This document shows positions 1-64,000 of a stretch of 64,000 bases of DNA, piece by piece. This DNA is from Muribaculaceae bacterium (lineage in GTDB: Bacteria > Bacteroidota > Bacteroidia > Bacteroidales > Muribaculaceae). The translations under genes were made by a program, and so were the position numbers. The notes below the pieces were generated by a model that was given only the letters and a program-made list of their open reading frames with translations, did no database searches and was not told where the DNA came from. The stretch's first letter is position 1. Each line of letters opens with the position of its first letter. The DNA is taken from the NCBI GenBank assembly GCA_009775355.1, contig VSPN01000005.1, forward strand, positions 6,563 to 70,562, read 5' to 3'.

Positions 1-177
1 GCAAGAAGCTCCAACCTTGTGCTCCTCGGTGCCGCTTCTCCGTTTATCGATATCGAGCCGGAGAAGATCGAAGAGGCTGTGCGCGCTCTTTTCATTCCGA
101 AGGGGGAAAAGATCGTAGAGGCGAACATCGCCGCGTTCCGCGCTGGACGCGAGCGGGCACTCGAGATTAAGAAATAA
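1..177 (+). CDS. 3' end of a 2-oxoacid:ferredoxin oxidoreductase gamma-type subunit (IorB-like), partial
   Basis: Frame 1 is open from the window edge to TAA at 175-177. The tail ...SNLVLLGAASPFIDIEPEKIEEAVRALFIPKGEKIVEANIAAFRAGRERALEIKK resembles C-termini of POR/IOR gamma-domain subunits (from memory, not searched). Confidence 0.4.
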   Translation, partial: ARSSNLVLLGAASPFIDIEPEKIEEAVRALFIPKGEKIVEANIAAFRAGRERALEIKK

Positions 178-195
178 TGTCTCACTTCACAGTCA

Positions 196-1512
196 TTGAC
201 CATGTTTCCGATAGATAAAGAAACGTTCGACGCTGTCGTGAGGCGTCTCATGATAATGGATCTCGGTTCGGCCACTATCCGTCAGATCTGCACCCTTGCC
301 GGTGAGATTGAGCACGAGGCCGGCGAACCGATGGTTCACCTCGAGATAGGCAATCCGGGTCTTGACGCCGAACGCGTCGGAGTCGAGGCCGAGATTCGTG
401 CTCTCGAAGGGGGAGTGGCCAACAAATATCCCGCCATCCAGGGCATACCTGAGCTCAAGCAGGCCGGCTCTGAATTCATCAAGGCTTTCCTTGGTGTCGA
501 CATGCCAGGCAAGTGCGTCATACCCACAGTCGGATCGATGCAGGGCAGTTTCACACTCCAACTGCTTCTCGCGCAGCGTATCCCGGGCAAAGACAGGATG
601 CTCTTCATCAACCCCGGCTTTCCAGCACACATCACGCAGGCGAAGGTGCTCGGCATAAAGACTGAGCAGTTCGACATATACCGCTATCGCGGCGTGGCTC
701 TTGAGGCGAAACTCGAGGAGATTCTGTCGAAGGGCGACATCACCGCAATGCTCTACAGTAATCCCAACAACCCGGCGTGGACTAATCTGACAGAGACCGA
801 ACTTGAGATAATCGGGCGTCTTGCCACCAAGTATGACTGCATAGTCCTTGAAGATCTCGCTTACTTTGGAATGGACTTCCGTCAGGATGTGAGCCGTCCC
901 GGCGAGCCCCCGTTCGGCGCGACTGTGGCGCGTTATACAGACAATTATATCCTGATGCTCTCAGGATCCAAGATATTTAGCTATGCGGGGCAGCGTATTG
1001 CACTTGTATGCATCGGCCCGGAGGTTTACGACCGCCGTTACGACTTCTTTGAGAAGTTCTACGAGATGCCGGCTTTCGGAGACGCATATATCTTCGGCGT
1101 GCTCTATTGCGCCTCTTCAGGCACATCGCATTCTGCCCAGCATGCCATGGCCGCCATGCTTTCGGCCGCGGCCCGCGGAGAACTAAAATTCATCGACCAT
1201 TGCTCGGAATATGGCCGTCGTGCCGAGATCGTCAAGAGGATATTTACCGACAATGGTTTCCATATCGTATACGACATGGACGGCGACTCTCCGATAGCCG
1301 ACGGTTTCTTCTTCACGATCGGTTACCCCGGCATGTCGGGCGTCGAGCTCCAGCAGGAGCTGATCCGATACGGGGTGTCGTCGATCTCGCTTGTCTCGAC
1401 AGGCTCGGAGCAGCCGGGCATACGCGCATGCGTATCAATGATATCAGATCAGGACTCTTTCGACCGTCTTGAGCGTTTCCTTAAGAAATTTAACGAAGAC
1501 CACCGGAAATGA
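196..1512 (+). CDS. PLP-dependent aminotransferase, class I/II
   Basis: 438-aa ORF. It has the SNPNNPAWT motif (NPxNPTG-like) and SGSKIFSYAGQRIA (PLP-lysine context). Its stop overlaps the next start (ATGA at 1509-1512). Confidence 0.85.
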   Translation: MTMFPIDKETFDAVVRRLMIMDLGSATIRQICTLAGEIEHEAGEPMVHLEIGNPGLDAERVGVEAEIRALEGGVANKYPAIQGIPELKQAGSEFIKAFLGVDMPGKCVIPTVGSMQGSFTLQLLLAQRIPGKDRMLFINPGFPAHITQAKVLGIKTEQFDIYRYRGVALEAKLEEILSKGDITAMLYSNPNNPAWTNLTETELEIIGRLATKYDCIVLEDLAYFGMDFRQDVSRPGEPPFGATVARYTDNYILMLSGSKIFSYAGQRIALVCIGPEVYDRRYDFFEKFYEMPAFGDAYIFGVLYCASSGTSHSAQHAMAAMLSAAARGELKFIDHCSEYGRRAEIVKRIFTDNGFHIVYDMDGDSPIADGFFFTIGYPGMSGVELQQELIRYGVSSISLVSTGSEQPGIRACVSMISDQDSFDRLERFLKKFNEDHRK

Positions 1513-2819
1513 AAGCAACCCACGACATAAACTATGTCTCGGCCGCCGAGGCGGTCAGACTGATCGAGAGTGGCGACCACATATATCTGCAGGGCTCGAC
1601 TTCCACCCCCGAACTTCTTGAGAAGGCTCTTGCCGACCGCGGGCATGAACTTCGCGATGTCACGGTCATAACCGGTTTCGGCGTGTGTCGAGGCGAGTCG
1701 CCTCTCTGCCGTCCGGAGTTCAAGGATACATTTCTTGTGAATTCTTTCTTTGTCAATAACGGTTTCCGCAGATGGATCAACGAGGGTTACGGCTCGATGA
1801 CTCCCAGGTTTCTCGGCGAGGTGCCGCAGCTGATACGCGACGGCACGTGGCGTGTCGATGTGGTTCTTCTGAACTGTTCGGCTCCCAATGAGGAGGGACT
1901 GGTCAGCTTCGGAGTTTCGGGTGATGTGGCCTGCTCGGCAGTGGAATGTGCCGACCGGATCATTGCCCAGATCAATCCGGAGATGCCGTTCTCTTATGGC
2001 GACCCGACAGTGCATATCTCGCGCATCGACGCGTGCGTGAGGTGCGACACTCCTCTTGTCGAGGTGCCTACCCCTGAGCCTACCGAAGCTGAGATAAGAA
2101 TCGGAGAATACATCGCCGAGAGAATACCCGACGGCGCGACTCTGCAGATCGGTGTCGGAGGGATCCCCAATGCCGTGATTCGCGCTTTGTCAGGTCACAG
2201 ACATCTCGGTCTGCACACCGAGGCGATGACCGACGGAGTAGTGCCTCTGCTTGAAAGCGGAGTGATCGACAACTCTCTCAAGAAGGTGCTTCCCGGCAAG
2301 TCGGTGGCATCGCTCGCCCTCGGATCAAAGAGGCTTTACGAATATATGGACGGCAATCCCGACATAATATTCCGCGATGTGGCGTGGACCAACAATCCCT
2401 ATGTCATCGGCCAGAATCCGAAGGTCATGTCGATCAACTCATGTCTGGAGATAGATCTTACGGGTCAGATATGCGCCGATTCTATAGGCACACGGATATT
2501 CTCGGGTGTCGGAGGACAGCATGACTTCGTGTTCGGATCATCGCTCTCAGAGGGAGGACTCTCGTTTCTTGCCATGCTCTCGACCACCAACAAGGGGCAC
2601 AACAAGATCAAGCCCGTGCTGACGGAAGGCGCCGGAGTCGTGACCACGCGGTTCCAGACCAACTATATAGTGACCGAATACGGTGCGGTCGATCTGCGTG
2701 GCAAGACACTTGCCGAGCGCGCGAAACTGCTGATATCGGTTGCCGCTCCGCAGTTCCGCGAGGAACTTGAGCGTGCCGCCGCCGAACGGTTCGGCTACGC
2801 ATTCCTCCGCCTCAGATAG
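1509..2819 (+). CDS. acetyl-CoA hydrolase/transferase family protein (4-hydroxybutyrate/succinyl-CoA:acetate CoA-transferase-like)
   Basis: 436-aa ORF with LQIGVGGIPNAV, SGVGGQHDF and IVTEYG motifs typical of family I CoA-transferases. It is translationally coupled to the aminotransferase. Confidence 0.85.
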   Translation: MKATHDINYVSAAEAVRLIESGDHIYLQGSTSTPELLEKALADRGHELRDVTVITGFGVCRGESPLCRPEFKDTFLVNSFFVNNGFRRWINEGYGSMTPRFLGEVPQLIRDGTWRVDVVLLNCSAPNEEGLVSFGVSGDVACSAVECADRIIAQINPEMPFSYGDPTVHISRIDACVRCDTPLVEVPTPEPTEAEIRIGEYIAERIPDGATLQIGVGGIPNAVIRALSGHRHLGLHTEAMTDGVVPLLESGVIDNSLKKVLPGKSVASLALGSKRLYEYMDGNPDIIFRDVAWTNNPYVIGQNPKVMSINSCLEIDLTGQICADSIGTRIFSGVGGQHDFVFGSSLSEGGLSFLAMLSTTNKGHNKIKPVLTEGAGVVTTRFQTNYIVTEYGAVDLRGKTLAERAKLLISVAAPQFREELERAAAERFGYAFLRLR

Positions 2820-2844
2820 ACAACACGCACACCGCGAATGCATA

Positions 2845-2887
2845 AACCGGGTCAGCAAAGGCATGCCGCCTTTCTGACCCGGTTTTA
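2845..2887 (+). terminator. Rho-independent terminator after the CoA-transferase
   Basis: aaccgggtcag/ctgacccggtt 11-bp stem with an inner aaaggc/gccttt pairing, followed by TTTT. Confidence 0.7.
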
Positions 2888-2967
2888 TGACGACCTCGCA
2901 TTTCAAGCGTCAAAATGAAATAATTCACCTTCCGAAGCGTGTATATATAAGTATCAAGTATTCAAAA

Positions 2968-3456
2968 ATGCAGGATTTCGTAGCAATAGATTTCGAGACA
3001 GCCAACGACCGACGCTCCAGTGTGTGCAGCGTCGGCATCGTAATAGTCCGCGGAGGGGAGATTGTCGACAAGTTCTACAGTCTTGTCCGCCCCGTGCCAA
3101 ATTACTATACATATTGGACCACTCAGGTTCACGGTCTGACAAGGAGCGACACTGACGGTCAACCCCCGTTTCCCAAAGTATGGGCGCAAGTTGCCGCCAA
3201 AATCGAGGGGCTGCCGCTTGTGGCTCACAACCGTCCGTTTGATGAGGGTTGTCTTAAAGCCGTCTTTGCGGAATATGGCATGGAATATCCGGGATATGAA
3301 TTCCACTGCACACTGGCCGCTTCCAGGCGTTGTCTTGATATACCGAGCCATCAGCTGCATCTGTCGGCGGCCGCATGCGGCTACGACATGCATGACCACC
3401 ATCACGCTCTTTGCGACGCCGAGGCATGTGCGGCCATCGCGTTGAAACTCTTATGA
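2968..3456 (+). CDS. DEDDh 3'-5' exonuclease (DnaQ/epsilon-like)
   Basis: Start moved to MQDFVAIDFETAN (ExoI DxE). VAHNRPFDEGCL is ExoII and HHALCDAEACA is ExoIII (HxxxD). Confidence 0.8.
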   Translation: MQDFVAIDFETANDRRSSVCSVGIVIVRGGEIVDKFYSLVRPVPNYYTYWTTQVHGLTRSDTDGQPPFPKVWAQVAAKIEGLPLVAHNRPFDEGCLKAVFAEYGMEYPGYEFHCTLAASRRCLDIPSHQLHLSAAACGYDMHDHHHALCDAEACAAIALKLL

Positions 3457-3495
3457 TCCCGATTCCGTTGTACGTAAACAGTTACCCGTTTGCAG

Positions 3496-4434
3496 ATGAA
3501 CAGACAAATCAAGCCTAAAAGTCTTTCGCAGGCATTGCCTGATGAAAGCCGTGAGTCAGCACGTGTCATACGCCGCGTAGTCCGTATCGGATGCGCGGTC
3601 AATGCCTTTCTGATGCTTCTCAAGATCGTGGCCGGTAAGCTGGGACACAGCGACGCTCTCGTGGCCGACGGTTTCCATTCGCTCAATGACCTTGCCGCCG
3701 ACATCATTATGCTTCTCTTCGTCGGCATTTCCTACCGAGCCGCCGATAGCCGCTATTCTTACGGCTACGGGAAGTTCGAGACATTTTCATCTTTCATGAT
3801 ATCTGCGTTTCTTGTCGCGGTGTCGTGCATGATAGGTTTCGAGGCTGTCGAGTATATTGCGGGCTATGCCCGGGGAGAAGAGCTTCCGCAGCCCGACATC
3901 TGGACATTTGTCGTTGTGCTGCTGGCCATGGCTTGTAAGGAAGGTCTTTACCGGTTTTACTCGCGGGCAGGACGCCGCGCCGGGTCGAAGGCCCTGATTG
4001 CCAACGCATGGCATCACCGTAGTGACGCCCTTGCCTCTGTCGCGACTCTTGTCGGGGTCACATTCTCTCACTTTTTCGGTCCCGCTTTCAGGATACTCGA
4101 TCCTGTGGCCTCGCTGGTCATCGCTGTCTTTATCTTTGTGCCGGCGCTGAGGCTGCTGCGGCCGGCGTTTGCCGAACTGATGGAAAGGGCGCTTCCCGCC
4201 GGTGATGTCGAAAAAGCCCGCGAGGCGGTGTCGGCGGTAGCCGGGGCAGGAAAGATAACGTGGATGCGCACGCGCCGCATCGGACATCATCTTGTGTTCG
4301 ATATCGGTGTGGCTGTGCCGCCAGGCATGACAGTGGCGGAATGCGGCGGTCTGAAAGCTGATGTGACCAAGGCACTGAAGGAGACGTTTTGCAGTCATGT
4401 GATTGTGACTGTGTGCCCGGAACCGACGGAATAA
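3496..4434 (+). CDS. cation diffusion facilitator (CDF) family metal efflux transporter
   Basis: HSDALVADGFHSLNDLAADII and WHHRSDALASV metal-site motifs, six hydrophobic segments and a C-terminal cytoplasmic domain. The first ATG at 3496 was chosen over the TTG at 3490. Confidence 0.85.
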   Translation: MNRQIKPKSLSQALPDESRESARVIRRVVRIGCAVNAFLMLLKIVAGKLGHSDALVADGFHSLNDLAADIIMLLFVGISYRAADSRYSYGYGKFETFSSFMISAFLVAVSCMIGFEAVEYIAGYARGEELPQPDIWTFVVVLLAMACKEGLYRFYSRAGRRAGSKALIANAWHHRSDALASVATLVGVTFSHFFGPAFRILDPVASLVIAVFIFVPALRLLRPAFAELMERALPAGDVEKAREAVSAVAGAGKITWMRTRRIGHHLVFDIGVAVPPGMTVAECGGLKADVTKALKETFCSHVIVTVCPEPTE

Positions 4435-4565
4435 TGTCATCCATGACCTGCTTTTCTGGTCAAACATTGCGCGAGACCATGCTTTAATCGTACATTAACG
4501 CACCTTAACAGCGTATGAATAGCGTTTTAAAGTGTATTTGATGATGAAATTCTGAAAAAAATCCG

Positions 4566-4573
4566 TAATTTTG
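4566..4573 (+). promoter_or_regulatory. Bacteroidetes-type -7 promoter box (TAATTTTG) upstream of ddl
   Basis: Exact match to the TAnnTTTG consensus, 75 nt upstream of the preferred ddl ATG. Confidence 0.45.
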
Positions 4574-4647
4574 CATTTTGGAATAATCCGGAGTGTCGCA
4601 TGCCGTCTGATGGCGTTCCATATGCTCCGGCCCAGACTTATAAGAAA

Positions 4648-5844
4648 ATGAAAACCAATGTAGCAGTCTTTTTCGGAGGTCGCTCCGTCGAGCATGAGAT
4701 CTCCGTCATTTCGGCCATACAGGCCATCAACGCTTTCGATGCGGACAAATATGAGATAATTCCTGTGTACATTTCAAAACAGGGCCGCTGGTACACCGGC
4801 CGCAATCTTCTCGACCTGAAGAACTACCGCAATCTCGACAGGCTTGTGGCCGAGGCCGACGAAGTGTTCATGCGTCCCGAATACGGTGACTACAATCTCT
4901 ATAAGGCCGACACCGGATTCTTCTCAAGAAAAAATCAGGTGGTGGCCACTCTTCATGTGGCCATTCCCGTCCTTCACGGCACCAACGGCGAGGACGGTAT
5001 ATTCGAAGGACTGCTCCAGACGATCGGAATCCCCTTCGCCGGCTGCGACACTCTCTCGTCGGCCAACGGCATGGACAAGATCACGATGAAGATGATTCTC
5101 CGCTCCGAGGGAATACCCGTTGTAGATTACGTCTGGTTTACCGACAACGAGTGGAATGGAGGCCGCGACGCTATTGTTGAAAAGATCGAGTCGAAGCTCG
5201 GTTATCCTGTGATTGTGAAGCCTGCCAATCTTGGCTCCTCTGTCGGCATCGGCACGGCAGCCGACCGCCGCGAGCTTGTGGAGCGTGTAAACAACGCCGC
5301 TAAATTCTCACAGCGCATCATTGTAGAGCACATGGTCGAGCGTCTTAAGGAAATCAACTGTTCTGTTCTCGGCGATGCCGACGACCATCGGAGTTCTGTC
5401 TGCGAGGAACCGATCAAGACCGGCAAGTTCCTCTCTTACGAAGACAAATATATGGGCGGAAGCAAGACCGGACAGGGCATGCAGGCAAGCGAGAAGCGAA
5501 TTCCGGCCGATCTCCCGGAGGAGATGAGCGAGAAGATACGACATCTGGCCGGCGAGACATTCCGGGTGCTTTCGTGCCACGGCGTGAGCCGCGTCGACGT
5601 TATGATAGATGAAAAAGACAATTCGGTCTATGTCAATGAGATCAATACGATTCCCGGCTCGCTGTCGTTCTATCTCTGGGAGGCATCGGGCATATCGTTC
5701 ACCGAACTGATGGATCGCCTCGTGGCTCTTGCCCTGAAACGCAAGCGTGCCACCGACCGCAAGACTTTCACTTACGACCAGAATATCTTTGCTCTCGGCG
5801 GCGGCGTAAAGGGTGCCAAAGGATGCAAAGGCTCCAAAATGTGA
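4648..5844 (+). CDS. ddl: D-alanine--D-alanine ligase
   Basis: MKTNVAVFFGGRSVEHEISVISA, HGTNGEDGIFEGLLQTIGIPFAG and VNEINTIPG motifs. Start set at MKTNV (4648) rather than the track's 4600. Confidence 0.9.
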   Translation: MKTNVAVFFGGRSVEHEISVISAIQAINAFDADKYEIIPVYISKQGRWYTGRNLLDLKNYRNLDRLVAEADEVFMRPEYGDYNLYKADTGFFSRKNQVVATLHVAIPVLHGTNGEDGIFEGLLQTIGIPFAGCDTLSSANGMDKITMKMILRSEGIPVVDYVWFTDNEWNGGRDAIVEKIESKLGYPVIVKPANLGSSVGIGTAADRRELVERVNNAAKFSQRIIVEHMVERLKEINCSVLGDADDHRSSVCEEPIKTGKFLSYEDKYMGGSKTGQGMQASEKRIPADLPEEMSEKIRHLAGETFRVLSCHGVSRVDVMIDEKDNSVYVNEINTIPGSLSFYLWEASGISFTELMDRLVALALKRKRATDRKTFTYDQNIFALGGGVKGAKGCKGSKM

Positions 5845-5860
5845 ATTAATTAATCAGCAT

Positions 5861-8800
5861 ATGAAAAAATTCAAGGAATATACCGGTCAGCTCAGTCTGT
5901 CGGACATCAACAAGGAGATGCTCGCAGTCTGGGATGAACAGGCTCTTTTCGAACGCTCCATGAAGGAGCGCGAGGGCTGCCCCTCGTTTGTTTTCTATGA
6001 AGGTCCCCCGTCGGCCAACGGAATGCCCGGAATCCATCATGTCATGGCCCGCACGATCAAGGATATCGTGTGCCGTTACAAGACGATGAAGGGTTTTCAC
6101 GTGAAGCGCAAGGCAGGATGGGATACCCACGGCCTTCCCGTCGAACTCGGTGTGGAGAAGACTCTCGGCATCACAAAGGAGGATATCGGTAAGAAGATAT
6201 CTGTCGATGAGTATAACGCCGCATGCCGCCGCGAGGTGATGAAATACACGAAGGAATGGACTGACCTTACTCACCGAATGGGCTATTGGGTCGATCTCGA
6301 GAATCCCTATATCACATACGACCAGCGCTACATGGAGTCTGTGTGGTGGCTTCTCGCCCGGCTTTACAAGAAAGGATACCTGTATAAAGGATATACAATC
6401 CAGCCCTATTCTCCCGCAGCCGGAACCGGCCTAAGCTCTCATGAGCTCAACCAGCCCGGATGCTACCGTGATGTGAAGGATCTTACGGCTACAGTCCTTT
6501 TTGACATCCTTGACCCCAAACCGGAGATGGAGGGCTGGGGACGTCCCTGCTTCATGGCATGGACCACAACCCCCTGGACTCTTCCTTCCAACACGGCACT
6601 CTGTGTAGGCCCGAAGTTCGATTATGTGGCCGTGCGCACGTATAATCCTTACACCGGCGAGAAAATCACGGTTGTTCTCGCAGAGGTGCTCCTGGATTCC
6701 TATTTCAAGAAAGAAGGGCGTAATATTACACTTGAAGATTATAAACCGGGCGACAAGATCGTGCCGTATGAGATCACGGGCCGCTGGAAGGGTTCCGATA
6801 TCGTGGGCATGCGCTACGCGCAGCTCATGCCGTGGGTGCGCCCCACTGAGCGTGTCGACGAGTTCTCTCCGAAATACGTTACGGACTATGCAGCCGCACA
6901 TCCTGAAAAGGTATACTCTGTAGGCGACGACCGTTTTGTCGAGATTGCCGAGTGCGCGTTCCGCGTCATACCGGGCGACTATGTCACTACCGACGACGGT
7001 ACGGGCATCGTCCACATCGCGCCGACTTTCGGTGCCGATGACGCCAAGGTGGCCAAGGCAGCCGACATACCGGCGCTTTTCATGATCAATGCGAAAGGGG
7101 AGACGCGTCCGATGGTCGATCTTTCAGGTAAATTCTATCTTCTGGAAGATCTTGCTCCCGGCTTTGTGGAGGCATGTGTCGACGTAATTCTTTATTCTCG
7201 CCACGAGGGGCAGTATGTGAAAAACGCCTATGATCCGAAGTATACGGTCGACGGCAAGTTTGACGAGAAGCGTGCCGCCGCCGACGAGGATCTCAATGTG
7301 GAACTCTGCATGGAACTTAAGAAGGATGGCCGTGCGTTCCGCACCGAGAAGCATGTGCATAATTATCCTCACTGCTGGCGCACCGACAAGCCGGTGCTCT
7401 ATTATCCGCTCGACAGCTGGTTCATCCGTACGCCTCAGGCACGCGAGCGTCTGATAGAACTCAACGGTTCGATCAAGTGGAAACCGGCATCGACCGGCTC
7501 GGGCCGCTTCGGCAAATGGCTTGAGAATGTGCAGGACTGGAATCTTTCGCGTTCACGCTACTGGGGCACTCCGCTGCCCATCTGGCGCACTGACGATGGC
7601 CGCGAGGAGGTGATAGTCGAAAGCTACGAAGATCTCTTCAATCGGATCGAGGAGTCTGTGGCCAAGGGTGTCATGGCTTCGAATCCACTTAAGGACAAGG
7701 GGTTCGTGCCCGGCGAATATACTGCTGAAAATTACTCGCGCATCGACCTCCACAGGCCGTATGTCGATGAGATCGTGCTTGTGTCGGAATCTGGTCGCCC
7801 CATGCGCCGGGAGACGGATCTGATCGATGTATGGTTTGATTCGGGCGCGATGCCTTACGCGCAGATCCACTATCCTTTCGAGAACAAGGAGCTGCTCGAC
7901 AGCGGAGAGGTCTATCCCGCCGACTTTATCGCCGAGGGTGTGGACCAGACCCGCGGATGGTTCTTCACTCTGCATGCGATTGCGGGCATGGTGTTCGACT
8001 CGGTGGCTTACAAGGCAGTGATCTCAAACGGCCTCGTGCTCGATAAGCATGGGCAGAAGATGTCGAAGCGTCTCGGCAATGCCATTGATCCTTTCGACAA
8101 CATGGAGCGTTTCGGCATAGATCCCGTGCGTTGGTACATGATCTCCAACTCCTCTCCATGGGACAACCTCAAATATGACGAAGAGGGTGTGGCCGAGGTG
8201 GGCCGCAAGCTTTTCTCGACTCTCTACAACACATACAAGTTTCTCGCCCTCTATGCCAATGTCGATGGTTTCACAGGATCTGAACCTGCTGTGCCTGTAG
8301 CAGAGCGCCCCGAGATCGACCGCTGGATTCTCTCGCTGCTCAATTCTCTCGTGCATGAGGTGGAGACTGATCTTGATGATTACGAACCGACCAAAGCCGC
8401 ACGTGCCATAGAGGAGTTTGTCAACGACAACCTTTCAAACTGGTATGTCCGTCTCAACCGTCGCCGTTTCTGGGCCGGAGAGATGGATCAGGACAAGCTG
8501 GCCGCATATCAGACCCTGACTGAGTGTCTCAGGACTGTGGCTCTGCTCATGGCGCCTTTCTCGCCGTTCTATGCCGACCGCCTGTACACCGATCTCGTCG
8601 CGCCTTCGTCGGACGACGGCGAGTATGTTTCGGTGCATCTCGCCGATTTCCCTGTGGCCGACGTTTCTGTCATCGACAAGGATCTTGAGGAGCGCATGAA
8701 CCTCGCCCAGATCATCACTTCCAATGTGCTCGCCCTTCGCCGCAAGGTCAATCTCAAGGTGCGCCAGCCTCTTCAGACGCTGCTTGTGCCAGTCATGGAT

Positions 8801-9424
8801 GCGGCCCAGAGAAGTGCCATAGAGGCAGTGAAAGGAATTGTGCTCGACGAGGTGAATGTCAAGAATCTCAAACTTGTTGACAACGAAGAGTCTGGACTTG
8901 TGAAGCGCGTCAAGGCCGATTTCAAGAAACTCGGCCCGAAATACGGCAAGATCATGAAGGATCTCGGCAAGGCGATAACCGCAATGCCGCAGAAGGATAT
9001 CGCCGAACTGGAGAAGAACGGTTCGTTCACATTTGAGACACTTCCGGGCGCTCCCTCGGTCACTCTCGATGACGTCGAGGTCATACCGGAGGATATACCG
9101 GGATGGCTTGTCGCAAACGATGGCAGTGTCACTGTGGCACTCGATGTGACAGTCACTCCCGAATTGCGCAACGAGGGAATGGCTCGCGAACTGATCAACC
9201 GTATCCAGAATATCCGCAAGTCTTCCGACTTCGAGATCACCGACAAGGTGCGTGTCGAACTGACTTCCGTTCCCGCCGTGGATGATGCTCTGGCTTCTTT
9301 CGGAGACTATATCGCGGCGCAGGTGCTTGCAGATTCGATCGTCACCGTCGATGCGCTCGAAGGCGGCGATGTGGTCCGTCTCGATATCGACGGCACTGAG
9401 GTTATGGCACGCGTCACACGTTAA
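5861..9424 (+). CDS. ileS: isoleucine--tRNA ligase (long, type 2)
   Basis: PSANGMPGIHH (HIGH region) and KMSKRLGN (KMSKS), with an editing-domain-sized insertion. Start set at MKKFKEY (5861). Confidence 0.95.
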   Translation: MKKFKEYTGQLSLSDINKEMLAVWDEQALFERSMKEREGCPSFVFYEGPPSANGMPGIHHVMARTIKDIVCRYKTMKGFHVKRKAGWDTHGLPVELGVEKTLGITKEDIGKKISVDEYNAACRREVMKYTKEWTDLTHRMGYWVDLENPYITYDQRYMESVWWLLARLYKKGYLYKGYTIQPYSPAAGTGLSSHELNQPGCYRDVKDLTATVLFDILDPKPEMEGWGRPCFMAWTTTPWTLPSNTALCVGPKFDYVAVRTYNPYTGEKITVVLAEVLLDSYFKKEGRNITLEDYKPGDKIVPYEITGRWKGSDIVGMRYAQLMPWVRPTERVDEFSPKYVTDYAAAHPEKVYSVGDDRFVEIAECAFRVIPGDYVTTDDGTGIVHIAPTFGADDAKVAKAADIPALFMINAKGETRPMVDLSGKFYLLEDLAPGFVEACVDVILYSRHEGQYVKNAYDPKYTVDGKFDEKRAAADEDLNVELCMELKKDGRAFRTEKHVHNYPHCWRTDKPVLYYPLDSWFIRTPQARERLIELNGSIKWKPASTGSGRFGKWLENVQDWNLSRSRYWGTPLPIWRTDDGREEVIVESYEDLFNRIEESVAKGVMASNPLKDKGFVPGEYTAENYSRIDLHRPYVDEIVLVSESGRPMRRETDLIDVWFDSGAMPYAQIHYPFENKELLDSGEVYPADFIAEGVDQTRGWFFTLHAIAGMVFDSVAYKAVISNGLVLDKHGQKMSKRLGNAIDPFDNMERFGIDPVRWYMISNSSPWDNLKYDEEGVAEVGRKLFSTLYNTYKFLALYANVDGFTGSEPAVPVAERPEIDRWILSLLNSLVHEVETDLDDYEPTKAARAIEEFVNDNLSNWYVRLNRRRFWAGEMDQDKLAAYQTLTECLRTVALLMAPFSPFYADRLYTDLVAPSSDDGEYVSVHLADFPVADVSVIDKDLEERMNLAQIITSNVLALRRKVNLKVRQPLQTLLVPVMDAAQRSAIEAVKGIVLDEVNVKNLKLVDNEESGLVKRVKADFKKLGPKYGKIMKDLGKAITAMPQKDIAELEKNGSFTFETLPGAPSVTLDDVEVIPEDIPGWLVANDGSVTVALDVTVTPELRNEGMARELINRIQNIRKSSDFEITDKVRVELTSVPAVDDALASFGDYIAAQVLADSIVTVDALEGGDVVRLDIDGTEVMARVTR

Positions 9425-9428
9425 TACG

Positions 9429-10154
9429 ATGGCTGATAATAAAGGAAATGACATGACAGGCATCGCCGGGGGAATCGTTCCTCCGGCGTTGCGCCGTAAT
9501 GCCGGATGGCTTGCGGCGGCTGTGATACTGCTGGTTCTTGTAGCCGACCAGACTCTCAAGATCTGGATCAAGACTCATTTCTATCTTGGCGAGGATCATG
9601 CCCTGACCTCCTGGTTTCATATAAAGTTCATCGAGAACAACGGCATGGCTTTCGGCCTGGAGCTCTGGAATAAGCTTCTGCTTACGTTCGGACGCATTGT
9701 GGCTGTCGCTCTGTTTGTGTGGTGTCTTGTCCGTATGACGTCGCGTTATGAACTGCGCACCGGGTTTATCGTCGCTGTGGCGCTAATCACTGCCGGCGCG
9801 GCGGGTAATATATTCGACTGTGTGTTCTACGGCGTGGTGTTCGACAATCCGATGCCGCCGGCTGTGGCCGGGGCATTTCCTCCGGGAGGCGGTTATTCCA
9901 CATGGTTCGAGGGGCGCGTGGTCGATATGCTCTATTTCCCTCTTTTCGATTTCTACTGGCCCGAGTGGATGCCTTTTGTCGGGGGCGGGTATTATGAATT
10001 CTTCGCCTATATATTCAATATCGCTGATGCTTCGATATGTGTCGGAGTGGCACTGCTGATTCTTTTCTATTCGCGCGATTTCTCGCTGGCGTTCAACGGC
10101 CTCTCGAAAAACCGCGATGGCAATACCGCCGGATCCGACTCCGGCAGAGCGTGA
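9429..10154 (+). CDS. lspA: lipoprotein signal peptidase (signal peptidase II)
   Basis: FIENNGMAFG and FNIADASICVG catalytic-Asp motifs and four TM segments. Start set after the ileS stop (ATG 9429); the N-terminus is uncertain. Confidence 0.85.
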   Translation: MADNKGNDMTGIAGGIVPPALRRNAGWLAAAVILLVLVADQTLKIWIKTHFYLGEDHALTSWFHIKFIENNGMAFGLELWNKLLLTFGRIVAVALFVWCLVRMTSRYELRTGFIVAVALITAGAAGNIFDCVFYGVVFDNPMPPAVAGAFPPGGGYSTWFEGRVVDMLYFPLFDFYWPEWMPFVGGGYYEFFAYIFNIADASICVGVALLILFYSRDFSLAFNGLSKNRDGNTAGSDSGRA

Positions 10155-10161
10155 GACTGTG

Positions 10162-10977
10162 ATGGGAATGAGTGTGAGAAATGCAGTTGTCGCGGTTCTG
10201 GCCCTGTTGGTGGCAGGTGGCTGTGTGCGTCGCCCAGACGGTGTGCTTACGGATGCCGAGATGACTCCTGTGGCGGCCGACATGCAGCTTGCCGAAGCTT
10301 ATATACAGACGCAGGCGCAGCGCGGCAGTCAGGTGCAGCGGGAGGCGATGGTCGACTATGTGCTCCGCAAGCATGGCCTGACCCGCGAGGAGTTCGACAC
10401 GACAATGTCATGGTATGGCAGAAATGTCGATGCTTATTACGACCTGTGTGAGTCGGTAGGGAAGGAGCTTGAGCGGCGGCGTCGCCGCATGGGAGGCAAT
10501 GCCGCAGTGGAATCATCCGATCTTTGGCCGTACTCGCGGCAGTCGCTCATATCGCTTTATTCGCCCTCAAACGCTTTCGGCTTTTCGATTCCGACAGCCG
10601 ACATTCAGTCGGGGCAGCGCGTCGAACTGCGTTTCCGGATGCGCGACAGAGTAAGCGGCTCGGCCATGCTCGGCGTGGAGTATGACAATGGTGTCAAGGC
10701 GTTCCAGACGCGCACTCTTTCCGGTGTGAGGAGACTGAAGCTTGTGCTTCAGACTGACACCGGCATGAAAGTAAGCCGGATATTCGGCAATATGCTTCTC
10801 GATGATGCATCGCGACTGCCGCTCTGGATCGACAGCATAAGTCTCTCGGCGCTCCCGTTTGATTCGCTTGAGTATTTCAATATACACGGACAGAAGCTGT
10901 ATCGTGATCCGACGCAGCGCCGTCAGAACCGGGAGGAACTTCCTGATTCGGCGAAGCTGATTTCCGAGGGCAGGTAA
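10162..10977 (+). CDS. DUF4296-like lipoprotein with an extra C-terminal domain
   Basis: Lipobox LLVAGGC followed by GVLTDAEMTPVAADMQLAEAYI..., as recalled for the DUF4296 proteins that follow lspA in Bacteroidales. The C-terminal ~150 aa are unassigned. Confidence 0.6.
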   Translation: MGMSVRNAVVAVLALLVAGGCVRRPDGVLTDAEMTPVAADMQLAEAYIQTQAQRGSQVQREAMVDYVLRKHGLTREEFDTTMSWYGRNVDAYYDLCESVGKELERRRRRMGGNAAVESSDLWPYSRQSLISLYSPSNAFGFSIPTADIQSGQRVELRFRMRDRVSGSAMLGVEYDNGVKAFQTRTLSGVRRLKLVLQTDTGMKVSRIFGNMLLDDASRLPLWIDSISLSALPFDSLEYFNIHGQKLYRDPTQRRQNREELPDSAKLISEGR

Positions 10978-10991
10978 TTGCGCCGTATAAT

Positions 10992-11258
10992 ATGTTACAG
11001 AATCTGCTTGCAACTGAAATAGTCGTGGTGCCCTCAGGAGCGCCACGCGTTGTCTATGGTCTCAGTGTGATCGAGTTCGAATGCGGCGATGAAGTGGATG
11101 CTCTCTATGCGCGTCTGAGGGCCGGGAACGCTGTCGAGCTTGCCGATTTCCATATCATCGCGTATGAGAAGGAGAGACCATCGCTTCTGCTCACCGATCA
11201 TCCGCTTAGGCTTGAACAAAAAGAAAACGGTCAGGGATGGTTTCTGACCATGCCCTGA
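10992..11258 (+). CDS. hypothetical 88-aa protein (possibly a VOC/glyoxalase-like remnant)
   Basis: The ORF has host-like composition and ends inside a terminator hairpin. No diagnostic motif was seen. Confidence 0.3.
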   Translation: MLQNLLATEIVVVPSGAPRVVYGLSVIEFECGDEVDALYARLRAGNAVELADFHIIAYEKERPSLLLTDHPLRLEQKENGQGWFLTMP

Positions 11259-11266
11259 CCGCTTTT
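11228..11266 (+). terminator. Rho-independent terminator
   Basis: cggtcaggg/ccctgaccg 9-bp stem followed by CTTTTG. Confidence 0.5.
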
Positions 11267-11330
11267 GTCTCAGTATTGAAGTCGTTCAGACAACTTCATT
11301 ATCTCATTTCCCGCTCCAGTGCGGGATTTT

Positions 11331-13034
11331 TTATTTCTTCATCGCCTTTGCCCAAGAGTCTTTGAGTCCGACTGTCTTGTTGAACACAGGATGCTCCGGA
11401 GTAGTGTCGGGATCGACCACGTAGTAGCCCAGACGCTGGAACTGATAGTGGTCGCCGGCCTGTATTCTACCGGCAAGCCACGGCTCGATCTTGGCGTTGT
11501 GGCGCACCTTGAGCGAGTCGGGGTTGATAAGTTCGCGGAAGTCGCCGTCGAACGCGCCCGGATTCTCGATGCTGAAGAGCCGGTCGTAGTCGCGGATCTC
11601 GGCGTCGGTGGCTGTCGGCACAGACACCCAGTGGAGGGTGCCTTTGACCTTGCGGTCGGCTCCGGGAAGTCCGCTGCGGGTGTCGGGATCGTAAGTGGCG
11701 TGAATCTCAGTAATCTCGCCGTTCTCATCTTTCACCACTCCGGTGCACTTTATGATGTATGCCCCTTTGAGGCGCACCTCCTTGTCGGGAGAAAGACGGA
11801 AGAATTTTTTCGGCGGATTCTCCATGAAATCCTCGCGCTCGATCCAGAGCTCGCGGCTGAACGGCATCTCGTGTGTGCCTTCCGACGGGTTTTCGGGATT
11901 GTTGTCCATGACCATGATCTCGGTCTCGTCTTCCGGGTAATTGTCGAGAATGAGCTTGACAGGGTTCTGGATGACGCTCACTCGTGTGGCCGTCTTGTTG
12001 AGATCCTCGCGCACTGAGTGCTCAAGAAGCTCGATATGGTTGAGAGCCTCGTAGCGGGTGTAGCCGATGCGGTTCACGAAGTCCTTGATAGATGATGGTG
12101 TATAGCCTCGGCGGCGCAGACCTTTGAGTGTCGGCATGCGGGGGTCGTCCCAGCCGTTCACCAACCCTTCCTTCACGAGCTGGAGAAGCTTTCTCTTGCT
12201 CATCACAGTGTATGTCAGGTTGAGACGGTTGAACTCGATCTGACGGGGACAGTATGTCTCGTCGGCAAGCTCCTTGACGAAGTGCTCGTAGAGCGGACGG
12301 TGAGGCACGAACTCGAGTGTGCAGATCGAATGGGTGACGCCTTCGAAGTAGTCGCTCTGACCGTGGGCGAAGTCATACATCGGGTAGACTTTCCATGTCT
12401 CGCCTGTGCGCCAGTGGGGCGTCTTGATTATGCGGTACATGATCGGATCGCGGAAGTGCATGTTGTCGCTCGCCATGTCGATCTTGGCACGGAGCACCAT
12501 CGAGCCTTCGTCGAATTCCCCTCGGTTCATGCGCTCGAACAGGTCTAGGTTTTCCTCTACGGGACGGTCGCGGTACGGGCTTGCCGTGCCTGGCTGCGTC
12601 GGGGTGCCTTTCTGGCGTGCGATCTCCTCGCTGCTCTGCTCGTCGACATATGCCTTCCCTTCCTTGATGAGGCGCACCGCCAGATCATAGAGCCGGGGGA
12701 AATAGTCGCTCGCATAGTAGAGCCGGTCTCCCCAGTCATATCCGAGCCAGTGGATGTCTTCCATTATGGCGTTGACATACTCCATGTCTTCTTTCTGCGG
12801 ATTGGTGTCGTCGAAACGGAGGTTGCATGTGCCCCCGAACTTCTCGGCTGCCCCGAAGTCCATGATAAATGCCTTTGCGTGGCCGATATGCAGATAGCCG
12901 TTGGGTTCAGGCGGAAAACGCGTGTTGAGGCGTCCGCCGTTCTTGCCGGCGGCAAGATCTGCCGCTATCTCCTGTTCCACAAAGTTCAGTCCTGATTCGT
13001 TGACTGATTCCTCTTCTTTTATGATTTCTTCCAT
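11331..13034 (-). CDS. glnS: glutamine--tRNA ligase
   Basis: PEPNGYLHIGHAKA (HIGH) and VMSKRKL (KMSKS); 567 aa. Confidence 0.95.
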   Translation of the reverse strand: MEEIIKEEESVNESGLNFVEQEIAADLAAGKNGGRLNTRFPPEPNGYLHIGHAKAFIMDFGAAEKFGGTCNLRFDDTNPQKEDMEYVNAIMEDIHWLGYDWGDRLYYASDYFPRLYDLAVRLIKEGKAYVDEQSSEEIARQKGTPTQPGTASPYRDRPVEENLDLFERMNRGEFDEGSMVLRAKIDMASDNMHFRDPIMYRIIKTPHWRTGETWKVYPMYDFAHGQSDYFEGVTHSICTLEFVPHRPLYEHFVKELADETYCPRQIEFNRLNLTYTVMSKRKLLQLVKEGLVNGWDDPRMPTLKGLRRRGYTPSSIKDFVNRIGYTRYEALNHIELLEHSVREDLNKTATRVSVIQNPVKLILDNYPEDETEIMVMDNNPENPSEGTHEMPFSRELWIEREDFMENPPKKFFRLSPDKEVRLKGAYIIKCTGVVKDENGEITEIHATYDPDTRSGLPGADRKVKGTLHWVSVPTATDAEIRDYDRLFSIENPGAFDGDFRELINPDSLKVRHNAKIEPWLAGRIQAGDHYQFQRLGYYVVDPDTTPEHPVFNKTVGLKDSWAKAMKK

Positions 13035-13054
13035 TCTGAGTTCTGTTGTTTATG

Positions 13055-13062
13055 CAAAATTA
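13055..13062 (-). promoter_or_regulatory. -7 promoter box (TAATTTTG on minus strand) for glnS
   Basis: The reverse complement of caaaatta matches TAnnTTTG, ~20 nt upstream of the ATG. Confidence 0.45.
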
Positions 13063-13434
13063 GCAAAAATATCGCAATTCCGGCCGAATTCCGCAGGGCA
13101 TATGATAACATTTTTGCTGATAGGGGGCTAAATTGACTCTGCCGATAATATTTTTGGCGTCGCAAGCGTTATAAATACGTGTAAGAAACAATTCTTCTTC
13201 TAAAACAGAATTTGCCTATGGTTCACGATTCCTCCTACTTATCATCTCCTGAAGTGGTGACAGACCAGTCCGGTTATCCGAAAAGCGCGACTCTGAATTT
13301 CATCCGTCAGTTCGCACGCACATGTGTTGCCGTGCAGGGATGCGCGCTCGGGTCCATGATTCTTAATTGACCGATGACTGTCGGAATAATTCCGCCGGCG
13401 AAGTTCAGACTGGCGGATCATTGCAGGCGTTACT

Positions 13435-13482
13435 GAAAAAATCAGATCCGGTTGCCCTCAGGCAGCCGGATCAATTATTTTT
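13435..13482. terminator. bidirectional Rho-independent terminator (serves the sigma-factor gene on the minus strand)
   Basis: gatccggttgc/gcagccggatc stem (one mismatch), with an A-run on the left and a T-run on the right. Confidence 0.65.
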
Positions 13483-13558
13483 AGCGAGTTTGCGGTTTTC
13501 GTACCGGAGACGGAGACAGGCGCATGACATGACACTGTCATCCGCTCCTGTCCGCGCG

Positions 13559-14149
13559 TCAGACAGTCAGGATTATCTCTTTCTCGTTGGCTATGCGGCG
13601 CAGATTGAGAATCGCGTAGCGCATGCGTCCGAGCGCGGTGTTGATGCTCACACCGGTGATCTCGGCGATCTCTTTGAAACTGAGTCCCTGATAGTAGCGC
13701 ATCTTGAGAACCTCGCGCTGGAGCGCTGGCAGTTCGCCGATCAGATACTTCACGTCGGTGCGTATCTGATCCGATATCAGAATGTCTTCTATCGTCTCCT
13801 CGCAAAGCTCCTTGCGGTTGAGTATGTCGACATCTGTCAGATCGGAACTCTGCAGGTTTTCCGACTTCTCCTGACGGTAGTAGTCGATGATCAGATTGTG
13901 GGCGATCCGGGAGATCCATGCCGGAAACTTGCCGTTCTCTGTGTAGCGGCCAAGACGGATGGTCTGTATCGCTTTTACGAATGTCTCCTGAAAGATGTCG
14001 TTGGCTATATCCTCGTTTTTGATTATACGGAGTATATAGTTGAAAATGCGGTCCTGATGACGCTTAAGAAGAGTGTCGAATGCTTCGTTGTTCCCCTCTG
14101 CGTATGCCCTGACAAGCTGCTCGTCTGTCAAGGTTGTGTAATTTGCCAT
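13559..14149 (-). CDS. RNA polymerase sigma-70 family (group 4/ECF-type) sigma factor
   Basis: Region 2 is DIFQETFVKA...FPAWISRIAHNLIIDYYR. Region 4 HTH is LSFKEIAEITGVSINTALGRMRYA. No adjacent anti-sigma ORF is present. Confidence 0.85.
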   Translation of the reverse strand: MANYTTLTDEQLVRAYAEGNNEAFDTLLKRHQDRIFNYILRIIKNEDIANDIFQETFVKAIQTIRLGRYTENGKFPAWISRIAHNLIIDYYRQEKSENLQSSDLTDVDILNRKELCEETIEDILISDQIRTDVKYLIGELPALQREVLKMRYYQGLSFKEIAEITGVSINTALGRMRYAILNLRRIANEKEIILTV

Positions 14150-14317
14150 GCTTCTGATGTTAGTTTGTTTGGGTAAAATTTTTCGATAGGCAGGCCGGGT
14201 TGTGATTTGTGTGGTTTCTATAATTTTGATTGTCTGTCTGGGTTATGGAGCGGGTAAGGGCGGCAGGTCTGGCATGATGCATCTTTCCTGGTCGGCACTT
14301 TTTCCCGTATCCTTATG

Positions 14318-14325
14318 CAAAGATA
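14318..14325 (-). promoter_or_regulatory. -7 promoter box (TATCTTTG on minus strand) upstream of the sigma-factor gene
   Basis: Exact TAnnTTTG match. It implies a ~160-nt leader. Confidence 0.35.
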
Positions 14326-14446
14326 TAATTGTTTTGTCTGAAATGCAAGAAAGCGAACAAAAAAATTAGCAAAATATTGTTAACGGCACAATAATTCTTT
14401 TTTCTCGCCTATGTCGTAGAGACCGGCGGCTCGTGCGTCAGTCCGG

Positions 14447-14692
14447 TCATAGCCGTGTGCCGACGGCTGTCAGGATGACTTGCCATAACGTTCTGCCGCC
14501 GGAGTGCGGATAGGGGAGTGTCGTGACGATTGCTGCGGCTGCCGCGAAGATTATGGCTATGGCCGTGGTGCCGTGGCGCAGCAGCGATGAAGGTTCGCGG
14601 TCGATGAATGTGCGGATCTCCCGGCTCTGTTCCTTTTCACGCTTTGTGACGCTGTGCGTATGCGCCGTGTTTTTGTTGTCTTGTTTTGTCAT
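14447..14692 (-). pseudogene. HlyD-family (bacteriocin-exporter adaptor) N-terminal stub
   Basis: 81-aa ORF. IDREPSSLLRHGTTAIAIIFAAAAAIVTTLPYP matches the N-terminal anchor region recalled for Bacteroidetes peptide-export HlyD proteins (...PP.W..R.G......YPD). It starts 6 nt after the ABC remnant, and the normal ~350 further residues are missing. Confidence 0.65.
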
Positions 14693-14698
14693 AAGCTA

Positions 14699-15225
14699 TT
14701 ATGTGCCGAGTTCGAGCTGGTTCTTTACGAGTGAGTAATACAGACCTTTTTTCGATGTCAGTACGGCGTGGTTTCATCCCTTTCTGAAGGCCTTTCGTTT
14801 CTGCTGAGGTGTCGGATGAAAGCCATCGGTTTTCAAATTCCTTACGGCTGTAAGCGATGCGCCCTTTTCAGGGTCTGCGATGTGGAATCTCTTCGATGAA
14901 GCTTTGTAGAGCACCGTGAAGTGGTTTTGCTCCCAGTGCAGCACGCAGGGTAACGGCAGCTGAATGAGTTCGTCGGTTGTGATGTTTCAAATCCCAGAGC
15001 TGCGGCACCGTCTGAAATGCCTTTCAGCGAGACGCCCTCGGCTGTGGGCGTGCAGTATTACTCAAGATGCCCCAGACTGTATCGGCGCCCGTAGTGACGA
15101 CAGATCATGGCGAGACATGCTATGCCGCATTGCATCGCGTCTTTCTGATATAATGACTTTGAATGCCATTCCCTCTTCAACTTGCGGAATTTCCTCGAAA
15201 AAACGCACCGTCCCTGCATTAACAT
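14699..15225 (-). pseudogene. C39-peptidase-domain ABC transporter (bacteriocin exporter), badly degraded
   Basis: My translation gives ...YQKDAMQCGIACLAMICRHYGRRYSLGHLE*YCTPTAEGVSLKGISDGAAALGFET, then a frameshift, then DELIQLPLPCVLHWEQNHFTVLYKASSKRFHIADPEKG...RKG*NHAVLTSKKGLYYSLVKNQLELGT*. The C39 Cys and His boxes and the last ~23 aa of the ABC domain are present. TAA lies at 15058-15060, the frameshift at ~14971-14985 and TGA at 14774-14776. The TMD and most of the NBD (~550 codons) are absent. Confidence 0.8.
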
Positions 15226-15278
15226 TTTTGTGGGATGGGGGCTAATAGGAGATCTGGCACTGATTGTGCGGGATCCGG

Positions 15279-17393
15279 TTATTTGAGTATCGCCGACTCA
15301 GCCTTTTCTGTCGCTCCGATCTCGTTGCCTCTCCTGATCTGTTTTCCGTAGCCGAATGTATAGCCCACGTAAAACGCTATTGCGGCATGGCCTGCCTGGC
15401 CGAAGCTCGTGGTTTTGCTGAAGTATTCCGGAACGTTGATCTCCGAAATCGAATATATCCAGTCGGTCTTGAGGAAGCGCGAGGCTGTGAGACGCAGATT
15501 CCATTTGCCGTTTCCCCAGCCGGCCTGAAGATAGTAATGACTATTACGCGTGTCGGTCGAATTGGTTATTTTGTTTAGCTCGCGGCTTCTCAGTGAATAG
15601 AACGCCGAGAAGTAGAAGTTTTTTATGTAGTATGTCGCGGATGCTGACAGTTGGAAGTGCTGGAGTTTTTTTGAATACGTGCCGGTCATGTCGTAGAAAT
15701 CCATGCGTGGCGACGCCGATAGTCTCAGCGATCGGTTGAGCAGAGACCAGTTGAACGATACTCCAACGTTTGCATATGTGAAGTCTCCGTTGTTAACGTA
15801 GTTGCGGAGCAGCGCGTCATATCCTGGATAGGCCGAATATAATGTGGTCAGTTTGTTGTTGTAGCGATCCATCATTCCGTAGGCGAAGAGGCTGAAGTTG
15901 TCGGTCGGCATGAAGGAATATCCGAGATTCGCGGTGATTTCATCATAGCTGTCGAGCGTAGGGTTTCCTCTGTAGTACAGAAGCTCGTTTTCCTGAAGTG
16001 TGTCGGGAGATTTGGAGGTGGCTCCTGTCGGAATCCTGCTGTATTTGCCGAAGAATTGAACTGAGTTTTTGTTGTTGGGTTCGTAGGTGAAGTATAGCTG
16101 GGCTCTCGGGGTCAGCGATACATTGGTCTTGCCATTCATTGTGGTGTGTTCCCAGTCGATTCCGAGACGAGGGGAGATTTGGATCTTGTCTGTCGTGAAT
16201 GAATAGAAGAGATCTCCATATATATTGTTCCATGTGAAAATGTCGCGATAGTCAGTGTTGCCTGTGTAATCGATCTTGTTGCGCTGCGAATAGGCGTGTA
16301 TCTGAGCTCCGAGATAATGGTTGGCGGCCTGTTTGCTTATATATACGGTTCCGCCGCCAAAGAGAGTGTTTTCTTTGGCTAGCCTTGTGATCGAGAACGG
16401 CATGTCGGTTGTGTACAGATAGTCGCTGTGCGAACGTGTGTGGCTGATGCGCGGCATCATTCCGATTGTAAATTGTCCGGGAAGATAGACCGTGTAATTG
16501 CCGAAATAGTTTATGGAATTATCTCTTGACGGAGAGTCGGACTCATAAAGATAGTCGCGGCTGTTGTCAGGTTCCCATTCGAGCGTTCCCGTCATGCGGT
16601 TGCGCTTCATGTCGTAATGGGTATAGCCGAGCCGGTTCTCTATCGTGACATTTCTCGAATTGTAGATTGCACGGAATGTAACCGGATAATTGCCCTGTGT
16701 CATTCCTGAGCTTCCGACAGTGGTCTTTCTTTCGGGGGCTGAGGCCGGATCGCCCACGGCGGCGAGACCTCTGAAAACGGACTTTGATTCGGAGCCTGAG
16801 TGTTTTGAATCCCAGTTCATAGCTCCGACATAAAGGTCGTAGGTCATCGACTTATAAGCGAATTTGGAGAATACGCTCGCGTTGCTTGACAGTCCGATAA
16901 GTGCATGCTCAGTGACGTTGAGTTTTGTATATCCGCCGAATTCGTAGACTTTCATTATGATGTTCACAACCTTAAACGCACCTTTGAAGCGGGGATCCTG
17001 AGGTGACTCAAGATACATCACTTTCACCACGTCAGAGGTTTTAAGACCTTGCAGTTCCTCTTCTGTTGCCGGCATATAATTTATGTAAATATCGATATTG
17101 TTGCCGAATCTGTCGGTGATCGAATTGCTTCCGCTTACTGCATCGATCTGTGGTATTTGCATGCGCGCGATAAGATCCACGGCGTTGGTCGCGGAGTTTT
17201 TTTCTGCGGTTGTCGGAGTGTATATCGCACCGTTTTTTACCAGCATGCGGGTATTGCTTTCAATCACAATTTCCTGCAGTTCCCGGGACTGTGTGGAATC
17301 GTTCTGTTCCGTGTTGTCGGAAATGGAAGTGGACTGTGCTGCCGCGCATGCCGAAAATAACGCTAAATTGATAAATAACAGTCTGGATCTCAT
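15279..17393 (-). CDS. outer-membrane beta-barrel protein (plug-like N-domain, OMP_b-brl_3/TonB-receptor-like)
   Basis: Intact 704-aa ORF with signal peptide MRSRLLFINLALFSACAAAQS. It has a plug-like segment NAVDLIARMQIPQIDAVSG...IDIYINYMP...VVKVMYLESP and an alternating aromatic/Gly-rich barrel to the C-terminus. Confidence 0.75.
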   Translation of the reverse strand: MRSRLLFINLALFSACAAAQSTSISDNTEQNDSTQSRELQEIVIESNTRMLVKNGAIYTPTTAEKNSATNAVDLIARMQIPQIDAVSGSNSITDRFGNNIDIYINYMPATEEELQGLKTSDVVKVMYLESPQDPRFKGAFKVVNIIMKVYEFGGYTKLNVTEHALIGLSSNASVFSKFAYKSMTYDLYVGAMNWDSKHSGSESKSVFRGLAAVGDPASAPERKTTVGSSGMTQGNYPVTFRAIYNSRNVTIENRLGYTHYDMKRNRMTGTLEWEPDNSRDYLYESDSPSRDNSINYFGNYTVYLPGQFTIGMMPRISHTRSHSDYLYTTDMPFSITRLAKENTLFGGGTVYISKQAANHYLGAQIHAYSQRNKIDYTGNTDYRDIFTWNNIYGDLFYSFTTDKIQISPRLGIDWEHTTMNGKTNVSLTPRAQLYFTYEPNNKNSVQFFGKYSRIPTGATSKSPDTLQENELLYYRGNPTLDSYDEITANLGYSFMPTDNFSLFAYGMMDRYNNKLTTLYSAYPGYDALLRNYVNNGDFTYANVGVSFNWSLLNRSLRLSASPRMDFYDMTGTYSKKLQHFQLSASATYYIKNFYFSAFYSLRSRELNKITNSTDTRNSHYYLQAGWGNGKWNLRLTASRFLKTDWIYSISEINVPEYFSKTTSFGQAGHAAIAFYVGYTFGYGKQIRRGNEIGATEKAESAILK

Positions 17394-17541
17394 AAGATTG
17401 TTGTTAGAACCGATAAAACGGCTTGATTAGATGTGAGATTTGTTTGTTTTTTCTCGGAAATTTCGGAAACCCGATCCCGCCGATTGATGGATGATCCGGA
17501 TTCTCTCTTTCTTCGGAAAGAAACCGGATTATCTGTCAGTG

Positions 17542-17745
17542 TCAGTTTGAATGCGAGAAGCAGCCGTAGTCGTAGCTTTCAGTGTCGTTGCAGTTACAGG
17601 TGTTTTCCGATGTCTGCGAGTTGCAGTCGCATGAGAATGACGCACCTCCGTTGCATACGCACGATGATGCCATGCCTCCTCTTACAGAATTGCTTTCCGA
17701 CGGGGTGAGCCTCGGTCTGAAGTTTTTAATTATCATTTCTTTCAT
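17542..17745 (-). CDS. candidate RiPP precursor: double-glycine leader plus Cys-rich core
   Basis: ATG at 17745 gives MKEMIIKNFRPRLTPSESNSVRGG / MASSCVCNGGASFSCDCNSQTSENTCNCNDTESYDYGCFSHSN. The leader fits L(-12) T(-11) E(-8) V(-4) G G. The gene lies between the rSAM/SPASM gene and the OM barrel. Confidence 0.6.
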   Translation of the reverse strand: MKEMIIKNFRPRLTPSESNSVRGGMASSCVCNGGASFSCDCNSQTSENTCNCNDTESYDYGCFSHSN

Positions 17746-17866
17746 ATCAGAGAGGTATTGTGGAAGTTGACTGGCCAACTTCAAGGTTAATGATGCGTGA
17801 ATTTAATAAAAAATATTGCTTTTTTGCAAATTTTAAAGAAATAATCTCTGCAAAAAGTGCTTGTTT

Positions 17867-19077
17867 TTATAATCTGAGTTGCTTTTTCTCCTTGTTGGGA
17901 TTCTCTTCGGTTGAAGAAAGCAACGCGCGCTTAAGATTCTCTTTGTCGCGGAATGCCGAACAATAGAAGAAGTCAGATCCTTCGAATCTGTTGCGATAGC
18001 GCAGCATTCCGCAACCCCCGTCGCATATCGGAAATACGAAGCATTGCTTGCATTCTTCGTCAAACGGACTGCATTCGTGCATGTATCTCATCAGTCGTGG
18101 ATAGTTATGGCGTCTGTTGTCAGCGATGCTTCCGATCACCTTGTCGTGACTGCTGACGTCGTTCCAGCATTTGTAGAGTTCTTGTAGAGGCCTGTCAGTT
18201 CCGAGGGATTTATCGACGAATAGCACAGTTTGTTTCCTCCCGTCGCATCTTCTCTGATCAGGCCGGGGTAGGGGTATATCTTTCTGTGACGCTCCTCATT
18301 ACGGAACATGTCGTAGATTTTTACGAAATCATCGCGGTTGTTGCGATTTATGTTGACCCGCAACGATATGTCGAGTTCCGGCATCGATTCAGCCAGCTTC
18401 TCGATGTTGGCCATGATTCTGTCGAATGTCGGAGTTCCGATTCCTTTGAGGAATCTGGTTTTGTCGTGATTCTCTTTTATTCCGTCTATCGAGATCTGGA
18501 TTCTGTCAAGTCCGATCTCCTTGAATATGGCTATCACATGATCGTCGATGAGATAGGCGTTGGAGATCAGTTCCTGATACTGGATCTTTTTTTCGGTTTC
18601 CGATTTGAGCCTTTTGTGAATTGTTTCGATTTCTGCCGCCATCAGCAGAGGTTCTCCGCCATACCATGTCAGCGACACAGTCTCGATCTCTTTCTGGTTG
18701 TTGACGTAATCGATTATTTTGTCGATTGTCTCTTTTGTGACAGACCGTGGATTTTTCTTTGGCTCGAAACAGTAGGGACACTCGAAGTTGCATCCGGTTG
18801 TAGGTGCGATGATCAGCGACATGTGTTTGGAGCCGTATGCATCCGTCAGAAATCGTGTCAGTGAGTCATAATAGAATGTGTATTTCTCTTCTCAATTGAC
18901 TATTATCCCTTTCTCCTTGAGTTCAGAGAATAGTTCTTCGGGCAGCTCATCCCAGCTGTGGTTATATAGAATTTCGTATAGATCTTCAGAGATCTCGGAG
19001 AAGTAAAGGCTCTCCGAATTGAAAAGATAGTATTTGCCGTTTTCAGTAAATAGGAACGTGTATATCGAGAGTATCAT
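17867..19077 (-). pseudogene. radical SAM/SPASM peptide maturase, interrupted (one in-frame TGA and one frameshift)
   Basis: Three track ORFs form one protein. The N-terminal peptide-binding-like domain (19077-18895) is followed by TGA at 18894-18892, in frame with the rSAM core (APTTGCNFECPYC, WYGGEPLL; to ~18250). A 1-nt frame change near the C4 runs (18245-18275) leads into the SPASM domain (CDGRKQTVLFVDKS...LYKCWNDV...CKQCFVFPICDGGC; to 17867). Confidence 0.8.
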
Positions 19078-19094
19078 GACGGTAGCATTATTGG

Positions 19095-19235
19095 TCAGTA
19101 TATGGTTGATCCTTGTTCTTTGATGGGATAGGAATAATTATGATTGTCTGGGCATTTACACAAATGGTGTACACAATTGTCAATGGTGCACGCGATTGTC
19201 AATAGTGCCGAACAGATAAGAGATTTACCTTTCAT
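19095..19235 (-). CDS. hypothetical 46-aa Cys-containing peptide or lipoprotein-like ORF upstream of the maturase
   Basis: MKGKSLICSALLTIACTIDNCVHHLCKCPDNHNYSYPIKEQGSTIY sits ~35 nt downstream of a TATCTTTG box and ends 17 nt before the rSAM ATG. Coding status is doubtful because a 2x19-bp DNA repeat inside it is out of frame with itself. Confidence 0.3.
   Translation of the reverse strand: MKGKSLICSALLTIACTIDNCVHHLCKCPDNHNYSYPIKEQGSTIY
19166..19203. repeat. tandem 19-bp direct repeat (2 copies, 16/19 identical)
   Basis: Plus strand: ggtgtacacaattgtcaat / ggtgcacgcgattgtcaat. Each unit carries two mini-palindromes (GTGTACAC or GTGCAC, and ATTGNCAAT). Confidence 0.8.
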
Positions 19236-19269
19236 TTTTATCTTTAGATGTAGACGCATGCTTGTCAGA

Positions 19270-19659
19270 TCAAAGATAACAAACCATTGCGTTTGCATAG
19301 TGTCCGTTTGTATAATCGCATATTCCTGCGAGGTAATGGGCTTTGGCCGCGTTACGTGAGTCTTTCTTGCGTTCGTAATAGTCTGCCGCTACCCGAGCGA
19401 TCGAGTCATCGAGCGGAAGAGAGTCTGCCTTATGGCGGGCCTTGGTCAGAAGCTTGTTGTATCGTGCTTCGACTGATTCATGTTTTCTTCGCGGAAGCTC
19501 GATCTTGCGGAGAATCCGGAGAGCCGAGTCCGGATCCGAATCAACAAGTGATTCGGCAGTATCCAGTTGAATCCGGGTGTGTGAATCCGAACATGAGAAC
19601 AGGCATGTCATAATGCCCATGATGCCAAGCAGGAGAACTGTCAGAGTAAGACTTCGCAT
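19270..19659 (-). pseudogene. N-terminal fragment of a TPR lipoprotein/regulator family protein
   Basis: Lipobox LFSCSDS is followed by DTAESLVDSDPDSALRILRKIE...YNKLLTKARHKA...DDSIARVAADYYERKKD...AKAHYLAGICDYTNGHYANAM. This resembles the first ~130 aa of ~500-aa Bacteroidales TPR(+LuxR) proteins (from memory). The ORF stops abruptly in the promoter box. Confidence 0.45.
19271..19278 (-). promoter_or_regulatory. -7 promoter box (TATCTTTG on minus strand) for the rSAM operon
   Basis: Exact TAnnTTTG match. It overlaps the stop codon of the truncated TPR ORF. Confidence 0.45.
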
Positions 19660-19730
19660 GATACTGCAGTTTTGACCGCAAATACAATGCAAATATTCTT
19701 AATCGCAATACTTATGAAAACATATTTCGT

Positions 19731-19769
19731 AAAAAAGAGCCTCCGCGAGAGGCTGTCTTGCGGAGGCTG
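19731..19769 (-). terminator. Rho-independent terminator of prmA
   Basis: Minus-strand RNA forms an agccuccgc/gcggaggcu stem followed by CUUUUUU. Confidence 0.7.
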
Positions 19770-19801
19770 TCTTTACTGATGAGTGGTGTCTGACTCTGAG
19801 T

Positions 19802-20647
19802 TTACCGTTTTACGAGACGGAGTGCTGTCCAGCGGTTGCTGATCAGGCGCGACTCCAGTTCGAGGCCGTGGCGCGACGCCGCTTCGGCTATCATGGGCGT
19901 GTCTTCTTCATAGAAGCCGCTGAGCAGCATTGTGCCGCCTGATTTGAGGTGTGCGGCGTAGCGGTCGATGTCGCCCAGAATGATGTTGCGGTTGATGTTG
20001 GCGAAGAGAAAGTCTGCCGGTCCGAGTCCGGCAAGCGAGGAGGCATCACCATGTATAAGGTTCATCCGGACTCCGTTGAGTGCTACGTTCTCAATGGCGT
20101 TCTCATAGGCCGGACGGTCTATCTCGATGCCTGTTACGCCGGAGGCTCCCCGCATGGCGGCCAGTATGCCGAGAATCCCGGTGCCGGTCCCCATGTCGAT
20201 CACGCTGCGACCTTCGAGGTCGGAGGCAAGAATGTGTCTTACCATCTGCGATGTTGTGTCGTGATGGCCTGTGCCGAATGCCATTTTTGGGTCTATCACG
20301 ATATCGTATTCCGCCGCAGGTATGTCGGTGTGGAATGATGAATGGATAACGCACCGCCCGTCTATCAGGATCGGTTTGAAGTAATGCTTCTCCCACTCTT
20401 CGTTCCAGTCCTGACCCTTGACAAGCTGCTGCGAGATTTCGAGACGCGTCTCCATCGGAAAATCCGAAAGAGCCTCGCGGGCGGCAAGCGCACCGTCGCC
20501 GGACGCGGCACCTATATATGCCGTCAGACCGTTTGCATCCGGTTCGAAAGATTCAAATCCTGCATCGGCGAGAAATGCCGCCATCAGGTCTGTGATATCA
20601 GCCGTGCATGGCCTGGCATCTATTCTTACACTGTAATAATCGTTCAT
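19802..20647 (-). CDS. prmA: ribosomal protein L11 methyltransferase
   Basis: 281 aa. It has the SAM-binding motif VIDMGTGTGILGILAAMRGA and the N-terminal PrmA-type domain MNDYYSVRI...FLADAGFESFE. Confidence 0.85.
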   Translation of the reverse strand: MNDYYSVRIDARPCTADITDLMAAFLADAGFESFEPDANGLTAYIGAASGDGALAAREALSDFPMETRLEISQQLVKGQDWNEEWEKHYFKPILIDGRCVIHSSFHTDIPAAEYDIVIDPKMAFGTGHHDTTSQMVRHILASDLEGRSVIDMGTGTGILGILAAMRGASGVTGIEIDRPAYENAIENVALNGVRMNLIHGDASSLAGLGPADFLFANINRNIILGDIDRYAAHLKSGGTMLLSGFYEEDTPMIAEAASRHGLELESRLISNRWTALRLVKR

Positions 20648-20700
20648 GAAAATAAACAGTCCACCCTGATGAGGCGGACTTTATAAAATGGTTGATAATA

Positions 20701-21030
20701 TTAATTTTTACCTCTTATGAGACGAATGCCTTTCTTGGCTGTGCCGAAGAGCGATATGCCCATAAGTATGTAGTCGAGTGTGTTCATATGAGAGAAGACG
20801 GTAGACGCTATCTTGCCTGCCAGAGCAAGTTTAGATCCGCCTCCTGACTTTCCTTTCCCTTTAGAGCCAGGCCGAAGCGTCTCGACAGACTGCATGACTT
20901 TGGTCTTGCAGAATTCTTTTCGCAAAGCCATCATGGCGCGCTGGTAACGGAGTTCCTCCATTGTGTATCCTTTGAACGGAGCTTCCGTATCTCCGGATTC
21001 AGCGAGAAGATTCTTTTTATTATCTTTCAT
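20701..21030 (-). CDS. hypothetical small protein (C-terminal hydrophobic segment)
   Basis: 109-aa ORF, last gene of the YtxH/holin-like cluster. It has a Gly/Lys-rich linker KGKGKSGGGSK. Confidence 0.5.
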   Translation of the reverse strand: MKDNKKNLLAESGDTEAPFKGYTMEELRYQRAMMALRKEFCKTKVMQSVETLRPGSKGKGKSGGGSKLALAGKIASTVFSHMNTLDYILMGISLFGTAKKGIRLIRGKN

Positions 21031-21050
21031 AGTTATTAACGTCTGGAGGG

Positions 21051-21407
21051 TTAATGTTTCCTGTCAAAAAACACGCGGGTGATTAGTCTGGCTATAGGGT
21101 TAAGCAGCAGGGGTTTACGCAACAGATATAAAAGTGCGAGCAGAACGCATATGGCTCCGGCTGTCGAAAGGTAGGCGAGTGCCGGGTTCATAATCAGTCT
21201 GAAAGCCTCGGCAAGCGAGAATGCAAGCATGATGAGAACCACGACTCCAAGCAGAAGACATACGAAACCGAGAATCAGGGTCGACATAAGAAGCGTCAGC
21301 TTTTCGGCGATTGTCAGTTTTGCGTATTCAAGTTCGAGTCGTAGCCATGTCTTTGACTGATCGATTATGCTGCGTATCTCTTCGATGAGATTGACTTTCA
21401 TAGGCAA
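21051..21407 (-). CDS. phage-holin-family-like (Holin-X/DUF1469-type) membrane protein
   Basis: 118 aa with an amphipathic N-terminus (SKTWLRLELEYAKL) followed by two long TM helices. Confidence 0.55.
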   Translation of the reverse strand: MPMKVNLIEEIRSIIDQSKTWLRLELEYAKLTIAEKLTLLMSTLILGFVCLLLGVVVLIMLAFSLAEAFRLIMNPALAYLSTAGAICVLLALLYLLRKPLLLNPIARLITRVFFDRKH

Positions 21408-21519
21408 TGTTAGTAGTGTTAGTATTATAACGGCATATGCTATACTATATTATAGTATGCGGGCCTTCCGGCCTGAGGCCGGAAAGCCCGCATGTGGTCT
21501 CGTCATCCTGACGGGCGTG

Positions 21520-21711
21520 TCACTCGGTTGCCGAGAGTTCAGCCACAAGCGCGTCGACTTCGGAGTCGCTGATCTTGATGCCGCGCTTGCGCAGAAGATC
21601 AACTATGCGGCTTCTAAGATCCGAGCCTTTCTCGGGGGTGAACAGAAGTGCTGCGCCGCAGCCCACGATGGCTCCGCCCAGAAATGCCGATATCAGTGTG
21701 AGTGCTCTCAT
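21520..21711 (-). CDS. YtxH domain protein
   Basis: 63 aa. An N-terminal TM segment is followed by LLFTPEKGSDLRSRI (YtxH signature AP.sG...R). Confidence 0.7.
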   Translation of the reverse strand: MRALTLISAFLGGAIVGCGAALLFTPEKGSDLRSRIVDLLRKRGIKISDSEVDALVAELSATE

Positions 21712-21731
21712 GTCTTTTCTTTTTTTTGTGT

Positions 21732-21935
21732 TTAGATATGTTTTTCGATCTGGTCCTCGATCTCGTCTACAAGTTCCTCCATCTTGTTTTTCTTCAGGCA
21801 GATGCCTTTCTCTTTGAGGATCTTTATGATTTTCGAGCGGGTGTCCTCTCCCTTTTCAGGTGCGATGAGAAGACCGATTGCCGCGCCTGCTACGGCGCCT
21901 CCGATTACTGAAAGGATTACATGCAGTGGTTTCAT
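21732..21935 (-). CDS. YtxH domain protein (tandem paralog)
   Basis: 67 aa with GGAVAGAAIGLLIAPEKGEDTRSKI. Confidence 0.7.
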   Translation of the reverse strand: MKPLHVILSVIGGAVAGAAIGLLIAPEKGEDTRSKIIKILKEKGICLKKNKMEELVDEIEDQIEKHI

Positions 21936-22030
21936 AACTTGCAGTTTGTTTATTTGTGTTTGATGATTGTTTCCTGTTTATACTTATTAACAAAAATTTC
22001 GCCAAAAAGATGCGGGCCTTGTCTTTTTTT

Positions 22031-22579
22031 TTATTTCGATGCCATGGGAAGCATGCCTGCGGCAGCTTCGTAGGCCATCAGGCCGCTCTCCGAAAGCTCG
22101 ACTGAAAGGTAGTCTCCGCCGGGTGTCAGCATCCTGACGTGCGATGTGTCGACAAATGTCATGAACGGCAGTTCCTCTCCGTTGGCGAGACCGACGCTCC
22201 ATGTCTGCTCTGTCTCGTCGAAATTGAGGCGTACCTCTTCGCCTGTTGTCTCGTTGGTCACGGTGTAGCCTTTGCCGTCGCATGCGATCATGTAGCGGCC
22301 GTGGTCGGTGTCAACGGTCTTGACTGAAGCCGTGAGCGGATTGGTGCCGCTCCAGAATTCGATGGAGTTGATGACGAGCACATCGGCGAGTGCCGTGACT
22401 TCATATACGGGAAGAATCCAGAATGCGAGAAACACGAGTTCGTTGACGAACTTGGATCCGATGTTGCGGTTCCATGATATCACTTTGTTGGTAAGTCCGA
22501 ACGAGCCGATGCATGATGTGAATACAAGCGACGTGCCCGCAATCAGCACTGCTGCCACCGAAAGTCTGATTTTTCTCAT
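22031..22579 (-). CDS. DUF3332-like lipoprotein
   Basis: Lipobox VFTSC, then GSFGLTNKVISWNRNIGSKFVNELVFLAFWILPVYEVTALADVLVINSIEFWSG, as recalled for DUF3332. Confidence 0.65.
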   Translation of the reverse strand: MRKIRLSVAAVLIAGTSLVFTSCIGSFGLTNKVISWNRNIGSKFVNELVFLAFWILPVYEVTALADVLVINSIEFWSGTNPLTASVKTVDTDHGRYMIACDGKGYTVTNETTGEEVRLNFDETEQTWSVGLANGEELPFMTFVDTSHVRMLTPGGDYLSVELSESGLMAYEAAAGMLPMASK

Positions 22580-22730
22580 TGTAGTGTGGTGTTAGGGATA
22601 GAAGGGTTGTAGTTTTTTCGAAATTAACACTTTTTTTGTGATCACACAATACCGAAGTCGTTTAATCTTTTATAAATACTCAAAAAGTGTTTGTTTTTCT
22701 TTTCTTTATTGTCAATAATCTGACATCGGG

Positions 22731-23984
22731 TCAATATTTTTTGGCTGGGCCGAACGAATTGACGTATCTGTCGTTGCTCTCATTGTACCCTTTGTCCAGC
22801 CTGGTGGCAAGTCCGAGCACGTTTGATCCGCAATCGCGGTTAAGCCGATCGACAGCCTCCATGAGTCGGCGTGATCTTGCGGCTGCGAGACGCCGCGCCT
22901 CCATATCTTCAAACAGCGAGGGGGCAGCTTCGCGTTCGGGAATTATTTCTGAAAGTGTCACGCCGGCGCGTTTGTATCTGTAGGCAGGGTCGAATATGCT
23001 CTCTGAGATTCTGACTGCAGTGTCGGCTATGACGTTGGTGTCGCTTGTGGGTGGATCGAGTCTTACGGATGCCGACGGTGTGATATAACCGCGCTCGCGG
23101 TGAAAGCGGTTTGTGGCCATAAATACGCTCACCACGCCGCAGACCCCTTTCATGGCTCTGAGTCGTCGGGCAACATCAGTGCTGTAGATCACTATCCGTG
23201 ATCGTATATAGTCGAAGTCGCCGATATCAGTCGGAAATGTGCGTGTCTCGCTCACCGACTCCTGAAGCGTGCGTGAGGCATGTGCGAGTTCGATGCACGG
23301 CTCGCCATGCAGTTCGCGCCAGCTGCGCTCGCCGTGCACTCCGAGTTCTCCGCGCACCCATATGAGTTCCTTGCGTGCGAAGTCTCCTATGGTGTGGACT
23401 CCGGCAAGATACATGCGTTTTGCGAGTCGTCGCCCTATCCCCCAGAGATCGCCGATCGGCATGTCTGACAGTATCTTTCCGATTTCTTCTTGGTCTGTGA
23501 GCATGACTACTCTTTCTCCCGCTTTCTTTCCCCGTTCGGTAGCGATCTTGGCCAGGGTCTTGGTGGCGGCGAATCCGATTGTGACTGGTATACGCTCCTC
23601 TTCCATGCACGTCTTGACAATGGCCGCTCCGATTCCGGGAAGTTCGGAGTCGGGTATTCCCGTCATGTCAAGAAATGCCTCATCGACCGAGTAGTCCGTG
23701 GTGTCTGGAGCATACCGTCGGAATATGTCGTGGATCCGCAGGCTGATGTCGCGGTAGAGTGTGTGGTTGCCTGAAAGTGCGATAAGTTGCTCCGATGTGA
23801 TCAGTTCGCGCAGTTCGAAGGCGGGCTGTCCCATCTTGACGCCGAGCCGCTTGGCCTCGTTGCTGCGGGCCACGGCGCAACCGTCGTTGTTGCTCAGCAC
23901 CACTACGGCACGGCCCTCGAGCTGCGGATTCTGAGCGCGTTCGCAGCTCACGAAGAAGTTGTTGCAGTCTGCAAGTCCTGTCAT
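22731..23984 (-). CDS. Y-family DNA polymerase (UmuC-like)
   Basis: Start at MTGLADCNNFFVSCERAQNPQLEGRAVVVLSNNDGCAVARSNEAK, with YSVDEAFLD. The ATG overlaps the recQ stop (ATGA at 23981-23984). The track's Arg/Pro-rich N-terminal extension was discarded. Confidence 0.85.
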   Translation of the reverse strand: MTGLADCNNFFVSCERAQNPQLEGRAVVVLSNNDGCAVARSNEAKRLGVKMGQPAFELRELITSEQLIALSGNHTLYRDISLRIHDIFRRYAPDTTDYSVDEAFLDMTGIPDSELPGIGAAIVKTCMEEERIPVTIGFAATKTLAKIATERGKKAGERVVMLTDQEEIGKILSDMPIGDLWGIGRRLAKRMYLAGVHTIGDFARKELIWVRGELGVHGERSWRELHGEPCIELAHASRTLQESVSETRTFPTDIGDFDYIRSRIVIYSTDVARRLRAMKGVCGVVSVFMATNRFHRERGYITPSASVRLDPPTSDTNVIADTAVRISESIFDPAYRYKRAGVTLSEIIPEREAAPSLFEDMEARRLAAARSRRLMEAVDRLNRDCGSNVLGLATRLDKGYNESNDRYVNSFGPAKKY

Positions 23985-25903
23985 TTCTGTATTTGCCTGT
24001 CTGTTTCGAGTGTCAGTCTGACGTAACCGTCGGTTATGGTGATGTGGCCTTCTCCGGTCAGCCAGCTGATGGCTTCGGCGAGAGGCGTGCGGGAGGCTCG
24101 CAGGTCGTGGTCGAGTATTCTGAGGTCGACCCCTTCGGGATGACGGTTCATGTAGTCGAGCACGCGTGTTATCATGACGCGGGGATCGTCGGCTTCGCTT
24201 TTGCGGCGTCCGCGGCATGTGTCACATCGTCCGCATTCTTTCTTCCGCACTTCCCCGAAGTATTCGAGCATCCGGTTTTCACGGCATATTCGCGGATTGA
24301 ACGCATAGTCGATCATGGCTTCGACGCGCCGGCTCATGATCTCTTTACGCACCTCGTATATGTCGCGTCCGATCTGAAGGTAGCGAGGTTCCTCTCGCGA
24401 TGTGGGTATGTACATCAGCGGCATACGGCTGCGAGGTATGTAGCTGATTGTGCCGGACCGCCCGAGCTCGAGGAGCGCCTCATAGACATCACGCTCCGAG
24501 GTGTCGAGTGCTCTCGCTATTGTGGCTTCGTTGATGCAGACATAGTCGGTGAAAAGCCCGGTGTAGCCGCGCAGCAGGCAGGTGAGCACGCGTTCGGCGA
24601 GATGGGAGAGGCATTTTAGATGGTACAGTTCCTCACGGTCGCAGGTCACTGTGACGCGCGCACGCCGATCTGCTTCCTCCATGTATTCCAGATAGCCGGC
24701 CTGTTCAAGTATCTTCAGGGCGGCGCGGCACTGGCGGGGCTGGTAGCCGAACGTATCGCAGAATTTCTCGATATCGAATTCTTTCAGTGTATCGTATCCT
24801 TCTCCGACAGATATGTGCAATGAATTGCACACTCGTTCGTATATCTTCTTTATTATGTCGCGTGCCGGGAATGCTTCAGTGACTCTCCTGCGCATTACGC
24901 CCCGGTCAGTGCGGGCGGTAAGCAGGACAGCGTAGCTTTTTTCTCCGTCGCGCCCTGCGCGCCCCGCTTCCTGATAGTATTCCTCAAGGCTCGGGGGGAG
25001 ATCGTAGTGTATCACCACGCGGACATCTGGCTTGTCGATACCCATTCCGAAGGCGTTTGTCGCAACCATGACGCGGATCGTGCCGTTCTTCCAAGAGTTC
25101 TGTCGCTCCTCTTTAAGTTCGTGGCTGAGTCCTGCGTGGTAGGCTGCGGCCGATATGCCGGCCGACAGAAGATAGTCGGCTATCTCTGCGGTACGCTTCC
25201 GGCTGCGGACATAGACTATGGCTGTGCCGGCCGTACGGCTGAGTATGTGGAAGACCTCGCTGATCTTGGTCTCGGCCGGACGCACTATGTAGTTTATGTT
25301 GTCGCGTGTGAAGCTCATGCGGAACACGTTGGGAGTCCGCATGCCGAGGCGAAGGCAGATATCGTCGGCCACTTCTGGTGTCGCAGTGGCCGTGAGTGCC
25401 ATTACGGGCACCCCGGGTTTCGTGTCGCGTAGTCTGGAGATGTTGAGGTAGGACGGGCGGAAGTCATATCCCCATTGAGATATGCAGTGCGCCTCGTCGA
25501 CCACGATGAGACTGACGTTGAGACGTCTCATAAGTGCGGTGAAACTGTCGTTGCCGAGACGTTCTGGCGATACGTATAGAAACCGGGCGCCCCCGTTGAC
25601 GAGTTTCTCGCATGCCATGTCTTTCTCTCTGCGTGTCATGCCCGAGTGGAGCGATACGGCCTTGATGTGACGCCGCCGCAGATTGTCGACTTGGTCTTTC
25701 ATCAGCGAGATGAGTGGGGTGATGACTATCGTTATGCCGGGCAGCATGAGACCCGGCACCTGGAATGTTATGGATTTGCCGCCGCCGGTGGGCATAAGCC
25801 CGAGTGTGTCGTGACCGGCAAGCACAGACTCTACTATCTCCTTCTGGAGCGGTCTGAAGCTGTCGTATCCCCAGTGCCGTCTGAGTGTGGCGAGAGCATC
25901 CAT
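23981..25903 (-). CDS. recQ: ATP-dependent DNA helicase RecQ
   Basis: MPTGGGKSITFQVP (Walker A), VVDEAHCISQWGYDFRP (DEAH) and the Zn-binding CGRCDTC region. Confidence 0.9.
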   Translation of the reverse strand: MDALATLRRHWGYDSFRPLQKEIVESVLAGHDTLGLMPTGGGKSITFQVPGLMLPGITIVITPLISLMKDQVDNLRRRHIKAVSLHSGMTRREKDMACEKLVNGGARFLYVSPERLGNDSFTALMRRLNVSLIVVDEAHCISQWGYDFRPSYLNISRLRDTKPGVPVMALTATATPEVADDICLRLGMRTPNVFRMSFTRDNINYIVRPAETKISEVFHILSRTAGTAIVYVRSRKRTAEIADYLLSAGISAAAYHAGLSHELKEERQNSWKNGTIRVMVATNAFGMGIDKPDVRVVIHYDLPPSLEEYYQEAGRAGRDGEKSYAVLLTARTDRGVMRRRVTEAFPARDIIKKIYERVCNSLHISVGEGYDTLKEFDIEKFCDTFGYQPRQCRAALKILEQAGYLEYMEEADRRARVTVTCDREELYHLKCLSHLAERVLTCLLRGYTGLFTDYVCINEATIARALDTSERDVYEALLELGRSGTISYIPRSRMPLMYIPTSREEPRYLQIGRDIYEVRKEIMSRRVEAMIDYAFNPRICRENRMLEYFGEVRKKECGRCDTCRGRRKSEADDPRVMITRVLDYMNRHPEGVDLRILDHDLRASRTPLAEAISWLTGEGHITITDGYVRLTLETDRQIQK

Positions 25904-25912
25904 CTGGTCATG

Positions 25913-27652
25913 TCACTTCTTGGTCTCAGACGGTCGTATGTCGCGTATCATCAGTTGGATCGAGTCATGGCTGCCGCCTCGCTTGCTCTGCTCGATGGTG
26001 TAGCAGATGTCGATGGGCTTGTGGGCGTGGATATGCTCGAAATACTGGGCCATGTTGAAGGCTATGGCGTTGATGACGTGGCTTGTGCTGTTGTCTTCAA
26101 GCTCAAGTTTGATATGCTCGAGGTTCTTGCCGACGAGCTTGCTGGTGCCGAAGTCGAATACGTTTTTCGAGCGGAACACCGGTTTCTGGTTGCACGGACC
26201 GAACGGATTGAATTTGCGAAGCATCGCTACCAGCTCCGGAGTGATGTCGGCAAATTCGATCTCTGCGTCGATGTCGAGATGCGGCTCAAGCTGGTTGGGC
26301 AGGATGTTGGCTGCCACATACTCTTCAAACCTGCGTGTGAATTCCGGTATGTTCTCCTCTTTTAGCGACAGGCCGACGGCGTATGTGTGGCCGCCGAAGT
26401 TCTCAAGAAGGTCTCGCGAGTCGTTGACCGCGGAGTATATGTCGAAACCTTGCACGGAGCGTGCCGACCCGGTGGCAAGGCCGTTCGCCTGCGACAGAAC
26501 CACTGCAGGCTTGTAATATAGTTCGGTGAGGCGCGATGCGACTATTCCGATCACACCTTTGTGCCAGTCGCGGTTGTAAATCACGATCGAGCGTTTGCCG
26601 TTGACTATGCCGACATTCTTCTCGATGAGCGCATTGGCCTCGTCGGTTATCTTTTTGTCGATCTCCTTGCGCTCGCGGTTGTGCTGGTCGATGTCCTTGC
26701 CCCGTTCGAATGCCTCGTGCAGGTCGCGGCTTACGAGCAGATCGACTGTCTCCATGCCGCTTTGCATGCGTCCGGAGGCGTTGATGCGGGGGCCGATCTT
26801 GAAGATGACTTCGCTTATGGTGATGTCTTTGTTGGTGAGTTTGCAGAGTCTGATTATGCTGCGAAGTCCGAGATTTGGATTGGAGTTGAGACGCCGCAGG
26901 CCGTGATAGGCCATGATACGGTTCTCGCCTACGATAGGCACAAGGTCGGATGCGATCGAGACGGCCACAAGGTCGAGCATCGACTCAAGCTCGTTGTGGA
27001 TGCCCAGACCGTTGCTCTGGGCGAAGGCCTGCATGAACTTGAAACCCACTCCGCAGCCGCTCAGATGTGTGCATGGGTAGGTGGTGTCGGGCATTTTCGG
27101 ATTGAGTATCGCCACGGCCGGAGGAAGGGTCTCGTCGGGCACATGGTGGTCGCAGATAATGAAGTCGATCCCTTTGGTCCGTGCATAGGTTATCTCCTCA
27201 ATAGCCTTTATGCCGCAGTCGAGCACGATTATCAGACGCACGTCGTTCTCTGCCGCATAGTCGATGCTTTTCATCGAGATTCCGTAGCCCTCGTCATCGC
27301 GTGTCGGTATGTAGTATTCTACATTCGAGTAGTAGTTCTGAAGGTATTTGTAGACAAGTGCGACAGCCGTGGTGCCGTCTACATCGTAGTCGCCATAGAT
27401 CATGATGCGTTCCTTGGCGCCCATAGCACGGTTGAGCCTGGTTACGGCCTTGTCCATGTCGGGCATAAGAAACGGATCGTGGAGGTCGTTGAGCGACGGG
27501 GTGAAGAACGCGTCGGCACCTTCGGGTGTCGATACGCCTCGCCTCACGAGCAACTCGGCGATGGCGGGTATGCCGCCGCACCGTGGTGTCATCCTGTCAG
27601 CCTCTTCCTTCTGTTGCAGGGTCAGGGGTTGATAATTCCATTTCTTTGCCAT
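25913..27652 (-). CDS. recJ: single-stranded-DNA-specific exonuclease RecJ
   Basis: GDYDVDGTT, ICDHHVP (DHH) and GGHTYAVG (DHHA1). Start set at MAKKWNY (27652) because the track start lies inside the promoter box. Confidence 0.9.
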   Translation of the reverse strand: MAKKWNYQPLTLQQKEEADRMTPRCGGIPAIAELLVRRGVSTPEGADAFFTPSLNDLHDPFLMPDMDKAVTRLNRAMGAKERIMIYGDYDVDGTTAVALVYKYLQNYYSNVEYYIPTRDDEGYGISMKSIDYAAENDVRLIIVLDCGIKAIEEITYARTKGIDFIICDHHVPDETLPPAVAILNPKMPDTTYPCTHLSGCGVGFKFMQAFAQSNGLGIHNELESMLDLVAVSIASDLVPIVGENRIMAYHGLRRLNSNPNLGLRSIIRLCKLTNKDITISEVIFKIGPRINASGRMQSGMETVDLLVSRDLHEAFERGKDIDQHNRERKEIDKKITDEANALIEKNVGIVNGKRSIVIYNRDWHKGVIGIVASRLTELYYKPAVVLSQANGLATGSARSVQGFDIYSAVNDSRDLLENFGGHTYAVGLSLKEENIPEFTRRFEEYVAANILPNQLEPHLDIDAEIEFADITPELVAMLRKFNPFGPCNQKPVFRSKNVFDFGTSKLVGKNLEHIKLELEDNSTSHVINAIAFNMAQYFEHIHAHKPIDICYTIEQSKRGGSHDSIQLMIRDIRPSETKK

Positions 27653-27733
27653 AACTGTTTGATTCAGACCTTTAATTGATTCTCGACTGCGGATGCCGGA
27701 TTGTTTTTCGTTTCCGTCTTCTCCTCCAATATG

Positions 27734-27741
27734 CAAAGATA
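27734..27741 (-). promoter_or_regulatory. -7 promoter box (TATCTTTG on minus strand) for recJ-recQ-umuC
   Basis: Exact TAnnTTTG match ~80 nt upstream of the recJ ATG. Confidence 0.45.
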
Positions 27742-27938
27742 CAAAATTTTTGCGGATTTTTCAAACCTGTTTCCCATATGTTTTGCCTGTGTTTGACCCG
27801 ATTTTTTGAAATTTATGGTTCTCTCTCTTCGCATGCTTTTTCCGGCGGTCTGCGTGATTTATCGTGAATTCTTGTCTGACACCTGCAAAAATCTTGCAAA
27901 AACGGAGACGCGGCTTGGTGTAGTTGTGCTAATTTGAT

Positions 27939-27946
27939 TAATTTTG
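27939..27946 (+). promoter_or_regulatory. -7 promoter box (TAATTTTG) for the hydrolase/MurF-like genes
   Basis: Exact TAnnTTTG match ~50 nt upstream of the ATG at 27996. Confidence 0.45.
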
Positions 27947-27995
27947 CAGTTTGGTGGCTGCGGGCTTGTCTCGTGACTGCCCTTATACTTATTCT

Positions 27996-28775
27996 ATGGA
28001 GAAAGATATTGTTATTGATGGACTGAAGATCCATTATGATCTCACCGGCCCGGAAGGCCGTCCGCCTGTCGTGCTCATGCACGGCTGGGGCTGCGACCAC
28101 ACGACCGTCAGAAGCATCGCGGTGGCCATCGAGCAGGGCATGCGGGTCTATAATCTCGATCTTCCCGGACATGGGCAGAGCGATGAGCCGCCTGTGCCCT
28201 GGGGTGTCGACGAGTACACGCGTCTTGTCGAACACTTCTGCGATATGGAGGGTATAGATGATCCGGTGCTGATCGGACATTCATTCGGAGGTCGCATCGG
28301 TCTGCTGATGGCTTCGCGCAATAGTATCAGCCGCATGGTGCTCGTCGACGGAGCCGGAATTAAGCCGAGGCGTGCGCTCTCTTATTATATAAAGGTGTAT
28401 TCGTTCAAGGTAGCGCGGAAGATTCTTCCGGTTCTGTGTGGACGCAAGACCGGGCAGAGACTTGTGGACCGTTGGCGCGGACGTGCCGGTAGTGCAGATT
28501 ACCGCAATTCCTCGCCAGTGATGAGAGCGGTCATGAGCCGATGTGTCAATCAGGATCTGAAGCATGTCATGCCTATGATCAAGGCTTCGACGCTCCTTGT
28601 GTGGGGTGAGAAGGACACCGCTACTCCCATTTCTGACGCTAAGTATATGGAGAAGCATATTCCCGATGCGGGACTTGTGGTTTTTCCTGATGCCGGCCAT
28701 TATTCTTTTCTCGACAATGCGCCTGCGTTCAGACGGGTCATGAGAGAATTTTTCAAGAAGGATCTGTCGGTGTGA
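27996..28775 (+). CDS. alpha/beta-fold hydrolase
   Basis: HGWG oxyanion region, GHSFGG nucleophile elbow and a C-terminal DAGH. Start set at MEKDIVIDG. Confidence 0.8.
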   Translation: MEKDIVIDGLKIHYDLTGPEGRPPVVLMHGWGCDHTTVRSIAVAIEQGMRVYNLDLPGHGQSDEPPVPWGVDEYTRLVEHFCDMEGIDDPVLIGHSFGGRIGLLMASRNSISRMVLVDGAGIKPRRALSYYIKVYSFKVARKILPVLCGRKTGQRLVDRWRGRAGSADYRNSSPVMRAVMSRCVNQDLKHVMPMIKASTLLVWGEKDTATPISDAKYMEKHIPDAGLVVFPDAGHYSFLDNAPAFRRVMREFFKKDLSV

Positions 28776-28806
28776 CAGGATTGTATGAACTTTTGAATCA
28801 GTAAAT

Positions 28807-30399
28807 ATGACATATTTTATTGTAATCTATGTGATCTGCGCCATATACATGACGCTCAATTTCAAGTATGACCTGCAGATGTTTCAGCAGAACAGCTACA
28901 GGTTCTCCCGCTATTGGAAATGGCTGCGCCCGAGGCTCGGAAGTTCGTGGCGGCTGGTAGATGTGGCATGCCTTTTCCTGCTGATGGCTCCGCAGTTGCT
29001 CGACATAAGGCTCTCCGCTTTCGTTGTGGCGGTGGTCAGCCTGACAAAGATATTCCTCATCCTGCGTAGGAAGTCGAAGAAACCGCTCGTCATGACTCGC
29101 CGTGTCTGGCGTCTCTATTCTCTGACGGCTGCTCTTGCTCTGGGTGGCGGCGTGGCAGTGGGGCTGTGTACTGCCGGACATTCCGTCGGCATTTATTCCG
29201 CGCCTGCTGTGACGGTGGGCTACATGATGCTTGTCGGTATCCTGTCGTGGGCGGTCATGCTTCTGGCCCACATGCTGCTTGTGCCGGTCGAGAAGGCAAT
29301 ACAGCGCGGATATATCAATGACGCACGCCGGATTCTGAGATCCATGCCTGATCTTCGAGTTGTCGGCATCACCGGAAGCTACGGCAAGACAAGCACCAAG
29401 CACTATCTTACCCGTATCCTCTCGGAAGAGTTCGATGTGCTTATGACCCCCGGATCGTACAACACGCCAATGGGCGTGGTTCGCACCATACGCGAGTATC
29501 TCAAGCCCTACAACCAGATATTCGTCTGCGAGATGGGAGCCAAGCAAAAAGGAGATATTAAAGAGATATGCGATATCGTGCACCCGGAGATGGGAATTGT
29601 TACGGCGGTCGGCCCGATGCATCTGGAGTCGTTCAAGACGTTGGAGAATGTATGCTCCACCAAATTCGAACTTGTTGATGCTTTGCCCTCCGACGGATGT
29701 GCTGTCATCAACAATGACTTCGCCCCGTGTGCAGAAAGGACTGTTGGCAATGTCCCTGCTCTCCGTTACGGCATCGTTTCCACCGAAGGATGCGATTATG
29801 TAGCTGCTGACGTGCGCTATACTCCCGACGGAACATTCTTCACCGTGGAGGGTCCCGACGGATTCCGACTCGAACTCGAGACTCGTCTGCTTGGCGAATG
29901 CAACGTCTCGGATATTCTGGCAGCCGTTATAATTGCGCTGCGTCTTGGTGTGCCTGCTGAAAAGATCAGATATGCGGTCGCGTCGATCGAACAGGTCGAG
30001 CACCGTCTGAGCATTAAAAAAACTCCCGGCGGTGTGACGATAATCGATGACGCGTTCAACTCGAACCCCGCGGGTTCGAGAATGGCAGTCGATGTCCTGT
30101 CTCATTTCCGCGATGGCAAGCGGATCATTGTCACTCCGGGCATGATCGAACTCGGCACAGAGCAACACGCCCTCAACAAAGCATTCGGCCGTCATGCCGG
30201 CGAGAAACTTGATGTTGTGATAGTGGTGGGAGAGCACAATCGAAAGGCGATTGTCGAGGGTGTAAATGAATCAGGATTCAACAAAGAGAATCTTCACGAA
30301 GTGTCGGATTTCAACGAAGCGCAGCAAGTGCTTGCCTCTATTCTGGCTCCCGGCGATACAGTCCTGTACGAGAACGACCTCCCCGACACCTTCAAGTGA
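28807..30399 (+). CDS. Mur ligase family protein, MurF-like, with an N-terminal multi-TM domain
   Basis: VVGITGSYGKTSTK P-loop, DDAFNSNP and the C-terminal Mur ligase domain. The first ~165 aa are four to five hydrophobic helices instead of the usual MurF N-domain. Confidence 0.75.
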   Translation: MTYFIVIYVICAIYMTLNFKYDLQMFQQNSYRFSRYWKWLRPRLGSSWRLVDVACLFLLMAPQLLDIRLSAFVVAVVSLTKIFLILRRKSKKPLVMTRRVWRLYSLTAALALGGGVAVGLCTAGHSVGIYSAPAVTVGYMMLVGILSWAVMLLAHMLLVPVEKAIQRGYINDARRILRSMPDLRVVGITGSYGKTSTKHYLTRILSEEFDVLMTPGSYNTPMGVVRTIREYLKPYNQIFVCEMGAKQKGDIKEICDIVHPEMGIVTAVGPMHLESFKTLENVCSTKFELVDALPSDGCAVINNDFAPCAERTVGNVPALRYGIVSTEGCDYVAADVRYTPDGTFFTVEGPDGFRLELETRLLGECNVSDILAAVIIALRLGVPAEKIRYAVASIEQVEHRLSIKKTPGGVTIIDDAFNSNPAGSRMAVDVLSHFRDGKRIIVTPGMIELGTEQHALNKAFGRHAGEKLDVVIVVGEHNRKAIVEGVNESGFNKENLHEVSDFNEAQQVLASILAPGDTVLYENDLPDTFK

Positions 30400-30537
30400 C
30401 GCCTCCCCGACATCCCGATAGCAGGCCTCTCCAAATCATCCTGAATCACCCGATTTTTCCAAGCATACGATCTGATATTCTCGACTCAGGCCAGTGGTAA
30501 AAGGGAAGTATAATTTCAAACCCTCCTACAACAATAA

Positions 30538-30575
30538 AATCGCGAAAAAGTTACAAATTTTTTCGCGATTTTTTT
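30538..30575 (+). terminator. Rho-independent terminator after the MurF-like gene
   Basis: aatcgcgaaaaa/tttttcgcgatt stem followed by T6. Confidence 0.75.
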
Positions 30576-30596
30576 GTGTATTAACAAAAAATGCCT

Positions 30597-30604
30597 TATC
30601 TTTG
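30597..30604 (+). promoter_or_regulatory. -7 promoter box (TATCTTTG) for tRNA-Ala
   Basis: Exact TAnnTTTG match 56 nt upstream of the tRNA 5' end. Confidence 0.5.
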
Positions 30605-30659
30605 CAGAGCAAGAGGAAAACAGGATTGACCGATCCTCTCCATATTTTCCAAAGCAAAA

Positions 30660-30733
30660 GGGGCATTAGCTCATCTGGCTAGAGCGTTTGACTGGCAGTC
30701 AAGAGGTGACGAGTTCGAGTCTCGTATGCTCCA
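30660..30733 (+). tRNA. tRNA-Ala (anticodon GGC)
   Basis: Hand-folded 74-nt cloverleaf. Acceptor stem is GGGGCAT/ATGCTCC with G3:U70, D stem GCTC/GAGC and anticodon loop CTGGCAG. T arm is ACGAG-TTCGAGT-CTCGT, the discriminator is A, and no CCA is encoded. Confidence 0.9.
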
Positions 30734-30770
30734 CGTAAGGAACAACATCAACATCAGAAACGCTATTTTA

Positions 30771-30811
30771 CTCTGAATCACCAAACGTAAAAGGTGGTTC
30801 AGAGTCTTTTT
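30771..30811 (+). terminator. Rho-independent terminator after tRNA-Ala
   Basis: ctctgaatcacc/ggtggttcagag stem (one mismatch) followed by TCTTTTT. Confidence 0.65.
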
Positions 30812-31012
30812 ATGCCATAACATGCATTGATGTTTGTGGCCGGAAAGGGCAATATTCTGTTGCCGCTTCAATTCTTGTTCTGAAAGTTTGTGTAGTACTT
30901 GGTATGCCACTTTTTAGATAGACACATGCAAAATTAGCGATAAAATCATAATAGACTATGAAATGTGCTGAAAACATAATATTGTGTGCTGATCCTCTTC
31001 ATAAGGAATGTG

Positions 31013-31046
31013 CAAGCCGAATTCCGTGTACACGGAATTCGGCTTG
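31013..31046. terminator. perfect 34-bp palindrome/hairpin downstream of the catalase gene
   Basis: caagccgaattccgtg-ta-cacggaattcggcttg lies 44 nt past the catalase stop. No clear U-tract is present. Confidence 0.45.
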
Positions 31047-31089
31047 CTGTTAGTGGATTCAGGCCTCTGCCGGGATAGGGTAAGCGTTG

Positions 31090-32595
31090 TTACTTTACTG
31101 TCGTGCGCTTGTCCCAGACGGGATGTGCCGGATCTTCGGCTACAAGAGCCTCTTCAAGATCTATGCCCAGTGCGGCGGCGAGCATTGCGCCGTATTCTTT
31201 ATCGGCGTTGTGACATGCCCGGACATGTCGCTGTCTGATGAAAAGAGGAACATCCTTCATCTGTGCCGCAGTGTTGTCGCATGTGGCTTTCTTGTCGGCA
31301 TCTGTCATCAGACGCCACAGTTTGCCGGGCTGTGTGTAGTAGTCATCGTCAAGCTCTCGCTCATCGTATGTATAAGCCGCGCCATGAAGTTCAAGCGGTG
31401 GTTCCCGGAGTGCTGGATTGTCCTGCCATTCCCCATAGCTGTTAGGCTCGTAGGCTATAGTTGAGCCGTAGTTGCCGTCTGTGCGCATCTGTCCGTCGCG
31501 GTGGTATGCGTGGAACGGACACCGTGGACGGTTGACGGGGATGAGATTGTTGTTCACCCCAAGACGATATCGCTGGGCGTCGCCATAGGAGAACAGCCTT
31601 CCCTGAAGCATTTTGTCGGGCGAGAATCCTATGCCGTCGACAATGTTGGCCGGATTGAACGCCGCCTGTTCGATTTCGGCAAAGAAATTCTCCGGATTGC
31701 GGTTCAATTCAAGAATTCCGACATCGCGCAGCGGAAAGTCTTTGTGATACCATACTTTTGTAAGATCAAAAGGATTGATGCCATATTCCTTGGCTTCATC
31801 CTCGCTCATTAGTTGGATCTGTAGTTTCCACCGGGGAAAGTCTCCGCGTTCGATGGCATCGAAAAGATCGCGTTGATGAGATTCGCGGTCTTTCGCTATA
31901 ATGGCTTCCGCTTCCTGATCTGTCAGATTTTTTATGCCCTGGAGTGTGCGGAAATGGAATTTTACCCATGTCCGCCTGTTGTTCCGGTCAATGAAGCTGT
32001 AGGTGTGGCTGCCGAATCCGTGCATGTGGCGGAATGAGGCCGGTATGCCGCGTGGCGACATGGTGATCGTTATCTGGTGAAGTGCTTCTGGAAGAAGAGT
32101 CCAGAAGTCCCAGTTTGCGGTCGGATTACGCATGCCGGTGCGCGGATCGCGCTTGATGGCGTGGTTGAGATCAGGAAATTTCAGCGGATCGCGAAGAAAA
32201 AACACAGGGGTGTTATTGCCTACCAGATCCCAGTTCCCTTCGTCTGTATAGAATTTCATGGCGAAGCCGCGTATGTCGCGTTCCGCATCGGCGGCTCCCC
32301 GTTCGCCGGCAACTGTGGAGAATCTGACAAGACACGGTGTCTGTTTCCCGACTTTAGAGAATATCGAAGCCCGGGTGAACTCGCTTATGTCATTGGTGAC
32401 AGTGAATGTTCCGAATGCCCCCGAACCCTTGGCGTGCATCCGTCGTTCGGGAATCACCTCTCGGTCGAAATGGGCGATTTTCTCAAGATACCACGGGTTC
32501 TGAGCGGTGACGGGTCCTCTGGGTCCTGCTGTCTGTACATTCTGGTTGTCGGCTACAGCTCGTCCGTTTTCTGCGGTAAGTCTTTTCTTATCCAT
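31090..32595 (-). CDS. katA: monofunctional heme catalase (small-subunit type)
   Basis: [42 protein letters not shown] and proximal-Tyr region [14 protein letters not shown]; 501 aa. Confidence 0.95.
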
Positions 32596-32626
32596 AAGAT
32601 CAAGTGTTTTGTGATTAGTGTGTTTT

Positions 32627-33454
32627 TTATTTAGGTGTGTTTACAAGTTCATGCCAGTAGGCCCGGCGCAAAGGCACCACAGAATCGTTGTGCTCGATCA
32701 GGACGGGCGATCCCGTTTCGGGAGACTCGGGCTCAAGAAGCAATTCCTCGCCTGGACGGACCACAAAGCGGTATATGACAGTGTTTGCCGATCCTCCGTT
32801 CTCAAGTACGCCTTCGAGAAGCTGAGCCGGAAGGCCTCTGAGATCATTCGCTGGCCCGTAAACGGCCATGCGGTAGTGTTTCCCCTCTTTGTGATGATTG
32901 TGTCCTCTGAAGTTCGAATCCACGCGATATATGTTGCCGTTTCCGTCATTGCGCAGACATAGCACCGGAAACCAGCCTTCTCGTATGCTCGGTTCTATGC
33001 TTCTGATTTCTTCGTCAGTAAGACTGTCAAGCTTTTTTATTTCTTTCTGTGAAATATAATGCACATCATAGATGCCTTCATCTATCCAGATATACTGTCC
33101 GTCATCAAGACTCCATCCGCGCCATCCATATTCTTTCCAGCGCCGGGGAGCTGCTTTGACAATGATGTCGCGCAGAGAATCATCAACCATTTCTTTGTAA
33201 TATGATTTCATCTGGCCGGCACTGTCTATGTCGTGAAGCGGATATGGACGTTGTATCGGGTATGTCACAAGTCTGGCGAATCCGATGCTGTCGTTGTCTG
33301 CCACTGCGCGGACAAGCAGTTTTATAGTTGTCGGGAGAGAGTCGCAGTTTTCAACTTCCTCTACATTTGATTCCGATGACGATCTGTTTCCGCATCCGGT
33401 CAGGAGTGCGCCGGTGATCATGGCCATCAATATTGCTGATACTTTTGTAAACAT
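32627..33454 (-). CDS. hypothetical lipoprotein
   Basis: Lipobox GALLTGCGN; 275 aa with no recognised domain. It overlaps the upstream gene by 28 nt. Confidence 0.6.
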
Positions 33455-34149
33455 GCCATCATTTTGTTTGTAGTGAAAAAATATCTGTTGCGGTTCTCGT
33501 TATGTGAGTATGACTTGCTGTATCCTTGCGTCAGTAATGAAGCGTTTCCCTGAGGAGAGGAAAAGGCGTGTGCCCGGCTCTGAGGCTGCATGGCGGTGGT
33601 TTCGGGATCTTTGACAAACAAGGTCTTGAACTCTTCGATCCTGCGTCTTTGTATCTGTGAATGAGGCTTGCCTCTGAAGCGGCAATGTGCAATATAATTC
33701 TCATATATATCGCGATTTCCCGCCTTAAGTTTGCTTACGACCGATGACCGGGACGTGGCTCCGCTGCCGATGTTGTATGCGAGTACGCCGAGAAGCAGTG
33801 AATCCGCTCCGAACTGGCGGAATGCCGCGCAATTCTTCAGAAGATCTTTTCTTAACAATGCTTCGGCTTCAGCCTCGGTCATTGTCTTTGTTCGGCTGAA
33901 TGTCTCTCCTCTAAGCACCTTGTGACCATATCCTACAAACGGCCAGTGTCTTGGCTGGTGCATCCCTTCATATTTCTTTATGATCTGGATGGCCTTTTCA
34001 AAGTCAGATATTGATTCGCTTTCGGTTGCCGCAGAGTCATTGGTGGCGCTCAGGCGACCATAAAGGCCCTTCATGCCGAAGAGGCTACTGACTGCCATCA
34101 AGGCAATTGAGATAGCTGAGATAAGTTTCATTTGCAAGTCATTTTTCAC
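33427..34149 (-). CDS. secreted lysozyme-like (phage-lysozyme/GH24-type fold) protein
   Basis: A signal peptide is followed by FEKAIQIIKKYEGMH...FVGYGH, resembling the i..EG...tiGyGH catalytic region. The second acidic residue is not obvious. Confidence 0.5.
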   Translation of the reverse strand: MKNDLQMKLISAISIALMAVSSLFGMKGLYGRLSATNDSAATESESISDFEKAIQIIKKYEGMHQPRHWPFVGYGHKVLRGETFSRTKTMTEAEAEALLRKDLLKNCAAFRQFGADSLLLGVLAYNIGSGATSRSSVVSKLKAGNRDIYENYIAHCRFRGKPHSQIQRRRIEEFKTLFVKDPETTAMQPQSRAHAFSSPQGNASLLTQGYSKSYSHNENRNRYFFTTNKMMACLQKYQQY

Positions 34150-34510
34150 ATATTCACCGTCTGTGCCGCATGATGCGGTAGATTCGAAATTCCGGTGATA
34201 TGCTGTGATATATCGGCATCCGGTGGAGGCTTTACTACACTTTAGAAAACGCTTTGCATCACAGATGGTTCAGATTCCGCATTGTCTGCTATTCTGGGTG
34301 ACAGCGGCAGCTTATCTTTTCAATTTGTAGGGTTTTGAATGTTTTGTAGTTGTATTCAAATTATTTTTCGTATATTTGAAAGTCAAAGTTCGTTTAGTAA
34401 TAAGTATTATCATCGCATGCGAAAATCCGCTCGGTGTATGGCAATCTGGCGGTAACATTTATTATTAAACAAGCACTTATTAAACAAGCCATTAAAAGGA
34501 CGTCTGATAA

Positions 34511-35782
34511 ATGGATTCCAAAGAACTTAAAAATAAGCTTTCGAAGTTGTGGAAAGACACATTTCATGACTCTGACGATTACGTCTCGCTTATATTCGAC
34601 AACTATTACGATCCCTGTTTTTCTGAATGTGAGGAAACGGGTGGCGATGTTGTGGCTGGACTGGTTGGCATTCCTTATGAGTTTGGAAATGCCTCGCGCA
34701 AGATACGCGGACTCTATCTTTGTGGTCTTGCAACAAAGCCGCAGTACCGTTCCCGTGGCATCATGACGCGTCTGCTCGATAGGGTCAACGACAAGGCTCG
34801 TGAGGCGGGGTTCGCATTCACCTTCCTGATCCCCGCCGACGAAAGTCTGCGCAAGTATTACCGCGACCGCGACTATGTCAATGCTTTCTACCGGGTAATA
34901 GATAATTATACGTCTTTGCACGACTTTGACCGGGAGTATGAGTCAATTCTGATGGAGCAGAAGGAGAAGGTGGCAGAGCTAAAAAGACGCTATTTCATGT
35001 CTCTGAATGCATCCGTTTTTGACCGGATGGCCGACAACGCAGAGGTGGTCAGAGAAGGAATCAGGGCGTTGATAAGAAGTGTCGAGGATGTGCAGCAGGA
35101 TCTCCAGATAATTCATGGCGACCGCGATATCCGTCTGCTCATAAATGAAAATGTGATTGATCGTGGACAGATACATTACGTCACAAATTCAGACGGTGAG
35201 ATCACTGCTGCAGCTTTCTCGACTGTCTCGGACGGCGCGGTCAAGATTGTCAAATTGTTCTCTACCGACATCGCGAGCAAATACAAGGTGCTCGGATCGG
35301 TCAAGAAAACCAATCCCGATATGGCGATAAGACATTATCTCTCATCGATCGAAATGGATCGATCGGCTTTGTGGATGCGCACATATGGTTCCTTTATGAA
35401 AGATGCGCCGCAAACCGGTGCTGTCTCGATTACCGAACGCGTATATTCTCTTGCTGCCCATGCAAAGGTTTATGGTATGGTCAGGATTCTCGATTTTTCT
35501 GAGATTTTAAAATTTCAGGCCGAGTGTAGGCGTGATCTGAAATATTCGATTCTCGTGAAAGCCGATGATGCGGGTTCTTTTGAGCAGATAGAAGTCCGCG
35601 ACGGAAGGCTCAGGATAAAAAATCTTGCATCTGAAACTCTGACTCATTCTCAGATCGCGCATGTGATGTCTAAACGCGACATAGGGGAGATCCTTTTCCG
35701 CAGAAACGATACAGACAATCTAATTACAGAAGCGTTCGGCATTCCGTCGATCAATGCCTCGATCTGTCTGATGCTCGACTGA
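34511..35782 (+). CDS. GNAT family N-acetyltransferase (Eis-like, multi-domain)
   Basis: Acetyl-CoA motif A-like KPQYRSRGIMTRLLDRV; 423 aa. Confidence 0.65.
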   Translation: MDSKELKNKLSKLWKDTFHDSDDYVSLIFDNYYDPCFSECEETGGDVVAGLVGIPYEFGNASRKIRGLYLCGLATKPQYRSRGIMTRLLDRVNDKAREAGFAFTFLIPADESLRKYYRDRDYVNAFYRVIDNYTSLHDFDREYESILMEQKEKVAELKRRYFMSLNASVFDRMADNAEVVREGIRALIRSVEDVQQDLQIIHGDRDIRLLINENVIDRGQIHYVTNSDGEITAAAFSTVSDGAVKIVKLFSTDIASKYKVLGSVKKTNPDMAIRHYLSSIEMDRSALWMRTYGSFMKDAPQTGAVSITERVYSLAAHAKVYGMVRILDFSEILKFQAECRRDLKYSILVKADDAGSFEQIEVRDGRLRIKNLASETLTHSQIAHVMSKRDIGEILFRRNDTDNLITEAFGIPSINASICLMLD

Positions 35783-35814
35783 GAAGCGGAACTGATATTG
35801 CTGCATGTTGTATG

Positions 35815-35844
35815 GCTTCGGAGATTTCTCCGAAGCTTTTTTTT
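35815..35844 (+). terminator. Rho-independent terminator after the GNAT gene
   Basis: gcttcggag/ctccgaagc stem followed by T8. Confidence 0.8.
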
Positions 35845-36747
35845 ATTGCGAGTTTTTCAGTTTTATTACTTGTTGTAGGCATTAAGGTGTATGCAGTAAT
35901 TGTCTGCGGATTATTCATTTTTAGGATCGGCTTTTCCGGTGCCGGGCAGGCAAAGAATTGACTTCTTGCCAAACACAGTTGTGCGAACGTTATTCTGTAT
36001 TATTAATGTCAGATAATACTGCTTTTTGTCTAAAATTAGCTATTTTTGAAGAAAATCTACTGATTGTTTCAAATTAATAAGGGGTTGGAATAAGCGGATT
36101 TATCATTGTTTGAGTTTGCTTTAAAGGCTCTGAGAATCGCTTGAAATTCTTGATTCCGGCAATTCCTCGAGATTTTCAAATTCTCGTTGAATCTGGTTCT
36201 GGAAAAATCAGATTCTTGAAAATCATTTTGAAAGGTGGGGGAGTGGCGTTTCTTAATGGCTTTGTTGAATTGGTCAAATTGGGATATTCATAGTGGGTGA
36301 AATCTAACATAGATTTTGATTTTACAAATATGAAGTTTCAAATGCAACCTCAATGTTTTAAATTGATATGTTTGCGATTGTAATGGGTGCTGACTTGATC
36401 ACAAACGGGAATAATTTGTGTTTGGTAATCGTGATTTACATAATTGAAATTTACATTTGAAATTATCTTTGAATTGCAAATTTTATGATTTAACATTCTG
36501 TAACATTGATTATATATTGCTTAAAATCAATGTAATAGTGCGATATTTAAAAGTTATTGGAAATAAATCGATGGTAAAATTGGGCTGTTTGGTAATTGTT
36601 GTTGGAATGGCAAGGTATTATCCTGAAACATGTATTTGTAGGACTCATTGCTAAAGCATATTTTAGCTTAGTTTTGGTCGTTTAGGTGTGGTTTTAAGGA
36701 CTGAAAAGCATGGTGTTTGCAAAATACAATGCGTGTGAATTTGTGAA

Positions 36748-36775
36748 GATAATTTTGCAAATTTGCAAAATTATC
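36748..36775. promoter_or_regulatory. 28-bp perfect palindrome (candidate operator) over the -33 region of the HTH gene promoter
   Basis: GATAATTTTGCAAATTTGCAAAATTATC is its own reverse complement. It ends 2 nt before the TACATTTG box. Confidence 0.55.
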
Positions 36776-36777
36776 AT

Positions 36778-36785
36778 TACATTTG
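36778..36785 (+). promoter_or_regulatory. -7 promoter box (TACATTTG) for the HTH gene
   Basis: TAnnTTTG match 31 nt upstream of the ATG at 36816. Confidence 0.45.
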
Positions 36786-36815
36786 CATTCTGATTACAAA
36801 TTTGAAATTTGAGAT

Positions 36816-37457
36816 ATGGATAACGACAATGTTGCGATTCGTCTAAAAGGGTTCATCGACTCTGAGGGTTTGTCGCACTCTCAGTTTGCCGACAAGTGTG
36901 GAATTCCCAAACCGAGCCTGTCGCAGTTGCTTAGCGGAAGAAACAAGAAAGTCAGTGATGTGATCATCGGTCAGATTCATCGTGCTTTCCCAGATTTGTC
37001 GGTTCTTTGGCTTTTGTTTGGTGAGGGTGGTATGCGGACTGTTGCATCACGATTGTCCGAGACTGATTCTGTCAGCGAATCTGAAGATCCCGCTTGTTCC
37101 GCTCGATTTCGGTCTGACCCGCACGGAGATCCAGGAGTAGATGGCTCTCTTTCGGATGCAGATATTGCAGATTGTGGCGGATTTTTAAAAAATGATGTTG
37201 AGAATGGTTTTTCTGGCTTTAAGGATTCGGGAATTGCGGGGGATTGCCAGGATGTTCGGAATTATTCAAACGTCAGAGCCTTAAATCCCCCCTCTAAGGC
37301 ATTGCAAATTGCAGAAAAACAATTGCTTGATGCAGAAAATAAAATCGCCGAATTGCAAATGCAAATAGATAGAATGAGGCAAAATCCGCGGAAAGTAACA
37401 CATATAACCGTGTATTACGACGATTCTACTTTTGAGACGTTCTGTTCGAACTCTTGA
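36816..37457 (+). CDS. XRE-type helix-turn-helix protein with a C-terminal coiled-coil
   Basis: N-terminus is LKGFIDSEGLSHSQFADKCGIPKPSLSQLLSGRNKKVSDVIIGQIHRAFPDLSVLWLLFGEG. A disordered acidic middle is followed by LLDAENKIAELQMQIDRMRQ. Confidence 0.75.
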   Translation: MDNDNVAIRLKGFIDSEGLSHSQFADKCGIPKPSLSQLLSGRNKKVSDVIIGQIHRAFPDLSVLWLLFGEGGMRTVASRLSETDSVSESEDPACSARFRSDPHGDPGVDGSLSDADIADCGGFLKNDVENGFSGFKDSGIAGDCQDVRNYSNVRALNPPSKALQIAEKQLLDAENKIAELQMQIDRMRQNPRKVTHITVYYDDSTFETFCSNS

Positions 37458-37503
37458 TTTGCTCTGTAAAAGTAGTCATATTGGTGCATTGCCTTTTCTG
37501 TGA

Positions 37504-38757
<1,254 letters not shown>

Positions 38758-38779
38758 TTTTCTGCTTCGTTGATTTGCG

Positions 38780-40063
38780 TCAGCTATCGCTGCGCTTCTT
38801 TAGAGTCTCGAGCCTTTCGGCCATTCTTGCCTCCTGCTGATTGTTGCCTGCCTGCCAGAATTCCTTATCGCGGATTTTGTCGGGCAGGTATTGTTGTTCT
38901 ACATAACTGCCTGCATAATTATGTGCATATTTATAACCGCTATGATAGCCCATTTCTTTCATCAGGCTTGTCGGAGCGTTGCGCAGATGAAGGGGAACAG
39001 GGAGGTTTCCCGATTTGCTGACTTCATCAAGTGCGGCATCGATTGCAGTGTAGGCAGTATTGCTTTTCGGCGAGTTTGCAAGATAAATGGCGCACTCGGA
39101 AAGCACGATTCTCCCCTCGGGCCACCCGATCTTGCTGATGGCGTCGAAAGAGGCGTTTGCAAGCAGCAGTGCGTTAGGATTGGCAAGGCCGATATCCTCG
39201 GCCGCGAGTATGACAAGCCTGCGGGCTATGAATTTCGGATCCTCTCCTCCTGCCACCATTCTGGCGAGCCAGTAGACGGCGGCCTGAGGATCGCTCCCTC
39301 TGATTGATTTGATGAACGCAGAGATTATATCATAGTGCATCTCTCCGTTGCGGTCATATGCCGCCGGATTTTCCTGAAGGCTTTCAGTGACACTGTGGTC
39401 GTCGATCACGACGGAATTTCCCACAGGAGTTGCCTGTTCGATGAGATCGAGAATATTCAGCAGTTTGCGAGCATCGCCTCCGGCATATCTGAAGAGGGCG
39501 TTTTTCTCACGCACCTCTATGCGTCTGGAGGCAAGAATCTCATCTTTTTCAAGGGCTCGGGAAAGCAGACGTTCCATGCCGTTGGTGTCAAGTGGTTTCA
39601 GGGTGTAGACCTGCGCTCTCGACAGAAGCGGGCGAATCACTTCGAACGACGGATTTTCAGTTGTCGCTCCGATCAATGTGACGGTTCCTTTCTCCACGGC
39701 TCCGAGGAGTGAATCCTGCTGCGATTTGTTGAATCGGTGGATTTCATCGATGAAGAGGATGGGACGTCCGTTTGAGAACACGCTCCGTGCATCCGCCTCC
39801 GCACGCTCAAGCACCTCGCGTACGTCTTTAACTCCTGAAGTTACTGCCGACAGCGTGTAGAACGGCACTTCTGTGCGTGCGGCCGTGATTCTGGCGAGAG
39901 TTGTTTTGCCGACACCAGGCGGTCCCCAGAGAATAAAGGAATTGACGCGACGGCTCTCGATCATGCGGCGGATGATGCCGTCGGGTCCAACCAGATGTTC
40001 CTGTCCTATATAGTCCTCCAGTGCGGAGGGCCGCAGTCTCTCGGCCAATGGTATGTTGTTCAT
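38780..40063 (-). CDS. rarA: replication-associated recombination protein A (AAA+ ATPase)
   Basis: WGPPGVGKTT (Walker A), LFIDEIHRFNKSQQD (Walker B/sensor) and the MgsA C-terminal domain. Confidence 0.9.
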   Translation of the reverse strand: MNNIPLAERLRPSALEDYIGQEHLVGPDGIIRRMIESRRVNSFILWGPPGVGKTTLARITAARTEVPFYTLSAVTSGVKDVREVLERAEADARSVFSNGRPILFIDEIHRFNKSQQDSLLGAVEKGTVTLIGATTENPSFEVIRPLLSRAQVYTLKPLDTNGMERLLSRALEKDEILASRRIEVREKNALFRYAGGDARKLLNILDLIEQATPVGNSVVIDDHSVTESLQENPAAYDRNGEMHYDIISAFIKSIRGSDPQAAVYWLARMVAGGEDPKFIARRLVILAAEDIGLANPNALLLANASFDAISKIGWPEGRIVLSECAIYLANSPKSNTAYTAIDAALDEVSKSGNLPVPLHLRNAPTSLMKEMGYHSGYKYAHNYAGSYVEQQYLPDKIRDKEFWQAGNNQQEARMAERLETLKKRSDS

Positions 40064-40707
40064 CGCTTTCTGAGAATTTCAATGATGCTGTCTGTGTCGA
40101 CATCGGCAAGCGTGCAGACACAGCGGTGGCAGAAGTCTCCGATCTGCGATTCCGGAAGAGTGGTGGTGAGTCCGATGACATATGCGCCAGAGGCCTGTCC
40201 GGCCTTGACTCCCTGCACGGAGTCTTCAAACACCACACAGCGGTGCGGGTCAGCGTCAAGTAGTCTGGCTCCGAGCAGATAACCCTCCGGGTTCGGTTTC
40301 GACCGGCTGATCCTGTCGGCTGTCACGATGTCGTTGAAATATGATTCAAGCTGCGGAAGTTCTTCTCTGAGGTGACGCATCTTCATGTCGTTGCTGCTTG
40401 TCACCAACACGCATCCTGTGCCGCGCGATCGGAGAGTGTCGAGCATCTCCTGAGCTCCAGGAAGCATTCTGTAGCGCATGCGTTGCTCCATGCTGTTGAG
40501 CATGCCTATGACTTTTGAGTGTGTCTCCGGGCTGAAATTCGCATTGAGAATCTCGGGGAGTGTCTGGCCTTTTATCCTGATGGCGAAATTTTCTATTCCG
40601 GTAGGGAAGTGGCGGTCGATCTCTTCCCATATCTGGGTGTATTCACTCTCGCTGTCTATCAGGACTCCGTCAAGATCGAACAAAAAACCGATATTGTCAT
40701 TATTCAT
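40060..40707 (-). CDS. HAD-superfamily hydrolase (beta-phosphoglucomutase-like subfamily IA)
   Basis: FLFDLDGVLIDSE (DxDx[TV]), VTSS, and K...FEDS. It overlaps rarA by 4 nt. Confidence 0.8.
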   Translation of the reverse strand: MNNDNIGFLFDLDGVLIDSESEYTQIWEEIDRHFPTGIENFAIRIKGQTLPEILNANFSPETHSKVIGMLNSMEQRMRYRMLPGAQEMLDTLRSRGTGCVLVTSSNDMKMRHLREELPQLESYFNDIVTADRISRSKPNPEGYLLGARLLDADPHRCVVFEDSVQGVKAGQASGAYVIGLTTTLPESQIGDFCHRCVCTLADVDTDSIIEILRKR

Positions 40708-40874
40708 ATTGAATGCTGGTTTCTGGATAAAATTATAAAATGAAGTCGTTTCTACGACTTCATTGACCGGATGCCGCAGGCATGTGGCCTCTGTGGAAAC
40801 GCTTTTTACGTTTCACTTATTTCAAAATAGGTCGCTTTGTTGCAACTATAGATAAAAAAAGGTAAATTTGTAGG

Positions 40875-42512
40875 TTGAAACATAACAGCGGCTCTGATGC
40901 CGCACATGATAAAGAAACATTGGTCAGAGATATCACACTCAGGGTTGAACCCCGTCTGGCTGCCTCGCGCGACAAGTTGCTCGAAGTGGTGGCCAAAGAG
41001 GCCGGAATCCCGGTTCGGTCTGTCAATGACATATGTGTTGTCAGACGCTCGGTCGATGCCCGCAAGCGTCCGGTCATGCTCAACCTCACGGTCAGGTTTG
41101 CATCGGGTGATGACAGGATGATCGTGCCTGTATTCCGGCCTGTGGAATACAAAAAGGTTTCTGCCGACGCCCCTCGCCTTATTGTTGTCGGAGCAGGGCC
41201 TGCCGGGCTTTTCGCCTCACTTGAGGCCATACGCTTCGGCATGCGTCCCATTGTAATCGAGCGAGGACGCGATGTCGACGCGCGTCGGCTCGATCTCGCC
41301 GCTATAAGCAGGGAGAAAAAGATCAATCCGCAGTCAAACTATTGTTTTGGCGAAGGCGGTGCGGGAGCGTACAGCGACGGCAAGCTTTTTACAAGAAGCA
41401 AGAAGCGCGGATCTGTCGAGGAAGTGTTGCAGATATTTGTGCAACATGGTGCCTCTCCGGATATTCTCGTCGATGCGCACCCTCACATCGGCAGCGACCG
41501 TCTTCCTCATGTTATCCGCAAGATGCGGCGCACCATTCTTGAATGCGGCGGCGAAGTCTTGTTCGAGACGTGTGTCGACGGTCTTGTGACCGACGGCACG
41601 CGGGTGACCGGCGTAAGATGTGGTGACAGCTCGATACCGGGCGATGCCGTAATTCTGGCCACGGGGCACTCGGCCCATGACACGTTCCGTATGCTCGCCG
41701 ATGCAGGAGTCGTGATGGAGGCCAAGGGCATAGCCGTCGGTGTGCGGCTTGAGCATCCCCAGGAGATTGTCGACCGCATACAGTATCATTCTCCGTCGGG
41801 GCGCGGAAAATATCTTCCGGCTGCCGAATACAGTTTCGTCACTCAGGCCGAAGGACGCGGTGTCTATTCGTTCTGCATGTGTCCCGGAGGGGTGATAGTT
41901 CCGGCCGGAAGTTCGGACGGTGAACTTGTGGTAAACGGAATGTCGGCGTCGGCACGGGCTGGCAGATGGGCGAATTCTGGTATGGTCGTAGAGATTCACC
42001 CTGGCGATTTCCCGGAGTTTTCATGCCATGGCTCCCTTGAGATGCTTGAGCTGCAGGAATCTCTCGAACGGCGCATGTATAAGGCGGCGGGCGGCAGTAT
42101 TGTAGCACCCGCGCAGAGGATGCTCGATTTTGTGGAAGGGCGAGTGTCAGACACACTTCCGCCCACCTCTTATGCCCCAGGCATAATGCCGTGCGACCTC
42201 AACGGCATCCTTCCCCCCTTCATATCGAGGAGACTTCGAGCCGGATTCCGCGACTTCGGCAGGAGAGCCCGAGGGTTTCTGACCAATGACGCCGTCTTGA
42301 TCGGTCTTGAGTCGCGCACCTCCTCGCCTGTGAGAATGCTCCGCGACAGTCTCTCTCTGCAAAGCGTAGGCATGACCGGACTTTTCCCCGCCGGGGAAGG
42401 TGCCGGATATGCAGGCGGTATAGTGTCGGCTGCTATCGATGGAATACGTTGCGCGCGTTCGGCCGCAGGGCTGACAGGCTCTGATAACTTAAATAAAGTA
42501 ATTGAAACATGA
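40875..42512 (+). CDS. FAD-dependent protein (COG2509-like NAD(FAD)-utilising dehydrogenase)
   Basis: VVGAGPAGLFASL dinucleotide-binding motif and C-terminal GEGAGYAGGI. The start is uncertain: there is no in-frame ATG near the 5' end, only TTG at 40875 or 40920. Confidence 0.75.
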   Translation: MKHNSGSDAAHDKETLVRDITLRVEPRLAASRDKLLEVVAKEAGIPVRSVNDICVVRRSVDARKRPVMLNLTVRFASGDDRMIVPVFRPVEYKKVSADAPRLIVVGAGPAGLFASLEAIRFGMRPIVIERGRDVDARRLDLAAISREKKINPQSNYCFGEGGAGAYSDGKLFTRSKKRGSVEEVLQIFVQHGASPDILVDAHPHIGSDRLPHVIRKMRRTILECGGEVLFETCVDGLVTDGTRVTGVRCGDSSIPGDAVILATGHSAHDTFRMLADAGVVMEAKGIAVGVRLEHPQEIVDRIQYHSPSGRGKYLPAAEYSFVTQAEGRGVYSFCMCPGGVIVPAGSSDGELVVNGMSASARAGRWANSGMVVEIHPGDFPEFSCHGSLEMLELQESLERRMYKAAGGSIVAPAQRMLDFVEGRVSDTLPPTSYAPGIMPCDLNGILPPFISRRLRAGFRDFGRRARGFLTNDAVLIGLESRTSSPVRMLRDSLSLQSVGMTGLFPAGEGAGYAGGIVSAAIDGIRCARSAAGLTGSDNLNKVIET

Positions 42513-43204
42513 CAATACTTAATATTGAGACATCCGGAAGGATCTGCTCCGTGGCACTCACACGCGACGGAGCGCTCGAGATGCAGCTCGACGACCGCGA
42601 GGGCATGCAGCATGCCAACCGCCTTGCCCCTTTTGTCGAGCGATGCATGGCGGAACTTCACCGCAAGGAGGAAAAACTCGACGCTGTAGCTGTCAGTATG
42701 GGCCCCGGCAGCTATACCGGTCTCAGGATCGGTCTGTCGCTTGCCAAGGGACTTGCGTTCAGTCTCGGCGTTCCCCTTATCGGAGTCGACACCCTGAAGA
42801 TAATAGCGGTCAAGGCCATGTTCAGATCGATGGACTGGACGGGCGACGAGGTGCTCGTGCCGATGGTAGACGCCAGGCGAATGGAAGTTTTTACCGCTCC
42901 CTATGATTTCGCTCTCAACGCACTTGCCGAACCAGGCCCGATGATTCTTGACAAAGATTCATTCGCCGACCTTCTTGACTCTGGCCGGCAGCTCTGGTTC
43001 ATGGGCGACGGTGCGGAAAAGGCCAAGGAGGTGATAACCCATCCCAATGCCCGGTGGATCGACGGCCTGCTTCCGCAGGCCAAGGATATGCTCGCCCTGT
43101 CGGAAAAAGCCATGCGCGAGGGTGATTTCCTTGACATAGCTTATTCCACACCGAATTATCTCAAGGCATACCATACCACAAAACCAAGAAATCCGTTGGC
43201 GTGA
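42509..43204 (+). CDS. tsaB: tRNA N6-threonylcarbamoyladenosine biosynthesis protein TsaB
   Basis: ILNIETSGRICSVAL and GPGSYTGLRIG motifs. It overlaps the upstream stop by 4 nt. Confidence 0.85.
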   Translation: MTILNIETSGRICSVALTRDGALEMQLDDREGMQHANRLAPFVERCMAELHRKEEKLDAVAVSMGPGSYTGLRIGLSLAKGLAFSLGVPLIGVDTLKIIAVKAMFRSMDWTGDEVLVPMVDARRMEVFTAPYDFALNALAEPGPMILDKDSFADLLDSGRQLWFMGDGAEKAKEVITHPNARWIDGLLPQAKDMLALSEKAMREGDFLDIAYSTPNYLKAYHTTKPRNPLA

Positions 43205-43239
43205 TGCCACGTCTGACCAGCTGATTAAAACAGAAGAAT

Positions 43240-43836
43240 ATGTTACCATACAATACCGACATGGAGCCTGTGCTCCTTCCTGAATACGGACGACACATCC
43301 AGGGACTCGTGGACTATTGTGTCTCTATACCTGACCGCGACGAGCGCACGGCATGCGCTTATGCCATAGCCGACACAATGGCCGGAATTTTTCCAGAGCT
43401 TATCGGAGAGGCAAACGATTACTCAAAAATATGGGATCAGATCAACATCATGTCGCGCTTCGAGCTTGACATAGATTTCCCCTTTGAGGTGATCACTGCC
43501 GAAAAAATGCATCCGAAGCCAGAGAAACTACCCTACACTTCGTCGGCTATGCGATTCCGCCACTATGGCAAGAACATCGAGAAAATGATTTCCACTGTGG
43601 CCTCCATCGAGGAGGGAGAGGAGCGCGACGTGCTGATCTCCATGCTCGCCCACCACATGAAGAAACTGATGCTGCAGCATAATCGAGAGGGAGTCGACGA
43701 CGCGAAGATACTCCGTGACCTCGCTATCTATTCCGACGGAAAGATAGATCTTGATCCGCAGACATATCTGCTTCACGAGTTCCGCGAGATCGCGCAGCCG
43801 CAGCCACGTAACAATAAAAAGAAAAAAAGAAAATGA
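43240..43836 (+). CDS. DUF4290-like protein
   Basis: The 198-aa N-terminus YNTDMEPVLLPEYGRHIQGLVDYC is as recalled for the DUF4290 proteins that precede murA in Bacteroidetes. It has a Lys-rich tail. Confidence 0.6.
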   Translation: MLPYNTDMEPVLLPEYGRHIQGLVDYCVSIPDRDERTACAYAIADTMAGIFPELIGEANDYSKIWDQINIMSRFELDIDFPFEVITAEKMHPKPEKLPYTSSAMRFRHYGKNIEKMISTVASIEEGEERDVLISMLAHHMKKLMLQHNREGVDDAKILRDLAIYSDGKIDLDPQTYLLHEFREIAQPQPRNNKKKKRK

Positions 43837-45149
43837 GCAGCTTTATTGTCGAGGGAGGTCACTCGCTTCATGGCGAGATCTCTATCAAAGGCGCAAAGAA
43901 CGAGGCCCTCGAAGTGATCTGTGCCACTCTTCTTACTTCTGAGAAGGTTATCATCTCGAATCTTCCACAGATTTCCGATGTACGCAATCTGGTGGCATTG
44001 CTGGCTGAGATGGGTGTAAAGGTGAAATATATAACCCCATCAGAGGTCGAGTTTCAGGCTGATGAGGTTGATCTTTCATATATCGTCGGCGATCAGTTCC
44101 GAAAGAAGGCTGAATCTCTCCGAGGCTCGGTCATGGTTATGGGACCTCTTGTCGCGAGGTTCGGCAAGGCAGTTATGCCGCGCCCGGGTGGCGACAAGAT
44201 TGGTCGCCGTCGTCTTGACACTCATTTTGTGGGGCTTCAGAATCTCGGAGCGCGTTTCAGCTATAATTCCGACACGCACACTTATCACATAGATGCTCCG
44301 GAAGCCGGCCTCAGAGGCTGCTACATGCTTCTTGACGAGGCATCGGTGACCGGCACGGCCAATATCATTATGGCCGCAGTGCTCGCCAAGGGTGTGACAA
44401 CCATTTATAACGCGGCATGCGAGCCTTACATCCAGCAGTTGTGCCGTATGCTTGTCCGCATGGGTGCCGAGATTGACGGAATCGGATCCAACCTTTTGCG
44501 CATTACCGGAGTGAACGAACTCGGAGGCACCGCCCACCTGCTTCTGCCAGACATGATTGAAGTCGGCAGTTTCATCGGCATGGCGGCCATGACTGGATCA
44601 AACCTGCTGCTGCGTGATGTCGGCACCGATGAACTGGGAATGTTGCCGGCGGCTTTCGGCCGAATTGGTGTCAATCTGAAGATCGAAGGGAATGATATCC
44701 GTATAGACCAGAAAGAAATTTACAGAATCGACGAGTTTATCGACGGTTCGATCATGACTGTATCTGACGCGCCGTGGCCCGGTCTGTCGCCCGACCTGCT
44801 CAGTATTTTTCTTGTCGTGGCCACACAGGCCGAGGGTTCCGTCATAATTCATCAGAAGATGTTCGAGAGCCGCCTCTTTTTTGTCGACAAACTGCTCGAC
44901 ATGGGGGCTCGTGTGATTCTCTGTGATCCTCATCGTGCGGTTGTCATCGGTGCCGGAAAATTCAACTCTCTCCGTGCCACCGATATGGTGTCGCCCGATA
45001 TCCGGGCCGGTATCGCCATGCTTATTGCTGCGATGGGAGCGAGAGGCACAAGCCGGATACAGAACATAAATCAGATCGACCGGGGATACGAGAATATAGA
45101 CCGGCGTCTCAACAAACTCGGTGCCAAAATCATTAGAATAGAAGATTAA
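43833..45149 (+). CDS. murA: UDP-N-acetylglucosamine 1-carboxyvinyltransferase
   Basis: GAKNEAL; the active-site loop is PRPGGDKIGRRRLDTH (Asp where E. coli has Cys115); 438 aa. Confidence 0.9.
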   Translation: MSSFIVEGGHSLHGEISIKGAKNEALEVICATLLTSEKVIISNLPQISDVRNLVALLAEMGVKVKYITPSEVEFQADEVDLSYIVGDQFRKKAESLRGSVMVMGPLVARFGKAVMPRPGGDKIGRRRLDTHFVGLQNLGARFSYNSDTHTYHIDAPEAGLRGCYMLLDEASVTGTANIIMAAVLAKGVTTIYNAACEPYIQQLCRMLVRMGAEIDGIGSNLLRITGVNELGGTAHLLLPDMIEVGSFIGMAAMTGSNLLLRDVGTDELGMLPAAFGRIGVNLKIEGNDIRIDQKEIYRIDEFIDGSIMTVSDAPWPGLSPDLLSIFLVVATQAEGSVIIHQKMFESRLFFVDKLLDMGARVILCDPHRAVVIGAGKFNSLRATDMVSPDIRAGIAMLIAAMGARGTSRIQNINQIDRGYENIDRRLNKLGAKIIRIED

Positions 45150-45177
45150 TAGACCCCATCCTACAAAAATAGACGTT

Positions 45178-45711
45178 ATGATAAAAAAGGAGGATATAGT
45201 CGCCATAGGAAAGTTCCAGAAGACGCACGCTCTGAAAGGGGAGCTGAACGCGCTTCTCGACATAGACGGAGATTATGCTGCCGACGGTCATCCGCTGATA
45301 ATCGATATCGACGGCATATACGTACCGTTTTATGCCGAGACGGTTAGGCCGAAAGGCGCAGAGTCGTTTCTTGTCAAATTGCGCGACATCGATTCTCAGG
45401 AGAAGGCGCAGGAACTCGTAAACAAAGAGATCTTCGGTCTGCGCTCCGATCTTGTCGAATATTTCGATGATCCCGATATGGAGATCGTGGCCGATTTTGT
45501 CGGCTACAAGGTGGTTGACTCCCGTCTGGGAGAAATAGGAAGCATCGAGGATGTCGATGACTCTACGGCCAATGTGCTGTTTGTTGTCGCTACAGACGAT
45601 GGCGAAACCGTCTATATCCCGGTGGTTGAGGAATTCATAAACGCGGTCGACGACGAGCGCAAGGTGGTCGAGACCACGCTGCCCGAAGGTCTTGTCGATC
45701 TAAACGTATAA
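45178..45711 (+). CDS. rimM: 16S rRNA processing protein RimM
   Basis: IGKFQKTHALKGELN N-terminal barrel and a PRC-barrel C-domain with the ...IPVVEEFI motif. Confidence 0.8.
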   Translation: MIKKEDIVAIGKFQKTHALKGELNALLDIDGDYAADGHPLIIDIDGIYVPFYAETVRPKGAESFLVKLRDIDSQEKAQELVNKEIFGLRSDLVEYFDDPDMEIVADFVGYKVVDSRLGEIGSIEDVDDSTANVLFVVATDDGETVYIPVVEEFINAVDDERKVVETTLPEGLVDLNV

Positions 45712-45715
45712 TACT

Positions 45716-46033
45716 ATGAGTGAACTTGCAAGATTTGACGAGGATGATGCGGTAAAATTCATACGTGCTGCTCTCCCGGACGATGTGAACTCCCGCATTT
45801 CCGATGATGACGTCCTGTATGTCATCGACACGATATGGGACTGGTATGAGAAGAACGGTTATCTCGACATCAACGCCGATATCACCGATGAAGAGGAACT
45901 GAAGACTGACGAGCTCACGGCATATGTCGCCAAGGAACTCAGGCGTGCCGGAGAACTTGACATCACGCGCGACGAGCTTGAAGATATAATCAAAGCGGAA
46001 TTGCAGTATGAAGAATCGATCGAGGAGTTTTAG
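45716..46033 (+). CDS. hypothetical acidic protein
   Basis: 105-aa, strongly acidic ORF packed tightly between rimM and the OmpA-like gene. Confidence 0.5.
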   Translation: MSELARFDEDDAVKFIRAALPDDVNSRISDDDVLYVIDTIWDWYEKNGYLDINADITDEEELKTDELTAYVAKELRRAGELDITRDELEDIIKAELQYEESIEEF

Positions 46034-46751
46034 ACTTGTTCTGCCGGCTCTGCTCTTTTCCATTGCCGCAGTGCCGTCGTCAGCACAGAACCGCATGACA
46101 TTCAAAGTCGGCGAGAGTGCCGCGACCCAGAGCGCGGTAAAATCTGAAAATGCTTCAAAAGAGCATAATGTTGCACAAAGAGAAACACCTGAGGACCTTG
46201 ATGAACTGAATTTCATCGAGATGGTCAATTCAGTTCCGCTCGACAACAAGAGTGCCGAACTGATCCGAAAGTTTCAGGAGAAGGAAGGCCGCAACAGACT
46301 GTTCAGCCGCGAGTATAATTCGAAGAACAACTGTACGGTCGAGACTTTCCGGAACAAGGAGGTGCTTCTTGTCACAATTCCGGCTGCAAGTCTCTTCGCG
46401 CCCAATGCCACCGAACTCAGACCTGATGCCGCCGCACTGCTTGCTCCTCTGAAAAGGTATCTGAAAGATTCCGACATGTATCGTGTGCTTATGGTTATGC
46501 ACACCGACAACACCGGATCGGAGGCATATCGTGATCATCTGACTGAAGAGCGCTCCAAGGCCGTGGCAGACTGGTATGCCGATCAGGGTGCGGACACCAC
46601 ATATCTCTTTCCCTATGCTTTCGGCGATGACATGCCGCTCGTCGAGAACAACTCGATGGGCAACCGCGAGCGCAACCGCCGACTCGAGGTCTATCTCGTT
46701 CCAGGAAAGAAGATGCTTGAGCAGGCCAAGAAGGGTCGCATCGTATTCTGA
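46008..46751 (+). CDS. OmpA-family (peptidoglycan-associating C-domain) protein
   Basis: Signal peptide, then HTDNTGSEAYRDHLTEERSKAVADW...NRRLEVYL. Confidence 0.75.
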   Translation: MKNRSRSFRLVLPALLFSIAAVPSSAQNRMTFKVGESAATQSAVKSENASKEHNVAQRETPEDLDELNFIEMVNSVPLDNKSAELIRKFQEKEGRNRLFSREYNSKNNCTVETFRNKEVLLVTIPAASLFAPNATELRPDAAALLAPLKRYLKDSDMYRVLMVMHTDNTGSEAYRDHLTEERSKAVADWYADQGADTTYLFPYAFGDDMPLVENNSMGNRERNRRLEVYLVPGKKMLEQAKKGRIVF

Positions 46752-46759
46752 CCTGTCAT

Positions 46760-47887
46760 ATGGCACGCAACAACGTGATATCCATTTGCAAGGGCATCGC
46801 AATAATTCTCATGGTGGCCGGGCATGCCGAACCTCCGACTCTCATCTCCAACTTCATCTACATCTTCCACATGCCGCTCTTTTTCATAACGGCAGGCTAT
46901 TTCTTCAGCCGGAAGCATCTCGATGCGCCATGGGAGTTCTGTGCCCGACGTTTCAAAAGCCTTTACGTGCCTTTTCTGAAATGGAGTGTGCTCTTCCTTG
47001 TCCTGCACAATCTCTGGTTTGAGATCGGACTGCTCAACGAGCAGTTCGGCAACTGGACCGGCGGTGTGACGCATCCCTACACCTGGAGACAGTTTTTCCA
47101 GCGTCTTTTCATGATTGTCACCTCAATGAGCGGATATGACGAGTTCATGGCCGGGGCATTCTGGTTCTTCAGGGGACTTCTTGTTGCGAGCATCATGTTT
47201 CTTGTTCTCAACAGGCTGTTTGAAAGACTGATCGATAAGCATACAGACCTTTCTCCCGTGTGGGCTGTGATTGCCGTTTGTGTGGCCGCACTCGCATTCA
47301 ATGCCTATCGTCTCGGATTCGGATTCAGGATTCAGACCATTCCCAATGGTGGTCTGCGTGAGGTGTGGGGAGTCTTCTTTTTCGGTATCGGAGTGCTTTA
47401 CCGGCATTATGAGAATGCTGTAGGCTCTCGCTGGTGGTTGTCTGCCGGATGTCTGGCGGTAATGTGCGTCGGCGCATGGTCCCATTGGTGCGGAATGAAC
47501 AATAGCGGCCAGCTTCGCGATATTGTCACGTTGCCTCTGACGGGCGTGGCCGGATTTCTCCTGACAAGGCATGTCGCGTCTATTATAGAGGCTGCAGGCG
47601 GGTTTGTGTCGCGTCTGCTTGTTTACATCGGCAACAATACACTCTATGTGTTTGTTTTCCACATAATCTCGTTCAAGGCGGTGTCGCTGCTGAAGATATG
47701 GTGGTACGGACTTGATCCTGCTCAGATAGGATGCCACATGGTGATACACTACAATAATCACGAAGATCTGTTCTGGCTGCTATATACTGTGGCCGGAACC
47801 GCAATTCCGCTTCTCGGCCTTGAATTGTGGCGTCGCCGCCGGTCGCTGATTTCGCGTTTCTCCGGAATCGCCGCACAACGGAGCTGA
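46760..47887 (+). CDS. acyltransferase family 3 integral membrane protein
   Basis: N-terminus is ISICKGIAIILMVAGH; about 10 TM segments; 375 aa. Confidence 0.75.
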   Translation: MARNNVISICKGIAIILMVAGHAEPPTLISNFIYIFHMPLFFITAGYFFSRKHLDAPWEFCARRFKSLYVPFLKWSVLFLVLHNLWFEIGLLNEQFGNWTGGVTHPYTWRQFFQRLFMIVTSMSGYDEFMAGAFWFFRGLLVASIMFLVLNRLFERLIDKHTDLSPVWAVIAVCVAALAFNAYRLGFGFRIQTIPNGGLREVWGVFFFGIGVLYRHYENAVGSRWWLSAGCLAVMCVGAWSHWCGMNNSGQLRDIVTLPLTGVAGFLLTRHVASIIEAAGGFVSRLLVYIGNNTLYVFVFHIISFKAVSLLKIWWYGLDPAQIGCHMVIHYNNHEDLFWLLYTVAGTAIPLLGLELWRRRRSLISRFSGIAAQRS

Positions 47888-47913
47888 TCGGATCCCGATG
47901 ATTTCTCATATAG

Positions 47914-47940
47914 GCTGTCTGTTTTCAGACAGCTTTTTTT
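47914..47940 (+). terminator. Rho-independent terminator after the acyltransferase gene
   Basis: gctgtctg/cagacagc stem followed by T7. Confidence 0.8.
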
Positions 47941-47973
47941 GTCGCAACTGTAACAGGTGTCAGGTTTTGTGCG

Positions 47974-48161
47974 TTAAGTAAGTGTTCAAATTTAATTTAT
48001 ACAATATGCGAGCTTGTTTTTTAGTCGCTTCCGGTGCGGAGCGAAGGAGCATAGCGGGCTATGCGACTGAGCGACAAGTCGGAAGCGACTAAAAAGAAGC
48101 TGCAGATTGTATAAAAGATATTTCAGCACTTACTATCGTTTAAATTTGAACACTTACTTAA
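47974..48161. repeat. 188-bp nested inverted-repeat (MITE-like/long-hairpin) element
   Basis: Perfect 22-bp terminal inverted repeats TTAAGTAAGTGTTCAAATTTAA (47974-47995 and 48140-48161). Inner arm pairs are ttatacaat/attgtataa and gcttgttttttagtcgcttccg/cggaagcgactaaaaagaagc. The central hairpin is gcatagc-ggg-ctatgc. Confidence 0.8.
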
Positions 48162-48188
48162 GTAAAAAGAACATAACAACTGTATTCT

Positions 48189-49457
48189 ATGTCTGCGAGA
48201 TCTGGACTTGCCGCGCTCCTGTCGGGTGTGTTTTTGCTGCTGTCGCCCGTTACCGGGCGTGCCACTGTCGTATTGGATTCAGCCACTGTGCAGCCGTTGC
48301 CGAGAGCATCGGTTTTCGACAGAAAGGGGAAACTTGTCGGGTTCTGTTCGGACTCGGGAATTGTTCCTCTTCTGGATGAAACGTCATATCCGCTCGTGGT
48401 CCGTGTCATGGGCTACGCCACAGACGAAGTTGCAAACCCAAGGCAGAAGAGTGTGATACTGTCAAAGATCGATTTCGATCTTCCGGAAGTCGTGGTCGAG
48501 TCAAAGAAACGTCAGGTACTTCATATCACCGCCTATCTTCGCGAATACTCCACACTAAGCACTTATTCCGATACGGTGCTCCTGTTCCGTGAAAAGACTG
48601 TGGATTTTATGGTGCCCACAAAAAAAGCGGGGAATTTCAAAGGGTGGCTTGACCCTCGTGTGCTCGCCTCCAGATCATATTACCATTTCTCCGGTCCGGA
48701 AGGTCTCGACAGTGTCAGCAATCATTTCGGACAGCATTTCTCCTGGTCGGACTGGATAGGCATATTTCCGTCACGCGAACTGCCGCATCGGCTCAGAAAC
48801 GAGACTCTGGCCACAGATACCGTCTATGGCCGATACAGTCCGTCTGTGATATGGAGTCGTGACGATATGAATGTCGGTCTCGAAGTCGATATCATGGCCG
48901 ACAAGGAGAACCGCAGTTTCATGCCCGGACTGTTTGACCTGTTCGGAAGAAAGGTCGAATTCACACAATTCAACATACGCTATTTCTTTTCGGGAGTTGA
49001 CGGAGACAAAGTATACGCTGACAATCTTGCGCGGATGTCTTTCAATATCGAGTCAAACGGACGGGGACGCAAAGTGCGTCATCTTCTCGCATCCGATGGC
49101 CCGGCCTATGTCGACACATACGCCGAGCTGTACGTGACGGATCTCGAATACATCAGCGTGGCCGATGCATGTCGTCTGGAAAAACGCCCTCCTTCAGCCG
49201 AAGAGATTGGTATCAATGCCCCGCCCGATGCTCCGGAACTTCAGCCTGCAATCGCCGATTTAGTCTGTCGCGTCGAAAATTTCGATTACATCGGTCACCG
49301 TCTTGTGGAGAAGGCTGATCCGAGATATGCGGGAAAGACCATTCCAGAGCATTTTCAAAAACGCCCCAATTTTGTGGTCAGGGCATTGAGGTCGATCATC
49401 AAAGACAATGTGTGGCCGAGTTCGGGAATGCAGGGAAAGTTCGTTCTCGGGCGTTAG
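48189..49457 (+). CDS. hypothetical secreted protein with an N-terminal carboxypeptidase-regulatory-like domain
   Basis: A signal peptide is followed by VVLDSATVQPLPRASVFDRKGKLVGFCSDSGIVPL...VMGYATDEV (CarboxypepD_reg-like). Confidence 0.55.
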   Translation: MSARSGLAALLSGVFLLLSPVTGRATVVLDSATVQPLPRASVFDRKGKLVGFCSDSGIVPLLDETSYPLVVRVMGYATDEVANPRQKSVILSKIDFDLPEVVVESKKRQVLHITAYLREYSTLSTYSDTVLLFREKTVDFMVPTKKAGNFKGWLDPRVLASRSYYHFSGPEGLDSVSNHFGQHFSWSDWIGIFPSRELPHRLRNETLATDTVYGRYSPSVIWSRDDMNVGLEVDIMADKENRSFMPGLFDLFGRKVEFTQFNIRYFFSGVDGDKVYADNLARMSFNIESNGRGRKVRHLLASDGPAYVDTYAELYVTDLEYISVADACRLEKRPPSAEEIGINAPPDAPELQPAIADLVCRVENFDYIGHRLVEKADPRYAGKTIPEHFQKRPNFVVRALRSIIKDNVWPSSGMQGKFVLGR

Positions 49458-49541
49458 GGCGCGCTCTTGACCGCTCGCCGGAGTCAGAGAGGGGGAGGTC
49501 TCGCCCGCGCGACTTAGGAATACGCGATTTAGGAATATATG

Positions 49542-49577
49542 AAAAAGGGGAATCCGGACACGCCGGATTCCCCTTTT
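49542..49577. terminator. bidirectional Rho-independent terminator between convergent genes
   Basis: ggggaatccgg/ccggattcccc stem with A5 on the left and T4 on the right. Confidence 0.75.
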
Positions 49578-49596
49578 CATAGATTTATGATATTTC

Positions 49597-50805
49597 TTAG
49601 AAATATGTCTCGAGAGCGTAGTTGATGTTCTCCAGAATGTAGTTGACGTCACTGTCGGAAGGATCGAGTGCCTGAGCACGCTCTGCTATTGATTTGGCGG
49701 CCTCGAAATAGTTGACTTTCACGTCCTGTCGTTTCTCGGGCTGGTTGCCTTCGATGTTGTTCCAGATCATGGTTCCTGAGGTGTAGATCTTTTTCGCTGC
49801 GTTCTTGAGAGTCTCGATGTCGGCGTTGTCGAACGATGCTGCCTTGCGGTAGTCGGCGAGCGAGGCGGCGTCATCGCCTCTGCGGTCGTTGACATATCCG
49901 CGAAGGCCGTAAAGGAAAGCCATGTCGGGAGTCTTGTCGATCTGCGATCCGATCAGTGCCACCGCGTCATCCTTGCGGTCCTGCTGGAGAAGGGCGTTCA
50001 CAAGGTTGTTGAGGAAAAGCGGATTGGTTATGCCGAAATTGTCATAGCCTGCGCGGGCTATACCCTCGATCTCCTTTTTGGCGGTATCCTCAAGAGTCGA
50101 GTCGCGGAGCGCGAGGTTCTGCCAGCATGCTATCTCGTAGACATAGTTCTGCGGATCGGTGATTCCAGCCTTGCGGGCTTTCTCAAATGCGCCGAGAGCC
50201 TCTTTGAGGGCATTGCCCGAGTAGGCTCCGATGCCGGCGTAATGGTAGGCGAGTGCAACCATCGAGTCGGGCACTGCTTTGACTGCCTTGTCGGCCCAGG
50301 GCTGCGAAGGAATGTCGCCGTATATCATGAACGCGTTGTATGCCTCGGGGTAGTAGTGCTTGCTGTTGAACATCTCGCCGCCGAAGTTGAAATAGTCGTT
50401 GTGATGGCCGTTGATGCGGCTGATCATGTCTTTCGAATGTTTCGGCTTGACCTGACCCTTCTCGTTGGGCACCGAATCAAGAGGAAGAGCCTTGAGGAAG
50501 TAGTTGTATCCGTTCACGAGCTCGTTGCCCATGTCAAGGATATTGACCGCAGGATCATCCGGGTTGATGGCGCGTTTCTTGAAACCTTCATCGAAAGCGT
50601 CGAACTCCACTTTGCCAGCCACATAATACGTACGTGCCTCATTGGCCGTCTCCGGATTTGACGCCGCCTGACTGATCAGCGCGCGGGCATCGGCGATCTT
50701 GTCGATCTTGCCTGAGAGTTTTGCAGCCTGGTCGACTGCATCCTTCTGTGCGCTCATTGTGCCTACAGCCGTAAGACAAAGAGCCATCGTCAGAATCTTT
50801 CTCAT
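49597..50805 (-). CDS. TPR-like helical-repeat protein with signal peptide
   Basis: 402 aa with a signal peptide and repeated ...A..YY.aG...Y..A helical motifs. It lies downstream of gyrA. Confidence 0.55.
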   Translation of the reverse strand: MRKILTMALCLTAVGTMSAQKDAVDQAAKLSGKIDKIADARALISQAASNPETANEARTYYVAGKVEFDAFDEGFKKRAINPDDPAVNILDMGNELVNGYNYFLKALPLDSVPNEKGQVKPKHSKDMISRINGHHNDYFNFGGEMFNSKHYYPEAYNAFMIYGDIPSQPWADKAVKAVPDSMVALAYHYAGIGAYSGNALKEALGAFEKARKAGITDPQNYVYEIACWQNLALRDSTLEDTAKKEIEGIARAGYDNFGITNPLFLNNLVNALLQQDRKDDAVALIGSQIDKTPDMAFLYGLRGYVNDRRGDDAASLADYRKAASFDNADIETLKNAAKKIYTSGTMIWNNIEGNQPEKRQDVKVNYFEAAKSIAERAQALDPSDSDVNYILENINYALETYF

Positions 50806-50858
50806 AGTTTTAAGTTTTAAGTGTAAGTATGTGTTTGTAATTATTTATAGCGATTGTT

Positions 50859-53462
50859 TTACTGCTCCTCTTCAGTCAATCCGTCAGAAGTGGTCTCGCC
50901 GTCGGCCTCTGCCTCTTCTTCAGCCATGATCTCTTCGGCCTCGCGTATCACACGGTCTTCCGCACGCATGATGCGGGTTTCTTCAGACTCGGCCTCAAGC
51001 TCCTCCTCGATCTCCTCTTCCGGCTGCGAATCGACCTTGCATACCGATGCGATCGTGTCGCCGCGCTTTCCGAGGTCGATGAGCTTGACTCCCTGGGTGG
51101 CGCGTCCCATCACGCGGATATCGGCCACGGGCAGACGCAGAGTCACGCCGCTCTCGTTGATGATCATCAGGTCGTTGGAGTCGTTGACGTTCTTGATCGA
51201 CACAAGAGCTCCGGTCTTGTCGGTGATGCTCATTGTCTTCACACCCTTTCCGCCGCGGTTGGTGATGCGGTAGTCATCAAGAGCCGAACGCTTGCCGTAT
51301 CCGTTTTCTGAAACGACCATGACTGTCTCGTCGGGCGATCCTGTCATGGTGATCATGCCGACCACCTCGTCTCCCTCGTCGAGGGTCATGGCCTTCACGC
51401 CCTGCGACATGCGGCCCATGCTTCTTACGGTCTGCTCGTTGAACCTGATGGCGCGGCCCTTGCGGTTGGCCATGATGATCTCCGAGTTCCCGTCGGTGAG
51501 GCGCACGCTGATCACTTCGTCATCCTCTCGGATCACTATGGCGTTGACTCCGATGGCTCGCGGACGCGAATATGCGGCAAGCTGTGTCTTCTTGATGAAT
51601 CCGCGGCGAGTGCCGAACACAAGGTTGTGGGTCGTGTTGAACGCAGGGTCGGTAAGCCCTTTGACGCGGATGAAGGCGTTCACTCTGTCATCCTGATCGA
51701 TCTGAAGCAGATTCTGGATGGCGCGTCCTTTCGAATTTCTCGCACCCTCGGGAATCTCATATACCTTGAGCCAGTAGCAGCGACCTTTCTGAGTGAAGAA
51801 AAGCATGTGGTTGTGGTTCGTGGCCGGATAGATATATTCGATGAAGTCCTCGTCGCGGGTGGAGCTTCCTTTCGAGCCTACGCCGCCACGGTGCTGCGCG
51901 CGGAATTCGCTAAGCGGAGTGCGTTTGATGTAGCCGAGATGCGAGATCGTGATGATCATCTTGTCGTCGGCATAGAAGTCTTCGGAATTGAAATCGCCCG
52001 AGAAGGGGTTGATCTTCGTGCGGCGCTCGTCGCCATATTTGTCGCGGATCTCCACAAGCTCCTCCTTGATAACCTCGCGGAGCACGTGCTCGTTGCTGAG
52101 AATGTCGTTGTAGTGGGCGATGAGGCGCATCAGCTCGTCATATTCGGCGCGGAGTTTCTCCATCTCCAGACCGGTGAGCTGGCGTAGACGCATCTCGACA
52201 ATGGCACGCGTCTGTATCTCGTCGAGACCGAACCGCTCGGCCAGACGGGTTCTTGCCTCGTCGGTGGTCTCGCTGCCTCTGATGATGGCTATCACCTCGT
52301 CGATGTTGTCGGTGGCGATCATCAGTCCCTTGAGTATGTGGGCGCGTTCCTCGGCCTTGCGCAGATCGTAGCGTGTGCGGCGGAGAACCACTTCGCGGCG
52401 ATGATCCACGAATGCCTGAAGTATTTCCTTAAGGTTGAGGGTTTTCGGACGACCGTCGACAAGAGCCACATTGTTGACGCTGAAAGAAGTCTGCAGCTGT
52501 GTCATTTTGTAAAGCTTGTTGAGCACGACTTTGGCGTTGGCATCCTTCTTTATATCGATCACTATATTGATCTTGCCGCGAGCCGATGTGTCGGTCACAT
52601 CGGCTATGCCTTCGATCTTCTTCTCTTCGGCGAGCTGTATGATCGATTTGACGAGTTCTCCCTTGAGCACCCCGTAGGGAATCTCGGAGACGACTATCAC
52701 ATCGTGGTTTCCTTCGGTCTCGATTTCCGCTTTCGCACGTAGCACGACGCGGCCGCGGCCAGTCTCATATGCGTCGCGCACGCCCTGGAGTCCGAAGATC
52801 TCGCCTCCGGTCGGGAAGTCGGGAGCCTTAACGTGCTCCATGAGCTCGTCGATGGTCATGTCGGGATTGTCGACAAGCGCGATCGAGGCGTCGAGCGATT
52901 CGGTCAGATTGTGCGGAGGCATGTTTGTCGCCATGCCGACAGCGATTCCCGCCGCTCCGTTCACAAGAAGGTTGGGTATGCGTGTCGGAAGCACTGAAGG
53001 CTCATGTAGCGTGTTGTCGAAGTTGGGCACGAAGTCAACAGTTTCCTTGTCAAGGTCTCGCAGAAGCTCCTCGCCCATGCGGGCCAGCTTGACCTCGGTG
53101 TATCGCATGGCGGCGGGAGAGTCTCCGTCGATCGAACCGAAGTTTCCCTGTCCGAACACGAGAGGGTAGCGGAGTGACCAGTCCTGTGCGAGTCGCACCA
53201 TGGTCAGATATATCGAAGAGTCTCCATGAGGGTGATATTTACCCATGACCTCTCCGACTATACGGGCAGATTTCTTTGTCTCGCCCGATGAAGTGTTTCC
53301 AAGTTCGTTCATTCCGAACAGTACCCTACGGTGCACTGGCTTGAAACCGTCGCGCACATCGGGAAGGGCACGAGATACGATCACCGACATCGAGTAGTCG
53401 ATGTAGGCGCTTTTCATTTCCGATTCGATATTGATCGGAATAATCTTGTCGTCTCCTTGCAT
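50859..53462 (-). CDS. gyrA: DNA gyrase subunit A
   Basis: KYHPHGDSSIY (QRDR), active-site AAMRYTEVKL, C-terminal beta-pinwheel repeats and an acidic tail. Confidence 0.95.
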   Translation of the reverse strand: MQGDDKIIPINIESEMKSAYIDYSMSVIVSRALPDVRDGFKPVHRRVLFGMNELGNTSSGETKKSARIVGEVMGKYHPHGDSSIYLTMVRLAQDWSLRYPLVFGQGNFGSIDGDSPAAMRYTEVKLARMGEELLRDLDKETVDFVPNFDNTLHEPSVLPTRIPNLLVNGAAGIAVGMATNMPPHNLTESLDASIALVDNPDMTIDELMEHVKAPDFPTGGEIFGLQGVRDAYETGRGRVVLRAKAEIETEGNHDVIVVSEIPYGVLKGELVKSIIQLAEEKKIEGIADVTDTSARGKINIVIDIKKDANAKVVLNKLYKMTQLQTSFSVNNVALVDGRPKTLNLKEILQAFVDHRREVVLRRTRYDLRKAEERAHILKGLMIATDNIDEVIAIIRGSETTDEARTRLAERFGLDEIQTRAIVEMRLRQLTGLEMEKLRAEYDELMRLIAHYNDILSNEHVLREVIKEELVEIRDKYGDERRTKINPFSGDFNSEDFYADDKMIITISHLGYIKRTPLSEFRAQHRGGVGSKGSSTRDEDFIEYIYPATNHNHMLFFTQKGRCYWLKVYEIPEGARNSKGRAIQNLLQIDQDDRVNAFIRVKGLTDPAFNTTHNLVFGTRRGFIKKTQLAAYSRPRAIGVNAIVIREDDEVISVRLTDGNSEIIMANRKGRAIRFNEQTVRSMGRMSQGVKAMTLDEGDEVVGMITMTGSPDETVMVVSENGYGKRSALDDYRITNRGGKGVKTMSITDKTGALVSIKNVNDSNDLMIINESGVTLRLPVADIRVMGRATQGVKLIDLGKRGDTIASVCKVDSQPEEEIEEELEAESEETRIMRAEDRVIREAEEIMAEEEAEADGETTSDGLTEEEQ

Positions 53463-53552
53463 TATTTCTGTGTAATGTAAATAAGTTTAGACAACTTCAT
53501 TGTCTGTGCGGGGAGGTTTGCCCGCGCACGGCGCGTTCTTTCCTCCAATTGA

Positions 53553-53560
53553 CAAAATTA
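53553..53560 (-). promoter_or_regulatory. -7 promoter box (TAATTTTG on minus strand) for gyrA
   Basis: Exact TAnnTTTG match ~90 nt upstream of the gyrA ATG. Confidence 0.4.
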
Positions 53561-53762
53561 CAAAAAAAATACGACTTTTTTCTCTTTTTTCAGCAAAATG
53601 AGACAAATTAAATCGACTGTTTCCGGCAAATGAAATGGCCCGTGCGGTCGTGCCGCCGGGCCATGTTTGTCGCAGTCTTGTCCGAGGTTCAGACCCCGGT
53701 CCTCAAAAAAAGTTGATGCTGGGGTCGTGGATTCCTGTATTGACTTTTTTTGTGGTGTGGGC

Positions 53763-56333
53763 TTATTCCACTGGCCTGTAATCCAGAGTAAGCCTGTCAT
53801 CTCCGTTCTTGTATGTCACGCTTATCTTGCCTCCTATCTGCCCGTCTGCCCCGAGTCTGAGCATAAGTTCGGCAAGCTCGTCTTCGAGATATTTCTGGAT
53901 GGAGCGCTTCAGTGGCCGGGCTCCGAAATTACGGTCATATCCCTTTTCGGCAATGAAGTCGCGTGCCTCGTCCGAAAGCTCAAGACGGAAGCCGAGTTTC
54001 TCGACTCGGGCGAAGAAGTCGCGGAGCTCGATGTCGATGATGCTGAAGATTGCATCGCGGTCGAGCTGGTCGAACATGATTATGTCATCAACCCTGTTGA
54101 TGAACTCCGGCGAGAAAGCTCTGTTGAGGGCTTTCGAGATCACGCCGTGCGCCTGCTCTTTGCTGACTGCGGCTGTGTTGAAGCCGACACCGCCGCCGAA
54201 GTCTTTGAGCTGTCGTGACCCGACGTTGCTTGTCATTATCAGGATGGTGTTCTTGAAGTCGATCTTGCGTCCGAGTGAGTCGGTCAGACGTCCCTCGTCC
54301 ATAACCTGCAGCAGGAGATTGAACACATCGGGATGCGCTTTCTCGATCTCGTCGAGCAGTACGACCGAATAGGGCTTGCGGCGAACTTTCTCAGTCAGTT
54401 GGCCTCCCTCTTCGTAGCCCACATATCCCGGAGGCGCGCCAACCAGCCGCGATACAGTGAATTTTTCCATGAACTCGCTCATGTCGACACGGATCAGTGC
54501 ATCGGTAGAGTCAAAAAGATATTCAGCCAGCTTTTTCGCAAGAAGAGTCTTTCCGACACCTGTCGGGCCGAGAAACATGAATACTCCGATCGGTTTGTCT
54601 GGATCCTTGAGTCCGATGCGGTTGCGCTGTATTGCCTTTACCACTTTCTTTATCGCGTCGTTCTGGCCGATTACTGACCCTTTGAGCGATTCGCCCATCT
54701 GTATCAGGCGAGTGCCCTCGGCCTGGGCTATGCGCTGTGTGGGCACACCTGTCATCAGTGCAACGACCTCTGCCACTTTTTCGTCGTCTACTTCCTGTCT
54801 GTCGTTGCTCAGGCTCTCCTCCCAGTTTTTCTTCGCTGTCTCGAGCGCAGCTTTGGTTTTTACAACCTCGTCGCGCAGCGCGGCAGCTTTTTCGTAGTCC
54901 TGAGATTTGGCTGCCGCAAGTTTCTCTTGTGTGAGCGTGTCGATTTTTTTCTCAAGAGTTTCGATCTCTTCGGGAACGATTATATTGGTTATATGCACGC
55001 GGCTGCCGGCTTCGTCAAGCGCGTCGAGTGCCTTGTCGGGGAAGTTGCGGTCGCTAACATACCTCTCGGTCAGGTTGACGCAGGCCTCGAGAGCTTCGTC
55101 GGTGTACGTGACGTTGTGGTGATCTTCGTATTTCTCTTTCACCTGACGAAGTATCTCAAGTGTCTCCTCGGGAGTGGTAGGCTCTACCATCACTTTCTGA
55201 AAGCGGCGTTCGAGAGCTCCGTCTTTCTCGATGTTCTGCCTGTATTCGTCGAGGGTGGTGGCACCGATGCACTGAATCTCGCCGCGTGCCAGAGCGGGCT
55301 TGAGTATGTTGGCCGCATCCATTGACCCGGGCGCGCTGCCGGCGCCTACAATGGTGTGTATCTCGTCGATGAAGAGTATTATGTCGGGATTCTTGGAGAG
55401 TTCGTCGAGCACGGTCTTTATGCGTTCCTCAAACTGGCCGCGATATTTAGTGCCCGCTACCATGCCGGTCATGTCGAGCCCGATTACACGCTTGCCGTAA
55501 AGTACACGCGACACCTTGCGCTGAACGATGCGAAGTGCGAGACCCTCGACGATTGCCGATTTGCCGACTCCAGGCTCTCCTATGAGAACCGGGTTGTTTT
55601 TCTTGCGGCGCGATAGGATCTGGGCAAGACGCTCGATTTCATTTTCACGGCCCACTACGGGGTCAAGACGTCCCTCGGCAGCTGCCTTGGTCATGTCGTA
55701 GCCGAACTTGTCGAGAGCCGGAGTGTCGCTTTTGCGGCCTTTGGATTCTCCGCGTTGTGCGGCTCTGCCCGACGGCCGCCCTGCGGCCGGTGTTTCCGAT
55801 GCCGGAGCTTCCGGAGCGTCATCCTCTTCATCCTCATCCTCATCTTCGCCAGTCTCATTACCCATCGTCGGCATCCCTCCCGGTCCTCCGAAACTCTGCA
55901 CGGAGATGTCGAAGTTAAGATATTCATCTTTGATGTGCTGCAGGACCGGAGAGTCCATGGCGCGTTTGTCGTGTATGAGGGCGAGCAGGATATGCTCGCT
56001 CCCGATGACATGCGCGTTCATCTTTCTCGCTTCTGAAGTGGCAAGCTGCAGATGGCGTATAGCTGCAAGATTGATCTTGTATTGCTGCTCGAAGAGTGTG
56101 GTGGTCTCGCCAGTCTGATGAGGTTCGGAAAGGTACTCTTCGAGTTCCTCTATTATCTTGTCTGTAGGAATATTTAGCTGTGAAAGTATCTTGAAAGCAT
56201 ATCCATCCTGCTGTCTCATGGCACCGAGCACGAAATGCTCTGCCACAATGACAGGGGAATTGAACCTGTTGGCCTCGCCGAGGGCGATCTCAAGCATGGG
56301 CCTGAACTGTTTGGAATAATCGTTCTTCATCAA
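53763..56333 (-). CDS. clpC: ATP-dependent Clp/Hsp100 chaperone, ClpC-type (two AAA+ modules plus UVR motif)
   Basis: Clp_N repeats; [15 protein letters not shown] and [15 protein letters not shown] Walker A motifs; and the UVR-like [14 protein letters not shown]. An acidic low-complexity insert follows the N-domain. Confidence 0.85.
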
Positions 56334-56373
56334 AATTTTTATCGGTTTATCGTATTAATAACAAATCGTGTGC

Positions 56374-56381
56374 CAAAGTTA
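56374..56381 (-). promoter_or_regulatory. -7 promoter box (TAACTTTG on minus strand) for clpC
   Basis: Exact TAnnTTTG match ~40 nt upstream of the ATG. Confidence 0.4.
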
Positions 56382-56412
56382 TGGAATTGATATGCGATAT
56401 TGACGGAAAACG

Positions 56413-56466
56413 CAGCCGGACTGCTGTGGCGTTTCCTGTTTATGAAACGTGTAGGCAGTCCGGCTG
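56413..56466 (-). terminator. feoAB terminator (12-bp stem with an inner hairpin)
   Basis: cagccggactgc (56413-56424) pairs perfectly with gcagtccggctg (56455-56466). On the minus-strand RNA the stem is followed by CGUUUUCC. Confidence 0.5.
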
Positions 56467-56488
56467 ATTGTGTATGATGTCTGTAATG

Positions 56489-58945
56489 TCAGTTGAACAG
56501 CAAGGCTATGTGGTAGGTGACGAATGCAAGTATCCAGGCGAGTCCAGTGTTGTAGGCAACCGAGAATGCCGTGTATTTCCAGCTCCCGGTCTCGCGTGTG
56601 ACTGCGGCCAGTGTCGCTATGCATGGGAAATAGAGAAGAACGAACACAAGGAACGCAAGTGCCGAGGCTCGATCGAACGGAGCCTTGCCTGTCAGTTTTG
56701 ACGGCGTGCTGAGTCGTTCTGATAGGGCGGCCGCATCGTCATCTCCAACGTAGAGGACACCGAGCGTCGAGACCACCACTTCTTTTGCCGCAGCTCCGGC
56801 TATGAGCGACACGCAGGTCTTCCATCCGAATTCCATCGGAGCCACAACCGGCTCTACGGCTTTGCCGATATGCCCAAGTATCGAGTGTTCCTGCTGGTAT
56901 TCTGTCGTCACCATTTTCTCGATGGCAGCGGCGTCGCTTTCGGCAAGTGTTGAGGCCGGCATGTCGGCGGTCACCTCTGTACGGTACGTCTCGGGCACTT
57001 CTTCAGCCGAATAGTGCGGAAAGTAGGAGAGCGCCCATATGATGATCGACGCCACAAGTATCAGACCTCCCATCTTCTTGAGATACTGTTCGGCTTTTCC
57101 CCACATATTGCGCATGGTTGCCTTGAGAGTGGGCATGCGGTAGGGGGGGAGTTCCATCACAAAGGGTGTCTCGTCGGCCTTGAACCAGAACTTGCGCAGC
57201 ATTTTTGCCGTGAGCACGGCTATTATGACTCCGAGCAGGTAGAGCCCGACAAATACAAGTGCGCCATGATGCGGGAAAAACGCGCCGGCAAGAAGCACAT
57301 AGATCGGTATTCTGGCCGAACAGCTTATGAACGGATTTATGAGTATTGTGATCAGACGGCTCGACTTGCTCTCTATTATTCTTGTCGACATGATGGCCGG
57401 GACGTTGCAGCCGAAGCCCATCACAAGCGGTATGAACGACTTGCCGTGAAGTCCCATCTTGTGCATGAGCCTGTCCATGATGAACGCCACGCGCGCCATA
57501 TACCCCGAATCTTCCATGAACGATATGAAAGCATACAGTATGAGTATGTTCGGCAGGAATACTATCACTCCGCCCACTCCGCCGAGCACTCCGTCGAGCA
57601 GAAGGTCTTTCAGAGGGCCGTCGGCCATGTGCTCGCCGATTGTTTCCGAAATCCATCCTACCAGACTCTCTATCCATTCCATTGGATAGCTCCCGAGCTG
57701 GAAGGTCGCCCAGAACATCGCCCACATCGCTATCAGGAAAATAGGGAATCCGAAGAGCTTGTTTGTGACGAACGCATCGATTATTTTAGTCGATTTCTCC
57801 TCGCGGTCGAGCGATCCCTCCATAGTTTCTCTAAGTGCACCCTGGATGAATCCGTATTTGTCGGCCGAGATCGCAGATGTCACGTCTTCGTTCAGTTTTG
57901 TCTGGATTCTCGCATCCTCTTTGTCGCGCATTCCAATCCACTTCCTGTAGTTGTTGTTGCCGCTCAGCATGGATTCGATCTCCGGATCCCGCTCCATGAA
58001 TTTGATTGCCAGAAAGCGGGGTGAGAAATGCTCCGTTACCGTCGGGTCTTTCTTGAACTCCTGGTTTAGGGATGAGACCGCCTGCTCGATCTCGGGGTTC
58101 ATGTTGACATGTATGTGGCGTGTGTCGGGATTTTTCATCTCGTAGATGTCGATCACTGTGTCAAGCAGTCGGTCGATTCCCCACCCTGTGGGCGCTATTG
58201 TCGGCACGAAAGGCACTCCGAGCATCTTGCCGAGAGATGAATAGTCGAGGCTGGCGTTTCCTTTCTGGAGCTCGTCATACATGTTGAGATCGACAACCAT
58301 CGGAAGGTTCATGTCGATAAGCTCGGTTGTCAGGTAAAGGTTGCGCTCCAGATTCGACGCCACGACAACGTTCACTATCACGTCTGGCGTCTCCTCGCGC
58401 AGATACCGCATCACGTAGAGCTCTTCGGGAGAATAAGCCGACAGCGAATATGTGCCTGGAAGGTCGACTATGTTGAGCCGGTAGCCTTTATATCTCAGTG
58501 TTCCCTCTTTCGCTCCCACGGTCACCCCGGCATAATTGCCCACATGCTCATGTGCGCCAGAGGCTCTGTTGAACAGCGATGTCTTGCCGCAGTTCGGATT
58601 TCCTATCAGTGCGATGTTTATGATTTTGTCGCGGCGCAACCGACCGGTTTTATGCTGATGTGTGTCGGATTCAGACACGTCGTGAGCGTTGTCGGCATGC
58701 GTGGCCGAGGCGTTCCAGTCTTCAAGCAGTTCGACTTCAACGAGATTGGCTTCGGCGCGTCGAAGCGACACTTCATACCCCATCAGTGCATATTTGACGG
58801 GATCCTGAAGCGGAGCGTTGAGTATGACACTGACTTCGCGCCCCCTGACGAATCCCATCTCCATGACCCGCTTGCGGAATGCGCCGTGTCCAAGTATTTT
58901 TGTTATGACGCCGGTCTGTCCCGGCTTAAGATCTGACAGTCGCAT
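56489..58945 (-). CDS. feoB: ferrous iron transporter FeoB with fused N-terminal FeoA domain
   Basis: FeoA-like MRLSDLKPGQTGVITKI...EVSLRRAEA, G-domain IALIGNPNCGKTSLFN and a polytopic C-terminal permease; 818 aa. Confidence 0.9.
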   Translation of the reverse strand: MRLSDLKPGQTGVITKILGHGAFRKRVMEMGFVRGREVSVILNAPLQDPVKYALMGYEVSLRRAEANLVEVELLEDWNASATHADNAHDVSESDTHQHKTGRLRRDKIINIALIGNPNCGKTSLFNRASGAHEHVGNYAGVTVGAKEGTLRYKGYRLNIVDLPGTYSLSAYSPEELYVMRYLREETPDVIVNVVVASNLERNLYLTTELIDMNLPMVVDLNMYDELQKGNASLDYSSLGKMLGVPFVPTIAPTGWGIDRLLDTVIDIYEMKNPDTRHIHVNMNPEIEQAVSSLNQEFKKDPTVTEHFSPRFLAIKFMERDPEIESMLSGNNNYRKWIGMRDKEDARIQTKLNEDVTSAISADKYGFIQGALRETMEGSLDREEKSTKIIDAFVTNKLFGFPIFLIAMWAMFWATFQLGSYPMEWIESLVGWISETIGEHMADGPLKDLLLDGVLGGVGGVIVFLPNILILYAFISFMEDSGYMARVAFIMDRLMHKMGLHGKSFIPLVMGFGCNVPAIMSTRIIESKSSRLITILINPFISCSARIPIYVLLAGAFFPHHGALVFVGLYLLGVIIAVLTAKMLRKFWFKADETPFVMELPPYRMPTLKATMRNMWGKAEQYLKKMGGLILVASIIIWALSYFPHYSAEEVPETYRTEVTADMPASTLAESDAAAIEKMVTTEYQQEHSILGHIGKAVEPVVAPMEFGWKTCVSLIAGAAAKEVVVSTLGVLYVGDDDAAALSERLSTPSKLTGKAPFDRASALAFLVFVLLYFPCIATLAAVTRETGSWKYTAFSVAYNTGLAWILAFVTYHIALLFN

Positions 58946-59047
58946 GAATTCTTAAATATGTTCTAATCCACAAAAATACAACCAATATCCGATGCCTCCA
59001 AAATATATCTCCAAAATACCCTTTTCAGGGTATTGACGACAAAGACA

Positions 59048-59079
59048 AGAGGGCACACAGACCATTCCATGTGCCCTCT
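59048..59079 (-). terminator. putative terminator of the S9 peptidase gene
   Basis: agagggcaca/tgtgccctct 10-bp stem. The minus-strand downstream sequence is T-rich (ttgtctttgtc). Confidence 0.5.
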
Positions 59080-59111
59080 ATCGGGATATCCATACCGTAT
59101 GTGACGGTGTC

Positions 59112-61220
59112 TTATTGAGCGTTCTTCAGGTGCTTGTCGAGGAAGCGGAAGAATGTCCGCTGCCAGAGTATGGCGTTCTGCGGCTTCAGCACCCAGTGGT
59201 TTTCATCGGGGAAGACGAGCATCTCGGCTTCAAGACCGTGCATCTTGGCTGCGTTGAATGCCTGCATGCCCTGAGAGGCGAGGATACGGTAGTCGAGTTC
59301 GCCTACAGTGACAAGCATCGGTGCTGTCCAGTTGTTGACGAAGCGGTGGGGGGAGTTGGCGTAAGTGCGCTGTGCCGTGGCGTTCTCCTTGTCCCAGTAT
59401 GGTCCGCCGAGGTCGAAGTCGGCAAACCACATCTCTTCCGTCTCCAGATACTGAGCCTCCACGTTGAAGATTCCGGCATGGGCTACAAGGGCGGCAAAGC
59501 GGCCGTCGTTGTGGCCTGCGAGCCAATACACCGAGAATCCTCCGTAGCTTGCGCCGATCGCACCCACATGGTCTGCGTCGACATAGGGCTGCGACTTGAT
59601 GTAGTCGGTGGCTGCGAAGTAGTCCTGCATGTTCTGGCCGCCGTAGTCTCCAGAGATCTGACGGTTCCAGGCGGTGCCGAATCCGGGCACGCCGTGGCGG
59701 TTGGGGGCGATGACGATATACCCGTGGGCCGCCATGATCATGAAGTTCCAGCGGTAGCTCCAGAACTGGCTGACTGCCTGCTGCGGACCTCCCTGACAGT
59801 AGAGTATCGCCGGGTATTTTTTGTTCGGGTCGAAATCGGGCGGAAGAATCTCCCAGCAGGTCATCTGGCCGCCGTCGGTGGTCGGAACGATAACCTTGCG
59901 CACGTCTCCGAGCTTAAGCTGGTCAAGAAGCTCCTTGTTGACCGATGTCAGTTGTTTGGCTTCTTTTGAACCCTTGGTCACGACAAATATCTCGTTGGGT
60001 TCGCGCATGGAGTGGCGCATGGCGATTGCTGCGTTGTCGGCCACAGGTGATACGCCCACATAGTCGTACTGACCGTCGGCCACTGTGTCGATGGCACAGG
60101 TGTTGACATCGATGGTGAATATCGGCGATACTCCCTGATAGTAGCCTGTGAACCAGATCGAGCTTCCGTTTTTCGCCCATGCAATCTGTTCGGGCCAGTA
60201 GTCCCAGTTGGCAGTCAGATCGCGGGTCTCGCGGCTCTTCATGTCCATTACCATCAGGCGTTTCTTGTCGCTTTCGTATTTTGCTGTAGGCATCGAGAGC
60301 CAGGCGAGTGTGTTGCCGTCAGGTGAGAACACGGGGTCAGTGTCGTAGCCTGGGAATCCTTCTCCGGTGAGCTGCTCTGTGTTGCCGCTTGCGAGGTCGT
60401 AGAGATAGAGGTTGGAGTCTGTCGAGAAGACGTAGTCCATACCTTTGAGTTTGCGGCTCACATACACGAGTTTCGAGCCGTCGGGAGTCCATGCGAATGA
60501 CTCTGCGCCGCCGAACGGACGCATCGGGCATTCAAACGGCTCGCCGGCCATGATGTCTTTTGCGTTCTTGACTTCGCCGTCGAGATCGGCCACAAAGGGA
60601 TGTGGAATCTTGCTCACCCATTCGTCCCAGTGCTTGTAGCCGAGATCGTCAACGACGCGGCCTGTGGTTTTGGGAAGTCCTTTGAAAAGCTCCTCGTCGT
60701 TTTTGTTGTAGTCATCGATCGCCGATGCGAACACTACATGTTTTCCGTCGGGACTGATCTTGAAGCATTCTATTCCGTTTTTCTCTCCGGATAGACGCTT
60801 CACTCCCGATCCGTCAGCGTTCATGCTGAATATCTGCACCGCGTCTGTCTCCTTGTCGTGGCGGAGAAACGCGATCTTCTTTCCGTCTTCGATCCACTGG
60901 AGATTGGATTCCGATCCGGCGGTAGTGGTGAGTCTCTTCATCTCCTTGCCGTCCGCCTCCATGATGTATATCTCGGAGTTGCCTTTGTTCTCCTCAATAT
61001 CCTCATAGGTGAGGGTGAAGATGATTTTGGTCCCGTCGGGCGATGGTGTCGCCTCCGAAATGCGCCCGAAGGCCTCGAGAACCTCGGGGGTAAGCATGCC
61101 GTTCTCAATCTTGATTTCCGGCTTTTCAATCACTTTGGCATCGCCGCCGCTTTTGTCGGAGCATGCGGTCAGAGCCAGGGGCAATAGCATTGCACACATT
61201 TTTAATCCTGTTTTGTCCAT
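59112..61220 (-). CDS. S9 family serine peptidase (prolyl oligopeptidase/acylaminoacyl-peptidase-like) lipoprotein
   Basis: Lipobox LALTAC, a beta-propeller N-half, nucleophile GAIGASYGG and C-terminal D...H. Confidence 0.85.
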   Translation of the reverse strand: MDKTGLKMCAMLLPLALTACSDKSGGDAKVIEKPEIKIENGMLTPEVLEAFGRISEATPSPDGTKIIFTLTYEDIEENKGNSEIYIMEADGKEMKRLTTTAGSESNLQWIEDGKKIAFLRHDKETDAVQIFSMNADGSGVKRLSGEKNGIECFKISPDGKHVVFASAIDDYNKNDEELFKGLPKTTGRVVDDLGYKHWDEWVSKIPHPFVADLDGEVKNAKDIMAGEPFECPMRPFGGAESFAWTPDGSKLVYVSRKLKGMDYVFSTDSNLYLYDLASGNTEQLTGEGFPGYDTDPVFSPDGNTLAWLSMPTAKYESDKKRLMVMDMKSRETRDLTANWDYWPEQIAWAKNGSSIWFTGYYQGVSPIFTIDVNTCAIDTVADGQYDYVGVSPVADNAAIAMRHSMREPNEIFVVTKGSKEAKQLTSVNKELLDQLKLGDVRKVIVPTTDGGQMTCWEILPPDFDPNKKYPAILYCQGGPQQAVSQFWSYRWNFMIMAAHGYIVIAPNRHGVPGFGTAWNRQISGDYGGQNMQDYFAATDYIKSQPYVDADHVGAIGASYGGFSVYWLAGHNDGRFAALVAHAGIFNVEAQYLETEEMWFADFDLGGPYWDKENATAQRTYANSPHRFVNNWTAPMLVTVGELDYRILASQGMQAFNAAKMHGLEAEMLVFPDENHWVLKPQNAILWQRTFFRFLDKHLKNAQ

Positions 61221-61225
61221 GACGT

Positions 61226-63163
61226 TCAGTGTTTTTTGGTATTACGGTGTTTGTTGTTCATATTGCTGTTTTCTTTAGTGTTTCTGTTTCCGGTCTTGCG
61301 GCCCCCGGTCTTTCTTCCCTGTTCGTGTGCGCCCGCACGTCTGGCCTGGTCGTGACGGTTGCCCGGATAAAGAGCCTGGATCAGGTCGGGTCTGTGCATC
61401 CTGCGCAGTTCGGCCGTGATCGACGCTCTGCTTTCAGGTTTCCACCAGAAGAAGAACTGACGCTGTGCCAGCTTCTCGCGTTCGTTCCTTGCAGTATACA
61501 TCTTCTCGCCGGTGTACGGATGATAGCCCGAGTAGTATATTTCTGTGGCTACGGTCATTGGCGTTGGGGTAAAATCTTGCACTTGTTCGAGCTGGAAGTT
61601 CAGCTCTTTGGTTATGGCCGCGAGTTCGGCCATGTGCTCTTCCCGGCATCCGGGGTGAGACGATATGAAGTAAGGTATGAGTTGCTGGCGCAGACCGGCC
61701 TCGGTGTTTGTCCTGTCGAAGATGCGCTTGAATTTGCGGAACTGTTCGAATTCAGGCTTGCGCATGCACATGAGCACTTCGTCTGACGTGTGCTCGGGTG
61801 CCACTTTCAGTCGTCCGCTTACGTGGCTTGTGATCAGTTCTCTAAGATAGTCCCGGTTTGTCTTGTCGGTGTCGGGCGATCCCGACGGTGCCATGGCGAG
61901 GTCATAGCGGACGCCGCTGCCAATAAAAGATTTCTTGATGCCGGGCAGTGCGTTGACCGCGCGGTAGACGTCGAGAAGCCGCGAATGATCATTGTCGAGG
62001 TTGCGGCATGGTCTGGGGTGAAGGCATGACGGGCGCGAGCACCGACGGCAGATCTCTTTGTCGCGTCCCCCCATGGCATACATGTTTGCCGACGGGCCTC
62101 CGAGGTCCGATATGTATCCCTTGAAGTCATCCATCGCGCTCACCTGTCTTGCTTCGCGGACTATCGATTCTTTCGACCGTGAGGCGATGAATTTTCCCTG
62201 ATGCGCGGAGATTGTGCAGAAAGCGCATCCGCCAAAGCATCCGCGGTGCATGCAGATGGAATGGCGTATCATCTCATAGGCTGGAATGGTCTTTCCTTTG
62301 TATCTCGGATGGGGGAGTCGTGTGTAAGGCAGGTCGAACGACGCGTCAATCTCTCCTGTTGTCATGGGGGGAAGCATCGGGTTGATGCGTATCATCTTCC
62401 CTTTGGCCTCCTGCCATATCGTGGCTCCGTGATATTTGTTCGATTCCTCTTCTACGTGTCTGAAGTTAAGTGACTGGAGCTTTTTGTTTTTCAGACATGC
62501 CTCGTAACTGTGAAGCACAATATCGCCTTCGGAAGGTAGGCCTTCGGTTATAAAGGCAGTTTGTTGCACATCTGTTATCTTTTTGATATCCTCTCCCCGG
62601 TCAAGTCTTGCGGCTATCTCAAGCATGGTGCGTTCCCCCATGCCATAGCAGATCATATCGGCCGGTGCGTCGATAAGTATGGAAGGGCGCAGTCGGTCTT
62701 CCCAATAGTCGTAGTGGGCCACGCGCCGGAGTGATGCCTCGATGCCGCCGGCTATTACGGGGGTGTCCGGATATAGATCCTTCAGTATCCTGGAGTAGAC
62801 AATGGTCGGCATGTCGGGGCGCATTCCATGGCGTCCTCCGGCGGTGTATGCGTCATCGTGACGCAAGCGTCGGTTGGCGGTGTAATGGTTCACCATGGAA
62901 TCCATCGCTCCGGCCGACACGCCGAAGAATAGGCGAGGCTTCCCGAGTTTGCGGAAATCGCGCAGGTCATCGCGCCAGTTGGGCTGGGGGACAATGGCCA
63001 CGCGGTAGCCGGCTTTCTGGAGTGTCCTGCCGATCACGGCCGCACCAAACGACGGATGGTCCACATATGCGTCGCCTGAGAATATGATTATGTCCGGTCT
63101 GTCCCAGCCGAGGGCTTCAGTCTCCTCGCGCGATGTCGGTAGAAAATCACTCTTTGACGGCAT
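61226..63163 (-). CDS. ygiQ: YgiQ family radical SAM protein
   Basis: [13 protein letters not shown] cluster motif, the UPF0313 N-terminal domain and a basic low-complexity tail. Confidence 0.85.
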
Positions 63164-64000
63164 TGCTGTTCTCTTTTTGAAGTGATGCCTGCAGGTCCTG
63201 CAGATTTACAAGTTCATCGCGCAACTGTGCCGCCTCGATGAAGTCGGTGCGGCGTGCGGCCGCTATCATGTCGTGTCGCACGCGCTCGATGCGGCTCTCG
63301 ATCTCAGGCAGACTCATGTATTCGATCACCGGGTCGGCGGCATATGCGGCCTCATGCTCTTCCTCTATATAAGGACGCGGAGCATGCGACGGAGCCTGGG
63401 GGCGTGCCGCGCTCTGCTTTTCTCTGGTGTTCCTGCGTTCGGCCGGCTTGCCTCCCTCGTAGATCTCGATTAGGTCGTTGCCGCTTTTCTTTACAATAGG
63501 CGTCGGCACGATGCCGTGATCTATATTATATGCCATCTGCTTGGCGCGGCGGCGCTCTGTCTCGTCGATGGTGCGTTGCATCGAATCCGTGATCTTGTCG
63601 GCATACATTATTACTTTGCCGTGAATGTTGCGGGCCGCGCGTCCTGCGGTCTGGGTCAGAGAGCGGTGGTTGCGCAGGAAACCTTCTTTGTCGGCATCGA
63701 GTATCGCCACAAGGCTCACCTGCGGAAGGTCGAGACCCTCGCGGAGGAGGTTGACTCCGATCAGTACGTCATATGTGCCCTGACGAAGATCCTCAAGAAT
63801 GCGGATGCGTTCGAGTGTGTCGACATCGCTGTGTATGTAGGCCGAGCGTATGCCCCATTTTATAAGGTGTCGGTTCAGTTCCTCGGCCATGCGTTTTGTC
63901 AGCGTCGTGACAAGTATGCGTTCGTCTGCCTCGATGCGCAGGCGTATCTCCTCCATCAGGTCGTCGATCTGGTTGAGGGTGGGGCGGATCTCGATTTCCG
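63147..64000 (-). CDS. uvrB: excinuclease ABC subunit B, C-terminal part (runs off the window)
   Basis: The frame is open to position 64000 (...[19 protein letters not shown]). It has helicase motifs V-VI ([19 protein letters not shown]) and C-terminal [14 protein letters not shown]. Confidence 0.9.

Follow-up and report, generated by a model that had tools for sequence, protein, structure and literature searches.

The GG-Bacteroidales system of TIGRFAMs/NCBIfam, comprising a maturase (TIGR04148), a precursor (TIGR04149) and a pseudo-rSAM protein (TIGR04150), shares with the locus described here a Bacteroidales host, a double-glycine leader and a radical-SAM (rSAM/SPASM) maturase adjoining the precursor, while the families TIGR04334 (Clo7bot), TIGR04463 and NF038107 (CefB, Cys-every-fifth) hold uncharacterised rSAM/SPASM enzymes, each with a short Cys-rich peptide as its partner. 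An outer-membrane barrel tied to a peptide, as in our locus, is encoded in methanobactin operons, whose MbnT is a TonB-dependent transporter (TBDT) acting as importer, a likeness at the level of barrel type and genetic linkage. Secretion that involves a TBDT has a precedent in Oar/PopC of Myxococcus xanthus, where, too, a TBDT-type barrel has a genetic link to a secreted peptide/protein (PMC6434023). For the Bacteroidales themselves, the passages covered of an in silico survey of RiPP clusters describe the rSAM-only clusters BGC1 and BGC2, the latter with PCAT, membrane-fusion protein (MFP), outer-membrane protein (OMP) and TPR genes, and note clusters having PCAT and OMP without MFP (Fernandez-Cantos et al. 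2023, PMC10352776).

The locus reported here (Table 1), found in a 64,000-nt stretch (the window) of a Muribaculaceae genome, is a decayed double-glycine, rSAM/SPASM peptide locus. Taken as a whole, it is very probably a pseudogenised Bacteroidales RiPP cassette that has retained its OMP and whose intact form is the syntenic ortholog L007 (L007/L088, an uncultured Muribaculaceae MAG), which occupies the same site between prmA and the sigma factor, is 94-96% identical in nucleotide sequence and encodes all its genes as full-length ORFs. Such an intact locus in relatives had been predicted by the first-pass annotation, whose reading of a decayed GG-leader peptide locus with an rSAM/SPASM enzyme and a C39 exporter is borne out by the domain matches, by the lesions relative to L007 and, for the two flanking genes, by Pfam. 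All the ORFs and motifs among its eight minus-strand elements are present where it placed them, but three of them (a 46-aa ORF, a promoter box and a HlyD stub) were misassigned. The gene order of L007 is TPR protein, DUF3244 lipoprotein, precursor 1, rSAM/SPASM maturase, precursor 2, TBDT-like OMP, C39-peptidase ABC exporter (PCAT) and an 81-aa membrane protein; a membrane-fusion protein is absent from this intact cassette.

Table 1. Features of the decayed locus and of its borders, in window coordinates
Feature	Position	Strand	Basis
prmA, flanking core gene, left border	19802..20647	-	PF06325 PrmA match on identical context
TPR lipoprotein remnant, BT3442 type, ~151/606 codons	19240..19692	-	tblastn, NCBIfam
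DUF3244 lipoprotein remnant, N-terminal, frameshifted	19097..19238	-	nt identity, tblastn, PF11589
rSAM/SPASM peptide-maturase pseudogene	17867..19077	-	Radical_SAM, SPASM, intact ortholog
Precursor pre2, 67 aa, leader MKEMIIKNFRPRLTPSESNSVRGG, core with CxC motifs	17542..17745	-	nearly identical L007 gene
Intact 704-aa OMP, TonB-dependent-transporter fold (plug + barrel)	15279..17393	-	AF2, Foldseek
Remnant of 737-aa C39-peptidase ABC exporter (PCAT)	14702..15172	-	Peptidase_C39, intact L007 gene
81-aa single-pass membrane protein, LPYPHSxG motif	14447..14692	-	L007 same length; homolog lengths
ECF-type sigma-70 factor, right border	13559..14149	-	Pfam matches Sigma70_r2 / r4_2

Comparison with L007 shows that the window has lost four segments (~1.6 kb, ~0.6 kb, 103 bp and 1.7 kb); its rSAM gene contains a TGA, its C39 remnant carries indels and its precursor has Tyr in place of a Cys. 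The truncated TPR lipoprotein, recognised at first pass, is an ORF (19692-19270) that is frameshifted and then ends at 19270; it represents residues 1-151 of the 606-aa ortholog (84% identity, tblastn), matches the NCBIfam model BT3442_fam (E = 1e-6) and has a full-length counterpart with TPR Pfam matches. The supposed promoter box TATCTTTG at 19271-19278 was rejected because it lies inside this former coding sequence, as mutated TPR DNA where the ortholog reads GCTTCTTTAAAG; TAnnTTTG is found at 42 places across the window. The 46-aa Cys ORF (19235-19095) turned out to be a frameshifted remnant of the DUF3244 lipoprotein, with 65% nucleotide identity to L007 7239-7361 and tblastn matches in two frames to residues 15-55 of the intact protein (142 aa, PF11589), and the remainder of that gene has been deleted, as have pre1, the true upstream precursor gene, and the hairpin of pre1. 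Any role given to the TPR and DUF3244 genes is conjecture. The second precursor, rightly noticed as a GG-leader Cys-rich peptide, is nearly identical in L007 (9435-9638, downstream of the intact rSAM gene), and its core has four CxC motifs rather than the three [S/T]CxCN repeats originally counted, one Cys having been replaced by Tyr in the window allele inside the conserved motif YDCGC[FY]S.

The maturase, correctly described as interrupted, still matches Radical_SAM (Pfam E = 7.5e-25) and SPASM (TIGR04085, 37 bits), and its intact ortholog encodes 437 aa (L007 8001-9314). An in-frame TGA lies at 18894-18892, and at 18183/18182 the gene has the 103-bp deletion, which shifts the frame and takes out residues ~299-333 with the auxiliary-cluster Cys319 and the GPEGE motif; in the alignment of these enzymes CX3CX2C and seven SPASM cysteines are invariant. 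The exporter had likewise been recognised as a reduced C39-peptidase ABC protein: two fragments match Peptidase_C39 (E = 9e-8 and 2e-5), the C39 domain has indels of +1, -13 and -1 and an in-frame stop, and a 1,734-bp internal deletion at about 14776/14771 removed residues ~137-713, leaving the last 24 codons, whereas the intact gene (L007 11957-14170) has full C39, ABC_membrane and ABC_tran matches. The 81-aa ORF that follows was rejected as a HlyD stub, since it has the identical length in L007, its 11 homologs among 1.84 billion representatives each measure 64-97 aa and it has no HlyD match in Pfam or NCBIfam; it encodes a complete mini membrane protein and is the small partner gene that natively follows PCAT. 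Because some strains of the decayed lineage carry frameshift variants of it, this gene may be decaying too.

Among 43 related loci, the OMP gene directly follows the rSAM gene in 26, PCAT is present in 25 and the mini protein after PCAT in 15; OMP and PCAT were both detected in Hoylesella marshii DSM 16973 and Barnesiella sp. WM24, and the OMP in Hallella multisaccharivorax DSM 17128. The view of the locus as an AT-rich accessory island is correct in that its GC content (47.3%, 10th percentile; 43.5% in the rSAM/precursor part, 3.5th percentile) is below the 52.1% of the window, but the excess is modest, and the AT-richest part of the window is found at 35-38 kb, outside the island. An accessory nature is not supported: both lineages have the locus at one and the same position, and the 24 contigs read include none with an empty site between the sigma factor and prmA.

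In the intact cassette, a leader of ~24 residues ending in ...NSVRGG would dock on the N-terminal domain of the maturase, which would then join the cysteines in the four CxC motifs by crosslinks, most likely thioethers, judging from the Cys-rich substrates and the CteB-like structure of the enzyme. From what is known of its family, PCAT would cut after GG and move the core across the inner membrane, and the TBDT-like OMP, working without a membrane-fusion protein, may carry out the outer-membrane step, either exit as in Oar or re-uptake/sensing. The export across both membranes proposed at first pass has no TolC-style route in this gene set: the modelled fold of the OMP is that of a TBDT, not TolC (AF2 pLDDT 86.4; Foldseek matches to PfeA/Cir/OprC with E about 1e-17 and TM about 0.56), and MFP is absent. 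As annotated, the OMP is an intact 704-aa barrel, a divergent relative of the OMP_b-brl_3 proteins whose homologs bear PF14905 and CarboxypepD_reg, and ELQEIVIES is its candidate TonB box. In the window genome the crosslinking and the PCAT steps are both dead, and product formation is impossible there because modification and cleavage/export have been lost, one precursor is deleted and the other lacks a conserved Cys.

It could be argued that the locus is functional and that errors of sequencing or assembly produced the frameshifts, stop and deletions, indel errors being a general possibility in MAG-type assemblies. We consider this highly improbable: the decayed form, with the same 103-bp and kilobase deletions, recurs in L005, L086 and L087, which are independent assemblies produced by different projects, and is carried by 23 of the 24 longest contigs bearing the identical sigma factor, so the lesions are not assembly errors; furthermore, strain L005 departs from the window by point changes only (CGA for TGA, Cys for Tyr). 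Hardly conceivable is the reading of the rSAM protein as a non-peptide enzyme of the anaerobic sulfatase maturase type (anSME) with a small Cys-rich ORF beside it by chance, an objection anticipated at first pass, even though some homologs bear the JGI label 'possible arylsulfatase regulator' and anSME is the top PDB match by sequence. The sulfatase-maturase model TIGR03942 gives 102 bits (cutoff 349), against about 190-200 bits for peptide-maturase models, and for a homolog with 59% identity the AF2 model (pLDDT 93) has the thioether synthase CteB as its closest solved structure, over the full length (E = 2e-18, TM 0.63-0.65) and including an N-terminal peptide-binding domain that anSME lacks. 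This reading is refuted by co-occurrence, since GG-leader ORFs and PCAT travel with the gene across Bacteroidales: Cys-containing ORFs with such a leader adjoin almost every Bacteroidales homolog, three of the precursors being of the same CxC type and those of the wider clade having 1 to >10 Cys. With the enzyme thus read as a peptide maturase, thioether formation is a preference and not a result, because models of the cyclophane/ether-forming type score about like PapB (DynA 109 bits, PapB 114 bits).

The survival of the OMP gene calls for its own explanation. It alone stays intact and under purifying selection in the window lineage, as far as small substitution counts go: dN/dS relative to L007 is 0.125, and within the decayed lineage there are 8 synonymous and 4 nonsynonymous changes (binomial p = 0.0012 vs neutrality) and no disruptions in 2,115 bp, while the pseudogene pieces, with 7 synonymous and 15 nonsynonymous changes, are consistent with neutrality (Fisher p = 0.075 for the contrast, with few substitutions). 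Perhaps the OMP is the exit step only of a two-step, MFP-less secretion through PCAT and then a TBDT-like channel, and is intact since the locus died recently, as suggested by the dN/dS of the rSAM pseudogene relative to L007, still 0.04-0.13. In those 26 loci the gene does sit in what looks like a single operon, flanked by the maturase and PCAT genes, none of the inspected loci has an MFP gene and Oar/PopC offers a precedent (PMC6434023), and yet about seven small lesions in ~1.7 kb of neighbouring remnants, against none in the 2.1-kb OMP, the substitution pattern just given and the fixation of the decayed form across many samples make this possible explanation unlikely. We are doubtful also of the OMP as a receptor or importer of the mature peptide (a signal or metal-binding public good), kept by non-producers that use or sense the peptide of relatives, or, together with the small membrane protein, as orphan immunity. 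The plug-containing TBDT fold and the TonB-box-like consensus ELxEVVVEA would suit such a role, as would the retention under selection after loss of biosynthesis, the existence of a producer lineage (L007) whose DNA is 92-96% identical and the position of OMP homologs elsewhere behind an ECF sigma and FecR anti-sigma, like signalling transducers (L091); the CxC-rich cores also resemble metal-binding motifs. On the other hand, the selection statistics come from small numbers, the candidate TPR sensor is truncated here, which breaks any sensing circuit through it, and the range of 1 to >10 Cys fits a single conserved metal site poorly. What an intact OMP under purifying selection in a non-producer suggests is a use independent of local peptide production.

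The main value of the window lies in what it pointed to: an intact copy in a sister genome, and a widespread cassette, with an unusual outer-membrane protein, by which gut Bacteroidales produce, modify and export small cysteine-rich peptides. The maturase reaches the curated equivalog cutoff for none of the families. The first-pass comparison with the GG-Bacteroidales system was apt for the leader, a close relative's precursor scoring 23.4 bits on TIGR04149 (cutoff 25; the window precursor has no match to this model), but not for the enzyme, which is no TIGR04148 member: on that model, whose cutoff is 300 bits, the window fragment scores 56, and for the intact ortholog it falls outside the 25 best models (all at least 58 bits), and the locus has no pseudo-rSAM partner gene. 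The clusters surveyed by Fernandez-Cantos et al. (2023), compared by description only, have the same gene categories in the same bacterial order, and the passages covered describe no chemistry, OMP fold, small membrane protein or CxC precursor family. TIGR04334, TIGR04463 and NF038107 are the top-scoring models (187-200 bits, nearly full length), but the scores are one third of the curated cutoffs (525-600), which places the maturase in a separate clade without its own model, and our locus differs in its CxC repeats behind a GG leader and its OMP/PCAT/mini-protein context. Finally, the ranthipeptide/SCIFF synthases CteB and PapB differ in sequence (18-20% identity; 114 bits vs 340 for the PapB model, 80 vs 425 for the SCIFF model), leader type, core motif and the Gram-negative export context found here, while sharing with this maturase the N-terminal peptide-binding domain, the rSAM barrel, the seven-Cys SPASM domain and Cys-rich substrates.

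The locus between prmA and the gene for an ECF-type sigma-70 factor is very probably a decayed peptide (RiPP) cassette that combined a GG-leader precursor, an rSAM/SPASM maturase and a C39-peptidase ABC exporter (PCAT), as the first-pass annotation had proposed, although three of the elements it listed, a 46-aa ORF, a promoter box and an HlyD stub, proved to be something else. All the ORFs it named were found on the minus strand, and the exporter was recognized from two C39 peptidase fragments, which together with the last 24 codons are all that remains of it in the window (deletion coordinates taken from blastn and tblastn). The search for an intact version succeeded: a scan of species-representative genomes yielded L007, an uncultured Muribaculaceae MAG in which the locus has the same two neighbours, prmA and the sigma gene, is 94-96.5% identical to the window at the nucleotide level and keeps each gene as a full-length ORF, including the precursor genes pre1 (7688-7909) and pre2 (9435-9638) and the maturase gene (8001-9314). 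Its PCAT gives full domain matches (PF03412, E = 2e-34; PF00664, E = 6e-30; PF00005, E = 1e-30), and this locus served as the reference for the lesions (see table).

Coordinates of the features discussed, gene lengths in the intact L007 locus and state of each gene in the window
Feature	Sequence	Coordinates	Length in L007	State in the window
Locus discussed	window	19692-14447 (-)		
TPR protein			606 aa	frameshift, then deletion of ~1.6 kb
DUF3244 lipoprotein			142 aa	most of the gene lost, with pre1 and the trailing hairpin, in a deletion of ~0.6 kb
Precursor pre1			73 aa	gone (same deletion)
Inverted repeat	L007	7906-7965		deleted
rSAM/SPASM maturase	window	18894-18892	437 aa	TGA codon (at the coordinates given)
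rSAM/SPASM maturase, second lesion				103-bp deletion; residues ~299-333 lost, including the invariant auxiliary-cluster Cys319; frame shifted
Precursor pre2			67 aa	retained; Cys-to-Tyr
Outer-membrane protein (OMP)			704 aa	
PCAT			737 aa (C39, transmembrane and ATPase domains all complete)	+1, -13 and -1 indels, stop codon, 1,734-bp deletion of residues ~137-713
Mini protein	window	14447-14692	81 aa	
ECF-type sigma gene	window	13559-14149		
prmA/TPR flank compared	window	19307-21405		
Island compared	window	14776-19106		
847-aa OMP homolog	L091	5865-9544		
Single-Cys precursor	L019	2315-2473		
Single-Cys precursor	L097	2073-2228		
Single-Cys precursor	L098	1010-1168		
TPR/DUF3244 pair	L007	5175-7625		
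TPR/DUF3244 pair	L018	5031-7416		
Low-GC stretch	window	35790-36815		
TAnnTTTG cluster	window	36041-36785		
213-aa gene	window	36816-37457		
tRNA gene	window	30660-30733		
Catalase gene	window	31090-32595 (-)		
Phage-lysozyme-domain gene	window	33427-34149 (-)		

Assembly error as the source of the lesions is ruled out, since the same deletions are common to the independent assemblies L005, L086 and L087 (99.3-99.95% identical), and the decayed form occurs in 23 of the 24 longest contigs encoding an identical sigma factor; an empty prmA-sigma site was found in none of the 24 contigs examined. The decay is evidently stepwise, because strain L005 still has CGA rather than TGA in the rSAM gene and Cys rather than Tyr in the precursor. 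Compared with L007, the prmA/TPR flank is only 83.6% identical (prmA dS 0.44), against 94-96.5% for the island (dS 0.11-0.15) and 93-95% for the right flank, and the jump in divergence, which falls at the start of the rSAM gene, suggests a recombination boundary there. Directly 3' of pre1 and 5' of the maturase gene, L007 carries a near-perfect inverted repeat (gacgcaattgtccgg...ccggacaattgcgtc), which would be typical of the stem-loops that set the ratio of precursor to enzyme transcript.

The AT-richness noted at first reading is real but moderate, with a GC content of 47.3% in the island against 52.1% in the window (10th percentile among equally long windows) and of 43.5% in the rSAM/precursor part (3.5th percentile), and the window has a stretch richer in AT than the locus. 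The lowest GC (37-39%) is found in a stretch of about 1 kb without ORFs, in which around a dozen TAnnTTTG motifs are clustered, upstream of a gene for 213 aa whose HTH_3 match stays below threshold (19.6 bits, cutoff 23). No PLSDB plasmid was matched by the island in a megablast search, and the sole Rfam match in the window is one tRNA, whose gene is followed by a catalase gene and by one with a phage-lysozyme domain.

Three elements of the annotation were reinterpreted with the intact locus as template. The 46-aa Cys-containing ORF aligns in two frames with the part of the DUF3244 lipoprotein that holds its signal peptide; it was rejected as a second precursor on the strength of this match and is debris. 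The TATCTTTG box, taken for a promoter, sits in DNA that codes for the TPR protein in L007, where the sequence is GCTTCTTTAAAG, and with 42 occurrences of the motif within the window it is evidently no conserved promoter. The supposed HlyD stub has the same 81 aa in L007 and contains no HlyD domain in Pfam or NCBIfam, where an HlyD-type membrane-fusion protein (MFP) was defined by the family domains in a protein of ~350-450 aa or by signs of truncation from one. Truncation was rejected because every homolog is short, all 11 that HMMER found, searching 1.84 billion representatives exhaustively, measuring 64-97 aa, with the consensus ELRSEKVR...LLRWGT...LPYPHSxGE. The 81-aa product is a native mini membrane protein, in a cassette without an MFP. 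It is present in 15 related loci, and distant loci have equivalents of 69 and 161 aa 3' of the PCAT gene. When the window's gene is compared with L005 and L086, frameshift variants of 83, 84 and 91 aa with altered C-termini are seen in other strains of the decayed lineage; the mini protein may be starting to decay in this lineage, unlike the OMP.

The maturase is recognizable in the window as an rSAM core (PF04055, E = 7.5e-25, with the CX3CX2C motif CNFECPYC) and, in a different frame, a SPASM tail (TIGR04085, 37.3 bits, cutoff 27). The repaired protein has more than 1,200 homologs, typically of 430-445 aa, and an alignment of 29 of them shows the CX3CX2C motif to be invariant; seven SPASM cysteines (C319, C338, C377, C380, C386, C390 and C407) are likewise invariant in homologs, the C319 region being the one deleted in the window's own copy. 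Intact homologs score ~190-230 bits on the NCBIfam Clo7bot, TIGR04463 and CefB maturase models, far under their cutoffs of 525-600, and therefore no curated equivalog covers this clade. The intact ortholog also stays below the cutoffs for PapB (NF047865, 114 bits, cutoff 340), SCIFF (TIGR03974, 80 bits, cutoff 425) and the sulfatase maturases (TIGR03942, 102 bits, cutoff 349), the last being the non-peptide family named beforehand as an alternative. For a homolog with 59% identity, modelled with AF2 (pLDDT 93), the best structural match is the thioether synthase CteB, over the full length including the N-terminal domain, and anSME matches in the core alone. With CteB as nearest structure and Cys-rich cores in the precursors, the cassette resembles thioether systems, and by this analogy the odds that its product would carry thioethers are about even.

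GG-leader, Cys-containing ORFs, whose co-occurrence with this rSAM family had been in question, adjoin nearly all Bacteroidales homologs (no more than 1.2 kb upstream or 0.9 kb downstream of the maturase gene), and one to three GG-leader ORFs lie just 5' of it in nearly every such locus. The window shares its CxC type of precursor with L007 and two related loci (L001 and L008), and other subfamilies have CTCDC...SNxN cores or three DCTCGSANSN repeats. The threefold [S/T]CxCN core described at first understates the family pattern, which has four CxC; the window's core is one Cys short, and the element mutated is YDCGC[FY]S, the most conserved of the precursor core. In three further related loci, the core of the GG-leader precursor has just one Cys (KKKLQIKAKIEICYVEVSDSTSTKSKN), which would be a minimal substrate for solving the crosslink chemistry. 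The suggested link to the GG-Bacteroidales systems holds for the leaders, which are related because the precursor of the closest relative, L001, reaches 23.4 bits on TIGR04149 (E = 4e-5), but it does not extend to family membership, as the cutoff of 25 is narrowly missed; the window's own precursor has no match to this model at E <= 10. The maturases differ as well, since the window's core fragment scores 56.3 bits on TIGR04148 (cutoff 300), the 25 best models for the intact ortholog, each scoring 58 bits or more, do not include it, and the genes identified in the intact locus of L007 comprise no pseudo-rSAM partner (TIGR04150).

The OMP, like the precursor and the 81-aa protein, has no Pfam or NCBIfam match in the window (no Pfam match at E <= 0.1, with the thresholds of PF14905 and PF00593 unreached). 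PF14905 is matched by 3 of 32 family members and strongly by the positional equivalents in two related loci, L018 and L016, and relatives bear OMP_b-brl_3 and CarboxypepD_reg domains. A search of the PDB with the family's sequence profile gave nothing meaningful, and fold comparison alone was informative: the AF2 model is a plugged barrel (pLDDT 86.4, pTM 0.81) whose top 50 Foldseek matches in the PDB are all TonB-dependent transporters (TBDTs) such as PfeA, Cir, OprC and FepA (E ~1e-17). A putative TonB box, ELQEIVIES (family consensus ELxEVVVEA), is proposed from sequence resemblance; it stands ahead of the plug, in an N-terminal segment modelled with low confidence. An OMP-type gene lies directly 3' of the maturase gene in 26 of 43 related loci, many of them cut short by contig ends, with PCAT following in 25, and the barrel therefore belongs to the cassette. 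Elsewhere, homologs stand beside ECF sigma and FecR genes, or PCAT and TPR genes. In a further locus, L091, the gene for an 847-aa homolog with a CarboxypepD_reg N-terminus comes immediately after those for an ECF sigma factor and an anti-sigma factor of the FecR type, which is how TonB-dependent signalling transducers are arranged; an ECF-type sigma gene also stands at the end of the window's locus.

The decayed copy is a natural experiment in which the production genes are dead and the barrel is retained, and it raises the question of what a TBDT-type barrel does in an MFP-less peptide export operon. In the comparison with L007, the OMP has a dN/dS of 0.125 and the rSAM pieces have values of 0.04-0.13, from which it follows that the loss of the maturase is recent. 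Among strains of the decayed lineage, the OMP gene shows eight synonymous and four nonsynonymous changes (p = 0.0012 against neutrality) and is free of lesions over its 2,115 bp, and the pseudogene pieces show seven synonymous and 15 nonsynonymous changes, compatible with neutrality; the direct contrast between them is only suggestive (Fisher p = 0.075). Because of this pattern, a use of the barrel independent of local peptide production is favoured, short of proof. A TolC-style duct is unlikely. The barrel could export the peptide, by analogy with Oar, which exports PopC (PMC6434023), or it could import or sense it. It is a rather doubtful proposition that the MFP-less PCAT, the barrel and the ~80-aa protein move rSAM-crosslinked CxC peptides, that the barrel also or instead re-imports them as a signal or metal carrier, and that the decayed lineages are receptor-keeping non-producers, i.e., cheaters or eavesdroppers. 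If true, the MFP-less module with re-uptake would be a so far undescribed type of signalling or public-good system based on peptides in Gram-negative bacteria.

To our knowledge, RiPP clusters of gut Bacteroidales are numerous and chemically almost unexplored, and literature searches turned up no experiments on this maturase clade or on its peptides. The core delimited here comprises five genes (GG-leader precursor, rSAM/SPASM maturase, TBDT-like OMP, PCAT and mini membrane protein) and ranges from Muribaculaceae to Prevotellaceae, Porphyromonas and Parabacteroides, with cultured carriers in Hoylesella marshii DSM 16973, Hallella multisaccharivorax DSM 17128, Porphyromonas levii DSM 23370 and Barnesiella sp. 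WM24. Both OMP and PCAT were detected in H. marshii and Barnesiella sp. WM24, and the OMP in H. multisaccharivorax. The delimited core, these carriers, the intact template L007 and the recognition of a maturase clade without a curated model are among the contributions of this analysis. The truncated TPR lipoprotein of the window has a weak BT3442-type match, and the TPR/DUF3244 pair of the cassette resembles BT_3442/BT_3441, which sit upstream of a MACPF toxin locus (PMC2954219). Such pairs (~600-aa TPR protein and ~140-aa DUF3244-type lipoprotein) recur 5' of varied secreted-product loci of Bacteroidales, in L007, L018 and the loci L092/L093, and are followed by RiPP cassettes, by peptidase C10/PCAT loci or by the MACPF locus, a distribution which suggests a shared regulatory module. 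Bacteroidetes are not mentioned in the Mitchell-lab rSAM compendium (PMC10288494). An in-silico survey of Bacteroidales already includes rSAM clusters that contain genes for a PCAT, an OMP and TPR proteins, and it notes clusters that lack an MFP (PMC10352776). Because such clusters are on record and experimental work on the clade was not found, we regard the window's locus as a defunct representative of a type already known in general terms, and its maturase clade as a distinct, unmodelled variant with cores of the CxC type, a barrel resembling TBDTs and a mini protein instead of an MFP.

Follow-up and report, generated by a model that had tools for sequence, protein, structure and literature searches.

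A cysteine-rich Gly-Gly-leader peptide ORF in a Muribaculaceae genome as the probable relic of a decayed radical SAM/SPASM RiPP cluster

A 67-codon open reading frame in a Muribaculaceae genome had been proposed, from the sequence alone, as the candidate precursor of a radical SAM (rSAM)-modified peptide, with a textbook double-glycine leader, a core bearing three [S/T]-C-x-C-N motifs, and an rSAM/SPASM gene directly 5' of it. The locus thus raised two questions: whether the ORF is a genuine precursor gene, and whether the genes around it can still turn it into a product. We addressed both in the 64 kb stretch of genome that contains it (hereafter the window), in which all genes of the cluster lie on the minus strand, as follows.

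13559..14149, minus strand: ECF sigma factor adjoining the cluster in the window lineage
14447..14692, minus strand: 81-aa ORF after the exporter, with one predicted hydrophobic segment, conserved in the intact relative L001
14702..15172, minus strand: remnant of a C39-peptidase ABC exporter (PCAT), recognised by blastn and tblastn against the 737-aa PCAT of L001
15279..17393, minus strand: intact gene for a 704-aa outer-membrane beta-barrel, TonB-dependent-receptor-like and related to OMP_b-brl_3 by profile-profile match
17490..17533, minus strand: imperfect hairpin immediately beyond the stop codon of the precursor (-24.3 kcal/mol, z -1.8)
17542..17745, minus strand: 67-codon precursor-peptide ORF plus stop, identified by translation, family HMM match, and the orthologue P0001
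17566..17568, minus strand: peptide codon 60, TAC (Tyr) against TGC (Cys) in both L082 and L001, by three-way codon comparison
17867..19077, minus strand: RRE-radical SAM/SPASM maturase pseudogene in three pieces (19077..18892, 18891..18184, and 18190..17867), from the ORF list, Pfam, NCBIfam, and tblastn
18182..18183, minus strand: junction of a 103-nt maturase deletion, from blastn against L001 and junction analysis
18892..18894, minus strand: in-frame TGA at maturase codon 62, in place of CGA (L082) or CGG (L001)
19097..19238, minus strand: remnant of a DUF3244-like small secreted protein, from the blastn gap at L001 5851-6538, tblastn fragments, and a DUF3244 match
19240..19692, minus strand: TPR-protein remnant (first 140 of 595 aa) with weak BT3442-family similarity, which heads the cluster in relatives

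The ORF lies where the initial annotation had placed it and reads as reported, and its strand is now established as minus: the reverse complement of 17542-17745 translates as the leader MKEMIIKNFRPRLTPSESNSVRGG followed by the core MASSCVCNGGASFSCDCNSQTSENTCNCNDTESYDYGCFSHSN, from an ATG at 17745 to a TGA stop at 17544-17542. A plus-strand reading of the same interval is full of stops and was ruled out. Codons 1-24 (17745..17674) form the leader, which ends in RGG, and 17673..17545 encode the core. The ORF begins 121 nt beyond the maturase stop (17867), on the 3' side of that gene, and ends 148 nt before the start (17393) of the 704-aa gene, on its 5' side. Most of the features by which it had been recognised were borne out, including L-12, T-11, E-8, V-4, G-2, and G-1 in the 24-aa leader, a core of 43 residues with seven Cys, five acidic residues, and no Lys or Arg, and the motifs SCVCN, SCDCN, and TCNCN beginning at core positions 4, 14, and 25. 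The description of the leader as textbook was not, since double-glycine leaders of C39 substrates have hydrophobic residues at -4, -7, and -12 beside an acidic one at -8, and position -7 is Ser in the window peptide and Met or Leu in its relatives, and none of the leader HMMs matched the peptide at E ≤ 1. When the core was shuffled 200,000 times, at least three CxC pairs arose with P=0.03 and three [ST]CxCN motifs not once (P<5e-6).

The core is built from two 16-aa repeats, SCVCNGGASFSCDCNS and TCNCN(G/D)TESYD(C/Y)GCFS, and the alternative residues in the second repeat mark the point at which the window copy has changed. Its Tyr at codon 60 is a window-specific substitution (C60Y) that destroys a fourth CxC pair, turning YDCGCF into YDYGCF; the pair is whole in the two nearest relatives, the orthologues in L082 and P0001, each of which has all four pairs. 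The lone Cys noted initially in the YDYGCF tail is therefore present, but it is half of a broken pair, and what looked like three [S/T]CxCN motifs with one unpaired Cys is what decay has left of a two-repeat core with four CxC pairs, the window peptide retaining seven Cys in three pairs and the lone residue against eight Cys in four pairs in its family.

Conventional searches with the peptide itself returned very little. An exact-sequence look-up found no record, a word-indexed search of 5.8 billion proteins found a sole close relative, P0001, identical at 64 of 67 positions, and an exhaustive single-sequence phmmer search of 1.84 billion representatives again returned P0001 only. P0001 comes from a Muribaculaceae MAG, where NCBI annotates it as a protein. 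Neither Pfam nor NCBIfam, bacteriocin-leader models included, matched the window peptide, and ten related precursors gave no meaningful matches to the same libraries. Single-sequence searches were thus insufficient, and the family became detectable only through the genomic context of the maturase and then by profile, with the profile search adding 11-12 further clusters. The precursor family with four CxC pairs, as defined here, consists of P0122-P0132, the precursors of L003 and L004, and the upstream precursor of L001. An HMM of 12 related precursors, from which the downstream paralogue of the window lineage had been left out, recovered the window ORF at E 1.5e-12 (44 bits), the only significant match in a six-frame translation of the window (1,227 segments), with the next best segment at E 0.08.

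Family members share the leader M..FLEVFNEG[IL]SPxEMNAVRGG and the core AADPLCTCxNGAxYDCGCYSxCTCNGxGSxLxCSCN, in which eight Cys form four CxC pairs. Conservation of leader and core, which the initial annotation had suggested checking by HMM, was accordingly found at the amino-acid level, in the Gly-Gly leader and, within the core, in the CxC pairs. The window and P0001 peptides are 30-46% identical to the family and keep the frame, leader, and Cys pairs of their paralogues; their leader is the most divergent of all, with Ser at -7 and RPR or RPG where the family has NEG. The window ORF and the upstream precursor of L001 are themselves paralogues (tblastn, 38% identity over 60 aa, E 6e-8), and no second downstream precursor was found in L003, L004, L084, L086, L088, or L089. 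Judging from these comparisons, the window ORF genuinely belongs to an unnamed and uncharacterised family of Cys-rich precursors of mouse-gut Muribaculaceae, as a lineage-specific second, downstream paralogue.

Its place 3' of the maturase, read at first as fitting an rSAM-crosslinked product, is that of this second paralogue, the usual place of the family gene being directly 5' of the maturase. The association with rSAM genes elsewhere was upheld. The three family members whose surroundings were looked up all showed the same order of TPR protein, small protein, precursor, rSAM enzyme, a barrel-like protein of ~720-737 aa, and PCAT. A maturase-profile scan of 185,579 species genomes yielded 80 loci; in those with the closest maturases a Cys-rich small ORF with a Gly-Gly leader lay immediately upstream, and a Cys peptide with such a leader stood beside the maturase on the coding strand in 55 of 81 loci (48 upstream and 7 downstream), whereas the antisense strand, used as control, gave 0 of 81. 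At 23 of the 81 maturase loci the precursor held at least two CxC pairs, and the loci with CxC-pair cores span Muribaculaceae, Prevotellaceae, Porphyromonas, and Parabacteroides. An ORF scan restricted to the downstream side (at least 3 Cys) missed most of the precursors, which sit upstream.

The state of the neighbouring genes in the window became clear by comparison with the locus of P0001 (L001), to which a second MAG (L002) is identical. There the order is a TPR protein (595 aa), a DUF3244-like protein, a 73-aa precursor, the rSAM/SPASM enzyme (437 aa), P0001, the 704-aa protein, a 737-aa C39 ABC exporter, the 81-aa ORF, the sigma factor, and glnS. The 73-aa precursor (L001 6254-6475; MKKLILNVFNEGMTQSQLNSVRGG as leader, its core beginning ASTNGCTCFNGATYDCGCYSDCTCNGAGTKFTCSCNK) is entirely absent from the window. 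Alignment by blastn showed four deletions in the window relative to L001.

L001 4126-5805: most of the TPR gene lost
L001 5851-6538: DUF3244-like gene and upstream precursor lost
L001 7461-7565: 103 nt of the maturase lost
L001 10929-12664: most of the exporter lost

An independent run provided a Logan contig (L082) that matches the window at 99.4% identity over 10.6 kb. Every one of these deletions is present in it, and they are therefore real; that the genes only look broken through errors of sequencing or assembly was ruled out on the same ground. The Logan contig retains CGA at maturase codon 62 and TGC (Cys) at peptide codon 60, so that decay ran from the intact cluster (L001) through the multiply deleted one (L082) to the window, which in addition gained a nonsense codon in the maturase and lost a Cys in the peptide. 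The 103-nt deletion, whose junction is flanked by the imperfect repeats CTCTACA and CTTTACA, removes residues 299-333 of the maturase, the invariant SPASM Cys319 among them, and puts the rest of the gene out of frame, and by tblastn the three pieces align only with residues 1-298 and 331-437 of the intact L001 enzyme. The same deletion allele occurs in Logan assemblies as P0004, with 31 member sequences. No second rSAM gene or PCAT was found within the 64 kb of the window.

The initial pairing of a precursor with an rSAM neighbour hence stood in one respect and fell in another: the ORF is homologous to true genes of the precursor type that lie beside an RRE-rSAM/SPASM gene and a C39 exporter, but in the window both the maturase and the exporter are broken. 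With maturase, exporter, and primary precursor gone, the cluster in the window cannot itself process the ORF. The ORF differs from L001 at ~2.5-3% of nucleotides, against ~5% for its surroundings, and by three non-synonymous and one synonymous codon differences, too few for a test; for the barrel gene, 59 synonymous against 30 non-synonymous codon differences indicate purifying selection, a signal that the peptide does not give. The C60Y substitution at a family-invariant position fits relaxed constraint, as a single and hence anecdotal event, and the fact that the ORF is still open and better conserved than its surroundings may reflect either some function or only a recent relaxation of selection. 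The homology, the genomic setting, and the order in which the cluster decayed are shown directly, and on that footing we consider it probable that the window ORF is a genuine but non-functional relic, the surviving downstream precursor paralogue of a decayed Muribaculaceae RiPP cluster, and that it has most likely lost its function.

The rest of the cluster has fared unevenly. The PCAT remnant of ~470 nt corresponds to residues ~1-136, frameshifted, and 714-737, with ~1.7 kb deleted between them; the 737-aa exporter of L001 is intact, with C39, ABC-membrane, and ABC-ATPase domains. The 704-aa barrel lacks a CarboxypepD_reg N-domain, has no direct match in Pfam or NCBIfam, and gave no significant BLASTP match to a PF14905-bearing neighbour; hhalign nevertheless joined it to the PF14905 neighbours of related clusters with a probability of 100% (E 1.3e-57 over 639 columns), and PF14905 OMP_b-brl_3, TonB-receptor-like barrels hold the same position in more distant clusters. 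Downstream of the barrel gene the window contains short broken ORFs, the 81-aa ORF, the ECF sigma factor, and glnS. The 81-aa ORF matches nothing in Pfam or NCBIfam and is possibly an HlyD-type fragment; a full-length HlyD/TolC pair for export is missing from the cluster. Other members do not share the sigma factor as a neighbour, and it is absent after the PCAT in L084 and L088.

The maturase belongs to a large family, with 1,316 homologues at E ≤ 1e-30. It matches Pfam Radical_SAM and Fer4_12 and the NCBIfam SPASM model TIGR04085 (37 bits against a cutoff of 27), and its middle piece contains the radical-SAM motif CNFECPYC, of the CxxxCxxC type. For a homologue with 65% identity, an AF2 model (pLDDT 93.8) showed an N-terminal beta-beta-beta-alpha-alpha domain, so that the family has the CxxxCxxC motif, the SPASM region, and the N-terminal domain expected of an rSAM/SPASM-RiPP enzyme, the window gene itself being a pseudogene. 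The best PDB match of this model over its full length, N-terminal domain included, was CteB (E 7e-19, TM ~0.65), followed by anSME, TigE, SuiB, and ChlB, of which anSME, TigE, and SuiB are non-thioether enzymes. The SPASM region of the family has seven invariant Cys; seven are likewise described for CteB, Tte1186, and QhpD in PMC10352776. The SCIFF system (CteA-CteB, thermocellin; PDB 5WGG and 5WHY) is similar to ours in setting a short Cys-rich precursor beside an RRE-rSAM-SPASM maturase, but the likeness has limits: CteB is only ~19% identical to the maturase, which scores 80 bits against the TIGR03974 cutoff of 425, the precursor does not match the SCIFF model TIGR03973, and the present system has a Gly-Gly leader, PCAT export, a Gram-negative host, and CxC pairs instead of the SCIFF pattern.

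No curated maturase-family model reached its cutoff with the maturase or with ten other Bacteroidales relatives. The best scores came from Clo7bot (TIGR04334), TIGR04463 'rSAM_vs_C_rich', and CefB (NF038107, Cys-every-fifth), with 200, 192, and 187 bits against cutoffs of 600, 525, and 600; CcpM gave 114 against 500. The first three are, like ours, rSAM/SPASM enzymes named for Cys-rich peptide partners, and they are defined by genome context only; the accessible literature yielded no experimental characterisation of them. The partner-peptide models of Clo7bot, TIGR04463, CefAB, and CcpM did not match the precursor. In agreement with the initial view that the peptide differs from SCIFF and CXXX-repeat precursors, it matched none of the SCIFF, CXXX-repeat-like, CefA, Clo7bot, and TIGR04149 models. 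The last of these, for GG-Bacteroidales peptides, describes rSAM-modified peptides with a Gly-Gly leader from the same order, yet just one relative of the window peptide touched it (E 3.4, 7.6 bits, cutoff 25), and the pseudo-rSAM gene of that system is absent from L001, L084, L086, and L088. PapB, the freyrasin enzyme, resembles ours in that one rSAM/SPASM enzyme cross-links repeated short Cys motifs, and the maturase matches it with 114 bits, the cutoff being 340; the long alignment of the N-terminal domain seen with the maturase is missing for PapB, which acts on CX3D/E motifs (PMC9413430), whereas the repeated unit here is CxC.

The closest description of such clusters is that of PMC10352776 (Front Microbiol 2023), which reports Bacteroidales rSAM/SPASM clusters mined from genomes, with a Cys-rich Gly-Gly-leader precursor, a PCAT, and often a TPR protein and an OMP, and states that no class I bacteriocin of Bacteroidales has been characterised. 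BGC1 and BGC2 of that study, as set out there, share with the present cluster the general architecture, the TPR gene, and a purely bioinformatic case for a Gly-Gly leader, PCAT cleavage, and rSAM modification. They differ in coming from human-associated Bacteroides and Phocaeicola, our comparison being one of descriptions, and the study does not describe the Muribaculaceae family with four CxC pairs or its decayed copies. Our searches, which lay outside the subscription-journal atlases of rSAM RiPPs, found no papers on the Muribaculaceae family or on CxC-pair precursors, and no experimentally described product for the maturase clade in the searchable literature; papers on DUF3244 gave no useful lead. 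The peptide and its maturase are an unmodelled variant of already described rSAM RiPP clusters and fall into no named family.

From these resemblances we infer how the intact cluster may work. The leader of ~24 aa (..NSVRGG) would be bound by the N-terminal RRE-like domain of the rSAM/SPASM enzyme, which would modify the CxC-pair core, with Cys-derived thioether cross-links as the most probable outcome; the C39-peptidase ABC exporter would then cleave after Gly-Gly and export the product, and the dedicated TonB-receptor-like barrel would serve its passage across, or its re-uptake through, the outer membrane. By analogy with similar enzymes, CteB being the nearest in structure, the chances that the intact system makes thioethers of the sacti- or ranthipeptide type appear roughly even. 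We regard it as possible, though rather doubtful, that the intact family is an undescribed RiPP class, either with a new cross-link topology or chemistry on the vicinal Cys of the CxC pairs or as a peptide metallophore that leaves through the PCAT and returns by way of the barrel, in which case L001, L082, and the window would form a natural knock-out series showing the loss of the cluster.

Against the relic that we favour, four other accounts of the ORF and its family have to be weighed. The most sceptical holds that there is no gene, only an ORF arisen by chance in intergenic or 5'-UTR sequence that separates the rSAM pseudogene from the barrel gene, and it can point to a gene caller that left the ORF uncalled on the Logan contig, to the empty Pfam and NCBIfam searches, and to the single-sequence search that ended with P0001. 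The family HMM match that no other segment of the window shares, the conserved frame, leader, and Cys pairs at 30-46% identity to paralogues, the NCBI annotation of P0001, and the absence of the triple motif from all shuffles effectively refute it, and we give it next to no weight. A more serious proposal is that the orphan precursor is still functional and that a paralogous rSAM/SPASM-PCAT cluster at another place in the genome takes over its maturation and export in trans. It would account for an intact ORF slightly better conserved than the flanking DNA, the maturase family is large, the decayed allele recurs in several public samples (the 31 members of P0004), and a window of 64 kb leaves room for maturase and exporter paralogues outside it. 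The proposal nevertheless presupposes cross-talk between clusters with different leaders, and the leader in question is the most divergent of its family, with Ser at -7 and RPR for NEG; a family-invariant Cys has just been lost from the window copy, and the 64 kb offer neither a second maturase nor a second PCAT. We judge trans-maturation unlikely and retain the relic as the better reading.

The remaining two accounts concern what the intact family makes. Its products might be secreted metal-binding peptides, metallophore- or metallothionein-like, whose CxC pairs chelate metal and return through the barrel, with the rSAM enzyme sparing the thiols. Four CxC pairs in two 16-aa repeats and an acidic core without Lys or Arg would suit such a role, as would a conserved TonB-dependent-receptor-like barrel with a plug-region match beside them, the lack of a full-length HlyD/TolC pair, and an ECF sigma factor adjoining the cluster in the window lineage; in methanobactin operons, too, a RiPP, a TonB-dependent transporter, and a sigma factor occur together. 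On the other hand, the sigma factor is not conserved as a neighbour, neither a gene nor a regulator related to metals occurs in the cluster, the closest structure solved so far is that of a thioether synthase that uses the Cys of its substrate, and CxC cores are common in the maturase clade with very different spacings, the motifs fitting an enzyme equally well, so that we hold metal binding to be improbable, to about the same degree as maturation in trans. Less probable still is an unmodified class-II-type peptide of the bacteroidetocin kind, for which the PCAT alone would suffice and the rSAM neighbour would be irrelevant. The Gly-Gly leader and the PCAT of the intact relative agree with it, and Bacteroidales are reported to make unmodified Gly-Gly-leader peptides (PMC10352776, citing Coyne 2019); it is opposed by the adjacency of precursor and rSAM gene in 55 of 81 loci against none of the controls, by the RRE-like domain at the N-terminus of the maturase, by the acidic, Cys-rich core where class II peptides are cationic or amphipathic, and by the failure of every bacteriocin model to match.

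If the window ORF is a relic, the value of this locus lies mainly in its intact relatives and in the decay series, and less in the window copy. The L001 maturase with its two paralogous substrates is a concrete and testable precursor/maturase pair; the rSAM/SPASM clade to which it belongs is large within Bacteroidales and lies outside all curated models, and the occurrence of CxC-pair cores in 23 of 81 loci across several families means that its chemistry would generalise. The series of alleles, intact, deleted, and deleted with a nonsense codon and a lost Cys, shows on a small scale, and cleanly, how a RiPP cluster decays in gut commensals. Even an ORF that looks convincing as a precursor can evidently occur in a dead cluster, and genome-mining matches therefore need the state of their neighbouring genes checked.

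Scans for sigma-70 promoters and terminators at the precursor ORF gave background levels, and Rfam and tRNA scans returned nothing relevant; the sole promoter-like match was an imperfect Bacteroides-type -7 box (TATTTTTT) at -70. The hairpin 3' of the precursor stop is weaker in the window than at the orthologous site in L001, where a 14-bp perfect stem reaches -26.8 kcal/mol and a z-score of -3.9, with 0 of 200 shuffles as good. It has no U-tract and is therefore not a canonical terminator, and it could be an element that ends or stabilises the transcript.

A deletion in the maturase pseudogene of the window removed 103 nt of an rSAM/SPASM gene that is still whole in L001, a Muribaculaceae MAG locus with an intact cluster. 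The regions compared for this deletion, and for three other elements of the cluster, were as follows:

Window 18170-18200 (-); L001 7450-7580: the 103-nt maturase deletion
Window 17490-17533 (-); L001 8213-8260: hairpin directly after the precursor stop codon
Window 19240-19692 (-); L001 3774-5561: TPR protein at the head of the cluster
Window 14447-14692 (-); L001 12744-12989: conserved 81-aa ORF 3' of the exporter

In the intact sequence the deleted nucleotides are bordered by the imperfect direct repeats CTCTACA and CTTTACA, an arrangement consistent with loss by slippage or by microhomology deletion. Genes also appear to be broken in two other clusters of this type. In L087 (883-4374) the rSAM gene was called in two pieces (324 and 85 AA) and the barrel gene in three (298, 122, and 245 AA), and in L086 (4291-6421) the barrel gene was in two pieces (298 and 393 AA). 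These splits may represent repeated decay of the cluster type across its members, or they may be assembly errors of the Logan contigs.

The stem of the hairpin 3' of the precursor has 14 perfect pairs in L001 and is interrupted in the window. No U-tract was present at this hairpin, which may help to process or stabilize the transcript of the precursor gene. Four parts could be distinguished by eye in the TPR protein, namely a lipoprotein-type signal (..LFSCSD), the TPR repeats, a hydrophobic segment (GFAIISVLIILLVAAGYFIRVIYL), and a coiled-coil/C-terminal domain; its similarity to the BT3442 family was weak (51 bits against a cutoff of 940). The protein is a possible transmembrane sensor-regulator for this cluster. 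The 81-aa ORF has a basic N-terminus and a single hydrophobic segment containing REPSSLLRHGTTAIAIIFAAAAAIV, and it had no match in Pfam or NCBIfam. It may resemble the N-terminus of adaptor proteins of the HlyD type; the ORF would then be the remnant of a truncated gene in the "intact" L001 cluster as well as in the window.

Different CxC-based cores adjoin related maturases in other genera:

L020 4643-4915, L021 1566-1817, L022 4623-4907: threefold DC[TNC]CGS[AG]NSN repeats (Hoylesella marshii, Porphyromonas levii, Hallella multisaccharivorax)
L015 4531-4924, L017 4518-4891, L042 2020-2193: short CTCDCW[FI]SN peptides, frequently arranged as tandem pairs (Parabacteroides, an uncultured Bacteroidales bacterium (L017), Segatella copri)
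L026 and L041 (Prevotellaceae MAG), L031 (Proteiniphilum), L028 (Parabacteroides distasonis): C[IKQ]CKC cores

None of the maturases beside these cores reached any NCBIfam cutoff.

Two further features of the window were recorded:

30660-30734 (+): single tRNA-Ala(GGC), from Rfam and ARAGORN
22731-24218 (-): Y-family (IMS/DinB-like) polymerase, a 495-aa ORF in the mechanical listing

The tRNA, besides which Rfam and ARAGORN returned nothing over the window, has no connection with the precursor finding. The polymerase ORF carries an Arg/Pro-rich N-terminal extension of ~78 AA, and its orthologue was called at 417 AA in L001 and in L082, a Logan contig 99.4% identical to the window; the extension is probably no real feature and simply reflects an upstream in-frame ATG.
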